NCBI GenBank assembly: GCA_963849325.1
Contig: CAWKHF010000009.1
Span: 192,001-256,000, forward strand
DNA from: an uncultured Planctomycetota bacterium
GTDB taxonomy: Bacteria > Planctomycetota > Planctomycetia > Gemmatales > Gemmataceae
DNA: 64,000 nt
Reading direction: 5' to 3'
Made by a program: the position numbers and the translations under genes
Shown: one piece after another, positions 1 to 64,000 of the stretch
Position numbering within the stretch: position 1 is the stretch's first letter
How the letters are laid out: each line of letters begins with the position of its first letter
Notes under the pieces: model-generated
The model's input: only the letters and a program-made list of their open reading frames with translations
The model's database searches: none
What the model was told of the DNA's origin: nothing

Positions 1-295
1 CGTCTGGTTCGTGCGCCTGGCGCTGATAGGCCAGTACCGTGCGGACGAGGTGCCGGCACAGGCCGACGGCGGCGCAGGAACAGCGGCCGTCACCCACAAC
101 GGCGCCGGCCGGAATGCGGCACTCGACTCCGTCGGACCACTTCGCCGTCACTTCGCCTTCGGCCGATTCCATCAGCTCGACACGGCATTCGTTCGCCTCG
201 ATTTCGCGCTGGGCGCGCTTGACCGTGCCGCGGTTGGTCAGGGCGGCGAGATCGTCCAGCGACAGGACGAGCAGATCGTTACGGGCCATGCTCAT
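1..295 (-). CDS. yehQ: SWIM zinc-finger protein, YehQ-like (5' part; runs off the window start)
   Basis: Manual translation of the minus strand: [33 protein letters not shown]...GRCSCAAVGLCRHLVRTVLAYQRQ. It has the SWIM CxC..CxH motif and a YehQ-like N-terminus; the start overlaps the upstream stop (ATGA). Confidence 0.8.
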   Translation of the reverse strand, partial: MSMARNDLLVLSLDDLAALTNRGTVKRAQREIEANECRVELMESAEGEVTAKWSDGVECRIPAGAVVGDGRCSCAAVGLCRHLVRTVLAYQRQAHEPD

Positions 296-1430
296 CGCAC
301 CTTTTGGGCCACCCATTCAGCCAGCTCGCCCGGCGTCATCGCGCCAACGTGCGCCCCCAGGGCGACCATGCTGCTCGGCGGTGCCGCGATCGTAGTTCGG
401 CTCGGCCCGCTCGTCCAGCGCCGCCAGCCCCAGCAGCGTCACGCCGCTTTCGATCAGATGTTTCGTCACGGAAAACAGGCGTTCCAGCGGGGCGCCCTCG
501 TAGAAGTCCGTGATGAGGACGACGATCGTTCGCCGCGGGTTGTCCACCAAGCGCGAGGCGTAGGCCAGGGCGCCGCCGATGTCGGTGCCGCCGCCGAGCT
601 GCACCTTCATGATCGCCTCGACCGGATCGGCGCAGTGCTCGGTCACGTCCACGACGTTCGTATCGAACAGCACGAGGTGCGTGCGCAGGCTCTGGATGCC
701 GACGAAAATGGCGGCGGTGACGGCCGCATGGATAACGCTGTCCACCATGCTGCCGGACTCGTCCACGACGACGATCACCTGCCAGCGATCCGCCTGCCGC
801 CGCACGCGCGAATAAAAGTACGGCGTGCGGATGAACAGACGTTGGCTATCCGGATCGTAGTTAGCCAGGTTGCGGCGCAGGGTGGTGCGGGCGTCGAAGT
901 TCTTGGCCACCTTCAGGTGCGAGCGTCGCCGCCGGTCGGCGGCGCCGAGGAACACCGACCGCACCGGCCGAGCCAGCTTCTCCATCATCTGCTCGATCAC
1001 CTTGCGCACCAGCATGCGCGCCAGCGCCAGCACTTCCTGGTTCATCAGGTGCTTGGTGTGCAGGACGGCCTTGAGCAGCGTCGGGCTCGGCTGGGCGCGC
1101 GACAGCAGGTCGGGGTTGGTGACCAACTCCTGGATCTGGTAGCGCTCCAGGGCGTCCTTCTCGATGCGCTCGATGGTGCGGCGTGGGAAGAGCGTGTGGA
1201 CGGCGTTGATCCACTCCGGCACGTTCAGCTGCGAATCTTCCTGGCCGCCGCGCTGGCCGGCGGAGCCGCTGCGGACGGACGTTCCGGCGCGAACCGTACT
1301 CGCGGTTGTAGAGGAAGCCCAGCGCCTGATCGCGCTGCGCTTCGGCGCCTTCCAGCCCGCAGCCCAGTCCCTGCTCGGCGTCGCTGCCCAGCACCAGGCG
1401 CCAGCGGATCAGACCCTCACGCGGATTCAT
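292..1430 (-). CDS. yehP: VWA (CoxE-like) domain protein, YehP-like; split by probable indel errors (~1250, ~370)
   Basis: N-terminus LIRWRLVLG (ORF 861-1430); MIDAS motifs DESGSM, GGGTDIG and LITDFYEG (ORF 317-1222); the shifted frame restores [25 protein letters not shown]. Confidence 0.85.
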
Positions 1431-3792
1431 GAGCGTGTCCCTCGCACTCCGTATTTTTCCAGGGCGGCGAAAAGGCGAGCCTCGAAGGCCAGGGCGCGGG
1501 CGGCCGTGGCCGGGTCCACCGTCAGCGCCGCCAACTCGGGCACCTTCTCCAGTCCCAACGCCTCGCGCAGCGTCAGGGCCAGGTGATGCTTCTCGCGCGG
1601 CGTGAAGTAGGTGAACGCCAAACGCAGGGCCGGCAGCGCGGTCAGGAAATCGTCATCGCCATAGCTGCCGAGCAGGTCGTTGATGCCGAGCACGAGATCG
1701 CGCTGCCGCTGCACTTGCTCGCGGGCCAGGGCGAACAGTCCCGTCAGAAAGTCGCCGAGATGGTCGGGGTCGGCGAACTGGCGCAGGGCCGTCCGCACCT
1801 GGTCAGCGTCGGCGGCCCCCAGCGACCACTGGGCGCCGATCGCGCCGCCGCGCACCAGCGGTCGCTGCGCCCGATCCACGCCGATGCGAGCAAGTACCTG
1901 CACGAGTTCGGAACGATCCAGCTCCAGGGACCGCTCGCAGCGCTCGAAAGTCTCGCGCAGGCCGATCAGTCCTTCGCAGTAGCGGCGCGTCCTGGCCCGT
2001 CACCTGGCCCAGACCTTCCAGCAGCCACAGGCCGCGCTGATAGGTCTTCGACGAGCAAGGGCGCCGATCTCGCCGCGCCCCGCCGTCTCCAGCACCGCGT
2101 CATAACGGTACAGGTAGAGCAGGTGGCCCAGCGCTGCCGGTCACGGAGAAGAAACTGCCGTCGCCGTACGGACCAACTCTTTCAAGCGATCGAGTAAACC
2201 GCCAGCCAGTTCGGTCAACCCGGCCAGGGCCGCATCGAGCAGGAGCAGGGCGGCCTTGCCGGCGTCGCGCTCGATGCCGCCGGCCGCTTCCGTCAAGCGC
2301 GTCGCCGCCGCCTCGGCGAGCGACGGCCCGTACCGCGCCGACTCGATGCACCGCGCGTCGAAGTCGGGACTCCAGACGATGTGCCAGCGCTCCCACACGT
2401 TCGCCAGGTCGTCGCGCACGCTCAGGTCCGTGCCGCCGCTGCGTGCGTAGCCGCTGACGTCGAGCAGTCGCAGTCGATGCAGGACGCGGCTGCGCTGACG
2501 GTCGGCTGTCCTGGTGCGAGATCCAGCTCGACTTCGCGCGGCTGACTCCGCGCCTGCAGACTCGTGCGCCTCCAGCTGCGCCTGGATGTCGGCGGCCAGC
2601 GGCGGCAGCCTGGCGCCCTCGGCCAGCAGGCCGCGCTCCCCGCCGCGCAACACTTCATGCACGGCATCGAGCAGCGGATGCCGACCGCCGCGAGACATCT
2701 CCTCCTTGATGAGCGCGCCGATGACGCCGTCCACCAGATCGGTTCGCCACACCTCGGCATGACCGCGCAGGGCCGCCAGGCCGTGCGCCGTCGTCTCGGC
2801 GGCAATGAGGTCGGCGGCGCTGATCGCTTGCTTGCTCTCGCGCAGGCGCTGGGCCACCCGCTTGAGGAGCGTGTGGTGCGTGTCGGTCTTCCGCTTCTGC
2901 CGGTCGCGCCACACCTGCTGATAGAAGCCCGGATTGGGCATGCCGGCCTCGTAGCCCGTCAGGCTGTCAAGGCGCTCGAACGAGTAGGGCGTCAGCGCGA
3001 TGCCGCGTTCCTCGCCTGGGTCCGGCGGGACCGGGCAGCACTCGGCCGGCTCCGCCATGTCCGCCGGCCCCTGCCCCGTCAACCGCGCGTGCAGGGCGAT
3101 GCTGTGATATCCGCCTGTCACCACGAGGACGCGCCCCTCGTGTTCGTCCAGCATTTGCCGGATCCTCGACGGCCATGAACGCCTCACGGCGGCGATCCGT
3201 GGCGCTGCCGGCGCCTTCGAGCAAACGCATGTTGCCGCACAGGTGATGGCAGCGTTGCAGGTACGTTTCGATTCCCAGCTCCGCGTCCAGCTCGAAGAGC
3301 GTATCCCAGAGGGTGTTGAAGTCCTCGACGCCGAGACGTTTGCACAGCGCGGCGATGTAGCCGCTGCGGCGAAACTCGGCGTCGCTGTAGCGATTGTCGG
3401 GTTCGTCCTCCGCCGCGGCGATGTCGGCCCAGTGCAGGTCGATGAAGTACACGGCCGCCCCGATCGCGCGGGCGGCGAGCAGGGCTTGCCATTCCGGCGA
3501 GTGCTCGCAGAGGGGATAATACGCCCCGCGACGCTGGCCGGTCGGCAGGCGCAGATAACTGTAGATGGCCAGCGGCGGACGGTGCGGCAGGAACAACTCG
3601 TCGATGCGCTCGTTGAAGTCGGCCGGCCCCTCGATGAGGACGGCGGCCGGTCGCAGACGCAGGGTCAGCTCGCGCACCAGGCGCGCCGCCGTCGGGCTGT
3701 GGTGGCGCACGGGGAAGAAGACGACGCGGGCATCCAGGTCCAGCAGTGCGGCAGATCGTAGGTGTACATCGGTGTCCCGCCGCCGCGATCAC
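1427..3792 (-). CDS. yehM: DUF5682 / YehM-like protein; several probable indel errors
   Basis: Consecutive ORF pieces with [57 protein letters not shown] and [16 protein letters not shown]; lies between the MoxR and VWA genes with overlapping stop/start codons. Confidence 0.8.
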
Positions 3793-4931
3793 GGCAGATG
3801 TTCGCGCGCCTCGTAAAACGCCTTCCAGCCGCGGCCCTCGCGGCCCTTGACGACGTGGTTGAAGTAGTGCCGTACTTTCTTCAGATCGTCCGGCGCGTCC
3901 TTGAGCGCGGTGCCGATCAGGTGCTGTACCAGGTGCTCGGCCTTCACGGACCCGGCGTCATAGTACCAGGCGTGCAGGCCGGCCGCGTAGCCGGTCGAGA
4001 CGGCCTCGGCCGTGCTCATGGCCGTGGTCAGCGTCTCCAGGGCGTTGCCGTCGCCGGATTGTCCCGTGCGCAGCTCGTGGAACGTCGTGACCAGCACTTC
4101 GGTCATCTCGGGCGGCAGCGCCTGCGGGATGCCGGCGCGGGCCAGCAGCTTGTCCGTCTCGCGCTGCACCAGGGCCATCTCTTCTTGCAGGTCGGCGATG
4201 GGATGGACGGTCTCGAAGTTGAAGCGGCGTTTGAGGGCGGCGCTCATCTCGTTGACGCCGCGGTCGCGCGTGTTGGCGGTGGCGATGACGTTGAAGCCGG
4301 TGCGGGCGAAGAGAGTGCGGCCGTCGTCGTGCAGTTCCGGGATGGCCATGACGCGGTCGCTGAGGATGGACAGCAAAATGTCCTGCATCTCCAGCGGGCA
4401 GCGCGTCAGCTCCTCGAAGCGGACGATCTTGCCGTCCTTCATGCCGCGATAGAGCGGGGCCGGCACCAGCGAGCGCTCGCTCGGTCCTTCCGCCAGCAGC
4501 AGAGCGTAGTTCCACGAATACTTGATGGCGTCCTCGGTCGTGCCGGCGCTGCCCTGGATGGTAAGCGTCGAATCGCCGGCGACGGCCGCCGCCAGCAGTT
4601 CGCTCAGCCAGGATTTTGCGGTGCCCGGTTCGCCGATGAGCATGAGGCCGCGGTTCGTCGCCAGGGCCACGACGCAGCGCTCGACGAAGCTGCGTTTGCC
4701 GACGAACTTCGCCGCGATGTCGAGTGTGTCGTCGCCCAGCACGAAGCGCACAACCGACTGCGGCGACAGTTTCCAGCCTTTCGGTCGCGGATGGTCGGCA
4801 TCGGATTCGGCGAGCTTCACCAACTCGGCAGCGTACAGTACTTCCGCCGGCGGCCGTTGCAGATCGGCGGCGCCGTCCTCCAGCGGTTCGACGTTACTGG
4901 CCTCATCCATCTTGCTGCGCTTGCGGGCCAT
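3789..4931 (-). CDS. yehL: MoxR-family AAA+ ATPase, YehL subfamily
   Basis: [21 protein letters not shown], Walker [10 protein letters not shown], Walker [29 protein letters not shown]. Confidence 0.92.
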
Positions 4932-4957
4932 CGGGATCCTTTCGCGATGAGACGTCT

Positions 4958-5368
4958 TCAAGGTGTCTGCCAGTCTTCCAGGGGCAGGCCGATGACGCGG
5001 CTGAACTCGGCGGTGTTGTGCGTGACCAGTGTCAAACCGTGCGCGAAGGCGATGGCCGCGATCATCAAATCGTTGGGGCCGATGAGTGTGCCCTTGGCGG
5101 CGAGGTCGGCGCGGATTCGACCGTAATGCTCCACGCACGGATCGTCAAAGGGCACGGAAGAAAAACGCTGACGCAACTGCGCCAACAATCCGAGGTTGTA
5201 CGTTTGCATGGCGGGCGCACCGTGGATGGCGCCGAAGTACAGTTCGCCCAGTACCACCGAGCAGAGGCGGATATCCTTTGGATCGGTCTGCTGTATCTTC
5301 TGAATTAACGCGCGATCTTTCTGACGCAAGTAAGCGATCCAGGCGCTGGAATCGAGAAGATAGACCAT
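4958..5368 (-). CDS. vapC: VapC PIN-domain toxin
   Basis: [47 protein letters not shown]. Confidence 0.92.
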
Positions 5369-5592
5369 TACAGCGGATCCCGTTCTTCGTACTCGCCCTG
5401 CGGCGGCCGTTCCAATTCACCCGCCCATTTCCCCGCCGTGTCCTCGATGAACTTTAACCATTCCTCTCGACTCATCGACGGCTGATCCGGCACGTCAACC
5501 GTCACGCGAACGACCTTGTTCGCGTTCTCCTTGCCCAGCGACAAGGTCAACATCCCATCGGCCCCAACCTGAACGGTCATACTCTGTGTCAT
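5368..5592 (-). CDS. Putative VapB-type antitoxin (74 aa)
   Basis: Small acidic protein coupled to vapC by a TAATG overlap; C-terminus GKWAGELERPPQGEYEERD is typical of such partners. Confidence 0.7.
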   Translation of the reverse strand: MTQSMTVQVGADGMLTLSLGKENANKVVRVTVDVPDQPSMSREEWLKFIEDTAGKWAGELERPPQGEYEERDPL

Positions 5593-5636
5593 GCTTCTTC
5601 TCCTTGAGAACCCGGCTTGGACTCATTGTACTTGAT

Positions 5637-7195
5637 TTACGTTCCCTTCGACGCCAGAACGGCCAGCGTGCCGAGCACTTCGCTGAGCACCACCGGATCG
5701 ACCTGGCCCAGCGACAACGCCTTGTCCACGCCCCAATCCGCATCGCGCAGGAAGTAGCGCTCTTGATCCGCAGGCTGTCACCGGAGCCGGCCGTGTGATC
5801 GAGGATGGCGGTGATCCGGTAGCCTTCATAGCTCTTGTAATGGCCGCCGAAGTACAGTCCCTCCTGCCAGCGACCATCCGTCCAGCCGTGCGACTTCAAG
5901 ATGCCAAGGAAAATCAAGGCCGGGATGTCTTTGCCGCTGAAGCGCGTCAGTTCGCGGGCCGCCTCTTCGCCCGGTTCCAGCGTGTGAACGCGCCGGCCCA
6001 ATTGCGGGAAGGGCGCGAGGATCTCGTAATCGCCGAGAACCTGGCCCCACGCCGCCCGGTCGTCCGGCGTCAGCTGCAACGGGTGCGCCACGCCGACGGC
6101 GCAGGCACCGTCCAGCGTGCAGGGATTGTCGTGCATGTCCGCGTAATCGCGCTCCTCGGTGACGCGAAAGGCACACACCAGCTTGCGGTCGGCGTTGTAA
6201 ACACCCCACAGGAGGCGGCGCACCAGGTTAATCATCAGCGGATGGCGTACCAACAGCGCCTCGAACTCAGGAACGCCCCAGCGTCGGCCGGAGATCATCG
6301 CCTGTTCGAGCCGATACGCCTGCGCCTTGACCGTCTCGCGCACCTGCTTTTTGAGCAACTTCCATGCGGCCACGGCGGCGCAGGCCTTGTCCGCATCGTC
6401 CTTCGCTCCCGGCTTGGGCAGATCGCTCTTGAGTTTGCCGGACTCGTCGCGGACCAACGGCTTGAGGTCGGGACCGAGCACGAAGGAAAACTGTCGCGGG
6501 CCAAAGTCGAACACCCGACCGCCGCGCTCGTCGAGGTCGAGATCGGGGACGATGCGGTCCTCCAGCTGCGTCCGGCTCAGACCGCGCGCCGTGGCGATGT
6601 CGTCCATGAAGGTGCGCGCACGGTTTTGCAGTCCCTTGAACTTGACCTTCTGGGCAATGCTGTTGAGCTGCATCAGGGCCGTGTCGGTGCCGATGGTGCG
6701 CAGACATTCCAGGCCGAGGACCGCCCGCTGATGCAGGCTTTCGCCGGGCCAGGCGCGGAGCCGCGGCGTCAATTTCAGGGCCGAGCCGTCGCCGCCGAGG
6801 AGTCCCAGGGCTACCAGCGCCCACTTGTCCCGTGATGGCGAACCGCCAGCCTGCCAGAGTTCAAACAATTCCCAGGCGAATGCATCCAGCACGGCGCGAT
6901 CGAGGTGGTGCGGGAGGGCCGTTACCAGCGGCTGCGGAGTGTCCAGCGTGCTCTTGCGCAGGGCGGACAGGACCGCTTGGACCTGGTAATCGTTGAGTTG
7001 ATGCGTGCCGATGGTCAGCGGCGGCAGCGCCGCGAGTCGCACCCAGTTGGGCAGGAGGGGGGGAAGCTGTTTCCGCATGTCGGCGAGGATGGTTCGCAGC
7101 CATCCCGGCGTCGTCACGTCGTCGAATGGAAAGCGGGCCGTGCCGGAGGGGGGCTGCGTATTGGTGTGCTCCACCGTGGTGACGAGCGCGCTCAT
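5637..7195 (-). CDS. DUF4132 domain protein (YehI/MolR-like), paralog 2, no WGR domain; indel near 5757
   Basis: FAWELFELW..SRDKWAL, WPGESLHQRAVLGLECL, LEDRIVPDLDLD, RLEQAMISGRRW, PFPQLGR; the shifted frame gives ...QVDPVVLSEVLGTLAVLASKGT*, matching the end of paralog 1. Confidence 0.85.
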
Positions 7196-7225
7196 GGTTC
7201 ACTCTCTGGGATCTGGTTGGGACGT

Positions 7226-10028
7226 TTACTTGCCCTTGGACGCCAGTGCGGTCAGATCCGCCAGCACTTCGCTGACGGCCAGCGGATCGATTTCCTTCAG
7301 GGGCAGGAGATTCTTGTGAGACGGATAGGACTCCGGAGTATACGTGCCCTGCAAGAAGAAGCAGCGCGTGATCTTCTGATCGCCACTGTCGTTCATCATG
7401 CCGAGCATGACGCCGTCCGCGTTCTCGAGGATCGCCGTCACGTCCGCGGCGGGGAACGGCTTGGAAAACTCCAGGATAACGCCGTGATTGTCGGCACTGC
7501 CGCGCGTCCAGCCGAGCTTCTCCATCGTGCCCATCAGCGCCGCCGCCGGGATCTTCACCTTGTCGAAGCGCTTGATTTCACTGCCCTTGGTCTCCTCGCG
7601 CTCGAGCGCGAAGACAGGCCGCCCGAGTTGCGGAAAGGGAGCGATGATCTCATAATCGCCGAGTACCTGGCCCCACACGGAACGGTCGTCCTCGCTCAGG
7701 TGCAGAGGGTGGACGATGCCGACCGCGGTCAAGCCATCCCGTTTGCAAGGACGGTCCTCCTTGTCCGCGTACTCCCACTCTTCGGTGACGCGGAAGGTAC
7801 ATGCCAGACCGCCCTTCCGGTCGTAGCCGCCCCAGACGAGGCGGCGCACCAGGTTCATCATCAGAGGATGACGGACAAGTAGTTGCTCAAATTCTTGTAT
7901 GTTCCAACGTCGCCCCGTGACCATCGCCTGTTCGAGACGAAACGCCTGTACCTTGAGGACGTCGCGCAGCTGTTTTTTCAGGATCTTCCAGTCGGCGAGG
8001 GCGGCGTGGGCCTTGTCCGTTTCATCCTTCGCTCCGGGTTTGGGCAGGTCGCTCTTGAGCTTGCTGGACTCCTCGCGCACCAGCGGCTTCAGATCGGCGT
8101 CGAGAACGATCGTGAAACGGCGCGGCCCGAAGTCGAAAACGCGCGTGCCGCGTTCGTCGAGGTCAAGGTCGGGCACGATGCGATCTTCGAGCTGGGCGCG
8201 ATTCATGCCACGATCCCTGGCGATCGCCTCCATGAATTCCTGGGCCTTCTTCTTCAACCCCTGGAACTTCAGCTTCTGGGCGATGCCGTTGAGTTGCATC
8301 AGCGCCGTATCGCTGCCGATGCTACGCAAACACTCCAGGCCCGTGACCGCCCGTTGATGCTGGCTCTCACCCGGCCAGGCGCGGAGCAGGGGAGTGAGTT
8401 GGAGAGCACAGCCGTCGCCGCCGAGATGGCCCACGGCGAGCAAGGCCCATTTCTCCTTCGAGGGAGCGCCTTCGTTCAACCACGACTCGAACAGTTTCCA
8501 GGCGAAGGCGTCGCGGGCCGGTGGATCGAGGTTGTCCTTGATGGCCGTCACCAGCGGGGCCGGCGCTCCCAGCGGACTTTGCCGCAGTGCCGTCAGAACG
8601 GCCTTGACCTGGTCCTCGTTCAACCGTCGTTCTCCGACGATCAACGGCGGCAGGGTCGCCGGTCGCACCCACGCGGGCACCGTCGCCGTCCCGGCGGTCT
8701 TCAGGGCGTCGCGCAACCATTTCGGCGTCGTGGCGTCGTCGAAAGCTTCGCGGACGATCTCCACGCGCTCCAGCACCTCGTGACGCACCTTGGCGACGGC
8801 CTCCGGAGCGGCCTGCTGGAGTTGTTCTTGGATGAAGTCCGCGTGCCCGGCCTGCTTCGCCTCGCGCAGGGAATCGAGGGCGGCGTCGGCGAGCTTGCCG
8901 CGCCCGACAGCCACCGGGATCAGACCGGCGATGGCGTTGCCGGGGTTCTCGTCGAGCCATTGCCGCGCCAATGTCGGAGCCTTGGAACTGGCTTTCAGCT
9001 CCAGCATGTACGGGGCCGCTTCCGGTGCCTGGACCAGGCAGAAAGATTCGAGCAGCTTGCGGGCCTCGTCTTTATTGGTCTGTGCCTGGATCGCGTCGCG
9101 CACGTAGTCGAGGCCGCTGAACTCGGTATGGGCCAGCCAGGCGCGGATGTGTTCCGGGCTGCGAAAGCGCAGCCGAAGACGCCGCACGTGGCGATCAACC
9201 CGTTGCGGAGTGCCCAGCCCGAAGATCATTTGCTGCGGCATGTGGTAGACATCTTGCCACTCCTGACCCTGGTAGAAATCGTCGGGCCAGCTCTCCACGA
9301 CGGCGAGCACCTCGTCGTGCATGCCGCACAGCGCGGCCAGGAAATAGACCATCGCCGGCCGTTTGTAATAGTCCCTCGGCCACAGCGAGGGATCCAGGTG
9401 AGGACGGAGCTGCTGCCGCAATTCTCGCCATAGGCGATCCGATAGGTAAGGGAATAGAAAACGAGCCATCCAGGAGACCATTTCCGTATGTGCCGTCCAT
9501 GACGCCTTTGCCAATGTGCCGCTCGTCGAGGACGGTGAGGAAATCCTCGGCGCGAATGTCCTCGCGGAGTAGTTGGATGGACATACTCGCCAGGATCGGA
9601 TGGCCGACAAGGAGAGGTTTCGGGTCCGGTCGCGGCAGGGGCCGGCGCGGCCGCCACGTCGCGCGGTGCCAGTCTTCCGGGTCCAGGGCGATCGTCCGCG
9701 TCATCACGGGAACCACGGCGGCTTGTAGCGGCGGCGGAGTCACCGTCTCGTCGGATGGCTTCTTCGGCTTGGCTTTGGTTTTCGCAGGCGAGGGAGGCGG
9801 CGCGGCGGTTGCGGGGGTGCCGACTTCGTTGTAGCCTTTTTTCGTTTTCTCGGCGATGAGTTTGTCGGCGGCCTGCCGGGCGGCGTCTTCGCTGGAGAAC
9901 TTTTTCGTCTGCTCCTGGCCGCGGCTGCCGATGCGGCCGAACTCGACGGTGAACTGTTTGCCTTCGACCGTGATGGCCCAGAACTTGTCCGACGAACCTT
10001 CGCGGAACTGGAACTCGCGGCGACTCAT
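7226..10028 (-). CDS. WGR domain + DUF4132 protein (MolR/YehI-like), paralog 1; indels around 9480-9610
   Basis: N-terminal WGR (EGSSDKFWAI..VEFGRIGSRGQ..KLIAEKTKKGYNE), Pro/Lys linker, then a DUF4132 core (WPGESQHQRAVTGLECL, LEDRIVPDLDLD, RLEQAMVTGRRW). Confidence 0.88.
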
Positions 10029-10116
10029 GGCTTCTCCCGGCTGGGATGGAGGAATGGCCCTCTCGTTGACGGAGCCATTCTGTCGCCTGGAATCGCCGAA
10101 GTCCAGCGTCGTAGCG

Positions 10117-11154
10117 TCACGATGCCGAGGACGCGATGCGGCCCTCCATCGGGCTGGACGCTTGCGCGTACAGCTTGCGCGGGATGCGGCCGGCCAGGAA
10201 GGCTAAGCGTCCAGCGGCGCAGGCGTGGCGCATGGCGTGGGCCATGCGCAGGGCGTCGCGGGCATGGGCGATGCCGGTGTTGAGCAGCACGCCGTCGCAG
10301 CCCAGCTCCATCGCCACCGCCACGTCGCTGGCCGTGCCCACGCCGGCATCAACGATTACCGGATAATCCGGATCGCCATCCTTCAAATATTCCAGAATGA
10401 TGCGGAGGTTGTTGGCGTTGAGGACGCCCTGGCCGCTGCCGATGGGACTGCCGGCCGGCATGACGCTGACGGCCCCCGCCGCCTTGAGGTGGCGGGCCAC
10501 GATCGGATCGTCACTGGTGTAGACCAGGACCTGAAAGCCCTCCTGGACGAGTTGTTCCGTCGCTTTCAACGTGGCGATCGGATCGGGCAGCAGCGTTTTG
10601 ACGTCGCCGAGGCACTCCAGTTTGACCCAGTCGGCCCCACGGTTGCCGAGGTTGGTTAACAGCTCGCGGGCCAGGCGAGCGTGGCGAACCGCGTCCTCGG
10701 CGCTGAAACAGCCGGCCGTGTTGGGCAGGATGGTGTAGCGCTTCAGGTCGAGGTAATCGAGGATGTTGCGGCCTTGCTTGTCCACCAAGCGCTCGCGGCG
10801 CACCGCCACCGTCGTCACCTCGCAACCGCTGGCCGCCAGGCAATCACGCATCAGCTCGTAACTGGCGTACTTGCCCGTGCCGGTGATGAGGCGGCTGTGG
10901 AAGGTGAACTTGCCGATGACGAGCGGTTTGTCGTCCGGCTCCGCGTCCGGGGCGCCGCCGCCGACGAGCGTAACGATCTCGATGTGGTCGGCCGGCGCCA
11001 GTGTCTGTTCCTCGTGCCGCACGGCCGGCACGACCTCGCCGTTGACCTCGACGGCGACCCGGCGACGGTCGTAGCCCAGACGTTGCAAAAGCTCGGCCAC
11101 CGTCAGGGATTCGGGAAGGGTGCGCGCCTCGCCGTTGACCGTGCATGTCAGCAT
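10117..11154 (-). CDS. thiG: ThiS-ThiG fusion (sulfur carrier + thiazole synthase)
   Basis: ThiS part ([26 protein letters not shown]) followed by ThiG ([44 protein letters not shown]). Confidence 0.95.
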
Positions 11155-11231
11155 GTGCCGTCTCTCCTCTCCGCGTTGGCCGTTTGCTCGATAGGCGCCT
11201 ACGTTATCACTATACACACTACGCCGCGTGT

Positions 11232-11270
11232 CGTTTAGCCGCGCGCTCCGCTGCGCGTCGCGGCGAAACG
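11232..11270. repeat. Internally deleted copy of the 31914-31978 palindromic element
   Basis: cgtttagccgcg joined directly to cgctccgctgcgcgtcgcggcgaaacg: the left end plus the right arm of the 31.9 kb palindrome. Confidence 0.75.
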
Positions 11271-11305
11271 GAAGGCGGATCGGATCGGTGAATCGAAGGT
11301 ATCCC

Positions 11306-13177
11306 ATGATCGTCATGTCCTCGCACTACGTCGCGCATACCAAAGTCCCCACGCTCGTCTTCCCCACCAGCGCCCAGGCGACACGGCACGTCGCCCTGAT
11401 GATCGAAAGCCTCATTCGTCAGAACAACTCCGCCGGCCGGCCCACCGTGCTCGGCCTGCCAACCGGCTCCACGCCGGTCGGCCTGTACCGCGAGCTAATC
11501 CGTCTGCACCGCGACGCCGCTCTCGACTTCTCGCGCGTCCTCACGTTCAACCTCGACGAATACTTTCCCATGCAGCCGGACGACCCGCAGAGTTACCGGC
11601 GCTGGATGCAGGAGACGTTTTTCCAGCACGTCAACATTCCGCCACAGAACATCAACGTCCCCGACGGCACCATCAAGCCGGAGGACGCCGAGGACTACTG
11701 TCATCGCTACGAACAGAAAATCCGCCGGGCCGGCGGCATCGACCTGATGCTGCTGGGCATTGGCCGTACCGGACACGTCGGTTTCAACGAACCCGGCTCG
11801 ACCCGTCACAGTCGAACGCGCCTGGCCACGCTCGACCCGGTGACGCGCCGTGACGCGGCCAGCAGTTTCTTCGGCGAGGACAACGTGCCGCACCAGGCGT
11901 TGACCATGGGCGTCGGCACCATCCTCGACGCCCGCAAGATCGTGCTGCTGGCCTTCGGCGAACATAAGTCGCCGATCGTGCAACGGGCCGTCGAGGGGCC
12001 GGTCACCGATTCGGTGCCCGCCAGCTTCTTGCAGCAGCACCCCGACGCCACCTTCCTTCTCGACCAGGCGGCCGCCGCCGAACTCGCCGCCTTCGCCCGG
12101 CCGTGGAGCCTCGGGCCGGTCAACTGGACGCCCGCCCTCATCCGCAAGGCCGTCATCTGGCTCAGTCTCAAAGTCGAGAAAGCCCTGCTCAAACTGTCCG
12201 ACGACGATTTCCGCGAACACGAGCTGTACGAACTGCTCCGCGAATACGGGCCGGCCAGCGTCCTGGGCCGGCGCGTCTTCGACGATCTGATGGCGACCCT
12301 GTGTACCGAGCCGGGCGGCGCGAGCCGTGTACGGCTTTGATTTTCAGCCCGCACCCCGACGACGACGTCATCAGCATGGGCGGCACCCTCATCCGCCTGG
12401 TCGAGCAGCGTCATCGCGTCCATGTCGCCTACATGACCAGCGGCAACATCGCCGTCTTCGATCACGACGCCTGGCGCTTCGTCGATTTCGCCGTCGCCTT
12501 CAACCGTCTGTTCCAGATCGACCAGGAACAGACGGAAAAGCTGCAGGAGCGGATGCAGACTTTTCTGCACTCCAAGAAACCGGGACAGGCGGATTCCGAA
12601 GATTTACTCAAGGTCAAGGCGCTCATCCGCGCAGACGGAGGCGCGCGCGGCGGCCCTGGCCTGCGGCGTGCCGCCCGAACAACTCGAATTCATGGATCTG
12701 CGTTTCTACCGCACCGGCACCATCGCCAAGGCGCCCATCCATCCGCAGGACATCGCCGACATCACCGCCCTGCTCGAACGGCTGCGGCCGGCGCAAATCT
12801 ATGTCGCCGGCGAACTGTCCGATCCGCACGGTACGCACCGGGTTTGCGCCGAGGCCATCTTCGAGGCCGTCCGCGCCGTGCGGCAACACGGTCCGAACTT
12901 CCAGGTCTGGCTCTACCGCGGCGCCTGGGAGGAGTGGGAACCGCACGACATTGAGCGTGTGGTCCCGCTCAGTCCCGAAGACGTGGAACGCAAGAAACAG
13001 GCCATCTTCCGCCATCAGTCGCAGAAGGACCGCGCAATGTTTCCCGGCGGCACCGACCGCCGCGAATTCTGGCAGCGCGCCGAGGACCGCAACCGTCACA
13101 CCGCCCGTGTCTACGACAAGCTCGGCCTGCCCGAGTTTTACGCCCTGGAAGGCTTTGTCCAGTGGCATTCGGAGTAG
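11306..13177 (+). CDS. nagB: Glucosamine-6-phosphate deaminase fused to a PIG-L/LmbE deacetylase-like domain; indels ~12325 and ~12630
   Basis: [33 protein letters not shown]; then [51 protein letters not shown]. Confidence 0.92.
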
Positions 13178-13240
13178 GGACTAGGGACTAGAGAAGAAGG
13201 CTCGCCCCTAGTCCCTAGTCCCTAGTCCCTAGTCCCTACT
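13173..13240. repeat. Inverted array of heptamer TAGGGAC/GTCCCTA
   Basis: agtagggactagggactag ... ctagtccctagtccctagtccctagtccctact; contains the nagB stop codon. Confidence 0.9.
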
Positions 13241-13399
13241 GGGTGAACCTGGCGAACCCTTCGCGTTGTTCCCTCTCCCCCTCCTCGGATTTCGACCGGG
13301 ACGGTTCCGTTTCCGTTCAGGCCAGCGCCCTTGATCTCCGACCGTAGAATAGCAGGTGGGAAAAACACACCTGGCTCCATGGCCTAGGGGGAATGATTG

Positions 13400-13909
13400 A
13401 TGAACGGTTACACCGAAAACAGGGCGAGCGGGGCGTTCGAGCGGCCGGGACCCAACGGACAGGTGCTGACGTGGGGCGCCAGTCACGCCATGCTGCCCCT
13501 GGTCGGACGCATCGTGGCCGACGTCATGCACGATCACGAACGACTGGCCCAGCTCCGGCCGGAGCAGGAACGTCTCGACCGTCAGCGCTCCACGCTGACC
13601 TGGCCCGAACGTTCCCGCCGCTATCAGGTTCAGGAAGAGATCGCCGCCGTGGAAAAGGAGCTTCGCCAGGCGTACACCGAGTTGGAGACGTTGGGCGTGT
13701 CCGTCCTGCACGGCCCATCCGGCCTGGTCGGTTTCCCGACCATCGTCAATGAACGCCGCGCTTTCTTCTCGTGGCGGCCCGGCGAGGAGGACGTGGTTTA
13801 CTGGAACTTCGTCGGCGACCCCGTGCGACACGCCGTACTCGAATCGTGGACCAAACCTTCTCCCGCGCCCCGCTCGCGCCGCGGCAAGTCCCGACGCCAG
13901 CAGTCCTAA
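13400..13909 (+). CDS. DUF2203-like protein
   Basis: AMLPLVGRIV, coiled-coil, ELETLGV..GLVGFP..AFFSWRPGEEDVVYW. Confidence 0.7.
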   Translation: MNGYTENRASGAFERPGPNGQVLTWGASHAMLPLVGRIVADVMHDHERLAQLRPEQERLDRQRSTLTWPERSRRYQVQEEIAAVEKELRQAYTELETLGVSVLHGPSGLVGFPTIVNERRAFFSWRPGEEDVVYWNFVGDPVRHAVLESWTKPSPAPRSRRGKSRRQQS

Positions 13910-13932
13910 CGAAAAAAACTACAGACCCAAGG

Positions 13933-13974
13933 CGGAGAGGGCGAGCAGCCGACTGCTCGCCCTTTCCGTTTTTT
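13933..13974 (+). terminator. Probable intrinsic terminator
   Basis: Stem cggagagggcgagcag/ctgctcgccctttccg with a 4-nt loop, followed by tttttt, just after the 13909 stop. Confidence 0.7.
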
Positions 13975-13984
13975 CGGTGTTTGT

Positions 13985-14038
13985 CCGAGCCTGAAGCGTT
14001 AGCGAAGAGCGCACTCTTCGCTAACGCTTCAGGCTCGG
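13985..14038. repeat. REP-like perfect palindrome (25-bp stem), copy 1
   Basis: ccgagcctgaagcgttagcgaagag-cgca-ctcttcgctaacgcttcaggctcgg. Confidence 0.9.
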
Positions 14039-14119
14039 TTGATTTTCTCTCCGCTCGCGCTCACCACGAACTGTACCGCGGCCGGATGTGTCCACACGGA
14101 ATCCGACTCCTATTTCGTA

Positions 14120-14149
14120 TTGACTAACTGATGAGTTAGGCTAACCTAA
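14120..14149 (+). promoter_or_regulatory. Putative promoter with an overlapping DtxR/IdeR/MntR-type operator upstream of mntH
   Basis: TTGACT at 14120; ATGAGTTAGGCTAACCTAA (14131-14149) matches 16/19 positions of the DtxR/IdeR consensus TTAGGTTAGSCTAACCTAA. Confidence 0.7.
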
Positions 14150-14187
14150 TTGCAGTAGTGCTCCCGATGCTGGGAGGATATTCCTTG

Positions 14188-16136
14188 ATGGCGTCCCCAT
14201 CGAATGCACCTTCGCTGGAAGAGATTCACGGCTCGGTCCCGATCCCGACGCGCGGCTGGCGGCGTTTTCTCGCCTTTTCCGGCCCAGCGTTCATGATCAG
14301 CGTCGGCTACATGGACCCGGGCAATTGGGGCGCCGCCCTGTCGGCCGGCTCCAAGTACGGGCACCGGCTGATCTGGGTGCTGTTGATGTCGAACCTCATG
14401 GCGTTGCTCCTGCAGGGTCTCGCCACCCGGCTCGGCGTCGTCGCCGGCCGCGACCTGGCGCAAGCGTGCCGGGAGAGCTATCCGCGACGCACCGTGTTCG
14501 GCTTGTGGGTGCTGACGGAAATCGCCATCGCCGCCACCGATCTGGCCGAGGTCATCGGCACCATTATCGCTCTCAAACTTCTTTTTAACTTCCCCTACTT
14601 GCTCGGCCTGGCCGTGGCCGCCGCGGATACGCTGTTGCTCTTGGCCTTGCAGCGCCGCGGAGTGCGCTTACTGGAGTTGTTGACGCTCGCCCTGGTGGCG
14701 GTGATCGCCGGCAGTTTCATCGCCGAGATTGTGTTCGCGCGCCGGACTGGGCGGCGGTACTGCACGGCTTCGCGCCGGGCCTGGCCCCGCACGATTACAC
14801 CGGCAGTCTGTACGTCGCCATCGCCATGCTTGGCGCCACCGTCATGCCGCACAATCTCTATCTGCATTCGGCCCTGGTGCAGACGCGCGCTTTCGCCCAG
14901 ACGACCGAAGGTAAGCGGTTGGCCTGCCGATACAACCTGCTCGATTCGACGCTGGCCCTCAACGGCGCCTTTTTCATCAACGCGGCCATCCTCGTCCTGG
15001 CAGCCACGAAGTTCGAGACGGAAGTCGAGACGTTGCAGGAGGCCCACGAATTGATCGGTTCGTCGGTCTGGGGCGGTTACCTGGCCGGCGTACTGTTCGC
15101 CATCGCGCTGTTGGCCTCGGGACAGAGTTCGACGCTGACCGGCACCCTGGCCGGACAGGTGGTGATGGAAGGCTTCGTCCAGCTGCGCGTACGGCCGTGG
15201 GTGCGCCGGCTGGTGACTCGTCTGGCCGCCCTCCTGCCGGCCGTGTTCGTGCTGTCGTTGGCCTCGGCGGACGAGGGAGGCGCCAACGCCACGGACGAAC
15301 GGTTGTTGCATCTGCTGGTGTTCAGCCAGGTCGTGCTCAGCTTCCAGCTGCCCTTCGCCATCATCCCCTTGGTGCAGTTCACTAGCGATCGGCGTCGCAT
15401 GGGCGTCTTCGCCAGCCCGGAATGGCTGAAGGGACTGGCCTGGGTGTGTGCCCTGATCGTCGTGGCCTTGAACGTCGTGCTGATCGGTTTGCAGATGCGC
15501 GAGTGGGCCGAGGCGGTCGAGAAGGTGGGAGGGCAGGGTCTGTGGATCTATGGCACCGTGGGGCCTGTCGCGGCCGTCCTCGCCGGCTTCCTGGTGTGGG
15601 TGACGTTTTATCCCCGTTACCGCCGCGGTGAGGTCCGGCCGGCCCTGCTGCCCGCTCCGGAACTGCCCGCCGTCCGCTATCACCGGATCGGCGTGGCGGT
15701 CGAATTCGCCGGGGCTGACGACGCGGTGCTGGCGCAGGCGGCGGCCGTGGCGCGGACGCATCAGGCGCCGCTGCTGCTCATCCACGTCGTCGAGGGGTTA
15801 GTCGCCGACTTCTACGGTGCCGCCGGCGACGATCAGGAAAGCCGGGCGGATCGGCTGCGGATGGGAGAGTTGGTCAAACACATCCAGGGCGAGGGACTGC
15901 GAGCCGAGGGGGTGCTGGGCTATGGCGAGCCGGCCGGGGAACTGGTGCGCATTGCGAAGGAACGGCAGCTGGACTTTCTCGTCCTGGGCACGCACGGGCA
16001 TCGCTTCTTCGCCGACCTGGCGCTGGGACAGACGGTCTCCCCCGTGCTGCACCGCCTGCAAATTCCCATCCTCGTCGTGCCCACGGCGCTGTCTACTGCC
16101 AAATCGAGCGAGGTCCATTCCGAGCCTGAAGCGTAA
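14188..16136 (+). CDS. mntH: Nramp-family Mn2+/Fe2+ transporter with a C-terminal universal stress protein domain; indel ~14740
   Basis: SVGYMDPGNW, AIAATDLAEVIG, GATVMPHNLYLHS, SGQSSTLTGTLAGQVVMEGF, SQVVLSFQLPFA; C-terminal LIHVVE..LVLGTHGH..PILVV. Confidence 0.93.
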
Positions 16137-16174
16137 GCGAAGGGAATCCCTTCGCTTACGCTTCAGGCTCGGAA
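16118..16174. repeat. REP-like perfect palindrome (27-bp stem), copy 2; contains the mntH stop codon
   Basis: ttccgagcctgaagcgtaagcgaaggg-aat-cccttcgcttacgcttcaggctcggaa. Confidence 0.9.
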
Positions 16175-16188
16175 AGAGGGTTCCAGGC

Positions 16189-16386
16189 TCACAGAATCAA
16201 GTAGTCGATGGTCGTATACAGCAGCAGGCCGACGGTGAAGATGCTGCCCATGAGCAACACGACCGTTCGGGCCGCGGCCAGGTCGCTATCGCGGAATTGC
16301 TGCCATTGTTCCGGCGTGAAGTGCAGCGGCGCACCGCCGGGGCCGCCGGGAATGGTGATAGCGTGCTCGGGATGGGGTTCGTTCAT
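16189..16386 (-). CDS. Small single-pass membrane protein (65 aa)
   Basis: FTPEQWQQFRDSDLAAARTVVLLMGSIFTVGLLLY; gagg RBS upstream. Confidence 0.6.
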   Translation of the reverse strand: MNEPHPEHAITIPGGPGGAPLHFTPEQWQQFRDSDLAAARTVVLLMGSIFTVGLLLYTTIDYLIL

Positions 16387-16640
16387 GGGGGTGCCTCGTG
16401 CTTCTCAGGCGCCGCTCGCGGCGGAGCACGAGGCGGCAAACGGGTCAAGATACACTCTGCTGGTATATCCCGGCCGTCCCGGCAAGGTCAAGTCACGTCT
16501 GCGGGAATCGATTCTTGAATTTTTTTGCTCCGCGCCGACCTTTTTCTCAAGATCGCCGCCGTCCCAACCGATACCTTCCAACAACCGACACGGATGACCC
16601 GAGAGATTTCGCGTTTGGGACGGACGAGGGAGGACCGCCG

Positions 16641-18218
16641 ATGGGCATGGGAGCGATCACCTGGGCATGTCTGGCGCTGACCGTCCATCAGGGACCGGCT
16701 CGCGACTATTACCTGGATTCGCGCGATTTCGAGATCCCCATCACCATCAACCCCAGCCGGCGAAACGAGGTGCAGGAGTTGACGCTGTACGTCTCGCGCG
16801 ACCAGGGGCAGACCTGGGAGCTGGTGGCCAAGAAACCGCCCACGGAGAGGGCCTTCGTCTACCGCGCCGCGGCCGACGGCCCTCACTGGTTCGTTGTCCA
16901 GGAGGAGGACCGCGCCCATCGGCTGAACCCGGCGAACCCCAATCGCGCCCGGCCCAACCAGCGCATCGTGGTGGATACGCAAAAGCCGCAAGTCCGCGTG
17001 ACGGCGGAGCGTCTGCCCAGCGGCGAGGTACTGGCCCGCTGGGCGATTACCGAGGACCATCCCGACCCGCAGAGTCTGCGTCTGGACTACCACACCGACG
17101 CCATGCGGCCGGATCAGTGGACGCCGCTGCCGGTGGAACCCCTGTCGGGTCGGAACGAGAAACAGTTTAACCCCGGCAACGGCGGAGACATCCGCATCCG
17201 GGTCCAGATCAAGGACCAGGCTCAGAACGTGGGGCAGGGCGAAGCGACGCTCGGCGGCACCGGCACGGCCCCGGCCCCAGCTCCGGCGGTCGGTGCGGAG
17301 ACGCCGACGTTCGGGGTCATTCCCACCGTGCGGGCCGAACATGCCACGCCGACCGGAATGCTGACCAGCCGTCAGACGGAGCCGCGTCCGTTCGGCGATG
17401 CGCCGCTGGCGGCCCCGCCCGACACGACTTCGTCCGCTCGGCCGCCGGTCGCGCCGGCGGCGGTGGCAGCCAGTTCCGACCGGCCGCCAGCCCCATCGGA
17501 GACGCCGCAAGGCGCCTTGCCGCCCGTGCGCCTTGTCAATCGCCGCGACGTCAAGCTGGAGTTCGAGGTCGGCAAGATCGGTCCCTCCGGCCTGAGCGGC
17601 GCCGCCGACGTTTACGTCACCGTCAACGAGGGCGCGACGTGGAGCCGGCTGCCCAACGAGGTGCCGGTGGCCCTGCCGCCCCTCGCCGACGCCCACCTGT
17701 CGGCCACGGTCCATGGCTCCGTAACGGTGCAGCTGCCGGCCGAGGCGGCCATTTACGGCTTCATCGTGGCGACCAAGAGCAAGGCCGGCCGGGCCCGGCC
17801 GGCGCCGAAGCCGGGAGAGGCGCCGCAGGTCCGTCTCGAACTCGACGCCACGCCTCCGCGAGCGCAGCTGATTCGGCCGATGCCCGACCCCAACCAGCGC
17901 GACACTCTCCTCCTGTCGTGGACCGCCGTGGACCGCAATCTGCCGAGCAACCCCGTCAACCTGGAATGGGCCGAGCAAAAAGACGGTCCCTGGAACACCA
18001 TCGGCGGCGGCCCATTACCCAACAGCGGCGGCCCATCACCCAACATCGGTCAGTTTCCCTGGCGTCTGCCCGAACGCATCCCCGCGAACGTCTACCTGCG
18101 GCTGACGGTGCGCGACTCGGCCGGCAACGTCGCCGTGGCCCAGACGGACAAACCGGAACTGATCGACCTGAGCGTGCCGGAGACGAACATTATCGGCGTG
18201 GCGCCGGCAACGCGGTGA
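16641..18218 (+). CDS. Hypothetical exported protein with two beta-sandwich-like repeats and a Pro-rich linker
   Basis: ggagg RBS; repeated motifs LYVSRDQGQTW / VYVTVNEGATW, VVDTQKP / ELDATPP and KDQAQNVG / RDSAGNVA. Confidence 0.7.
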   Translation: MGMGAITWACLALTVHQGPARDYYLDSRDFEIPITINPSRRNEVQELTLYVSRDQGQTWELVAKKPPTERAFVYRAAADGPHWFVVQEEDRAHRLNPANPNRARPNQRIVVDTQKPQVRVTAERLPSGEVLARWAITEDHPDPQSLRLDYHTDAMRPDQWTPLPVEPLSGRNEKQFNPGNGGDIRIRVQIKDQAQNVGQGEATLGGTGTAPAPAPAVGAETPTFGVIPTVRAEHATPTGMLTSRQTEPRPFGDAPLAAPPDTTSSARPPVAPAAVAASSDRPPAPSETPQGALPPVRLVNRRDVKLEFEVGKIGPSGLSGAADVYVTVNEGATWSRLPNEVPVALPPLADAHLSATVHGSVTVQLPAEAAIYGFIVATKSKAGRARPAPKPGEAPQVRLELDATPPRAQLIRPMPDPNQRDTLLLSWTAVDRNLPSNPVNLEWAEQKDGPWNTIGGGPLPNSGGPSPNIGQFPWRLPERIPANVYLRLTVRDSAGNVAVAQTDKPELIDLSVPETNIIGVAPATR

Positions 18219-18220
18219 AA

Positions 18221-18310
18221 AGGGAATAGGGAATAGGGAATAGGGGCGAGGCCTCTTTCCTCGCTCCTAGCTCCTATTCCCTATTCCCTATTCCCTATTC
18301 CCTAGCTCCT
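18221..18310. repeat. Inverted array of heptamer TAGGGAA/TTCCCTA
   Basis: (agggaat)x3 ... (cctattc)x4, immediately after the 18218 stop. Confidence 0.9.
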
Positions 18311-18450
18311 CCACCCGTTTTGCTGGTTTGCATAGCTCCGTTTGTGAACTAGAATCGAGCGTAGGCCCATCTCGGTAGTCGGCCATCGGTAGCGGTGCCG
18401 GTCTGGCCCGGAGCCGCGGATCGAGCGTCGAGGGCCGCGGGGGAGCACGC

Positions 18451-19336
18451 ATGGAAAAGGCAACGGAAACCTGGGTAACAGCACCTGATCGGCTGATTTC
18501 GACCACGCGCCGCGATGCCTGCGTCGTCCACATCTATCCGACCGGGACCGGCATGGGGGCGCGCTATCCGCTGACGGACAGCCCCGTCGTACTCGGCCGC
18601 GGCAACGACTGCGACATCCGCATCAACGACCATTCCGTCTCACGCCGCCACGCGCGCATCCAGCCAGGCGCCGACGGCTACTACGCCGTCGATCTGCAGA
18701 GCACCAACGGCACCTTCGTCAACGACGTGCCGGCCTCCATTTGCAAGTTGAAAGATGGAGATTATCTCCGCGTCGGCAACTGCATCTATCGCTTCCTCGC
18801 CGGCGGCAACGTCGAGGCCGAGTACCACGAAGAGATTTACCGCCTGACCATCATCGACGCCCTGACCGACACGCACAACAAGCGCTACCTGGTCGAGTTC
18901 CTCGACCGCGAACTGTCGCGCTCGGCGCGCTACACTCGGCCGCTGGCGATCATCATGTTCGACCTGGATCGCTTCAAAACCATCAACGACGAGCTGGGCC
19001 ATCTCGGCGGCGATTTCACGCTCCGCGAGATGTCCGCCTGCGTCAAGACCTGCGTTCGCAAAGAGGAACTGTTCGCCCGCTACGGCGGCGAGGAATTCAT
19101 CATCGTCCTGCCGGAGACCGACCTCGCCGGCGCCGTCGTCGTCGCCGAACGGCTGCGCAGCATGGTCGAAAAACATCCGTTCCAGTACGAAGGCAAGACC
19201 TATCCCGTGACGGTCAGCGTCGGCGTCGCCGCCACCAGCGGCGAACGGCAGTCTGTCGCCCTCCGACCTGATCGGCGAGGCCGATCAAAAGCTGTTCGAG
19301 GCCAAGCGCGACGGCCGGAACCGCGTCGTCGCTTGA
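18451..19336 (+). CDS. FHA-GGDEF diguanylate cyclase; indel ~19250
   Basis: FHA (LGRGNDCDI..SVSRRHA..DLQSTNGTFVN); GGDEF domain (DALTDTHNKRY, DLDRFKTIND, ARYGGEEF); the shifted frame ends ADQKLFEAKRDGRNRVVA*. Confidence 0.92.
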
Positions 19337-19442
19337 ACAACGAACGTCCGCTCCTTTCCATCGATAATCCACGAATGCACTCCGTGTTTCGCCGCGCGTT
19401 GCGACGAAACCGTGAACCTTCCATGAAAACGCACGCACATCC

Positions 19443-19501
19443 TTGACGGTCGGACGGCTCCTTTCTATTCTTGGTATAACCTCGTATAACCGAGTATTAC
19501 C
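19443..19501 (+). promoter_or_regulatory. Sigma70-like promoter followed by three 10-bp-phased direct repeats
   Basis: TTGACG-17bp-TATTCT; GTATAACC at 19474 and 19484, GTATTACC at 19494. Confidence 0.6.
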
Positions 19502-19526
19502 AGGTTAGACTGACAAGGAGACGGCC

Positions 19527-20525
19527 ATGAAACAGCATCCGCGACGGGACGGCTTCACGCTGATCGAGTTGCTGGTGGTCATTGCCATCATCGGCGTTTT
19601 AACCGGCCTGCTGTTGCCGGCGGTGCAGAAGGTGCGTGAGTCGGCGGTGCGCATGAAATGCACCAGCAATCTCAAACAGATCGGCCTGGCCCTGCACTCG
19701 TATCACGACGCCAACCGTTATTTCCCTCCCGGCTACAGCGATGGCAACACGGACCCCAACAGCACTCCCGACAACGACGTGGGACCGGGATGGGGCTGGG
19801 CATCTTACTTGCTGCCCTACCTGGAACAGGGCAACGTCTACAACCAGATCCATTTCAGCCAGGGGATCGGGACCGGAAGTAACGCGGCGGTCGCGCAGAT
19901 GGCCCTGCCGATCTACCAGTGTCCCGCGGATGCCTACCCGCAAAATTTCACCGTTTGGCCCACGAATGTCGTGGTGGCGCACGGCAACTACGTCGGCTGC
20001 AACGGCTGGGAGGAATGCTTTAACAACGCCGGCGGCAACGGTCAAGGCGGCGGTTCCGACGGTTTCTCCGGCGGATACGGCCAGGCCGGCAACGGCCTGT
20101 TTTATCGCAACAGCCACTACAACATGGCCAGCGTCACCGACGGACTGAGCAACACCATCGTCGTCGGCGAGCGCTCCGGCAACCATTCCCCCAGCACCTG
20201 GACCGGCGCCGTGACGGGAGGAAGGTGCCCCGCCTGGATGGCGGTCCAGCCCCCCTCCCCCTATTCCAACTCCGCCAATAACCAGGCCGCCTACGACAAT
20301 GCGGACTACGACGAAGCCCTGGTCCTCGCTCATGGCAACGCCTCGCACCTGCCCAACGCCGACTTCCCGATCTTCGACCCCGATACGTTTTACAGTATGC
20401 ACACGGGAGGAGCGAACTTCCTGTTCGGCGACGGGTCGGTGCATTTCCTCACCAGCGGCATCGACCCCAACACGTATCAATGGCTCTGCACCATCGCCGG
20501 CGGCGAAGTGTCCGACAATTGGTGA
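19527..20525 (+). CDS. DUF1559 prepilin-like (N-methylation, H-X9-DG) protein
   Basis: [69 protein letters not shown]. Confidence 0.93.
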   Translation: MKQHPRRDGFTLIELLVVIAIIGVLTGLLLPAVQKVRESAVRMKCTSNLKQIGLALHSYHDANRYFPPGYSDGNTDPNSTPDNDVGPGWGWASYLLPYLEQGNVYNQIHFSQGIGTGSNAAVAQMALPIYQCPADAYPQNFTVWPTNVVVAHGNYVGCNGWEECFNNAGGNGQGGGSDGFSGGYGQAGNGLFYRNSHYNMASVTDGLSNTIVVGERSGNHSPSTWTGAVTGGRCPAWMAVQPPSPYSNSANNQAAYDNADYDEALVLAHGNASHLPNADFPIFDPDTFYSMHTGGANFLFGDGSVHFLTSGIDPNTYQWLCTIAGGEVSDNW

Positions 20526-20555
20526 TTCGTCTGGTCCCGGCGGGGGAGTTCAGCG

Positions 20556-20957
20556 ATGCGGGTGCGGACAGGTTTGGTTCTGCTGCTGGGCTTGCTGGCG
20601 TGCGGCGGCTGCGCCAAGAAAAAATCAACCGACGAACTGATCGCGGACCTGAAGGCGCCTCAGGAGCGCGAGCGGGTCATAGCGGCTCGCCTCTTGCCGC
20701 AGCGAAAAGGAGATGCGGCCAAGGTCGTGCCGGCGCTGATCGAAGCCCTCCAGGACAAGGAGGGCGACATCCGCTGGAGTGCCGCCATCGGGCTGGGGTC
20801 GTTTGGCGAGCAAGCCAGGGACGCCATTCCCGCCCTCCAGACGGCGCAGCGCGATCGTGACGCCAGGGTCCGCGAGGCGGCTGGCGTCGCCCTGTCGCGC
20901 ATCGATCCGGCCAAGTTCTCCGCTCCGTCCAAACAGCCTCGGGTGCCAGGGAAATAA
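20556..20957 (+). CDS. HEAT-repeat lipoprotein
   Basis: Lipobox-like LLACGGC; repeats VVPALIEALQD..IRWSAAIGLG and AIPAL..DRDARVREAAGVAL. Confidence 0.8.
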   Translation: MRVRTGLVLLLGLLACGGCAKKKSTDELIADLKAPQERERVIAARLLPQRKGDAAKVVPALIEALQDKEGDIRWSAAIGLGSFGEQARDAIPALQTAQRDRDARVREAAGVALSRIDPAKFSAPSKQPRVPGK

Positions 20958-21032
20958 CCACGGACTCGACAGCGGCGCCGGCCGCTCGTAAGATGTTCTC
21001 GCGGCATCCACCGGCGAGCAGAGTTTCCTCTC

Positions 21033-21698
21033 ATGCGTGCCTTGACGCGGCCGAGGTTTTGGCGAGCCTTGCGACACCGCTGTGCTGTCGCCGGCACCTT
21101 CCTCGCCTACCTGCTCGTCACGCTCGACATGCCGCTGCCCGCCTCGGTCCACAAGGACGCCAGCCAGCCGTTCCCCTGCCAGGACCATCCATGCGGTTGT
21201 CAAACCGCCGAGCAATGCTGGCGTCATTGCTGTTGTTTCACGGCCGAACAGCGCTGGGCCTGGGCCCGCGCTCATCACGTCGAGCCGCCCGCTTACGCCG
21301 AAAGGCCCGTCGAAAAGCCGGCCCCCCAACCTGCGCCAGGAGGCTGGAACACCGTCAAGCTCCGCCATCGCGCCAAGCCGAAGACGGAGCCGGTTGCCAA
21401 GAATTGCTGCCGCCCATCGGCAGGGCGCTCCGCCTGCTGCCAAACGACTTCCGATCGCCCCGCGAAGCCGCTTCCCGCCCAGAGCGGGCGCGTTCGCTGG
21501 GGCACGGCGATGGCCGCCTGGCAGTGCCAGGGCGGGACGACACTGTGGGTCAGCATCGGCGCCGTCCTGCCGGCTGTCCTGCCTCCGGCGTGGTGCCCCG
21601 ATTGGTCCCCGCCGTCGCCCCTCGCCCTCAACAACGCCATCGCCCGCGCTGTGCCGCGCACCCCTCTCGCTCCCCCTCCACGACTGTCTCTCGTCTGA
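21033..21698 (+). CDS. Cys-rich hypothetical protein with a C-terminal PPPR motif
   Basis: Hydrophobic N-terminal segment, PFPCQDHPCGCQTAEQCWRHCCC, two more CC pairs, WQCQG, ending TPLAPPPRLSLV. Confidence 0.65.
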   Translation: MRALTRPRFWRALRHRCAVAGTFLAYLLVTLDMPLPASVHKDASQPFPCQDHPCGCQTAEQCWRHCCCFTAEQRWAWARAHHVEPPAYAERPVEKPAPQPAPGGWNTVKLRHRAKPKTEPVAKNCCRPSAGRSACCQTTSDRPAKPLPAQSGRVRWGTAMAAWQCQGGTTLWVSIGAVLPAVLPPAWCPDWSPPSPLALNNAIARAVPRTPLAPPPRLSLV

Positions 21699-21725
21699 TC
21701 CTCGTTGATGCCGTTCGCTTCCCCC

Positions 21726-21845
21726 GAGTCCCCACGCTCCGCGTGGGGACCGACGTCCGGACGCTCTGCGTCCCGTTCGCGCGTTGCGCTTGACGGGACG
21801 AGGAGCGTGCCAGACGGCGTTCCCACGCGGAGCGTGGGAACCAGG
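21726..21845. repeat. REP doublet (REPIN-like) element
   Basis: Two inverted hairpins gtccccacgctccgcgtggggac and gttcccacgcggagcgtgggaac flanking an inner inverted pair ggacgctctgcgtcccgt / acgggacgaggagcgtgcc. Confidence 0.8.
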
Positions 21846-21881
21846 AATCATCACGGAAAACTTTGTCGAAAGGATTAGACC

Positions 21882-22736
21882 ATGACGAATCGTCGTGGCT
21901 TCACGCTGATCGAGTTGTTGGTGGTGATCGCCATCATCGCCGTCTTGATCGGCCTGTTGCTGCCGGCCGTGCAAAAAGTGCGCGAGGCGGCCAGCCGGGC
22001 CTCTTGCAACAACAACCTGAAGCAACTGGGCCTCGGGGCCCACAACTTCAGCAGCACGTTCGGCTATCTGCCGACCGAATACGTCCCCAACCCCGACCAG
22101 CCGCCGCTCGACCCGGGTTATCCGTATCCGGACCAGGACTGGCACGTCCAGATAATGGCCTACATAGAACAGCAGAACGAAGTGCGGAATATAAATGGCG
22201 TACTGACGCCCGTGAATGCCGCGACGGACACGCTGAAACTCTTTCTCTGCCCAAGTCGGGGCATTCGGGCGGGGCAGGCCTCTCCGAATGCAGCATCGGC
22301 AACGCCTCCTTATGGAGGAATCAGCGACTACGGCTACTACGTTCTTGTCCCCTGGGACGTTGCCGGTGCCCAGTGCATCCTCTGGAGCCCCACGGGGGTC
22401 GGCCTGTCGCAGATCAGCAACGCGAACGGCTCCTCCAACACGGCGCTGCTGTCTCACCTGGGCGTCAATCCGGTGGAGTATGGGTATGGCCCCACCACCT
22501 GGTACAATTGTAACAATGCAACGGGCGGCGCCAGCGTGCCGGACAGCCAGATGCCGACCGGTGCGTACCTGTCGCCCAATAGCTATTCTCCTCCCGACCT
22601 GAGTTCGCCGCACCCGGGCGTCAACTTGGTTCTCTTCGCGGATGCCCACGTCCAGTCGATCACCCACGCCTGGCTCACGCAGTATCAAAATCAGGTTTGG
22701 TCCTGGCAGAACGCGACCCCGATCCAGCAACCCTGA
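21882..22736 (+). CDS. DUF1559 prepilin-like protein
   Basis: [57 protein letters not shown]. Confidence 0.92.
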
Positions 22737-22883
22737 GACACCGATCGGCTGTCGTGCTCCTGTTGCCGCGAGGAATCGAGACGGTGAGTGGAGGCGCGGA
22801 GGACAGAATGGTATAGTGATCCCTGGCTCTCCGCGTCCGCGCAGCCGTATTTCGTCGCTCCAACCCGAGAGGTCCTTGTCATC

Positions 22884-24170
22884 ATGCCACCGCGATCTCG
22901 CAACCGGCGTTTCGTTCTCCTCCTCCCCGCCTTGATGCTCGCCAGCGCCCCGGTCGGCGCCGGCGACTGGCCGCGCTTCCGCGGTCCCAACGGCACCGGC
23001 ATCGCCGCCGATAAGGACGTTCCCGTGAAGTGGACGGCCGCCGACGGCGTCCTGTGGAAGACGGCCCTGCCCGGCATCGGCCACTCCTCGCCGATCGTCC
23101 ACGGCGGACGGGTCTTCCTGGAATCGGCGTCGAAGGACGGCCAATCGCGCTGGCTGCTCGCTCTCGACGCCGCCACCGGACGCCTCCTCTGGAAAACGCC
23201 CTCACCCGGTCAGGCCGCCCGGAAGCATCCTCTCAACTCGTTCGCCTCCTCGACGCCGGCCACCGATGGCGAACGAGTCTACGCCCTCTTCTGGGACGGC
23301 AAGAACATCCACCTGGGCGCCTACGCCTTTGCGGACGGCAAGCCCGTCTGGGAGAAAGACCTGGGCCGCTTCACCAGCCAGCATGGCGTCGGCCATTCGC
23401 CCATGCTGGTTGACGGCAAGGTCATCCTGGCCAACGATCAGGACGGGTCGGCGCACCTGTTGGCCTTCGACGCCAAAACCGGCGACAAGGCATGGGAGAG
23501 CGAGCGCAAGGCCTTCCGCACCTGCTACTCGACGCCCTTCGTCAACGTCCGGCCGGACGGCAAGAAGGAGTTGATCGTCGCCAGCACGGCCGGCGTCACC
23601 GGCTACAATCCGGCCGACGGCTCGGCCAACTGGTGGTACACGTGGTCGTTCACGGGCATGGCCCTGCGAACGGTGGCGTCGCCGATCGCGTCGGGCGGAC
23701 TCGTCTTCGCCAACAGCGGCGACGGCTCCGGGGCGCGGCACACCATCGCCGTCAAGCTCGGCGGCAAGGGCGACGTTACCTCCACCAACTTCGTCTGGGA
23801 GAACCGCGCGAAGTATCCGTTCTCGTATGTGCCGTGCCTTCTGGCGCGGGGGGACTACCTCTACAACCTGCAGGACAAGGGCGGCATGGCGTCCTGCCAC
23901 GTCGCCGCCACCGGCGAGGAGGTCTGGCGCGAACGGCTGGGCAGCGCCGGTTTCACCGCCTCGCCGATCCTGGTGGACGGCAAGATTTACGCCGCCGCCG
24001 AGGACGGTACGGTGTACGTCTTCGAGGCGGCGCCGAAGTTCAAGCTCCTGGCCAAGAACACGATCGGCGAAGCCATTTCGTCCACGCCAGCCGTGGCCGA
24101 CAATCGCCTGTTCATCCGCGGCCAGCAACATCTGTTCTGTATCGGCAAAACGGTGGCCAAGGGGCAGTAA
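22884..24170 (+). CDS. PQQ-like (BamB-type) beta-propeller protein
   Basis: Signal peptide, DWPRFRGPNGTG, GHSSPIV, ASSTPATDGERVY, TASPILVDGKIY, STPAVADNRLFIR. Confidence 0.9.
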   Translation: MPPRSRNRRFVLLLPALMLASAPVGAGDWPRFRGPNGTGIAADKDVPVKWTAADGVLWKTALPGIGHSSPIVHGGRVFLESASKDGQSRWLLALDAATGRLLWKTPSPGQAARKHPLNSFASSTPATDGERVYALFWDGKNIHLGAYAFADGKPVWEKDLGRFTSQHGVGHSPMLVDGKVILANDQDGSAHLLAFDAKTGDKAWESERKAFRTCYSTPFVNVRPDGKKELIVASTAGVTGYNPADGSANWWYTWSFTGMALRTVASPIASGGLVFANSGDGSGARHTIAVKLGGKGDVTSTNFVWENRAKYPFSYVPCLLARGDYLYNLQDKGGMASCHVAATGEEVWRERLGSAGFTASPILVDGKIYAAAEDGTVYVFEAAPKFKLLAKNTIGEAISSTPAVADNRLFIRGQQHLFCIGKTVAKGQ

Positions 24171-24223
24171 GCCCGGCGTATCGGCGGTCTGGCGTGTCTC
24201 GTCTATCGGAAGGAGTGCAAGCG

Positions 24224-24664
24224 ATGAAACGTCTGCTGGTCGTGCTGCTCGTGGGCCTGGGTGTACTGGCGGTCGCCGTTCCCCTGGCCTACGCGGAAAA
24301 GGCCGATAAGGGAGAGAAAAAGGTGGATAGACGCGTCTTCGAACTGCGGACGTACACGGCCGCGCCGGGCAAGATGGACGCCCTCAACGCCCGCTTCCGC
24401 AACCACACGAATCGGCTGTTCGAGAAGCATGGCATGACGATCGTCGGCTTCTGGATGCCGACGACGCAGAAGGAGGGCGAGGAGAAACTGATTTACATCC
24501 TCGCCTATCCGAGCCGGCAGGCCGCAGAACGGAGCTGGAAGGCGTTCCAGGGCGATCCTGAATGGCAGAAGGTCCGTAAGGAGTCCGAGAAGGACGGCAA
24601 ACTGCTGGCGCGGCCGCCGGAGTCGGTGTACATGGAACCCACCGATTATTCGCCGCTAAAGTAA
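24224..24664 (+). CDS. NIPSNAP-family protein (exported)
   Basis: FELRTY..PGKMDALNARFRNHT..LIYILAY..WKAFQGDPEW..PTDYSPLK. Confidence 0.88.
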   Translation: MKRLLVVLLVGLGVLAVAVPLAYAEKADKGEKKVDRRVFELRTYTAAPGKMDALNARFRNHTNRLFEKHGMTIVGFWMPTTQKEGEEKLIYILAYPSRQAAERSWKAFQGDPEWQKVRKESEKDGKLLARPPESVYMEPTDYSPLK

Positions 24665-24672
24665 CTTCAATC

Positions 24673-24755
24673 AATGAACCACGGATGAACACAGATGAAC
24701 ACGGATAAAACATAAATGAATATCTGTGTTTATCCGTGTTCATCTGTGGTTCATT
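24673..24755. repeat. Inverted array of a 10-bp unit (ACACRGATGA)
   Basis: aatgaaccacggatgaacacagatgaacacggata ... tatctgtgtttatccgtgttcatctgtggttcatt. Confidence 0.88.
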
Positions 24756-24773
24756 TTCTTTCTCTATTTATTC

Positions 24774-26672
24774 ATGTCCCTCGATCATCTCCAACGTCTC
24801 GCCGAGTTGCTCGAACTCGAATCGGAAGCCGAGGCGCGGCAAATCCTGGAGCGAGTGCGTCGCCACAAGGGGAGCGCGGCCGAGCAGAGCGGCGATTGCC
24901 TTGTCGATCTCCTCGTCCGCGACGAGTACGCGGGACTGGGCGGTCGCTCACTTCTGACGCTGGGCAAGCGCAAGGAGAATCAGCCGTTGCCGTGGACACG
25001 CCTGCAAGCGGGCACGCCCGTGCTGCTGTCGCCACAGGCCGGAGGCCATAAGAACTGGCGAGGCGTTGTCAGCGAGCGCGGCGATACGTTCCTTCGCGTC
25101 GCGTTCGACGAACTACCCGACGAGGAGCGCGAGCAAGCCCTGTATCGCCTCGATCTCGCCCACGACGAGGCGGCCCGGATGCGCCAGCGTCAGGCGCTGG
25201 ACCGCGCCCGCACGGCGCGCGGCGACCGCCTCGCCGAGCTGCGCGGCGTGTTGCTCGGTGAGACGCCGCCGTCGTTCGCTCCGTTGTCCGATTTCGTTCC
25301 GCTGGACGCCTCCCTGAACGAATCGCAGCGCGAGGCCGTGCGCTTGGGCCTGGCCGCAAAGGATGTCGCCGTCATCCACGGGCCGCCAGGCACCGGCAAG
25401 ACGACGACGGTGGTCGAACTGATCCGCCAGGCCGTGCGCCGCGGCGACAAGGTACTGGTCTGTGCCCCGAGCAACCTCGCGGTCGATAACCTGCTCGAAC
25501 GCCTGCTGGCTCACGGTGAGCCAGCCGTCCGCCTGGGCCATCCCGCTCGTGTATTGCCGCAGCTGCGCGAGCATACGCTTGACCTGATGGTCGAGAACCA
25601 CGCCAACGTCAAGCTGGCCCGCAAGTTCGCCAAGGAGGCGTTCGCCCTGTTTCGGCAAGCCCGCAAGTGGACGCGGGCACGCCCCGAGCCGGGCGCCGGC
25701 GCGACCAGCGTCAGGAAGCGCGAGCGCTGCTGGCCGACGCTCGCCGCCTGGAAGGCCAGGCGGTCGAGAGCATCCTGAATGCGGCCCCCATCCTCTGCTC
25801 GACGACGACGGGACTGGACAGCGCGATCATCGGCCGCCGGCCGTTCGACGTACTGGTCCTTGATGAGGCGTGTCAGACGACCGAGCCGGGTTGCTGGGTG
25901 CCGTTGTTGCGCTCGGCGCGCCTCGTGCTCGCCGGCGATCACTGCCAATTGCCGCCGACCGTGCTGTCGCGGGAGGCCGTTGGCCGGGGCTTCGGCGTCA
26001 GTCTGCTCGAACGACTGGTGGCCCTGTACGGCAACGTGGTGACGCGCCGCCTCGACGTGCAGTATCGCATGAACGAAGCCATCATGGGCTTTTCCTCGCG
26101 CGAGTTCTACGACGACGAGTTGGTCGCCGACTCTACCGTGGCCGGGCATCGCCTGTGCGACTTGCCTGGTGTGCGGGCGGAGCCGCTGACCGAGCAGCCG
26201 GTGCAGTTTCTCGACACGGCCGGCGCAGGCTACGACGAGGAAGTCGAACCCGACGGTGAAAGTCGGCTCAACCCGCAGGAGGCGTCCCTGGTCGCGCGCA
26301 AGGTCCACGCCCTTGTGGGGGCCGGCGTCTCGCCCGCGGACATCGCCGTGATCGCCCCCTACGCCGCCCAGGTGCGCCGTCTGCGCGAGCTACTGCCGTT
26401 GCCCGGACTGGAAATTGACAGCGTGGACGGCTTTCAGGGACGCGAGAAGGAGGCGGTTGTTTTGTCGCTGGTCCGCAGCAACGTCGAGGGTGAGATCGGC
26501 TTTCTCGCCGACGTGCGCCGTCTGAACGTGGCCCTGACGCGCGCCCGCCGCAAGCTGCTCGTCATCGGCGACAGCGCCACGCTCTCCGTCTTACCGTTCT
26601 ATCGGCGTTTGTTCGAGTATTTCGAGGAAATCGGGCGCGTATCAAACGGTGTGGACGGAACAGATGCCGTAA
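24774..26672 (+). CDS. SF1 helicase, Upf1/IGHMBP2(SMUBP-2)-like; indels ~25700 and ~26632
   Basis: LNESQREAV, HGPPGTGKTTT, CAPSNLAVDNL, DEACQ, AGDHCQLPPTV, QYRMN, DGFQGREKEA, RRLNVALTRARRKL. Confidence 0.9.
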
Positions 26673-26704
26673 GGCTCCGCCGGTCGGGCTTTTCGGCATA
26701 CTTG

Positions 26705-26908
26705 TCACGTCTGAGGTTCTTGGACGAGCCGCGCGAGGATTTCTGCTGCTGGTATCCACACCACCGCCCCGTCCTGCCAGGTCGCCATCGGCAACCCCGC
26801 TTGGGCGTGCCGGCGAACCGCTTCCTGGAACGCTCGACGCAAGGCCGCCTCAACCAGCGCGGGATTCGAGAGAAGTGCCGTAATCGAAGGTCTATCCTGT
26901 TCGCTCAT
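26705..26908 (-). CDS. Small protein coupled to the zeta-like ATPase (possible antitoxin)
   Basis: 67 aa, ALRRAFQEAVRRHAQAGLPMATWQDGAVVWIPAAEI; TAATG overlap with the upstream gene. Confidence 0.65.
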   Translation of the reverse strand: MSEQDRPSITALLSNPALVEAALRRAFQEAVRRHAQAGLPMATWQDGAVVWIPAAEILARLVQEPQT

Positions 26909-27496
26909 TATGCCCTACCTTGTATCTGCCGCCATGTCTCGTTCCATCAATCCGGTTTCATTCCCCTGACGCATCGCCTTGAGCGACCAGCTGCGGAACA
27001 GCGATGACGCTGTTGTCATAAACTTGCCAGTAGCTTGACCAAAGGGCGATAGAGCCGAAAAAAGTTCGAGAGACTGCGCGGGTAACGTCGGCGAATTGTT
27101 ACTTCCGGTATGTTGTGTCCACCCATTCGCACCCGATCTGCCACTCGAGCAACGGCCAGGTCCGCGCTCTTCAACCAGAAGTATAGCAGATGAACAACGT
27201 AGCCTGTCTGTCGCAGATCCTCCAGCCAGGCGAGCGAGAGTTCGCCCGGCCAGGGTCGTCTCGAATGCGAAATCGGCACGCTGCTCGGCGAGGGCGTGCA
27301 ATCGCTCCAACATAATGCGGCTCGCCTCAAGGGCCGCGCTCTCGGGATCGAACCCGGCCAATCCCTGAGCGATGACGTCGGCATTGACGAAGGTCATCAC
27401 CTGGAGCGTCTCGGCCAGCAGCGTGCGCGCGGCGGTCGTCTTTCCCGCTCCGTTGGGACCGGCCAGCACGATCAGACTGGGAGAAGCCTCCGCCAT
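26908..27496 (-). CDS. Zeta-toxin-like P-loop ATPase/kinase; several indels
   Basis: LAGPNGAGKTT, FVNADVIAQGL, FAFETTLAG, LAVARVADRVRMGGHNIPE..RRRYPRS, WQVYDNS. Confidence 0.8.
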
Positions 27497-27510
27497 CCGC
27501 CCGACCTTTC

Positions 27511-30500
27511 TCACCCTCCACCCCAGCCCGGCGCCAGCAGAGCGGTCATCCGATCGAGATTGCGGATCTTCTGACCCCCCATCCATTCCTCGGCCTGTCG
27601 CCGCAATTCCTGTCCCTGCCGTTCCCTCCAGCAGCTGTGCCTGTCGGCGTCGCGCGGCGGCGGCATACAAGTGCATGTCCGTCGCCGTGAGGGCGACCGT
27701 CGCGGCGGCGAGGAGTTGCCGCGAACGCTCGGCATCGCCGCGTCGAAACGCGACGGCGGCCTCGACGAGTTGAGCCAGTGCGCTCGGCCCACGGCGCTCT
27801 CTCACGCCGCAGCGCCCGCGCATCGCGTGCGGCGGCGCGGAGCCAGAACGTCCGCGTCCTTGGTGCCGACCGCAAACGCCAGGGCCGAACGCGCTCGCAA
27901 ATGGAGCATAAGGATGCGGACTTGCTGCACGCGCAGCATATGCGACCGTTGCAGTGCCGGCCACTCGTCCGCCAGGCGACGCCAGGCGGTCGCGCCGTCG
28001 CCCAGGTACAGGTCGATTTGCACGTCGTCGAACAGGCGATTCATGTGCTGGACGTGAAAGCCCTGGTGCGACCACTTCGCCATGACCTCAGCCAGTTCGG
28101 AACGGGCGCGCTCCGGCTCGTCGGCGGCCAGGCGAAGGAAGGTGCGGATGACCAGGCTCAGGTTCGTTTCCTCATACAAGTCATCGCGTTCGCGGGCTTC
28201 CTTGAGCAAACGCGGCAGGCGGCGGTTGATCTCGACCACGTCGCCCATGAGCATGAGCGGCCACAGAGCGAAGCGATGCGCCGTGCCCAACTCCCAGAGG
28301 CCCCGGTACACGAGTCGCGCAGAATGCGCTCGGTCTCGTCGCAGAGGCGTAGCCCGTCGCGCCATTCGCCGGCGAGGGCCGCCGCCAGACCGCGGGCCAG
28401 TGCGACGATGGCGTGGACGTAGGGGCGATTGGCCCGCTGGGCCAGGTCCTGCGCGGTTTGAAGGAAGTGCGCCGTCCGCCGCCGATTGAAGCTGCCGGCT
28501 ACCGAAAGATGGGCGGCCTCCATCGCCAGGGCGGTCCCCAGGTGCTCGACCTCGCCCAGTCGCAGCGCCAGCAGCAGGCCGCGCGTCTGGAAGTAGGCGC
28601 CTTGCAAGGTATCGACCATGCTCAAGCCGATGGCGGCGGACTGGCAAATGTCCAGACGAGTCAGCTCGGTGGGATCGATCTGCTCGGCGGAGTGCGTGTG
28701 GAAGCGGATGCCGCGCAGGTACAGGCGGACGCGCTGAAAGACCAGCGACCAGAAGGCGCGGCGCGGCGTGGGCAGCAGGCGCAGCCCAACCGCATCGAGC
28801 ACGGTGCGCAGCGTGGCCAGGCCGTCGTCGATGTGGCCGCTGCGCAAGAATTGCAGGGCGGCCAGGCGCTGCAGTTCGAGCGTCTCGGAGGGTTCGGCGC
28901 CGGTTGTGGCCGCCAGGTACGCCCGCGCCGATTCGGCGCCGCGGCCGGCGTTGGCCAGAGCCTCGGCCAACTGCGTTCGCAGCCGGCGCTCTTCTTCCGG
29001 CCCGGGGGCTTGCAGTTCCAGGACGAGGCGGTACAGCTTGGCGGCGCGGTCGAAGGCCAGGGCCTCGGCCGCCTGCGCCGCCGCCAGGGCGTAATAATGG
29101 CCGGCCCGCTCCTTGTCGCCGGCACCGACCAGGTGGACGGCCATCAACTCGGGATCGACCACTTCGGAGGACTCCAGCACCGTGACAAGGCGTCGGTGGT
29201 GTTGACGCAGCACGGCCGGGTCGAGATGGAGAAGCACGGTTTCGCGGATGCGATCGTGATAGGTCTCGATCTCGTTCTGTTCGCCTGGCCCACTACTGCG
29301 CAGCAAGCGGCCGCGCGCAGGCACGCGAGGGTCGTGTGTTCCTCGACGACCTCGGCGGCCCGGCAAGCATCCGCCTGCGACAGCGGCCGGCTGGCGACGG
29401 CGACAACCTCCAGAAGCCGCCGCGCCTCCTCGGGCAGCTGAAGGATGCGCGACCACAACACCTCACTGAGCGAGATGTCGCTGACCGAATCCGATGGCCG
29501 AGCGGCTCTCGGCGCCCGGCCCTGCACGAACTGCACCAGCTCGTAGACGAAGAAGGGGTAGCCGCCCGACTGACGGGCGATCGAGTCGGCGCGGGCCGCC
29601 GTGGTCTCGTCACGCGGATCGAGCAGGGCCAGGGCCAGCTCGCGTCGCTCCTCCGGCGTCAGCGGTTCGACGGGCAGATTGCGTCGATCCAGCCCGGCCA
29701 GCTCCGGCGTATTCCGCAGGGTTCGCAAGCAGGCGCTGCTGTTGCTCTCCTCGCTGCGATAGCACAGCAGCAGCAAGAGGGCCGGCGGATCGGGTGGACG
29801 CAGCAAATCGGCCAGCAAGGCCGCGCTGTCCTCATCGCCCCATTGCAGATCGTCAATGGCCAGAACGAGCGGCCGGCGGTCGCCCAGGCGGGCGAGCAGT
29901 TCGCGCAGCGCCGCCAGGGCGCGGCGGCGAACCTCCTGGGCGTCGGAGACATCCAGAACGCGCCGCGGCGCCTCCGTTACCGCGTTCAGGCGCCGCAGCA
30001 CCGGGAAAACGCGGGCCAGCGTCGCCAGGTCGCGCGGCCACAGTGCCTGCGCCTCCAGCGGCGGCAGACTGCTCCAGGTAGCGACTCAGGGCATCGACCA
30101 GGCTATCCAGTGCCTTGTAGGGCACCGATTCCTGCTCGTAGCATCGGCCCCGGAGCACCACGAGGTCGTCGCGCTCACCGAGGTCGTCGAGGAAGCGCTG
30201 CACCAGGGCGCTCTTGCCCGCTCCGGATCGACCTTGCACGTCTACCAGCACCGTCCCGCCGCGCCGCGTGTCCTCGAACGCATCGCTCAGCACCTGCAAA
30301 TGCCTCTGGCGGCCGATCAACGGCACCTCCAGCCGTCGCGGGGCCGGCTGCGGCTCCGCGGGCGCAGGCGAGTCTGTCAGCCGCGTCAACCGGCTCAGCA
30401 CGTCTCCTCCCGTCGGCCGTGCCTGCGGATCGCGGCGCAGCAGCTCCCGGCACAAGGTCGAGAGGTCCTCGGGCGTCCCCGGCAGTAGCTCGGACGGGGA

Positions 30501-31718
30501 AGGAGGGTCGAAATTCTGCTTTTTGTGCAGGATCTCGTAGCCCTCGCCCTCGTAGGGCAGCGTTCCGGTCAACGACTCATAGAGCAAGACGCCGACGGCG
30601 TACCAGTCGCTGGCCGGCGAGACCGGCTTGCGCGCCGCCTGCTCGGGGGCCATGTAGGCGATGGTCCCGAGCAGATGGACGCTGCGGTGTTGCTGATCGC
30701 GGTCCATCTCGGCGGCCAGGCCGAAGTCGAGCAGCGCGACGCGGCCCTTGAGTGTCACCAGCACGTTGCCCGGCTTGATGTCGCGGTGCAGCTTGCCCGA
30801 CTGGTGCAAGAAATGAACGCCGGCGGCCAGCTGGGCCAACGCCTGGCGTAGTCGTTCCTCCTGCTGGGGATTCAAGGGCGCCGGCCGACCCGAACGCGAA
30901 CCGCCCTCGGGCCGGACATCCAGCAGCGTCGGCAGGAGAGGCCGATCCGCTGCGTCCCCATGAACGTAGTCGAGAAAATCGACTCCCTCGACCAGCTCCA
31001 TGGTGAAGAACCAGTGCGCCCCGCCGCCGATCAGCTCATAGAGGGTGACGAGGTTGGGATGATTCAAACCGGCCAGGCTGCGGAATTCCTGCTTGAAGCG
31101 CAGCAGGGCGCGAGCGTCCATCGCCTGCATGGTCTTCAGGGCGACCATCCGCTGGCGCTTGCGGTCGAAGGCCTGGTAGACGACGCCCATGCCGCCATGC
31201 CCCAGTTCGCGGACCAGGTCAAAACCCGCGAAATCGGGCAGGCCGAGGGCTTCGGGGCAGGGCGGGGCGGTGAGGGTCGGCAGCGTCGCCCGGGACTCGG
31301 CTGGTTTCGTCGAGGGGCCGCGCGGCAGACCGCCTTCGGAAAACTTCGATCCGCCGGACCCACCCCCAAGGTGTTCGGCGAACTCGGGGAATCGTCGCAG
31401 GTATTCGTCCGGCTCCGGCGACTCCCCCGCTTGCCGGCGTAGTTGCATTTCCTGCCGGAGCAACTCGATCACTTGGTCGGGGTCGTCCCCCAGGGCCGGG
31501 AACATGCCGAGATACTCTTCGACCCGCGGCCGCTCGCCGCGCCGCCAGCGCTGGCGCTGATCGAAACGCAGCACTTCGCCTAGCTGCGCCGGGCGGAGTT
31601 CGCCGGCGTCGGCGAGGAAGCGACGCAGGTCGGGCGGCGGCTCCCGGTCCCACAGTTCGGCGAACTGCTCGGCCAAGTCCGGGTCGGAGCGCGGCGGCGT
31701 GTCGGCGGGTTTCGTCAT
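27511..31718 (-). CDS. Ser/Thr protein kinase - AAA/STAND-like ATPase - helical repeat protein; many indels
   Basis: Kinase LGHGGMGVVY, HRDIKPGN, DFGLA, GTIAYMAPE; P-loop GRSGAGKSAL, GRCYEQESVPY, IDDLQWGD; TYHDRIRE followed by TPR-like helices. Confidence 0.85.
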
Positions 31719-31913
31719 GATCGCCAGTCCCGTCCTGTGGCCGGACGGGCAACCGCGCTCGTCCGGACTTTTCTGGCCTCCATGATACTCAAGTGGCGAA
31801 CGAAACGCGCTGGCGGATAGCATATCACCGCGAAAAGAGGACCGCGACCTTCTGGAGTGGTCATGTCGCGGCGCGGCACCCGGAACGCGATCAGAATCAT
31901 CGAAAAGGAATTT

Positions 31914-31978
31914 CGTTTAGCCGCGACGCGCAGCGGAGCGCGGGGCTGTCGCGCTCCGCTGCGCGTCGCGGCTAAACG
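31914..31978. repeat. REP-like perfect palindrome (29-bp stem)
   Basis: cgtttagccgcgacgcgcagcggagcgcg-gggctgt-cgcgctccgctgcgcgtcgcggctaaacg. Confidence 0.9.
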
Positions 31979-32009
31979 GGGAAGGTATTTCGGAATGCGA
32001 CAACGGTCA

Positions 32010-32261
32010 TTATGGCCCGCCAACGGAAAAAATGACGGCCTCCTCCGGATAGGTGACTCCGGTTTGCACGATCAGAGCGAGGCTCGGTTCCTTGCCCAGG
32101 GCCGTCAAACGATCGCGGAGTTGAGCAAAGTTGTCCGCGTCCGCAAGGATTTGGCCCTCCGAGATGGCCACAAACCGGCCGGCCCCGAAGGTCGGCGCGA
32201 GCGTGTCCTTCAAGCGCTGATAGGCCGCGTGATTCACCGTGCGTTGTGTCAGTTCGTCCAT
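32010..32261 (-). CDS. Small DUF5678-like protein (83 aa)
   Basis: AAYQRLKDTL..GRFVAISEGQILADADNF pattern; ggaga RBS. Confidence 0.55.
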   Translation of the reverse strand: MDELTQRTVNHAAYQRLKDTLAPTFGAGRFVAISEGQILADADNFAQLRDRLTALGKEPSLALIVQTGVTYPEEAVIFSVGGP

Positions 32262-32285
32262 GGCGTTCTCCCCAACGAGACCGTT

Positions 32286-33586
32286 TCACCCCGCCGCGAC
32301 CTCGGCCAGCGCCTCCCGCGCGGCGGCGATCGTCTGCTCGACGTGCTTGTCCGTGTGCAGCGCCGACAGGAACGCCGCCTCGAACTGGCTGCACGGCAAG
32401 TACACGCCGCGATCCATCATCGCCCAGAAGAAGCGGGCGAACCGCGAGCGTGTCGGCTTGCCGGGCCGTGTCGTAATCGACCACCGGCCCGGCCGTGAAG
32501 AACAGCGTCCACATGCTGCCGACTCGACCGATGCAGTGCGGCAGCCCGACCGCACGGGCGACCTCATCCAGCCCTCGGACCAACCGTTCGCCCAGTTCGT
32601 CGAGTCGGGCATAGGGCGGATGGTCGCGCAGCTCCTGCAAGGTGGCGATGCCGGCGGCCATCGCCACCGGGTTGCCGGAGAGCGTGCCGGCCTGGAAGAC
32701 CGGACCCGCCGGCATGACGTGCTTCATCACGTCCGCGCGTCCGCCGTAGGCGCCGACCGGCATCCCGCCGCCGACGACCTTGCCCAGCACCGTCAGGTCC
32801 GGCATCTGCCGATACAACTGCTGCGCCCCGCCGTAGGCCAGGCGAAAGCCGGTCATTACCTCATCGTAGATCAGCAGCGCTCCGTGCTTCTCCGTCAGGC
32901 GGCGCAGCTCGGCGAGGAACTCGTCGGACGGGCGCACCAGGCCCATGTTGCCGACGACGGGTTCGAGGATGACGCCGGCGATGCGATCGCCGTGGGCCGC
33001 GAAGGCGTCGGCCAGGCCCGACACGTCGTTGTAGCGGAGCACGAGCGTGTCGGCCGTGCAGCCGACCGGCACGCCGGGACTGTTGGGCACGCCCAGCGTG
33101 GTGGCGCTGGAGCCGGCCTGCACCAGCAGGCTATCGACGTGGCCGTGATAACAGCCGGCGAACTTGACGATCCCGTCGCGGCCGCGTGAAACCGCGCGCC
33201 AGGCGGATGGCGCTCATCGACGCCTCGGTGCCCGAGCTGACCAGGCGCACCATCTCGATCGACGGCACGGCATCGATAATCAGCTCGGCCAACTGCGATT
33301 CGGCCTCGGTCGGTGCGCCGAAGCTGGCGCCGCGCCGCATCGCTTCCTCGACGGCGTGGACCACGCGCGGGTGGGCATGGCCGAGGAGGAGCGGACCCCA
33401 CGAGGCGACGTAATCGAGATAGCGGTTGCCGTCGATGTCGTAGAGGTACGGGCCTTCGCCGCGGGCGATGAACAGCGGTTGGCCGCCGACGGCGCCGAAG
33501 GCCCGCGCCGGACTGTTGACGCCGCCGGGGATGAGACGACAGGCGCGTTGAAACGCTTCTCGACTGCGGACGCGCGGCGGCGGCAT
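32286..33586 (-). CDS. hemL: Glutamate-1-semialdehyde 2,1-aminomutase; indels ~33180 and ~32450
   Basis: [84 protein letters not shown]. Confidence 0.95.
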
Positions 33587-33617
33587 AACATGCTCCTCGA
33601 CAGCAAGGAAGGACGGC

Positions 33618-35528
33618 TCATGGCGGGCTTTTGAGACCCTTACGGGTATAAATAGCATCGCGCAGCTTACGGGCCTCCTCGACGAACGGCTTCAGGTTTT
33701 CGTCTTTGTCGTAGAGGACCAGGATGTCGAAGTAGGTCGGCAGTGCGTCGATGTCGCGCAACTCTTTGGCCTCATCGAGATGCTTCTGGACCAGCTCTTT
33801 GATTTCCTTCGTGTCCTGAGTTACGTCGCGCAGGTCGCGGCACTTCCAGGCCGCGTAGAGATGCCAGCCCTGCTGACTCGGTTCCTGCGCCGTATCTTCC
33901 TTGAGGGACGTCAAGCGCGTGCGGGCCTGGAGCTTATCGCCGAACTGCTCCGCTCGCCAGGCGAGAAACGCTCGCTGCCCCAGGGGATCGGACCAAGGCT
34001 TGTCCTCGCCGAAATCGTGAATGCGTTCCTTGTAGACCTTCTGGAACTGCGGATCGATCTGATCGAGCGCGCTCAGTTCGGCGAGGTGCTTCGCCGCTAC
34101 CAGACCCCAACTCCGCACACCGTCCTCCTGGACCTGCTTCCAGAGTTCGTCGGCCTTCTTTCGATTTCCCTCCTCTTCCGCTTCCGCCGCCTTGAAGGCG
34201 TTCTTCTCCGTATCGGTGTCCGGCGCGGCCAGGGGAGGCTTTTTGTCTCGCGCTCTTTGGATGTGTCGCTGCAGTATCCGCTCTTTCTCCGCCATGTCCA
34301 TTTGATCGGCCCAGGCGCGCACCTGTTTGCTCTGCTCGTCGGTTCGGTCGGAGTAGGAGTCGAGATATTTCTTGATCGGTCCCTCGCGGGCGCGCTGCTG
34401 GTCGTCGGGATTGCCGGTGTTCATCAACTGTTTCGCTTCCTGGTAGAGCCGGTCGGCCGAGGGCGGCCGGAACGCCAGGTACAGCAGTCCCGCCACGACG
34501 CCCAGCGCCAGCAGCAGCCCGAGCGCCTGAACCCACACTTTCTCATAGAACTTTTTCTTGGCCTGTTTTCGCTTCGCCCTTCCCTTGCCCGTCATCAAGG
34601 TACGGGCAGCGTCCTTGTCCTCGTCGTCCGGTCTCTTCTGACCGGGCGCGCGATCGATCAGACGGCGACGGACGGCCTCGACGCCGGCGCTCTGCTGCGC
34701 CTCGACCTTTTCCCGGATCGTGCCGAGCGTGGCGGTCACCATGCTGGCGTCGAGCGGCCGTTGCTCTGGCTTCTTTTCCATCAGCTGGCAAACCAGCGTA
34801 TCCAGCCACACGGGAATGTCGAGCACCTGCCGCGAAGGCCGCTCGAACGTGCCCTGGACGTGCTGCATGAACATTTCCATGGGGTTATCGGCCTGGAACG
34901 GCTTGTGGCCGGTCAGCAATTCGTAAAACAGTATACCGAGAGAATAGAGATCGGACTTGTTCGTCAAATCGGTCTGGCCCTTGCACTGCTCCGGCGACAT
35001 GTAGGCGGCGGTGCCGACCGTGCAATTGGTCGCCGTCAGCCCTTCAACGTCCATGTCCTTGGCGATGCCGAAGTCGGTCAACTTGAGGGTGCCGTCGGAC
35101 AGGACCATGATGTTGGACGGCTTCAGGTCGCGGTGGATGATGCCCTGCTCGTGGGCGTGCTGCAGCGCCGCGCACAATTGCTGGCCCAGCGCGACCACTT
35201 CCTCCCAGGTCATGCGTCCGCGGCGGGCCATGACCTTGTCGAGCGATTCGCCCTCGATGTACTCCATGGCGAAGTAGCGCGCCCCCTTGTGCTTGCCGGC
35301 GCCGTACAAGCGGACGATGTTGCGGTGGTTGAGCTGCTTGAGGATGGCGATTTCGCGCTCGAAGCGATCGGTGGCGGCCGCATTGGTCGAGCCGATGCCG
35401 GGAGCCATCACCTTGATGGCCATGATCTGCCCGGTCTTGGTGAATCGGCCGCGGTAGACGGTGCCCATCGCGCCGGAACCGAGTTCCTTGTCGATGGTGA
35501 ACGGTCCGAAGGATTGTCCGACCAGCAT
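33618..35528 (-). CDS. Membrane-anchored Ser/Thr protein kinase
   Basis: [36 protein letters not shown] segment [23 protein letters not shown]; helical extracytoplasmic C-terminus. Confidence 0.92.
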
Positions 35529-35676
35529 GGCCTGCTCCGAAAAAACATCGAAATCCGAAAGGCCAATCCGGGCTCGACACGAGCCAGTACGTGCGCAAGG
35601 GCTTCGGCCAAGCAACGCCCGTCGGACCCGAAGGCGGGAGGGATGTCCGGCTCGAAGTGCGCGAAATCCAGAGTAG

Positions 35677-35874
35677 TCAGGCCGTCTTGTGCGCGGCGAG
35701 CAAGCGTCGAATCTCCGGCAGAAGGGTCGCTGGCACGATAACGACCGCCTGATCGCCGCCGGCGGCGGCCTCGTCGGCCGCGATCCACTCCTCTTCCGTC
35801 CGTGCGTCCAATTCGGCTAACAGGTGCTTGACTCGCTCCTCATCCCAGCCGGTGGGGAACCGCTGCTCGTTCAT
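35677..35874 (-). CDS. Putative antitoxin (65 aa)
   Basis: MNEQRFPTGWDEERVKHLL..VIVPATLLPEIRRLLA; ATGA-coupled to the upstream toxin-like gene. Confidence 0.6.
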   Translation of the reverse strand: MNEQRFPTGWDEERVKHLLAELDARTEEEWIAADEAAAGGDQAVVIVPATLLPEIRRLLAAHKTA

Positions 35875-36155
35875 CGTCCGCGTCTCCGTTGCCGCCGCCG
35901 GAAGGCTTGAAGTTGCTTGCCGGCCAGCGGGTAAGCCGTTACCACAAACATCCCCTCGCCCTCCTCGTCCGGGACGTAAATGACACGCAGATACCGGCCG
36001 GCCTCGGTTCGGCCGAGTGCTTGCCGCGAGCCACGAGAGGACGGGCCATCTTCGCCGGGATGGGCCAAGACCCATTCCGCCTCGGCCTCGGTTACGCCGT
36101 GGTCGTAGATATGGGGCAGCCCCGTCTCGGGATCGCGGTAGTACCGGACTTGCAT
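35871..36155 (-). CDS. BrnT/DUF4258-like putative RNase toxin
   Basis: PHIYDHGVTEAEAEWVL..ALGRTEAGRYLRVIYV..FVVTAYPL. Confidence 0.7.
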   Translation of the reverse strand: MQVRYYRDPETGLPHIYDHGVTEAEAEWVLAHPGEDGPSSRGSRQALGRTEAGRYLRVIYVPDEEGEGMFVVTAYPLAGKQLQAFRRRQRRRGR

Positions 36156-36239
36156 TCCCGGTCCTCACCGTCAGGAGTTCAGAATAATTGTAGCCGGTCG
36201 ATCTTCGGCAACCAATATCGCGTCGGGCCTGACGGCCGT

Positions 36240-37301
36240 TTATTTCAGCCACAAAGCCACGTCGCGGGCGAAATACGTGAGGATCATGTCGGCACCGGCC
36301 CTCTTGATGCTGGTAAGGATTTCCAGGGCGACGCGGCGCTCGTCGATCCAGCCCTTTTGCGCCGCCGCCTTGACCAGGGCGAACTCGCCGCTGACGTTAT
36401 ACGCCGCCACGGGCACACCGAAACGATCCTTGACGCGGCGAATGATGTCGAGGTACGCCAGGGCCGGCTTGACCATCACGATGTCGGCGCCCTCGGCTAG
36501 GTCCAGCTCGACCTCGCGCAGCGCCTCGTCGCCGTTGGCGGGGTCCATCTGATAGCTGTTGCGGTCGCCGAACTGCGGCGGCGACTCGGCGGCGTCGCGG
36601 AAGGGGCCGTAAAAGCCGGAGGCGTACTTGGCCGAGTAGCTCATGATGGGCAGATGCGCGAAGCCGGCCGCGTCGAGGGCGGCGCGGAGGACGCCGACCA
36701 TGCCGTCGAGCATGCCGCTGGGAGCGACCAGGTCGGCGCCGGCTTGAGCGTGGCTGACGCACTGCTTCGCCAACAGCGGCAGCGTGGCGTCGTTATCGAG
36801 GTCGAGCCGACCCGTCGTCTCGCTCAGCACTCCGCAATGTCCGTGATCGGTGTACTCGCAGAAACATTCGTCCGTCATTAAGAGGGCACGGTCGCCGTAC
36901 TGCTTCCGCAGGGTGCGTAGAGACTGCTGTACGACGCCCTCGGGATCGAGGGCGCTGGAGCCGGTGGCGTCCTTGTGCGTCGGGATACCGAACAGGATAA
37001 AGGCACGGACGCCGAGGTCGAGGGACGTCCCGACTTCCTCCACGAGTCGATCGATGCTGAACTGATAATTGCCCGGCATCGAGGCGATTTCTTTCTTGAT
37101 GCCGTGACCGGGACGGACGAACAGCGGCAGAATGAGGTCCTCGACCGTCAGGGACGTTTCGCGGACGAGGCTGCGGATCAGTGGATGATGGCGCAGGCGC
37201 CTCGGCCGCACAGTGAGGGAAGGTTCCCTGGTGGGGCGTGGGTAGTCGGAAGGAGGATCCGTTGTCATGCTCGAAATCCTCGTAGGCGGAAGCCGGTTCA
37301 T
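36240..37301 (-). CDS. hemB: Porphobilinogen synthase
   Basis: [68 protein letters not shown]. Confidence 0.96.
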
Positions 37302-37696
37302 GGCCTCTTGGTAATTCCTTCCAACACTTTAATCGTCGGCTCCCAGACAGCCACGGCCGTCAGGAGGATGGCGATGACAGGCAGGACGGTCATGAGGCTC
37401 GACCACAGCACTCGGCCGCCCATTTTCCGCAAGCGTGAGTACACGGCGCCATCGATGACCAGAAAAGTGAGCACGACCAGCAGCGCGAAGGGCACGATCC
37501 CGTGCGTCAGAGAAATCACGAGTTCGGTCATTGACGGCAACTTCATGCCAAGATCCCGAAAGATTCTTTCACAGCGAGGTACGAAGAAGAACAATCCCAG
37601 CAGCCAGACGACCCACAGGGCCGCGTGAGCGGCCACGAGCAGGACCGTGGTGCGGTACGTTCGCCCGCCATCGACTGGTTCTCGTAAGTTGCTCAT
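37298..37696 (-). CDS. Small membrane protein with a PilC/GspF-like segment
   Basis: Three hydrophobic helices; [27 protein letters not shown]. Confidence 0.55.
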
Positions 37697-37723
37697 GAGT
37701 GCTTCCGGTTGATTGTCGGGGTA

Positions 37724-38897
37724 TCACCCCTGGTAAACGCGGTTCGCAGCGGCGACGCCGCCGCCGGGCTGCACCTTGACTCCCTGGCTCGCCAAACACT
37801 GCTCCAGCGCCCCTAAAAACAGCAGCACCACCTCCGGTCGGCTATTGAACCCCATCAAGCCGATGCGCCACGCCTTGCCCTTGAATTCGCCGAGACCGCC
37901 GCCAATCTCGATGCCGAACTCGCTCAGCAGTCGCTTGCGCACCACCAGGTCATCGACTCCGGCCGGGATGCGCACGGCGTTGAGTTGGGGGAGCTGATGG
38001 TTCTCGTTGGCGGTATACGTCAGGCCCAGAGCCTTCAACCCCGCCTTCAGCGCCTCGTGATTGCGTTGGTGCCGCGCCCAGCGCGCTCCAATCCCTCTTC
38101 CAGCACCAACCGCAATCCTTCGTAGAGGGCGTAGACCATCGTGATCGGCCCGGTGTGGTGGTAGAAGCGATCGCTGTCCCAGTAGTGCTCGACCAGGTTG
38201 ACGTCGAGATACCAACTCTGCACTTTGGTTTTGCGTTTGCTGAACACTTCGACGGCCCGCGGGCTGAACGACACCGGTGACAACCCCGGCGGACAGCTCA
38301 ACCCCTTCTGCGAACAACTGTAGACCGCATCAATCCCCAGCCCATCGAGGGCCAGCGGAATGCAGCCCAGCGACGTGACGGCATCAACGAGCAACAAGGT
38401 GTCGAATTCGTGACACAATTCGCCCAATCCTTCCAGCGGCTGCCATGCCCCCGTCGAGGTCTCCGCCTGCACGATGGCGAGCAGCTTGGGCCGTACTTTT
38501 TGCAGCACCTCGCGGAGTTGATTGCGGTCGAACACCTCGCCCCAGGGTCGTTCGAGTACCGTGACCTGCGCCCGGCGCGGCCGGCCACCTCGACCATGCG
38601 CTGGCCGAAGAAGCCCGCGACGCAGACGACGACGCCATCGCCCGGTTCGACCAGGTTGACGAAACAGGTCTCCATGCCGGCCATGCCGGTGGCGCTGACC
38701 GGAAACGTGACCGCGTTGTTCGTCCGGAACGCGGCCCGCAGCATCTCCTGGACGCGGTTCATGATCTCCAGAAACTGCGGATCGAGATGACCCAGGAGCG
38801 GCGTGGCCATGGCGCGGAGGACGCGCGGATGAGCGTCGCTGGGACCGGGACCGAGCAACAGACGCGGCGGCGGATTCAGTTGGCCAGGTAGGTTCAT
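37724..38897 (-). CDS. Class V PLP aminotransferase (alanine-glyoxylate/serine-pyruvate type); indels ~38575 and ~38080
   Basis: LLLGPGPS, GHLDPQF, AETSTG, VDAVTSLG, YSCSQKGLSCPPG, YHHTGP, IEIGGGLG..WRIGLMG. Confidence 0.9.
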
Positions 38898-38916
38898 GGT
38901 TCTCGTTGTTGGGGAC

Positions 38917-38957
38917 TCATGATTCGTGGCTCGCGATGTACGAACCACGAGTTATGA
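38917..38957. repeat. Degenerate inverted repeat containing the upstream stop codon
   Basis: tcatgattcgtggctcg / cgaaccacgagttatga (pairs with G-U wobbles). Confidence 0.5.
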
Positions 38958-39518
38958 CTGTTTCATCCGTTCCTGGATCAGCCGACTGACGGCCTTGAAC
39001 TGCGGATGGTCGGCGCCGCCAATCCACTCGAAGACGCACATCTCGCAGGTCGTGAGCACGGCGCCGGCCTGCTCGAGGCGGCGCACGGCAACGTCGTGAT
39101 CGATGCGGTAGCGCGAGCCGGCGGCATCGACGGCGACGTAGACGCGGAAATCCAGGGCCAGCAAATCGAGGGCAGTGTGCAGCACGCACACGTGCGTCTC
39201 GATGCCGCACAGCACCACCTTGGGCCGCGCCGCCCGGTGGAAGGTCTGCACGACGGCCGGAACGGCGCAACTACTGAAGGCGACCTTGTCCGGCCGCTGG
39301 GGCAACTTTTGGGCCAACTCCGCCACGGTGGCCCCCAGGCCGCGCGGATACTGCTCGGTACACTGGATGGGCATGTCGAGCAGACGGGCCGCATCGATCA
39401 GGAAGGCGATGTTGCGCACGAGGCGATCGGCGTCCACGATCTTCGGGACGAGTTTCTCCTGCACGTCGATGACGAGCAAGCCGGTGTCGCCGGCCGACAT
39501 TTGCGTCGCATGCGGCAT
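38952..39518 (-). CDS. Isochorismatase-family hydrolase
   Basis: LLVIDVQEKL, TEQYPRGLGAT, K.AFSSC, GIETHVCVLHTALDL. Confidence 0.92.
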   Translation of the reverse strand: MPHATQMSAGDTGLLVIDVQEKLVPKIVDADRLVRNIAFLIDAARLLDMPIQCTEQYPRGLGATVAELAQKLPQRPDKVAFSSCAVPAVVQTFHRAARPKVVLCGIETHVCVLHTALDLLALDFRVYVAVDAAGSRYRIDHDVAVRRLEQAGAVLTTCEMCVFEWIGGADHPQFKAVSRLIQERMKQS

Positions 39519-39698
39519 GATGCGTCCTCTACCCGTGCGGAAACCCCCTGTTCGGGATGCTACGGTGTACCACGGCGGGCGTCAAGGAAGCGGCGTGACG
39601 AGGGCTTTCGGCCTCGTTTTTTCGCCTGCCAACTGCGGTGGTCTTCGTTGATGCACAGGAGGTAGAATACCATGCAGGTACACGAGGGAGGACAGCGC

Positions 39699-40877
39699 AT
39701 GCGGAAGAAGGCCGAAATCAGCAGTCTGTTTTACATTACGCACGTCGAGAACCTTCCTTCGATTCTCCAGCGCGGCATCTTGTCGCACGCGCAGGTCGAG
39801 GCGAAGAATGTCCCCTACAAGGCGATTTACGACATCGGCATTGTCAACCACCGCAAGGAGAAGAAGACGTCCACCGGCAGAAGTTTGTGGGACTACGCCA
39901 ACGTCTTCCTCCAGCCGCGCAATCCGATGATGTACCGAGTGGTTCATGAAAAGAGTTGGAAGAACCTGGCCGTCGTCGCCGTTAAGCCTGACGTTCTGAA
40001 TGGGGTTGGCGTTCTGCTGACAGATGGGAACGCGGCAAATGGGCCGACTCGGGACTACTCAGTCTCCGAGGGACTGAAGGTCATTGAGAGTCAGTGGTCC
40101 GTGATCCAGGCCGAGTATTGGTGCTCGGATGACGGATCCAAGCGGAAGATCATGGCGGAGTGTCTCGTACCGGACATGATCCAGGTAGAGCACATCCACT
40201 CAATCTATGTGGCCGATCAGGAGACGAAAAAGCGGGCTGATGAACTCCTCGGTCTCTGCCGGGTACATGTTGTTCCTGAGCCGCACATGTTCTTCCGTCC
40301 CTTGTACGCTGTGCGCATTGGCTCAAACATCTCGCTAATCGACGGGGACATGTTCTTCTCCGACATGCAAGCGCTGACGGTTAGCGTCAACTTGCAGGGG
40401 ATCATGGGCAAGGGGTTGGCTTCGCGTGCCAAGTACCAGTTTCCCGATGTGTACGTTGTCTACCAAGATGCCTGCCGAGCAAGGCGGATTACGGCGACCA
40501 AACCTTACCTGTACAAACGCGAGGCCTCGCTCGACGAAGACCTTGCGGATTCTAGCACGCCGCTGGACACTCCGAACGCGGTGAAATGGTTCCTTCTCTT
40601 CGCAACCAAACGGAAGTGGCGGGACAACTCCCGCATTGAGGACATCGAGGCCGGCTTGGCTTGGTTCAAGGACCATTTTGCCACGGAAGGCGTACAATCA
40701 CTGGCCATACCCGCTCTCGGGTGCGGACTCGGAGGCCTCGATTGGGCGACCGTCGGTCCGATCATGTGCCGGTATCTCCACGACATCGACATTCCGGTGG
40801 CCATCTACCTTCCCCGCGAACGGGCTATTGCCCCAGAGTTCCTCACGGCGTCGTACCTGCTTGGTGGGAAAACGTAG
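39699..40877 (+). CDS. darTG: DarT (DUF4433) DNA ADP-ribosyltransferase fused to a DarG-type macrodomain
   Basis: DarT: YITHVENLPSILQRGILS, SLWDYANVFLQPRNPMMY, TDGNAA, KRKIMAECLVP. Macrodomain: GDMF, SVNLQGIMGKGLA, FATKRKWRDNS, SLAIPALGCGLGGLDW. One uninterrupted frame. Confidence 0.88.
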   Translation: MRKKAEISSLFYITHVENLPSILQRGILSHAQVEAKNVPYKAIYDIGIVNHRKEKKTSTGRSLWDYANVFLQPRNPMMYRVVHEKSWKNLAVVAVKPDVLNGVGVLLTDGNAANGPTRDYSVSEGLKVIESQWSVIQAEYWCSDDGSKRKIMAECLVPDMIQVEHIHSIYVADQETKKRADELLGLCRVHVVPEPHMFFRPLYAVRIGSNISLIDGDMFFSDMQALTVSVNLQGIMGKGLASRAKYQFPDVYVVYQDACRARRITATKPYLYKREASLDEDLADSSTPLDTPNAVKWFLLFATKRKWRDNSRIEDIEAGLAWFKDHFATEGVQSLAIPALGCGLGGLDWATVGPIMCRYLHDIDIPVAIYLPRERAIAPEFLTASYLLGGKT

Positions 40878-40888
40878 TCCGTACCTGT

Positions 40889-41035
40889 CTTGCCCGTGTC
40901 GAAACGCCGGGCATGTCGCTGTCGTACCGCGTCGAGGACAAGATGCGGCTGAGCAAGGACAAGATGGCCGTGACGGTCAATCCGTCGCGGACGCTGGTCG
41001 GCATCCCGCCGGAGCATTGTCATACCACCTGACGC
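40889..41035 (+). pseudogene. Fragment resembling the C-terminal domain of type ISP restriction-modification enzymes
   Basis: LSYRVEDKMRLSKDKMAVTVNPSRTLVGIPPE, then ALSYHL in a shifted frame; compare recalled type ISP consensus YRVEKMKLSKDK....N..LTL.GIP.EAF.YRL. Confidence 0.6.
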
Positions 41036-41081
41036 CGCCTCACCGCAATAACCTCCACACATGCGGGAGCAGCGCCGCCGG

Positions 41082-41459
41082 TCATTCCAGCAATTTCTTG
41101 GCCTTCTTCGGATCGTCCACGGCGAAGGCAAGGTCCACGAGATCGCCGTCGAGGCCGACGACGTAGATGGCCTGCACGTTGACGTTGGCGTTGGCCAGCT
41201 TGCCAGCCACGTCTTCCAGTTCGCCGGCGCGGTTCTCCAGCATCACCGTCACCAACTCGCTCTCCTCGAAGGAAATGTGGCCCTCGTTGAGGGCGGCACG
41301 GGCGGCCTCGACGTTGTCGGCGATCAGCCGCAACATGCCTTTGTTGTCGATGACCATGGCGGACACCGATTTGAGATTGACGCCCTTGCGGGCCAGGGCG
41401 TGCGTGACGCGGGCCAGCTCGCCCGGCCGGTGCGTCAGGTGGATGGCGAAGTCGCGCAT
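41082..41459 (-). CDS. Tandem ACT domain protein
   Basis: HRPGELARVTHALARKGVNL and NRAGELEDVAGKLANANVNVQAIY. Confidence 0.85.
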   Translation of the reverse strand: MRDFAIHLTHRPGELARVTHALARKGVNLKSVSAMVIDNKGMLRLIADNVEAARAALNEGHISFEESELVTVMLENRAGELEDVAGKLANANVNVQAIYVVGLDGDLVDLAFAVDDPKKAKKLLE

Positions 41460-41484
41460 GGGAACCTCCAGTGCGGATGGTGGA

Positions 41485-42243
41485 CTATTTCAGCTCCTTG
41501 ATGGCGATGTGGCGGAACTGCACCAGGGCGGGCGGCGACACCCATTTACCTTGTTTGGCATCCCAGGCGCCGTGGTGCTGCAAGGCGATCGGCCCTTGCT
41601 TGGGTACGCCGGGCAGCTGGGCGTTGGCGATGACTTCCTCGCCGTTGAGCTTCACCCATAAGCGATCGCCTTTCATGGTGATCTCGAACGTGTTCCACTC
41701 GCCGCGTGGCTTGTCCGCTCGTTTTTTCGGCGTGACGCCGGCGCGCACCTCGGCCGGCATTTTGCGATCGGTGCGGTAGCCCCACACTTCGCCGGAGCCG
41801 ACCGGCCACAGCCAGATGTTCACCTGGCTCTTGGATGAGCCGCGCAGGTAGATGCCCGAATCGACATCGTCGATCTCCACCGTCTCGGGCTTGCCGTCCG
41901 CTCCTTTTTTCGTCTCGCCGTCCGGCCCGATGACCGCGACCGCGTGCTTGACGCCCGCCTCCGTTTTCAGACGCCAATCGACGCGCAGCACGAAATCCTG
42001 AAACGACTTGTCGGTCCACAGCGCCTTGTCGCCTTTCGCCTCGCTACGGGCGTCGTAATCGATCACGCCATCTTTCACCTTCCAGTGGCCGTTGTCGCCC
42101 TCGGGCACCTTCCAGCCCATCAAGTCCTTGCCGTTGAATAGCGACGTGAAGCCTTCCGGCGTTCCCTTGTCGTCGGTGCGCAGGTTCGCGGCGAGCATCA
42201 CCGCGCCGGCGGCCAGAACCATCAACCCGTGCCGGTAACGCAT
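41485..42243 (-). CDS. DUF1080 (3-keto-disaccharide hydrolase-like) exported protein
   Basis: GFTSLFNGKDLMGW, DFVLRVDWR, DSGIYLRG, GEWNTFEIT, GPIALQHHG, FRHIAIKEL. Confidence 0.88.
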   Translation of the reverse strand: MRYRHGLMVLAAGAVMLAANLRTDDKGTPEGFTSLFNGKDLMGWKVPEGDNGHWKVKDGVIDYDARSEAKGDKALWTDKSFQDFVLRVDWRLKTEAGVKHAVAVIGPDGETKKGADGKPETVEIDDVDSGIYLRGSSKSQVNIWLWPVGSGEVWGYRTDRKMPAEVRAGVTPKKRADKPRGEWNTFEITMKGDRLWVKLNGEEVIANAQLPGVPKQGPIALQHHGAWDAKQGKWVSPPALVQFRHIAIKELK

Positions 42244-42260
42244 GAGTCCCTCCCTTCGTT

Positions 42261-43671
42261 TCATACGATCGGACGAATGACCTTGCCGAGAACGGACGTG
42301 AGCCGCTCCTTGCGGCCCAGGTGCAGGTACGTGAGCTGTTCCTGATCGAGTCCGAGTTGGTGCAGGATGGTCGTGTGGACGTCGCGGAAGTGATAGGGAT
42401 CCTGTACGGCGCGGAGTCCGATGTCGTCGGTGGCGCCGACGACGCGACCGCCCTGGATGCCGCCGCCGGCCAGCCACATCGAGAAGCCGAGGTTGTGATG
42501 GTCGCGGCCCTTGCCGCCCTGCGCCTCCGGCGAACGGCCGAACTCGCCGCCCCACAGCACGAGCGTCGAATCGAGCAGGCCGCGCCGTTTCAGATCGGCC
42601 AGCAAACCCGCGATCGGCCGATCGACCCGCGCCGCCATCTGCCCGTGGTTGGACTCGATGTCCTTGTGGGCGTCCCACTGCCGGGCGCCGCCGCCGGAGA
42701 CAACGACGATGAAGCGAACGCCCTTCTCGACCAGCCGCCGGGCCAGCAGACAGCGCCGGCCGTAATCGTCCGTCGGTTCGGCTCCGACGCCGTACAGGGC
42801 CAGCGTCTCGCGCGTCTCGCCGGATAAATCGAACACCTGCGGCGCCTCCGTCTGCATCCGGAAGGCCAGCTCATACGAACTGATGCGAGCGGCCAGTTCG
42901 TCGTCATCCGGCTCCCGCGCCGCCTCGTTCAGCGCGGATGAGATCGACCGTGGCGCGGCGCTGCGGTAGGCGGACGCCGGGCGGCAGATCGAGATTGCGG
43001 ACGGGGCGGGCGCCGCCGCGGAACATGGTCGGCTGATAGACCGCTGGCAGAAAGCCGTTGGCGTACATCGGCTGACCGGCTTCGAGCGCGCCGCCGGGAT
43101 CGGGCATGACGACGTAAGCCGGCAGCGACTGGCTTTCCGAGCCGAGTCCGTAGACGATCCAGGAACCCATGCTGGGGAAGCCCGGCACCACACGGCCGGT
43201 CAACAATTCATATTGTGCCGCTGAGTGAACGACCGAGTCGCCATGACAGGAGCGAACGACGGCCATGTCATCAATGTGGCGGGCGGTATGCGGGAAAAGG
43301 TCGGATACCTCGATGCCGCTGCGGCCGGACTTCGTGAACGAGCGCTTGCTGCCGAGCAGGCGAGCATCGCGCGAAATAAATTGATATTTCGCATCGCCGA
43401 ACTCTTTCGGACGCGCCTGGCCGTCGAGCTTGTTCAGCAGCGGCTTGGGGTCAAACGTCTCCAGATGACTCGGCCCGCCAGCCATGAACAAGAAGATCAC
43501 GGCCTTCGCCCTGGATGGCGGCGTGTGCGGCGGCCTGGGAGCCAGCGGGTTTACGGACGCGGCCCGTACCGCATCCTCATGCAAGAGCGAGGTCAGGGCC
43601 AGGGTGCCGAAGCCGCAGAAGGCGTCCCGCAGAAAGGCGCGGCGATCCGAAATCGTGCTCATGGTGCTCAA
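42261..43671 (-). CDS. DUF1501 protein (Tat-exported); indel ~42940
   Basis: RRAFL, VIFLFMAGGPSHLETFDPKP, SYELAFRMQ, CLLARRLVEKGVRF, WGGEFGRSP, GRDHH. Confidence 0.9.
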
Positions 43672-45624
43672 TCGACGTAGAGGAAGGCGTTCAAGTTGAA
43701 CACGGCCAGGGCGAACTCGCGCAGCGGTTGTCGTTCCAGGAACTTTCGCGCCAGCTCGCGCTCGCGCAGCGTCGGGGCACGGCCGGTCGCCAGCCGGTAG
43801 GCGCGTTCGATCTGCCGGTCGGGGTCCACGCCCGCCTCGTGCCGCAGTCGCCGGGCGAACGCCTCGGCGAGACGATGCGAGGTCGTGCCGTTGAGCAGTT
43901 CAAGGGCTTGCAAGGCGTGCGTGCTGGCGGCGCGGCGCGGGCAGCTCGTCGCCGCGTCCGGCTGATCGAATACCTCCAGAAACGGCAGGCGCAGGTTACG
44001 CTTGGCCAGCAGATACACCGAGCGCCGATCGTGCTCGCTAACGTCGGCCGTCACCTGCCACTGTCCCGGATCGTAAAGCAGGTGAACGAGGTCGTCCTCG
44101 ACAGGAAGAACGACGCTGGGTCCGCCGGCCTTGAGGTTGAGCCGGCCTGCTGTCGCCAACATGGCATCGCGGACCTCCTCGGCGTCGAGGCGGCGTCGCG
44201 GAAAGCGTCCCAGCAGGCGGTTATCCGGGTCTTTGCGCCGGTAGGTATCGTCGTTGGGAGAACGCGATGCTTGCCGGTAGGTGTTGCTGAGCAGGATCAG
44301 GCGGTGGAGCGGCTTGAGGCGGCGCCCGCCGGCGAGGAATTCGTTGGCGAGGTAGTCGAGCAGTTCGGGATGGCTGGGTGGGCTGCCGTTGACGCCGAAA
44401 TCGTTGGGCGTCGCCACGATGCCCTGGCCGAAGTGATACAGCCAGACGCGATTGACGAACACGCGAGCGGCGAGTGGGTTGTCCGGGTCGTTGATCCAGG
44501 CGGCGAGGATGCTTCGCGGCTTCTTCGTTTCCGGCGGCAGCTCCGTCGTCTCCGCCGGCATCAGCGCGGACGGTACACGCATGCCGACCGGCTTGCCCTT
44601 GCTGCTCCGGATCGCCGCGCTTGAGGACGTGGATGGCGGTGCGCTCGGCCATCACGTCGCGGACGCTGCTCATGGTCGGCAGCGGCGGCGGCAGGCGGCG
44701 CTGCATCTGGGTCAGCTGCGCCCGCATCCGCAGACGCTCGCCGCCCTCGGCCGTCTCCAGCGCCTGCCGGATGCGCTTGATCTCCCCCTGAATGGTACTC
44801 GTGCGCGTTTCCCAGTCGGCCCGCGTCTTGGCGTCGGCCAGGACGATGTCGTGCTCCTGCGTCTGGGCCAGGAACGCTTGCAGCCGATAGTAGTCGGCCT
44901 GCGAGAAGTCGTCGAACTTGTGATCGTGGCAGCGGGCGCAGCCGACGGTCAGGCCGAGAAATACCGCACCGACGCTATCCGTCATTTCCGTGAGGACTTC
45001 GTTGCGGCTGAAGGCCACTTTCGGGTTGCCGGCGTTGCGACGGATCGGGCCGAGCCGATAGAAACCGACCGCGACTTCGCCGTCGGGCTGTCCGGGAGCG
45101 ATCTCGTCGCCGGCCAGTTGTTCGCGGACGAATTGGTCATAGGGCTTGTCGTCGTTGAAGCAACGGATGACGTAATCGCGATAGCGCCAGGCGCCGGGCC
45201 GAGGACGGTCGTACTCGAACCCTTCCGTCTCGGCGAAGCGGACGACGTCGAGCCAGTGGCGGCCCCAGCGTTCGCCGTAGTGCGGACTGACCAGCAGTTG
45301 ATCGACGAGCTTTTCGTAAGCACGCGGGTCCGGCGAGGAGACGAACGCGGCGATTTGCTCCGGCGTCGGCGGCAGGCCGGTCAGGTCGAACGTGAGACGG
45401 CGGATCAGCGTCCGTCGATCGGCTTCCGGGGCCGGCCGCAACCCTTCCTTCCGTAGACGGGCCAGGATGAAGGCATCGACCCCATTACGCACCCACACCC
45501 GTCCCGCCGGATCGTGGAAGGCGGGCGCGGCCGGTCTCTCGCGCTTGCGGAAGGACCAGTGGACCTTCTCGGCGTCACTGGGGCCATTTGGTGCGGCGGC
45601 GAGAGCGGCCGGAAGCAGAGCCAT
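43668..45624 (-). CDS. DUF1549/DUF1553 planctomycete protein; indel ~44605; start uncertain
   Basis: LIRRLTFDLTGLPPT, YGERWGRHWLDVVRFAET, CARCHDHKFD, NPLAARVFVNRVW, PSHPELLDYLA, RRLDAEEVRD. Confidence 0.9.
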
Positions 45625-45826
45625 CGTCAGCAGGATAACCGTAAGGAGGCCGCGCAACTTTTGTCTCCGGCTCGGCGGGCGAGCGACACACCTCGCGCCT
45701 TCCGATTGTAAGATAGCGCTCGCAGGGTGGTCAACAGGGGGGCGCGTGCTTGTAAAACCCGGTGGTCCGAGATAGTTTAGCTTTGCCAACCGAAACCGTC
45801 CCACCTTCTTCTCCAGAGGCGCGAGC

Positions 45827-46864
45827 ATGGAAACGAAGACACTGGCCATTCGTGCGGGAATCGTGGTACTGACCCTCCTCTGGTGCGGCCTGCGGGTCCG
45901 GGCCGAAGACCCGTGGGTCGTCTACCAAGGTTCGGATGGGCCGGGTAAGGGCAAACACGTCGTCCTCGTCAGCGGCGACGAGGAGTATCGCTCCGAGGAA
46001 GCGCTGCCGCAGCTGGGCAAAATCCTGGCGCGGCATCACGGTTTCAAATGTACCGTCCTGTTCGCCATCGACCCCACGGACGGCACCATCAATCCGAACA
46101 AGAACGACAACATCCCCGGCCTGGACGCGCTGAAAAAAGCCGATCTGATGATTCTCGCCACGCGCTTCCGCAACCTGCCGGACGAGCAGATGAAACACGT
46201 CGTCGAGTATGTCGAATCGGGCCGGCCAATCATCGGCATGCGGACGGCGACGCACGCTTTCAACCTCAAGAGCAAGACCTACGCTCGATATTCATGGGGC
46301 AACAAGGAGTGGCCGGGCGGCTTCGGCCGGCAGGTCCTCGGTGAAACCTGGGTCAATCACTGGGGCCGACACGGTTCGCAGAGCACGCGCGGCATCCTCG
46401 TCAAGGAGGAGGAACACAATCCCATCCTCCGCGGCATCAAGAATGGCGACATCTGGGGACCGACGGATGTTTATGAGGTCCACCTGCCGTTGCCCGGCGA
46501 CAGCAAGCCGCTGGTCCTCGGCCAAGTGCTCCAGGGCATGAAACCGACCGACCCGCCCCTCGAAGGCAAGAAGAACGATCCGATGATGCCGGTGGCGTGG
46601 ACGAAGACGTACAAAGGGGAGTCGGACAAGACCGGCCGCGTGTTCACGACCACGATGGGAGCGGCGACGGACCTGGAGAGCGAAGGACTGCGCCGGCTGC
46701 TCGTCAACGCCGCTTACTGGACTGTCGGCATGGAAGACAAGATCGCCGCGGATTTCAACGTGGAAATCGTCGGCGAATATAAGCCATCGCCCTTCAAGTT
46801 CGGTGGTTACAAGAAGGGCGTCAAGCCATCGGACTTGGCCCAGCCCGGCGACAGCGGCCGATAG
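45827..46864 (+). CDS. ThuA-like domain exported protein
   Basis: Signal peptide; [34 protein letters not shown]. Confidence 0.8.
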
Positions 46865-46875
46865 AGGGAGTTCTC

Positions 46876-48584
<1,709 letters not shown>

Positions 48585-48613
48585 GGACGCTCAAGAGAGA
48601 CGGACGATCGTCT

Positions 48614-49287
48614 TCACGCGAGCAGGTCCACTACGTGGCGTGCCGAGACCTGTTCGAGCGTTTCGACGACGAGGTCGGCGCCGGCTTGGCGCAGACTCGA
48701 TTCGGCGTGGTGCCCGACGAAACGGACGGCGACGCATTTCATGCCGCCCGCACGAGCGGCCTGCACGCCGGCAACGGCATCCTCGAAGACCACGCAACGA
48801 ACCGGAGCAACGCCGAGCCGCTGGGCGGCCACAAGGAAGACCTGCGGGTCCGGCTTGCCGCGCTGCGTGTCCTCACTGCCGACCACGGCGGCGAAGAAAC
48901 GTTCGATGCCCGTCAGCCGAAGGATCAATTCGAGATTGGCGTGCGGGTGCTGGACCCGATGGCCTGGGCGAAACCGTACTGGTGCAGGTCTTCCACAAGC
49001 CGTTGAACTCCCGGCAACAGGCCCACTCCTTTGGCGGCAGCGGCCCGATAGAGGACTTCCTTGCGCTCGCCGAGGGACGCGATTTCCTGGTCGTTGAAAC
49101 GATCGCCGAAAAGGGCGCGAATGATTTCGGGATTGCGCTGACCGAAGGTCGCGGCGAAGTCCGCGCGCGTGAAGTCCCGGCCGTGCTCGCGGCATACCGC
49201 CTGCCACGCCTGAAAGTGCAGCTGGGCCGTATCGACCAGCGTGCCGTCCACGTCCCAGATGGCCGCTTGGCCGTTGCTCTCCGGCAT
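48614..49287 (-). CDS. HAD-superfamily phosphatase (beta-phosphoglucomutase-like); indel ~48945
   Basis: WDVDGTLVDT, GKPDPQVFL, VVFEDAVAGVQAARAGGM. Confidence 0.88.
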
Positions 49288-49329
49288 CGTCTATCCTCTT
49301 TTTTTCCGAGAGGTCCTGTCTTTCGGCGA

Positions 49330-49896
49330 TCACTCGAAGAATCGGCGCACGGGGACGCTCAACTCGCCAAGGATGTCCGGCAAGTGCAGTTCGTCGTCCG
49401 CGTGCAGGGTGCGCGGAAGCTCATCTGCCCGGTACACCTGGACCGTTTCGCTCACCTGGTCCAGCAAGCCGACGACGATAACTCCCGCTTCCAGGTACTC
49501 TCCCGCTTTGGCGATTAGGCGCGACCAGCGTTCGGTCGGCGAGCGGACCTCGAACACGAGTTCGGGCACGACATCGAGATAGCCGGCCGGCAGCGGCCCT
49601 TGTGGAACGCGGGCATAGCTGTAGTAGGCTACGTCGCCGCCGCGGAGTGTATCGGGGTCGCGCTCGGTGAGAATACCCCCGTCATTACTCACGACCCGAC
49701 CCATTCCCCGACCCCGGACGTAAGGATTAATCAGCGTGGTGATGTTGGCACAAATCTCCCCGTGGCGCGGTGCCGGTACGTTCATCTCGACGATCCTCCC
49801 GCGGACCAACTCGGTCGGAACCCCCCGGTCGGGAAGCTGCGTGTACTCCGCGGCGCTGAGCAGACGTTGGGGGGAGGAGGTGGTGGAAGGGACCAT
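49330..49896 (-). CDS. Uma2 (DUF820) family endonuclease-like protein
   Basis: [41 protein letters not shown]. Confidence 0.88.
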
Positions 49897-50127
49897 GCGA
49901 TTCGAGCCTCTCCGGAATCGATGGGCGGCGGCGACTTCGCCATCCAGCTTACAGGATACGGAAACGAGGGTCGGGCTGGCTTGGTTATCTCGCGCTGGGC
50001 TCCCGGCTGCAATAACGGAAATGGTCCAAAGGCCTCTCGGCCGACTCGGCCCTTGACGCCCCGCCGAACAGCGTTTATCTCTGACCTTGCCCGAATCGAT
50101 CGACCCTCCACCCTACGGATGTCAGCC

Positions 50128-52088
<1,961 letters not shown>

Positions 52089-52415
52089 TTTTCGCGTCCG
52101 GCCGTGCTCGAACTCCTCGACGCGCACTTGCTTGCCTCGCCCCGTTCGACACGTTATCATCAGCGCCATCGTCCCGCAGCACCAGCAACGGGTTGCGTCC
52201 GCCCGGCGCTGGCGCTCCGGGCAGGACGCGTTGTTGTCTCATCGCGGCCCCGTACAAATCTCCTCGATAAATGTTCTTCTCTGCACCTTTGACCTCTCCC
52301 GGATGTTGAACTAGGCTTGATTGGCGACATAGCCTTGCGTGGATCCTGCGCAACAATCCGGCTTCTTGGGCCGATGGATTTGCGAGGCTTTCCAAATCTA
52401 ACGGGAGACGTGCCG

Positions 52416-53421
52416 ATGCTCTTGGAATGTCCGAAATGCTATACCTCTCTGGCCGTCGGACCAAATGAAAGACCTCGGCTCTGGTGTCCCCATTGCGGCA
52501 CGGATGTGAGAACTCTCGTCTCGCCCCCCGCCGAAACAGGTTGTGATGGCCGGGGCTTCCGGCATCGAAAGGCCCCAGCTCGCGAAGCCATCGCCAATCG
52601 CCGCCACCCCGATAGGAGACGGGTCCGCATCCACCTCCACCCTGGCCCCTTCGGCTGGCTCCCACCCCGCGGTGGCGACCTCGCGCACCGATCCTGAGTT
52701 TGTCTTCCGGCCCAACTTCCTGTGGCAAGCACTGTTCTTGCTGGTGTCGTTCGTGTGTTTCGGAATTGTCGCCATCGCCGTCCACCAGTATCTTCGTGCG
52801 TCAGCGATTAGGCCGCCCAAGCCCGGGACCGTGTTAGCCCTGACCGTCCTGTTCGGCGGCGGTGGCCTCGCGATGGCGTACGCCGGTCTGCGTCTGGTGG
52901 GCATGAAGTATCTCATCTTCCCGGACCACTTCGTCCATGCCCAGAACGGGGAAACGACCACGTACACCTGGGACCAGATCCGAGCAGTCATCCACTCCGT
53001 GCATCCAGGCTGGCAGAAGTATGAGATAGCCACGCGCAAGGGCCGGGTACTGACCCTCACCAGCCAGATCTGGAAATATACCCAGTTGGGAAAAGTGATT
53101 GCGGAGCGGGCGGCTCAAGTCCAGTTGCCCGGGGCCGTGCAGCAAATCGAGTCGGGCCTTACTTTGAAATGCGGGCCCATTTCCGCCGATCGATCCGGAG
53201 TGGTCTGCTTCGGCCAAGCACTGCCGTGGGAGCACCTCCAATCCCTGTCGTTCGGATTCAACAATATCCCCCAAGGGCCGGATAGGCGGATTTCCAACAT
53301 GGTCCATCTGCACCTTAACGACATCCATCGGGTGGAGCTAGGGACGATTCCGAATTACAAGCTTTTTGAGATGCTGGTGCTCTATTACCAACCTGCCTGC
53401 CTGGTGGCGCCGCTTGCCTGA
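52416..53421 (+). CDS. Hypothetical membrane protein with an N-terminal zinc ribbon; probable indel ~52530
   Basis: MLLECPKC..WCPHCG in one frame; two TM helices and a PH-like beta region in ORF 52543-53421. Confidence 0.55.
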
Positions 53422-53430
53422 GTTCACCGT

Positions 53431-53458
53431 TAGGACGGACTGGGAAGCCCGTCCTACA
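53431..53458 (-). repeat. GTAG-type REP hairpin between convergent genes
   Basis: Minus strand GTAGgacgggcttcccagtccgtccta. Confidence 0.6.
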
Positions 53459-53490
53459 GGATGCTCTTGCTTGCCATCGTCGCAAGCGCT

Positions 53491-54744
53491 CTAAACGAAC
53501 GGGATATTCCCACCACCCGCCGTCATCCCCGCGCCGATCTCACGGTAAAAATCACTTGTCCTCCGGGCGATGCTCGCCCAGCTAAAAAAGCGCTCGACGC
53601 GCTGGCGCGAGCGTTTGCCCATCTGCCGCAGGCGCTCGGGATCGGCCAGGAGGCTGTTGACGGCGTCGGCCAGGCCGCGGGCGAAACCGTCCGGGTCGCG
53701 CGGCTCGAAGTCGGTGCCGCCGCGCGGCTCGAACGGCACGAGCAGGCCGGTCTCGTCCGGCACCACCACTTCCTTGATGCCTCCAACGGCCGAGGCGACG
53801 ACCGGCGTTCCGCACGCCATCGCTTCCAGGTTGATGATGCCGAACGGCTCGTAGACCGAAGGACAGACAAACAGCGCCGCCTGCGAGTATAGCGGAATGA
53901 TGTCTTCCTTGGTCAGCATTTGAGCGATCCAGATTATCGGATTGGACGTGCCCCGCCGGGCCTGTTCGACCGCCTCGGCCATCTCGCGGCCGATCTCCTC
54001 CGTATCCGGGGCGCCGGCGCACAGGACCACCTGCGTTCCCGGACGGATGTGCGGGATGGCGTGGACGAGATGGATGATTCCCTTCTGGCGCGTGATGCGG
54101 CCGACGAACAGCACGAAAGGCATGCCGGCGTCAATGCGGTAACGGGCCAGGACGGCCGGGTCCGGCGTGGGCTTGTACTGGTTGAGGTCGATACCGTTGG
54201 GAATGACGCGGATGCGGTCGGACGCCACCGCGTACAACTCGTGGACGTCGGCACGCATCGCCTCGGAGACGGCAATCACGCCGTCGGCGTTCTGGTAGGC
54301 GGTGCGCTCGATCCAGGTGCTGGCGCGGTAGGCGCTGCCCAGCTGTTCCACCTTCCAGGGACGATGCGGCTCCAGCGAGTGCGTGGTCAGCACCAGCGGA
54401 GCGCCGGTCAGTTGCTTCGCCAGGCAGCCGGCGAGGTGGGTATACCAGGTGTGGCAATGGATGACGTCGAGTCCGTCCAGACTGCCCGCCATGAGGAGAT
54501 CGCGGGCCAGGGTATCCATGAATTTCTGGTGGCGCGAGTCCTGGTACGGTAGAACGAAGTTGGACCGTACTCCGCGAACCGTCAGGTTGCCCTCCTGGAT
54601 GGACTGCTCGCCAAAGGCCAGCACCGTGACCGTATGCGTGCCGTCATCAAGGCGTGTCAACTCGCGCGTGAGGTACTCGACGTGGACGCCGGCCCCTCCG
54701 TAGATGTGGGGGGGATACTCGTTGGTGAGGATGGCGATCCGCAT
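53491..54744 (-). CDS. glgA: GT4 glycogen synthase / maltose-1-phosphate synthase (GlgA/GlgM actinobacterial type)
   Basis: TNEYPPHIYGGAGVHVEYL, HCHTWYT, HSLEPHRPWK.EQLG, FVGRITRQKG, YEPFGIINLEAMAC. Confidence 0.9.
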   Translation of the reverse strand: MRIAILTNEYPPHIYGGAGVHVEYLTRELTRLDDGTHTVTVLAFGEQSIQEGNLTVRGVRSNFVLPYQDSRHQKFMDTLARDLLMAGSLDGLDVIHCHTWYTHLAGCLAKQLTGAPLVLTTHSLEPHRPWKVEQLGSAYRASTWIERTAYQNADGVIAVSEAMRADVHELYAVASDRIRVIPNGIDLNQYKPTPDPAVLARYRIDAGMPFVLFVGRITRQKGIIHLVHAIPHIRPGTQVVLCAGAPDTEEIGREMAEAVEQARRGTSNPIIWIAQMLTKEDIIPLYSQAALFVCPSVYEPFGIINLEAMACGTPVVASAVGGIKEVVVPDETGLLVPFEPRGGTDFEPRDPDGFARGLADAVNSLLADPERLRQMGKRSRQRVERFFSWASIARRTSDFYREIGAGMTAGGGNIPFV

Positions 54745-54778
54745 CGGACCCACTCTCTGCTGAGCGACGTGAGCGAAG

Positions 54779-54802
54779 GAGCGGCGGCGAACGCCGCCGC
54801 TC
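54779..54802. repeat. Short perfect hairpin between yciF-like and glgA
   Basis: gagcggcggcg-aa-cgccgccgctc; no T tract. Confidence 0.5.
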
Positions 54803-54827
54803 TCTCGACCACAGGCCCGTCACCGAC

Positions 54828-55346
54828 TCATCGTGCCGTCGCGGCCTTGGGGTTGATCCCCTTCTCGGCCAATCCCGTTAGTTTGCGGTCGGTCTCGGCT
54901 TCCTCGTCCAGCGTCTGCTGGAGCAGGCGGGCGGCGTCCGACTTGCCCAGTCGCTGCGCGAAGGTGCGAACCGTGCCGTAGCCGGCGATTTCGTAGTGTT
55001 CGACGCGCTGCGCCGCCGCGATCAGCGCCGCGTCCTTGACGTTGGGGTCGCCCGTGCCGCTGATGACCTCGGAGCCTTCCTCCACGAGTCCCTTCATCGC
55101 CTCGCAGGTCTTCGACTCGGCGCTCTTGCCCAGACCCTTGAACACCTGTTCCAGACGGGTGATGTGGTTCTCCGTCTGGCGAAGGTGCTCCTCGAAAGCG
55201 GACTTCAGGGCGGGGTTGTGCGCCGCCGCAGCCATCTTGGGCAGCGCCTTGGTCAGCCGCTGCTCCGCGTCGTACAGGTCTTGCAGCTGCTCCACGAATA
55301 GGTCGTCGAACGAATTCAACGCCGCACTGCTGCTAAAAAGCCCCAT
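54828..55346 (-). CDS. yciF: YciF/DUF892 ferritin-like protein
   Basis: LQDLYDAEQRLTKALPKM, CEAMKGLVEEG, AAAQRVEHYEIAGYGT. Confidence 0.88.
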   Translation of the reverse strand: MGLFSSSAALNSFDDLFVEQLQDLYDAEQRLTKALPKMAAAAHNPALKSAFEEHLRQTENHITRLEQVFKGLGKSAESKTCEAMKGLVEEGSEVISGTGDPNVKDAALIAAAQRVEHYEIAGYGTVRTFAQRLGKSDAARLLQQTLDEEAETDRKLTGLAEKGINPKAATAR

Positions 55347-55458
55347 ACTATCCTCCTTTATTGCTGGGCTGGAGACCGGACGGCCTCATCCACGTGACGT
55401 GGCCGGTGCCGGGGACTCAACCATGATCTCCATTCAGCAAACGCGGTGCCGGGAGCTG

Positions 55459-56685
55459 TCACTGCAGGCGAACGCGCACGACCTTGCGATTGCCGACACG
55501 GACGATCAAACCGGACGTGACCAGGACCACGGCGTTGACGTCGGTGACTTTCTCGCGGTCGGGTCCGAGCGTGACGCCGCCACCCTGGATGAGACGCCGG
55601 GCCTCGTTGTTACTCGGTGCCAGTTTGAGAGCCACCAGCAGTTTGGATACCGCGATCTTGCCGTCGGTCAGGCTCGCCGCAGGCACGACGGCTTCGGGGA
55701 TGTCGGTCGGATCTTGTTTCTGGGAGAAGCGCTTGCGCCACTCCTCCGCCGCCGCCCCCGCCGCCGGCTCGCCGTGGTAGAACGTGACGATGTCCCTGCC
55801 CAGCGCCTCCTTCGCCTGCCGCGGATGAGTCGCTTGCGGGTCGATAAGCCGGGCTATCTCCTCGGACGAGCGATCCGTCAGCAGCGTGAACCACTCGTGC
55901 ATCAGGTCATCGGGAATGCTCATGGTCTTGGCGAATTGATCATAGGCCGGTTCGCCGACGCCGATGTAGTTGCCCAGGCTCTTGCCCATGCGCCGTCCGC
56001 CGTCGAGGCCGCGCAGGATGGGCAGCGTCAGGCACACTTGCGGCTCCTGGCCGGCGTCCTCCTGCAAGCGACGGCCGACCATCAGGTTGAACAGTTGCTC
56101 GCTGCCGCCCAGTTCCACGTCGGCGCGGACCTCGACGCTGTCCTGTCCCTGCATCAGCGGGTACAGACATTCGTGCAGGTAGATCGGCACGGACGGCTCG
56201 GCCCGGAAACGCTTGGTGAAGTCGTCGCGCTCCAGCATGCGCTGCACGGTGATTTTGCTGGTCAGGGCCAGCACGTCGAGGAACGTCATTCGGCCGAACC
56301 AGTCGCCGTTGTGAACGACCTCGGCCCGATTGATGTCGATGACCTTGCTGACTTGCTGGAGGTAATCGCGTGCGTTGGCCTCGACCTGCTCCGGCGTCAG
56401 GCGGGCGCGGGTCTGATCGCGGCCGCTGGGATCGCCGACCAGGGCGGTGTAATTGCCGATGATGAGCACCGCTTGATGGCCCAGTTCCTGGAAGACACGC
56501 AGCTTGCGCAGCGGTACGGTATGGCCCAGATGAACGTCGATGCCGGTCGGGTCGATGCCGTACTTGACGCGCAGCGGCTTGCCGGTCTGCACACTGCGTT
56601 CGAGCTTGCGAACCAACTCCGCCTCGGGCACGACCTGCTCGGCGCCTCGACGAATCCGCTCCAGCTGTTCGGCGACACTCTTCAC
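55459..56685 (-). CDS. tyrS: Tyrosine--tRNA ligase (GTG start)
   Basis: KYGIDPTGIDVHLGH, GDPSGR, YPLMQGQDS, GGSEQLFN, RMGKSLGNYI, S4-like C-terminus. Confidence 0.95.
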   Translation of the reverse strand: MKSVAEQLERIRRGAEQVVPEAELVRKLERSVQTGKPLRVKYGIDPTGIDVHLGHTVPLRKLRVFQELGHQAVLIIGNYTALVGDPSGRDQTRARLTPEQVEANARDYLQQVSKVIDINRAEVVHNGDWFGRMTFLDVLALTSKITVQRMLERDDFTKRFRAEPSVPIYLHECLYPLMQGQDSVEVRADVELGGSEQLFNLMVGRRLQEDAGQEPQVCLTLPILRGLDGGRRMGKSLGNYIGVGEPAYDQFAKTMSIPDDLMHEWFTLLTDRSSEEIARLIDPQATHPRQAKEALGRDIVTFYHGEPAAGAAAEEWRKRFSQKQDPTDIPEAVVPAASLTDGKIAVSKLLVALKLAPSNNEARRLIQGGGVTLGPDREKVTDVNAVVLVTSGLIVRVGNRKVVRVRLQ

Positions 56686-56708
56686 AGTGCGTTTCCTCTC
56701 CAAAAACA

Positions 56709-56866
56709 TTTCACCACGGAAAACACGGAAAACACGGAAAAAAGACAAAAAAGAGCGAAAAACCAAAGATACCATTGATGGGTTCGCGATTGCCATTGTC
56801 CTCTCGTACTTGCGGACGGTCTCCTCTCTGATTTTTTCCGTGTTTTCCGTGTTTTCCGTGGTGAAA
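56709..56866. repeat. 35-bp perfect inverted repeats built of a 9-bp unit (CACGGAAAA) around an 88-bp spacer
   Basis: tttcaccacggaaaacacggaaaacacggaaaaaa (56709-56743) and its exact reverse complement (56832-56866). Confidence 0.92.
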
Positions 56867-56873
56867 GTCTTCT

Positions 56874-57290
56874 TCAGTGGTACATCTGGAGTCGGCCGAT
56901 GGCCTCGAAGGCTTGACGGTAATGGACGATGCGCGGTTCGCGCTGTTGGGCCGGCCAACTCAGGGCGAGCACGTCGAAGCGGGCAGCGCCGTCGAGCAAG
57001 TGATGTTCTTGCAGATAATACAGGGCCAGACGGGTCAGTCGGCGCTGCTTGGCCTGGTCCACCGAGGCGGCAGGACGATCGAGGTCGTCGCCGCCGGTCG
57101 AGCGGACCTCGACGAAGACGACGCAACGGCCGTCCAGCGCGATCAGGTCGAGTTCGCCGTGCGGGCAGGTGTAATTGCGGGCCAGGATGCGGAAACCCTG
57201 GCGGCGCAGAAAACGAGCGGCGGCGCGCTCGGAGCGTGTGCCGAACCAGCGCCGCCACCAGGGTTGCTTCGCCGGAGAAGACGGGGGCAT
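56874..57290 (-). CDS. yraN: YraN (UPF0102) endonuclease-like protein
   Basis: SERAAARFL..GFRILARN..GELDLIA..VFVEVR..RFDVLA. Confidence 0.88.
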   Translation of the reverse strand: MPPSSPAKQPWWRRWFGTRSERAAARFLRRQGFRILARNYTCPHGELDLIALDGRCVVFVEVRSTGGDDLDRPAASVDQAKQRRLTRLALYYLQEHHLLDGAARFDVLALSWPAQQREPRIVHYRQAFEAIGRLQMYH

Positions 57291-57307
57291 GACGGACCCC
57301 AGCGAGG

Positions 57308-57727
57308 TTACGTCGCCGGCTGCTCGGCGGTCTTGGCAGCCTTTGCGGCCTTCTTGCTCGCGGCGCCTTCGCCGGGCTTGGCCTTGCGCTCGCGCAGGCG
57401 CGTCGCCTTGCCGACGCGATCGCGCAGGTAGTACAACTTGGCCCGGCGGACCTTGCCGGTGCGCTTGACCTCGATCTTGGCGATCTTCGGCGAGTGCAGC
57501 GGGAACTGGCGCTCGACGCCCTCGCCCTGCACGATGCGGCGGACCGTGAACATGGCGCGCATGCCCTCGCCGCGTCGAGCGATGACCACGCCATTGAAGA
57601 TCTGCACACGCTCCTTCTGTCCTTCCAGGATGCGCTGGTGGACATCGACGGTGTCGCCGATCTCGAACTGAGGAACCTCTTTTTTAAGCGAGGCTTCCTC
57701 CGCCAGGGCGATCAGTCGGTTCTTCAT
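57308..57727 (-). CDS. rplS: 50S ribosomal protein L19
   Basis: [51 protein letters not shown]. Confidence 0.97.
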
Positions 57728-58434
57728 GATCCTCACCTTCTTTCATCGTGGATGGTTGATTGCTCGTCTCGGTCGGCCGTCGGCTGCGGGCCAGCGATTG
57801 CTCGCGGCGCCAGCGGGCGACGGCCCCATGATCGCCGCTGAGCAGTACCTCGGGCACCGCCATGCCGCGAAAATCGCGGGGCCGCGTGTACTGCGGATAC
57901 TCCAGCCGGCCCGGATCGTTGTGCGACTCTTCCGCCAGGCTGTCCGGATCGCCGAGCACGCCTGGCACGTAGCGCACCACGGTGTCGATCACCACCATGG
58001 CCGGCACCTCGCCGCCGTTGCAGACAAAGTCGCCGATCGACACTTCCCGCGGCCGCAGTCCCAGGCGGATGCGCTCGTCAAAGCCCTCGTATCGGCCACA
58101 CAAGAGCAGCAGCCGCCGTTGCTGCGACAACTCGCGCACCAGGGATTGCGTCAGCCGTTCGCCGGTCGGCGTCAGCATCACCAGCAGGCCTGGCTCGTCG
58201 GCCTTGTCGCGGACGGACTCGACGGCGGCGAAGATCGGTTCCGGCAGGAGGACCATGCCGGGACCGCCGCCGAAGGGGCGGTCGTCCACGCTCTTGTGCT
58301 TGCCCTGCGCCCAGTCGCGGATGTTCCACAGGTGGACCTCGACCAGTCCCGTTCTGAAGCGCCAGCTTGAGCAGGCTCTGCGTCAGATAGCCCTGGAAGA
58401 TCTCCGGAAACAGGGTCAGCACGTCGAAGCGCAT
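57684..58434 (-). CDS. trmD: tRNA (guanine-N1)-methyltransferase; indel ~58352
   Basis: [63 protein letters not shown]. Confidence 0.95.
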
Positions 58435-58439
58435 GTCGC

Positions 58440-58743
58440 TCAGGCGGTCGGCGCGGGCGGCATCTCGCTGGGGACGGCGGCCTGCGTCTGCTGCTGCCTT
58501 CTTGCGGTATTTCTTGATGAGGACGGCCACGTTCTCCGACGGCAGGGCGCCGACGCCCGTCCAGTAATCGACGCGATCGAGCTTCAGCTTCACCCGCTCG
58601 TTGGTGTCGCGCACCATCGGATCGTAGGAGCCGAGTTCCTCGATGATCCGGCCGTCGCGCGGCTGGCGCGAATCGATGGCGACGATGCGAAAATAGGGAC
58701 GATGCTTGCGCCCAATCATCTTCATGCGAATACGAACAGCCAC
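58440..58743 (-). CDS. rpsP: 30S ribosomal protein S16; probable indel ~58500
   Basis: VRIRMKMIGRKHRPYFRIVAIDSRQPRDGRIIEELGSYDP; the shifted frame ends QQQTQAAVPSEMPPAPTA* just before trmD. Confidence 0.95.
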
Positions 58744-58757
58744 AGTTCCACCCTTTC

Positions 58758-58843
58758 CAGGGGTCAGGGGTCAGGGGTCAGAGGTCAGTAAGTAAACACA
58801 CGACGTGTTTGTTCGCTGACCCCTGACCCCTGACCCCTGACCC

Positions 58844-58845
<2 letters not shown>
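58758..58845. repeat. Inverted array of heptamer CAGGGGT/ACCCCTG
   Basis: (caggggt)x3 cagaggtcag ... (ctgaccc)x4; overlaps the ffh stop codon. Confidence 0.9.
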
Positions 58846-60295
<1,450 letters not shown>

Positions 60296-60381
60296 AACTT
60301 CACCCCTCCCCTCCTCGTGCCGGAGGGGAGCCACGGAGCCGTCCGAGCGCGGACGCACTCCGAAAACACGGCAAACCACCA

Positions 60382-60410
60382 ATTATAAGAAAAGACGCCG
60401 TTTGTTGCAA
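60382..60410 (-). promoter_or_regulatory. Sigma70-like promoter for the ffh-rpsP-trmD-rplS operon
   Basis: Minus strand TTGCAA-17bp-TATAAT, about 85 bp upstream of ffh. Confidence 0.7.
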
Positions 60411-60503
60411 CGCCGGCGCTGGCACGGGTTATTTGTTGACCCCGGGCGGGGGGGATGGTTGAATGGGAGGCTGGGAAGTCCGTCCATCCCTCGAACACCC
60501 TCG

Positions 60504-60947
60504 ATGACCATGAGCGAAATCAGCCGCGAACAGTTGCACGCCTACCTCGATGACGCCCTCAGCGACGCCGAGACGGCCAAGGTCGAACAAGCCCTGCGCG
60601 ACTCCGAACCGCTGCGACGCTCGCTGCGCCAGGCCATGCAGGAGCGCGACCGCGGCGAACACTCGCTCGGCGCCATTTGGCGCCGCGAACGCCTCACTTG
60701 CCCGACGCGGGAACAGCTCGGCAGTTATCTGCTGCAAGTGCTCGACGAGGGTGAACAGGATTATCTCGACTTCCATCTCCGCGTGATCGGCTGTGCCTAC
60801 TGCGTGGCCAACCTTGCCGACTTGCAGGCTCTGCAACAGGAACCGGCCCCGCATGCCCGCGAACGCCGCCGACGTTTCTTCCAGTCCAGCGCCGGCTACC
60901 TGCAAGTCTGCCGCGAGACCAAGAACGAGACAACGCGCCGCAGTTGA
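60504..60947 (+). CDS. Putative zinc-finger (zf-HC2-like, anti-sigma-like) protein
   Basis: Duplicated EQL.AYL/SYL helix motif; CP..EQL...HL...GCAYC. Confidence 0.6.
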   Translation: MTMSEISREQLHAYLDDALSDAETAKVEQALRDSEPLRRSLRQAMQERDRGEHSLGAIWRRERLTCPTREQLGSYLLQVLDEGEQDYLDFHLRVIGCAYCVANLADLQALQQEPAPHARERRRRFFQSSAGYLQVCRETKNETTRRS

Positions 60948-60958
60948 AGGGAACCGCC

Positions 60959-62303
60959 ATGCGCTCCGCGCTCTCCGGATGGATGCTCGCCTCTTTCACG
61001 CTGGCGACCGTCCTCGCTGGGCCGCTCGTCGCCGCCGAGCCAGCGCCGCCGAACATCGTCTTGATTATCTCCGACGACCAGGGCTGGCGCGATTACTCCT
61101 TCATGGGACATCCGCAGGTCCACACGCCGAACCTGGATCGGCTGGCATCGCAGAGCTTGACGTTCCCGCGCGGCTACGTGCCCTGCTCGCTGTGCTGTCC
61201 CAGCCTGGCCTCGCTCATCACCGGCCGTTATCCGCACCAGCACAAGATCACCAGCAATGACCCGCCCCTGCCGCCCGGACTTTCGGGGGCCGCCATCAAC
61301 AAGGACGCCGGCTACCGGGCACAGCGGCGCGAGATGATCGGCTTCATCGACAAGGTTTCGACCCTGCCGCGCCTACTGGGGCGGAAGGATTACGTCAGTT
61401 TTCAAACGGGCAAATGGTGGCAGGGACATTTTCGCCACGGCGGTTTCACCGACGGCATGAGCCAGGGCGACCCCGACCGGGGCGGACGTCACGGCGACGA
61501 GGGACTTCGGATCGGCCGGCAAACCATGCAGCCGATCTTCGACTTCATCGACCGAGCCGAGCGCGATCGCAAGCCGTTCTTCGTCTGGTACGCGCCGATG
61601 ATGCCGCACCAGCCGCACAACCCGCCGGAGCGCTTCCTCGCCCACTACCGCGACAAGGCGCCCACGCTGCCGGTGGCGAAATACTGGGCCATGTGCGAGT
61701 GGTTCGACGAGACGTGCGGCCAGCTGCTCGATCATCTCGACCGCAAGAAGGTGGCCGAGCGACACCGTCGTCGTCTACGTCACCGATAACGGCTGGATTC
61801 AGGATCCGAAGGCGAATCGTTACGCGGCGAAGTCGAAGCAATCGCCCTATGACGGCGGTCTGCGCACCCCGATCCTGGTGCGCTGGCCGGGCCGCGTCAA
61901 GCCGCGCAAGTGCGAGGAGCTGGCCAGCTCACTCGACATCGCGCCGACGCTGCTGGCCGCAGCGGAGCTGAAGCCGGATGAGGACATGCCGGGGTTGAAC
62001 TTGCTCGAGGAGGATGCAATCAAGGCCCGTAAGGCGATCTTCGGCGAGTGCTTCACGCACAACGCGGTGGACATCCACGATCCCGCCAGCAGCCTGCGCT
62101 ATCGCTGGATGATCGAGGGTTCGTGGAAGCTGATCGTGCCGGCGGCTCGGAACGAGGCGACGGGAAAGCCGGAGTTGTACGACTTAGCCCGCGACCCTGA
62201 CGAGACAAACAACCGCGCCGCCGACGAGAAAGCGATGGTCGCTCGGCTCAAGGCACGGCTGGACGCCTGGTGGCCCGGCCGGCCGGCGCGGGCCGCACCC
62301 TGA
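60959..62303 (+). CDS. Sulfatase-family protein; indel ~61755
   Basis: Signal peptide, PNIVLIISDDQG, TPNLDRLA, CCPSLASLITG, TGKWW, MPHQPH, TDNGW, PELYDLARDPDETNN. Confidence 0.9.
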
Positions 62304-62307
62304 GCGA

Positions 62308-62517
62308 TTAGCTGATGGGTTCTTCTTCGATTTCCCCATCCGCAGTCAACACGAGTTGTCGGATCACTCTCCCATTATGCTCAATCGAAACCGGGTCACC
62401 GGCTTGGCTCTCTTTCACCAAGTCCCGCGCGATCCGGAGCGCCTCATCGAGACTATCCGTCTCATCGAAACGGTCTTCTGTCGTCTCGCTGATGATGTAG
62501 TATGTGCCTTGAGGCAT
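62308..62517 (-). CDS. Small acidic hypothetical protein (69 aa)
   Basis: Intact ORF with gagg RBS; DSLDEALRIARDLV..VSIEHNG. Confidence 0.55.
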   Translation of the reverse strand: MPQGTYYIISETTEDRFDETDSLDEALRIARDLVKESQAGDPVSIEHNGRVIRQLVLTADGEIEEEPIS

Positions 62518-62587
62518 GTTACCCTCCTACACCCGGTCGATATAGACCCAGAGATGGTTCAGCGCCGCCTGCGGTCGGCCGGTAACG

Positions 62588-63433
62588 CTACCTCGGCGAG
62601 GCTGTAACTACACACTCCGGGGTCGCCGGCTCGGTCTGTAGAACCTCCGCCCTGTGGTAGGCGAGGTACTCCATTTTGATCGGCCATTTGACCGGAAGGC
62701 GGGCCTGCTGGCCAGCTAGTTGCTTGAGGATCGTGCGGAGTGGAGCACTGCATCGATCGGCCGAGGGGGAGACAACAATCTGCAGCTTATCATCGAACGA
62801 GATGAAACCTTTGTCGAACAGGCGGTCGTAAGGACAGTACAGGAGAATCCCGTTCGACGGGTCAAGCCGCGTGTCGATGCGCTTGGCCCAGGGGACAATG
62901 TGGCCGGCAACTAGCAGCTCCTCCTCACTGATTCCTGAGAGGCAGCACCGCCCCTCGAAGTTCTGCATGACCCTCTTGCGGAACAACGACTGCTTTTGCC
63001 GTTGCTCTATCTCAATTCTGCGATTTTCGATGGCGTAGTCGTTTGTATCGGCTACGGAGGTTGGCTCGACCTCGCCAGGATTTGTCAGGATTGCAACATT
63101 TCCGTAGAAAGCTCCAACATCGATCAGAGGAGCTATCCTAAGCTTAAGTTGGTGATGCAGGATGTACGCAACCCGGCGCACCCGGCCGGTCTTGTCCCCG
63201 CTCCGATACTCATCCACAAGTGCAGATTTCAACACCCTATACGGAATTGCGTAGAAGTCGCCATGAGCATCGGAATTGCCGACAATTACGATGTTGAAGG
63301 CTTCTCCACAGCGGCCGAGGTATTCCTTTAATCGCCCGCCGGAAATGTTGGCCCAGTAGGCGCGGGCACGTTCAGGGTGGAGAATGTAATTACTGTCCGA
63401 CAATTCTTCTTTGTGCTGGACGACGATATTCAT
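62588..63433 (-). CDS. HNH endonuclease (HNH_2 type) with an unrecognised N-terminal domain
   Basis: RQKQSLFRKRVMQNFEGRCCLSG..LLVAGHIVPW..RLDPSNGILL..DRLFDKGFISF..YLAYHR; visibly lower GC than its neighbours. Confidence 0.85.
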   Translation of the reverse strand: MNIVVQHKEELSDSNYILHPERARAYWANISGGRLKEYLGRCGEAFNIVIVGNSDAHGDFYAIPYRVLKSALVDEYRSGDKTGRVRRVAYILHHQLKLRIAPLIDVGAFYGNVAILTNPGEVEPTSVADTNDYAIENRRIEIEQRQKQSLFRKRVMQNFEGRCCLSGISEEELLVAGHIVPWAKRIDTRLDPSNGILLYCPYDRLFDKGFISFDDKLQIVVSPSADRCSAPLRTILKQLAGQQARLPVKWPIKMEYLAYHRAEVLQTEPATPECVVTASPR

Positions 63434-63484
63434 AACTGACCTCGATCCCGAGGCTTGACGTGTCCAGTGTGGCCGAACGAAGAA

Positions 63485-63553
63485 CGGTCTATCCGCCGTG
63501 CCGTCCAGCCGAAAACCTTCTCCGCACCCTGAAAAGGCACGGCGGATAGACCG
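63485..63553. repeat. 18-bp perfect inverted repeat upstream of the HNH gene
   Basis: cggtctatccgccgtgcc ... ggcacggcggatagaccg with a 33-nt spacer. Confidence 0.75.
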
Positions 63554-63821
63554 CTGTTGGAGGGAACCGCCGGGACTCCACCCGCACCCGCCTTCTGCCC
63601 TTCGGACTCTCGATTCCCGCCGCCCTCCACATCCCCTGCGATTCTACGACTACCCAACTACAACACGCAAGCAGAGTCATCCCGGCCTTGCCAACCAAGA
63701 GCTAAAGTTAGCGACCACTAACAAAGCTGAACGGACAAACTCTTTTGAAAACATTCTCGCCATATCAGCGAAAATCCGTCACGGCCAGTCGCTGGCACTC
63801 CGGGCTGGTGGGGAATTACCC

Positions 63822-64000
63822 TCACGGCCGATTCGGGGCGGCTTCTTTTCCGCGTTCCTCCATCTGTTGCAACAGTTCGTCCGCCAATTTCAGTGCCTGC
63901 CGCAAGCGTGGGATGAAGGCGCGGCGCGGCGGCATAGTTGGCGTCGCCGCAGCGGCGGCCTGCCCCACCTGGATCGACACCGCCGACAGACGGCCCTTGA
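63822..64000 (-). CDS. 3' end of a gene entering from beyond the window; unknown product
   Basis: ...KGRLSAVSIQVGQAAAAATPTMPPRRAFIPRLRQALKLADELLQQMEERGKEAAPNRP*. Confidence 0.45.
   Translation of the reverse strand, partial: KGRLSAVSIQVGQAAAAATPTMPPRRAFIPRLRQALKLADELLQQMEERGKEAAPNRP

Follow-up and report, generated by a model that had tools for sequence, protein, structure and literature searches.

What does the run of genes at the left end of the window (the whole stretch of 64,000 nucleotides that was analysed) encode, and does its make-up point to defence against phage, to a damage response or to some other function? The locus is of Gemmataceae type (Planctomycetota) and orthologous to the E. 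coli molR/yehI-yehL-yehM-yehP-yehQ cluster. On the minus strand, where all the features of this locus are located, the genes for a WGR-DUF4132 protein, a DUF4132 protein, a MoxR ATPase (YehL-like), a DUF5682 protein (YehM-like), a VWA_CoxE protein (YehP-like) and a SWIM protein (YehQ-like) follow each other in this order. The six co-oriented genes of the original prediction, with their domains and order, are borne out by Pfam profile matches for WGR, DUF4132 (twice), AAA_5, DUF5682 (in three pieces) and VWA_CoxE, while SWIM was recognized by its motif. The proposed parallel with E. coli also holds: the order is that of molR-yehI-yehK-yehL-yehM-yehP-yehQ, with protein identities of 27-56% (YehL 56%, YehP 50-54%, YehM 31-46%, YehQ 27-40%, and 31-46% over the C-terminal module of MolR/YehI). 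Unlike the E. coli cluster, the window has no yehK homologue, its second DUF4132 gene is short, lacking the N-terminal half, and its neighbours are thiS-thiG rather than metG and yehR. The best-matching MoxR homologues belong to named Gemmataceae, and the DUF1559, DUF1501 and PSD1 genes found in the window are typical of planctomycetes.

The operon is incomplete, contrary to what had been predicted, because its SWIM gene runs out of the window at position 1, with only about 98 of some 666 codons inside. Two further genes, a vapB-like ORF and a PIN/VapC gene, had been overlooked between the second DUF4132 gene and MoxR, and bring the total to eight. Stop and start codons, said to overlap mostly, do so at two of the five junctions between the named genes (DUF5682/VWA, 1427-1430; VWA/SWIM, 292-295) and likewise between vapB and vapC; the other junctions are gaps of ~21 to ~705 nt. 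Upstream, after thiS-thiG, an intergenic region of 88 nt (10029..10116, read from the sequence) contains the inverted repeat GAATGGC-N15-GCCATTC at 10080-10052; no match to a sigma-70 consensus was found in this region. A Shine-Dalgarno-like run, GGGAGAA, precedes the ATG of the first gene.

This first gene (7226..10028), which encodes the MolR-like WGR-DUF4132 protein, is split into two overlapping ORFs by a single frame change near 9640, close to a CCCC run at 9641. The WGR match (E = 2.8e-19) is in the ORF 9195-10028 and the DUF4132 match (7e-49) in the ORF 7226-9610; the intact 968-aa WGR-DUF4132 protein of a related locus, L003, spans both frames, with the switch at 9622-9654. The WGR region also matches solved WGR domains (2ra8, 4.6e-25; PARP3, 3e-4). 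The second gene (5637..7195; Pfam DUF4132 7e-52 in the ORF 5495-7195) is a short paralogue without WGR, whose nearest relative on the tree is the first gene (62% identity). Its true C-terminus is hidden by a frame change near 5734-5780: the C-terminal 'DPVVLSEVLGTLAVLASKGT', which matches the C-terminus of the first gene, lies in another frame, and the gene ends at the TAA at 5637-5639.

The claim that variable WGR/DUF4132 genes sit beside a conserved core agrees with the comparison of related loci. The number of DUF4132 copies in 60 loci ranges from 0 to 4 (none in 14, one in 27, two in 12, three in 4 and four in 3), while the core MoxR-DUF5682-VWA-SWIM is kept, across at least 10 phyla, in 60 of the 65 loci whose downstream DNA was long enough. 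Of the 49 copies in the 21 multi-copy loci, 27 are closest on the tree to another copy of their own locus; the duplication is lineage-specific. Between WGR and the C-terminal module lies a hypervariable region, with a mean pairwise identity of 19-25% vs 41-48% in the flanking parts. Many DUF4132 copies lack WGR, for which tblastn gave no match in 31 of the 60 loci. Among the best 120 long DUF4132 homologues, 87 are of the WGR+DUF4132 type and 33 are DUF4132 alone; there are no other architectures, and none carries a fused effector domain. In 8 of 53 fully flanked loci the core is present without a DUF4132 gene within 10 kb, and therefore DUF4132 is either not obligatorily linked to it or acts from elsewhere in the genome. 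Among 5426 complete E. coli genomes, the DUF4132 region is present at ≥80% coverage in 4084, vs 5203 for the core.

The insert between the second DUF4132 gene and MoxR is private to this locus: tblastn with vapC gave 0 matches in 80 related loci, and GC falls to about 0.60 at this point. The vapC gene (4958..5368) encodes a PIN-domain toxin of 136 aa (Pfam PIN 1.2e-17, full length), which scores 7.7e-32 and 5.3e-19 against NCBIfam VapC models, under their equivalog cut-offs. The adjacent small ORF (5368..5592, 74 aa) is a putative vapB-like antitoxin, assigned from context only (its position, and a stop overlapping the vapC start) because it has no match in Pfam, NCBIfam or PADLOC. Most E. coli have a toxin-antitoxin locus, z3289/z3290, at the same junction between the last DUF4132 gene and the ATPase gene (PMC2887945, in extract); that one is of type I, and the vapBC of the window of type II.

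The core genes are conserved. MoxR (3789..4931, 380 aa, intact; Pfam AAA_5 4e-36 in the ORF 3789-5138) belongs to the YehL subfamily, one of seven recognised for MoxR (PMC3893208, in extract). It is 56% identical to E. coli YehL and 56-82% identical to its homologues in the 80 loci (at least 10 phyla). It has the Walker A motif GEPGTAKS, and the FEE, ATAN and KRRF motifs are invariant in the family alignment. The VWA gene (292..1430, ~378 aa; Pfam VWA_CoxE 4e-48 in the ORF 317-1222), which starts at an ATG (1430) overlapping the stop of DUF5682, changes frame twice, near 1280 and near 350, and the L003 protein aligns with it in three frames. Its MIDAS is intact in the translation (DxSxS, T, D) and invariant or nearly so in the family alignment, where D223, S225, S227 and D308 never vary and T282 is conserved to at least 90%. 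Its homologues are 200-399 aa long (median 375), with no effector domain fused at the C-terminus. Across phyla the median identity to the window is 62% for MoxR and 57% for VWA. The SWIM gene (1..295) starts with an ATG at 295, overlapping the VWA TGA at 292-294. Its ORF (2-316) has no match in Pfam, and contains the CxCx5CxH motif (CSCx5CRH in the window) that is invariant in the family; a Serratia orthologue does match Pfam SWIM. The piece is 70% identical to residues 15-92 of the 666-aa L003 protein, which in turn resembles YehQ/SWIM clusters (score 0.97).

The DUF5682 protein (1427..3767, start approximate; ~770 aa) is read in three frames, with frame changes near 3200, 2165 and 1975. Its Pfam pieces (2967-3710, 2141-3187, 1427-1903) correspond to profile positions 4-179, 181-496 and 579-726, and the single 775-aa ORF of L003 aligns across all the frames. 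The model of this orthologue (pLDDT 87, pTM 0.84) predicts an N-terminal alpha/beta domain (pLDDT 87.5) followed by a C-terminal alpha-solenoid. What is new is that the N-terminal domain, as modelled, bears a weak but consistent resemblance to the Tiki/ChaN/erythromycin-esterase fold. EreC (an erythromycin esterase) and ChaN take ranks 1, 2 and 4 in Foldseek (E 0.02-0.1, TM 0.33-0.36), with no match at E ≤ 0.001; 13 of 41 family members weakly match Pfam Cofac_haem_bdg ('Tiki superfamily, ChaN'; best E 0.0026, far under the gathering score and over ~30 residues), and there is one weak match each to Erythro_esteras and TraB_PrgY_gumN. All these scores are sub-significant, and a sequence profile searched against the PDB recovered no Ere or ChaN chain. 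The domain also differs from the Tiki/TraB/ChaN/erythromycin-esterase superfamily in having a helical insert (residues ~110-180) and in its fusion to a solenoid of ~500 residues. Its invariant residues (E45, E91, D109, E157, R179, R192, E193, H219) include His, Glu and Arg in RHH, EGP, RExxM and GGxH motifs, which we take to resemble the catalytic motifs of that superfamily.

The cluster is common in Myxococcota, Actinomycetota, Planctomycetota and Cyanobacteria, and its genes tend to stay together. An overlap of 1 or 4 nt between stop and start is seen at 41 of 59 DUF5682/VWA and 42 of 62 VWA/SWIM junctions, the median gap from DUF4132 to MoxR is 4 nt, and in two loci (L018, L022) DUF5682 and VWA are fused in a single ORF. 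In permuted loci of Propionibacteriaceae the blocks DUF4132-MoxR and DUF5682-VWA-SWIM are each intact; the YehL-like MoxR genes of cyanobacteria stand alone.

The reading that we consider best, albeit tentatively, is that of a remodelling machine built on MoxR and VWA, for which WGR-DUF4132 proteins would serve as exchangeable input subunits. The four core proteins, which are translationally coupled, would form one ATP-driven machine, in which the YehL-like MoxR would be the AAA+ motor and the CoxE-type VWA protein its MIDAS-bearing adaptor. DUF5682 would contribute an alpha-solenoid scaffold and a Tiki/ChaN/esterase-like N-terminal domain whose invariant His, Glu and Arg may provide the output, by catalysis or ligand binding; the double-SWIM protein may be an additional scaffold or a nucleic-acid contact. 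The DUF4132 proteins would serve as inputs or clients that can be exchanged: the conserved ~480 residues at their C-terminus would dock to the core, while the WGR head and the hypervariable middle would sense a cue, probably nucleic acid or DNA damage, upon which the MoxR-VWA pair would remodel or activate the complex.

The machine is possibly tied to DNA damage, and the part of the original prediction that spoke of a damage response finds some support in other organisms. E. coli molR is listed as regulated by LexA, with an SOS box that is already known (PMC6590174, in extract), and we find a near-consensus box, CTGGATAAAATTACAG, 10 nt upstream of its start. In D. radiodurans, DR2173 (WGR) and DRA0166 (DUF4132) are strongly upregulated on DdrO depletion (PMC8533742, in extract). 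Against a general rule, an SOS-like box precedes just 1 of 8 gamma/beta-proteobacterial WGR-DUF4132 gene starts and a strict GAAC-N4-GTTC box is found immediately upstream of the operon in none of 30 actinobacterial loci; on these data damage regulation need not be general. No SOS-type box is recognizable upstream of the window operon, unlike E. coli molR.

A somewhat unlikely alternative is an anti-phage or conflict system, in which WGR-DUF4132 would sense the nucleic acid of an invader and the MoxR-VWA core would set a threshold and trigger an output, either toxic or protective; a scheme of this kind has been proposed for the MoxR-vWA ternary systems (VMAP/iSTAND; Kaur et al. 2020, PMC7159879, in extract). 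Those systems also combine a MoxR-vWA pair, derived by their authors from the CoxD-CoxE lineage, with further components. The variable, duplicated and fast-evolving sensor-like genes beside a conserved core would fit, as would the toxin-antitoxin genes at the DUF4132|MoxR junction in both the window and most E. coli, a DarT-Macro ORF 30 kb from the operon, and a match of the WGR part to the PADLOC model WGR_XIII (7e-9). The window MoxR weakly matches Pfam bpMoxR (the MoxR of MoxR-vWA-beta-propeller ternary systems; 24.1 bits, under the cut-off of 27), a label borne by many homologues in precomputed annotation. Moreover, yehL and yehM are up-regulated in E. coli hns/stpA mutants, with H-NS binding nearby (PMC3686432, in extract), and the phylum labels on the MoxR tree need 19 changes where the minimum is 9, so that some transfer is likely. 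On the other hand, a search of the core proteins against 5027 PADLOC models found no match, and in a scan of 126 of 303 selected flank ORFs, from 19 loci, only 9 matched PADLOC, all through generic domains (kinase, cyclase, methyltransferase or ATPase) and with no complete system. The upstream neighbours inspected in related loci are housekeeping genes, and flanks differ between loci. The cluster is present in 5219 of the 5426 E. coli genomes, nearly always in single copy, at chromosomal sites in 5224 of 5227 places and with the same neighbours in two genomes inspected, unlike typical accessory defence genes; DUF5682 is found in only 39 of 72,556 plasmid records and 1 of 50,697 phage records. 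No effector domain is fused to DUF4132, in its best 120 long homologues, or to the vWA C-terminus, and the third components are DUF5682, SWIM and DUF4132 rather than VMAP or iSTAND. These three are not mentioned in PMC7159879, where SWIM, WGR and YehL have 0 occurrences. The anti-phage architecture that had been suggested is thus not upheld, having drawn no support from the checks proposed with it, and there is no sign of an anti-phage island at the window locus.

We are more doubtful about a dedicated chaperone or cofactor-insertion system of the CoxD-CoxE, NorQ-NorD or CbbQ-CbbO type, in which MoxR and VWA would mature or repair a metallo-protein complex, the ChaN-like domain of DUF5682 would handle metal or haem, and the DUF4132 proteins would be clients or adaptors. 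In these pairs, as in RavA-ViaA, a MoxR AAA+ gene adjoins a MIDAS-bearing VWA gene, and the window VWA belongs to VWA_CoxE; the characterised MoxR subfamilies listed in the available text of PMC3893208 and PMC7159879 all mature protein complexes. The weak likeness of the DUF5682 N-terminal domain to ChaN, a haem-binding protein, points the same way, and the strong conservation of MoxR and VWA, with near-universality in E. coli, gives the cluster a housekeeping-like look. However, such systems have no counterparts of DUF5682, SWIM or the variable DUF4132, and no conserved target enzyme lies beside the yeh-type operon. WGR and SWIM are modules for nucleic-acid or protein contacts rather than cofactor handlers, repeatedly duplicated DUF4132 genes would be odd for a fixed client, and the response to loss of hns/stpA also argues against this role.

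Very improbable, finally, is that the cluster is a decaying pseudogene in this genome, with seven real frame changes in four of the six genes (homopolymer runs of at least 4 at only three of the seven) and a foreign, lower-GC vapBC cassette marking loss of function: decay does occur in relatives (an internal stop in E. coli molR, a frameshifted yehL in strain E66, an internal stop in yehM of an O157 strain, and a broken VWA without SWIM in the locus L073), but MoxR, vapB and vapC are intact, GC3 is high (0.79-0.88) across all pieces, and protein identity to L003, where the orthologues of the broken genes are each a single ORF, is maintained on either side of each break. The frame changes are most likely assembly errors, since housekeeping genes across the window are broken similarly. 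Pfam domains are split in genes for Nramp, a helicase, a kinase-AAA_16 protein, acetyl-CoA synthetase, a sulfatase, urocanase, an aminotransferase and DUF1501, and with at least 8 unrelated genes split alike the errors are therefore assembly-wide.

The locus is thus a planctomycete copy of the widespread yeh cluster, with a private vapBC insertion, a truncation at the window edge and indel breaks. It is a good candidate for study.

All the genes concerned lie on the minus strand, at positions 1-10028 of the window, where Pfam identifies a WGR domain (9195-10028), two copies of DUF4132 (7226-9610 and 5495-7195), an AAA_5/MoxR ATPase (3789-5138, 4e-36; translation probably begins with the ATG at 4931, for a protein of 380 aa), DUF5682 split over three ORFs (2967-3710, 2141-3187 and 1427-1903, spanning profile positions 4-179, 181-496 and 579-726), and a VWA_CoxE domain (317-1222, 4e-48) in which the MIDAS residues DESGS...GGGTD...ITD are present. 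The last ORF (2-316) has no Pfam match, and the SWIM model is silent on the 98 codons of it that represent the SWIM gene; its motif CSCx5CRH is nevertheless the CxCx5CxH SWIM signature, invariant across the 42 orthologues of the family alignment, the fragment is 40% identical to residues 18-90 of E. coli YehQ, and its orthologues match Pfam SWIM as well as YehQ clusters. The gene order is that of the RefSeq annotation of E. coli, DUF4132(molR)-yehI-yehK-yehL-yehM-yehP-yehQ: as in E. coli, the DUF4132 genes precede the other genes on this strand and the first of them has WGR at its N-terminus, and DUF5682, directly downstream of the MoxR ATPase gene, aligns to YehM. Identity is 56% over about 345 residues between the MoxR protein and YehL, 50-54% for YehP, 31-46% for YehM, 27-40% for YehQ, and 31-46% for the C-terminal module of MolR/YehI. 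All five features of a Yeh-type operon are thus found (a YehL-type MoxR, DUF5682, a CoxE-type VWA, SWIM as the last gene and DUF4132 genes with WGR first), and the domains and order given in the original prediction are borne out by both Pfam and E. coli. The DUF5682 and VWA genes share an ATGA overlap at 1427-1430, that is, they are translationally coupled.

The same prediction described the operon as complete, which does not hold: of the SWIM gene, just ~98 codons from the start (ATG at 295, overlapping the VWA stop at 292-294) are in the window, versus 666 aa in L003, an intact relative from a Gemmataceae genome bin that also encodes WGR-DUF4132 proteins of 968 and 1090 aa, MoxR of 374 aa, DUF5682 of 775 aa and VWA of 378 aa. 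When the L003 proteins are aligned to the window, seven frame changes are recognized in four genes: one at ~9640 parts WGR from DUF4132, one at 5734-5780 masks the real C-terminal end of the second DUF4132 (its stop is TAA 5637-5639), three are in DUF5682 (~3200, 2165 and 1975), and two in VWA (~1280 and 350); homopolymer runs of at least 4 bases occur at three of the seven. Such an accumulation could be read as real pseudogenisation, which we consider very improbable. Similar splits affect unrelated genes across the other 54 kb, among them Nramp(-Usp), an AAA_11/12 helicase, a Ser/Thr kinase-AAA_16, acetyl-CoA synthetase, a sulfatase, urocanase, an aminotransferase and DUF1501 (examples at 14140-16133, 24720-27004, 28161-31916, 49519-52085 and 60755-62300), and codon-position GC is coding-like in every broken piece, the GC3 frame plot being too coarse to position the changes themselves; the breaks are therefore read as assembly indel errors, which run throughout this assembly. 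One experimental study reports a +1 frameshift-prone site at codon 291 of yehP, and cites a swarming phenotype for the yehP knockout (PMC2790909); the VWA changes in the window, at codons ~52 and ~354, do not coincide with that site, which was therefore rejected as their cause. Natural decay is seen within E. coli, where RefSeq annotates broken genes: a molR-like gene with an internal stop and a frameshifted yehL in strain E66, and yehM with an internal stop in O157:H7. The locus is a genuine member of a known gene cluster without a function, but part of it is missing and frame errors abound; as it stands it is unusable.

Relatives give a clearer picture of the family. A profile-guided scan with one genome per species yielded at least 588 loci, of which 80 were retained for analysis; these span at least 10 phyla: Planctomycetota, Cyanobacteriota, Melainabacteria, Abditibacteriota, Verrucomicrobiota, Pseudomonadota, Spirochaetota (Leptospira), Myxococcota, Actinomycetota and Acidobacteriota. 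DUF5682, VWA and SWIM are all present in 60/65 loci whose sequence extends 5.5 kb or more past MoxR, the exceptions being three loci of cyanobacteria in which MoxR stands alone (L006, L015 and L017), L037, and the degraded L073. Where both flanks are available, this core is accompanied by at least one DUF4132 gene in 41/53 loci, and in 8/53 it has no DUF4132 and unrelated housekeeping genes upstream. Stop and start codons overlap by 1 or 4 nt at 41/59 DUF5682/VWA and 42/62 VWA/SWIM junctions. In two loci, L018 (11172-14822) and L022 (11091-14795), DUF5682 and VWA form one ORF of 1216 and 1234 aa, respectively, with a low-complexity linker, a Rosetta-stone hint that the two proteins may be in contact. 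Two Propionibacteriaceae loci (L055 and L068) are circularly permuted to DUF5682-VWA-SWIM-WGR/DUF4132-DUF4132-MoxR, with the DUF4132-MoxR and DUF5682-VWA-SWIM blocks each still adjacent. Median identity to the window is 62% for MoxR and 57% for VWA, while mean pairwise identity is 39% for DUF5682, 32% for WGR-DUF4132 and 29% for SWIM. On the MoxR tree the phylum labels need 19 changes (minimum 9, shuffled mean 43), as for a gene inherited mostly vertically with some transfer.

The MoxR proteins of the three cyanobacterial exceptions are 67-73% identical to that of the window, and no DUF5682, VWA, SWIM or DUF4132 lies within 10 kb of them; in L015 kaiA and kaiC immediately precede the MoxR gene, and in L017 a Uma2 gene (9392-9964) is directly upstream. 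Another cyanobacterial locus, L005, has only ~3 kb downstream of MoxR. WGR-DUF4132 proteins exist in cyanobacteria, so the parts may be unlinked there.

The proposal that variable WGR/DUF4132 genes accompany a conserved core is supported and can be quantified by copy number and regional identity. Where 8 kb or more of upstream sequence is available (60 loci), 14 loci have no DUF4132 copy, 27 have one, 12 two, 4 three and 3 four. Along the WGR-DUF4132 protein (L003 numbering) mean pairwise identity is 41% in the WGR head (1-90), 19% in 91-250, 25% in 251-455, 48% in 456-640, 44% in the DUF4132 domain (641-845) and 28% in the tail (846-936), where a DPxxxSE motif has an invariant Glu and a near-invariant Ser. 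The two copies in the window are mutual nearest relatives (62% identity) and form a supported tree group with the two of L003; more generally, the nearest tree neighbour is in the same locus for 27 of 49 copies from 21 multi-copy loci, and therefore DUF4132 duplication happened repeatedly. The best 120 long homologues of the C-terminal module comprise 87 proteins with WGR and DUF4132 and 33 with DUF4132 only, none carrying any other Pfam domain. In the 5426 complete E. coli genomes, the DUF4132 region is at least 80% covered in 4084, with 2253 best matches below 95% identity; in comparison, yehLMPQ is covered in 5203, with 921 best matches below 95%. A sequence-profile search of the PDB gave no match for the DUF4132 part, and the best ESM Atlas value for the C-module, 0.79 (Y4lR and HEAT clusters), is below the lead level of that tool. 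In L072 (Rhodanobacteraceae) tandem WGR-DUF4132 genes have near-identical upstream regions (1750-1894 and 5905-6049), which means that the duplication carried along the leader or promoter of each copy. Separately, a blaCTX-M-15 transposon inserted in a 'DUF4132 region' is described for an ST131 sublineage (PMC9334617).

A feature overlooked in the original prediction is found exactly between the second DUF4132 gene and MoxR, where a PIN-domain vapC gene of 136 aa (4958-5368, minus strand; Pfam PIN 1.2e-17, positions 1-117 of 120) is preceded by a vapB-like ORF of 74 aa (5368-5592, minus strand) overlapping the toxin gene start. The arrangement, a PIN toxin with a small overlapping ORF upstream, is that of a type II VapBC pair; the NCBIfam VapC score (7.7e-32) is below the equivalog cut-offs, and the 74-aa ORF matched no antitoxin family. 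GC drops to about 0.60 at the pair versus 0.65-0.70 around it. Neither protein has a tblastn match in any of the 80 related loci, in which the DUF4132|MoxR junction has a median gap of 4 nt and exceeds 350 nt in only 4/55. In most E. coli the equivalent yehI|yehL junction holds a type I toxin-antitoxin locus, z3289/z3290, according to PMC2887945, and a 1.24-kb unannotated gap in the O157:H7 genome is consistent with that report. That both a planctomycete and E. coli carry a toxin-antitoxin locus at this junction is the most curious detail of this analysis; it may reflect coincidence, a permissive site or a functional tie. Genes inserted within the operon of other loci are miscellaneous, with no toxin-antitoxin pair among them: a HEAT-repeat protein (L003, 11366-12067), an IS110 transposase (L009, 13620-14681), an aldo-keto reductase with an unknown ORF (L025, 7646-9801), and an IclR regulator (L077, 9120-9896).

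The best MoxR homologues are from named Gemmataceae, and planctomycete-typical DUF1559, DUF1501 and PSD1 genes occur elsewhere in the window. One MoxR homologue, P0002, is 92% identical. The upstream neighbours of the operon are thiS-thiG, a glucosamine-6-P-isomerase-like gene, DUF2203 and Nramp-Usp, which does not look like a defence island; the downstream side falls outside the window. The 88-nt gap between thiS-thiG and WGR contains the inverted repeat GAATGGC-N15-GCCATTC (10052-10080, minus strand), about 25-50 nt ahead of the WGR ATG, which may be an operator or a stem-loop. No Rfam family was found over 1-12000, and over 1-11500 the promoter scan returned 0 promoter-like sites, with 4 terminator-like sites versus a shuffle mean of 6.5. 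Farther away, a 403-aa ORF (39666-40874, plus strand) carries both a DarT domain (2.4e-45; ssDNA thymidine ADP-ribosyltransferase) and part of a Macro domain (1.1e-05), and is either a DarT-DarG-like toxin-antitoxin/defence element in one frame or a fusion/frame artefact; a Uma2-family putative restriction-endonuclease-like gene lies at 49333-50112 (minus strand).

An anti-phage role had been suggested for the operon. PADLOC-DB v2.0.0 gave 0 matches for MoxR, DUF5682, VWA, the SWIM fragment, both DUF4132 parts, VapB and VapC; the WGR domain alone matches the model WGR_XIII (7e-9), a name that we take to stand for retron type XIII. From 303 flanking ORFs chosen in 48 loci, 126 from 19 loci were scanned with PADLOC: nine, as a raw count, have matches at E <= 1e-5, all generic (kinase, cyclase, methyltransferase, ABC-like ATPase and CARF-like pieces), and no complete defence system is among the 126. 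The flanks thus show no sign of defence enrichment, which is not proof of absence. The account of MoxR-vWA conflict systems by Kaur et al. (2020, eLife; PMC7159879) contains no mention of SWIM, WGR or YehL. The third component of those ternary systems is VMAP or iSTAND, whereas, judged by neighbour identity, the Yeh neighbours are DUF5682 and SWIM; moreover, the bpMoxR match is 24.1 bits over 50 residues, below the Pfam cut-off of 27 expected of a ternary-system MoxR, and the VWA proteins (200-399 aa, median 375, 64 loci) are without the C-terminal extension of a vWA effector. A yehL-like gene is found in 5219/5426 complete E. coli genomes, at 1-2 places per genome (median 1), with 5224/5227 of these places on chromosomes, while DUF5682 occurs in 39/72,556 plasmid records, largely megaplasmids or chromosome-size records, and in 1/50,697 phage records. 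The tests available give the anti-phage reading no support.

The evidence for a DNA-damage link comes from two other species. The consensus motifs used for LexA boxes were CTGT-N8-ACAG and the Gram-positive-type GAAC-N4-GTTC. In E. coli, molR is among the LexA-regulated genes with a known SOS box in a review table (PMC6590174), a listing repeated in PMC11039860, and CTGGATAAAATTACAG is present at 2657-2672 of the E. coli locus, 10 nt ahead of the first DUF4132 gene start. In D. radiodurans, DR2173 (WGR) and DRA0166 (DUF4132) are strongly upregulated on DdrO depletion (PMC8533742). On the other side, neither strict consensus occurs just upstream of the operon in any of 38 loci checked, nor the strict Gram-positive-type box in any of 30 actinobacterial loci; with one mismatch allowed, an SOS-type box appears in E. 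coli only (1/8 WGR-DUF4132 gene starts), with none within 300 nt upstream of the seven other starts, from six gamma/beta-proteobacterial loci. The 88 nt upstream in the window hold only the unrelated inverted repeat, and the LexA consensus used may not be that of planctomycetes. The link is thus supported in E. coli and D. radiodurans only.

Published work also shows that expression of yehL and yehM rises in hns/stpA mutants (PMC3686432), and YehL is described as one of seven MoxR subfamilies, the two E. coli MoxR proteins being RavA and YehL (PMC3893208). In the literature searched, in which few subscription journals are covered, there was no paper for DUF5682 and five for DUF4132; the three papers with two or more of yehL, yehM, yehP and yehQ are gene lists, the three with three or more of MoxR, vWA, SWIM and WGR do not concern the Yeh cluster, and the two on WGR with phage defense deal with ADP-ribosylation.

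A new structural lead is the N-terminal domain of DUF5682, which may weakly resemble the Tiki/ChaN/Ere fold. AlphaFold models of L003 DUF5682 are confident (full length, pLDDT 87.3 and pTM 0.84; first 280 residues, pLDDT 87.5) and show an alpha/beta domain at the N-terminus (~1-260), with an alpha-solenoid after it. With the full-length model Foldseek gave 0 PDB matches at E <= 0.001, only weak alpha-solenoid look-alikes; with the N-domain, the erythromycin esterase EreC ranks 1 and 2 (weak, E 0.02, TM 0.33-0.36), haem-binding ChaN ranks 4 (weak, E 0.1), and an Ere-like structural-genomics protein ranks 45. In Pfam, Cofac_haem_bdg, described there as 'Tiki superfamily, ChaN', is weakly matched by 13/41 N-domains (best E 0.0026, below cut-off), and Erythro_esteras and TraB_PrgY_gumN by one each, also weakly. 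None of these scores is significant taken singly, and PDB sequence-profile searches with the N-domain gave designed-repeat proteins only, with no EreC/ChaN-type chain, and nothing for full DUF5682 or SWIM. Residues E45, E91, D109, E157, R179, R192, E193 and H219 (L003 numbering) are invariant, with an RHH motif in the consensus; these motifs presumably resemble the catalytic motifs of Tiki-type enzymes. As two methods agree and the residues are invariant, the N-domain stands as the sole candidate, apart from the ATPase, for enzymatic activity or ligand binding.

Gene order, coupling, fusion and conservation lead us to prefer a model in which MoxR and VWA would form a remodelling motor, a Tiki-like DUF5682 module would work on a double-SWIM scaffold, and the DUF4132 proteins would be exchangeable inputs to the MoxR-VWA machine. 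In a bolder version, which we regard as rather unlikely, the cluster would be a widespread, so far uncharacterised type of nucleic-acid- or damage-triggered machine in which interchangeable WGR-DUF4132 sensors signal to the MoxR-VWA motor and from there to a Tiki-like DUF5682 hydrolase on the double-SWIM scaffold, with repeated recruitment of toxin-antitoxin loci to the sensor|motor junction (vapBC here, z3289/z3290 in E. coli) for regulation or output, as a chromosomally fixed stress/immune system distinct from known defence families and MoxR chaperones.

Among the larger conserved gene sets of E. coli, the yeh cluster is one that still lacks a function; with its core and its variable part defined, and invariant residues named in a candidate catalytic domain, it can be tested directly by ordinary genetics and biochemistry. 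If the chaperone reading is true, the cluster would be one more MoxR client system; if the damage or conflict reading is true, it would represent a new stress/immune signalling architecture, in which WGR sensors and a SWIM protein join a MoxR-VWA motor and a Tiki-like domain.
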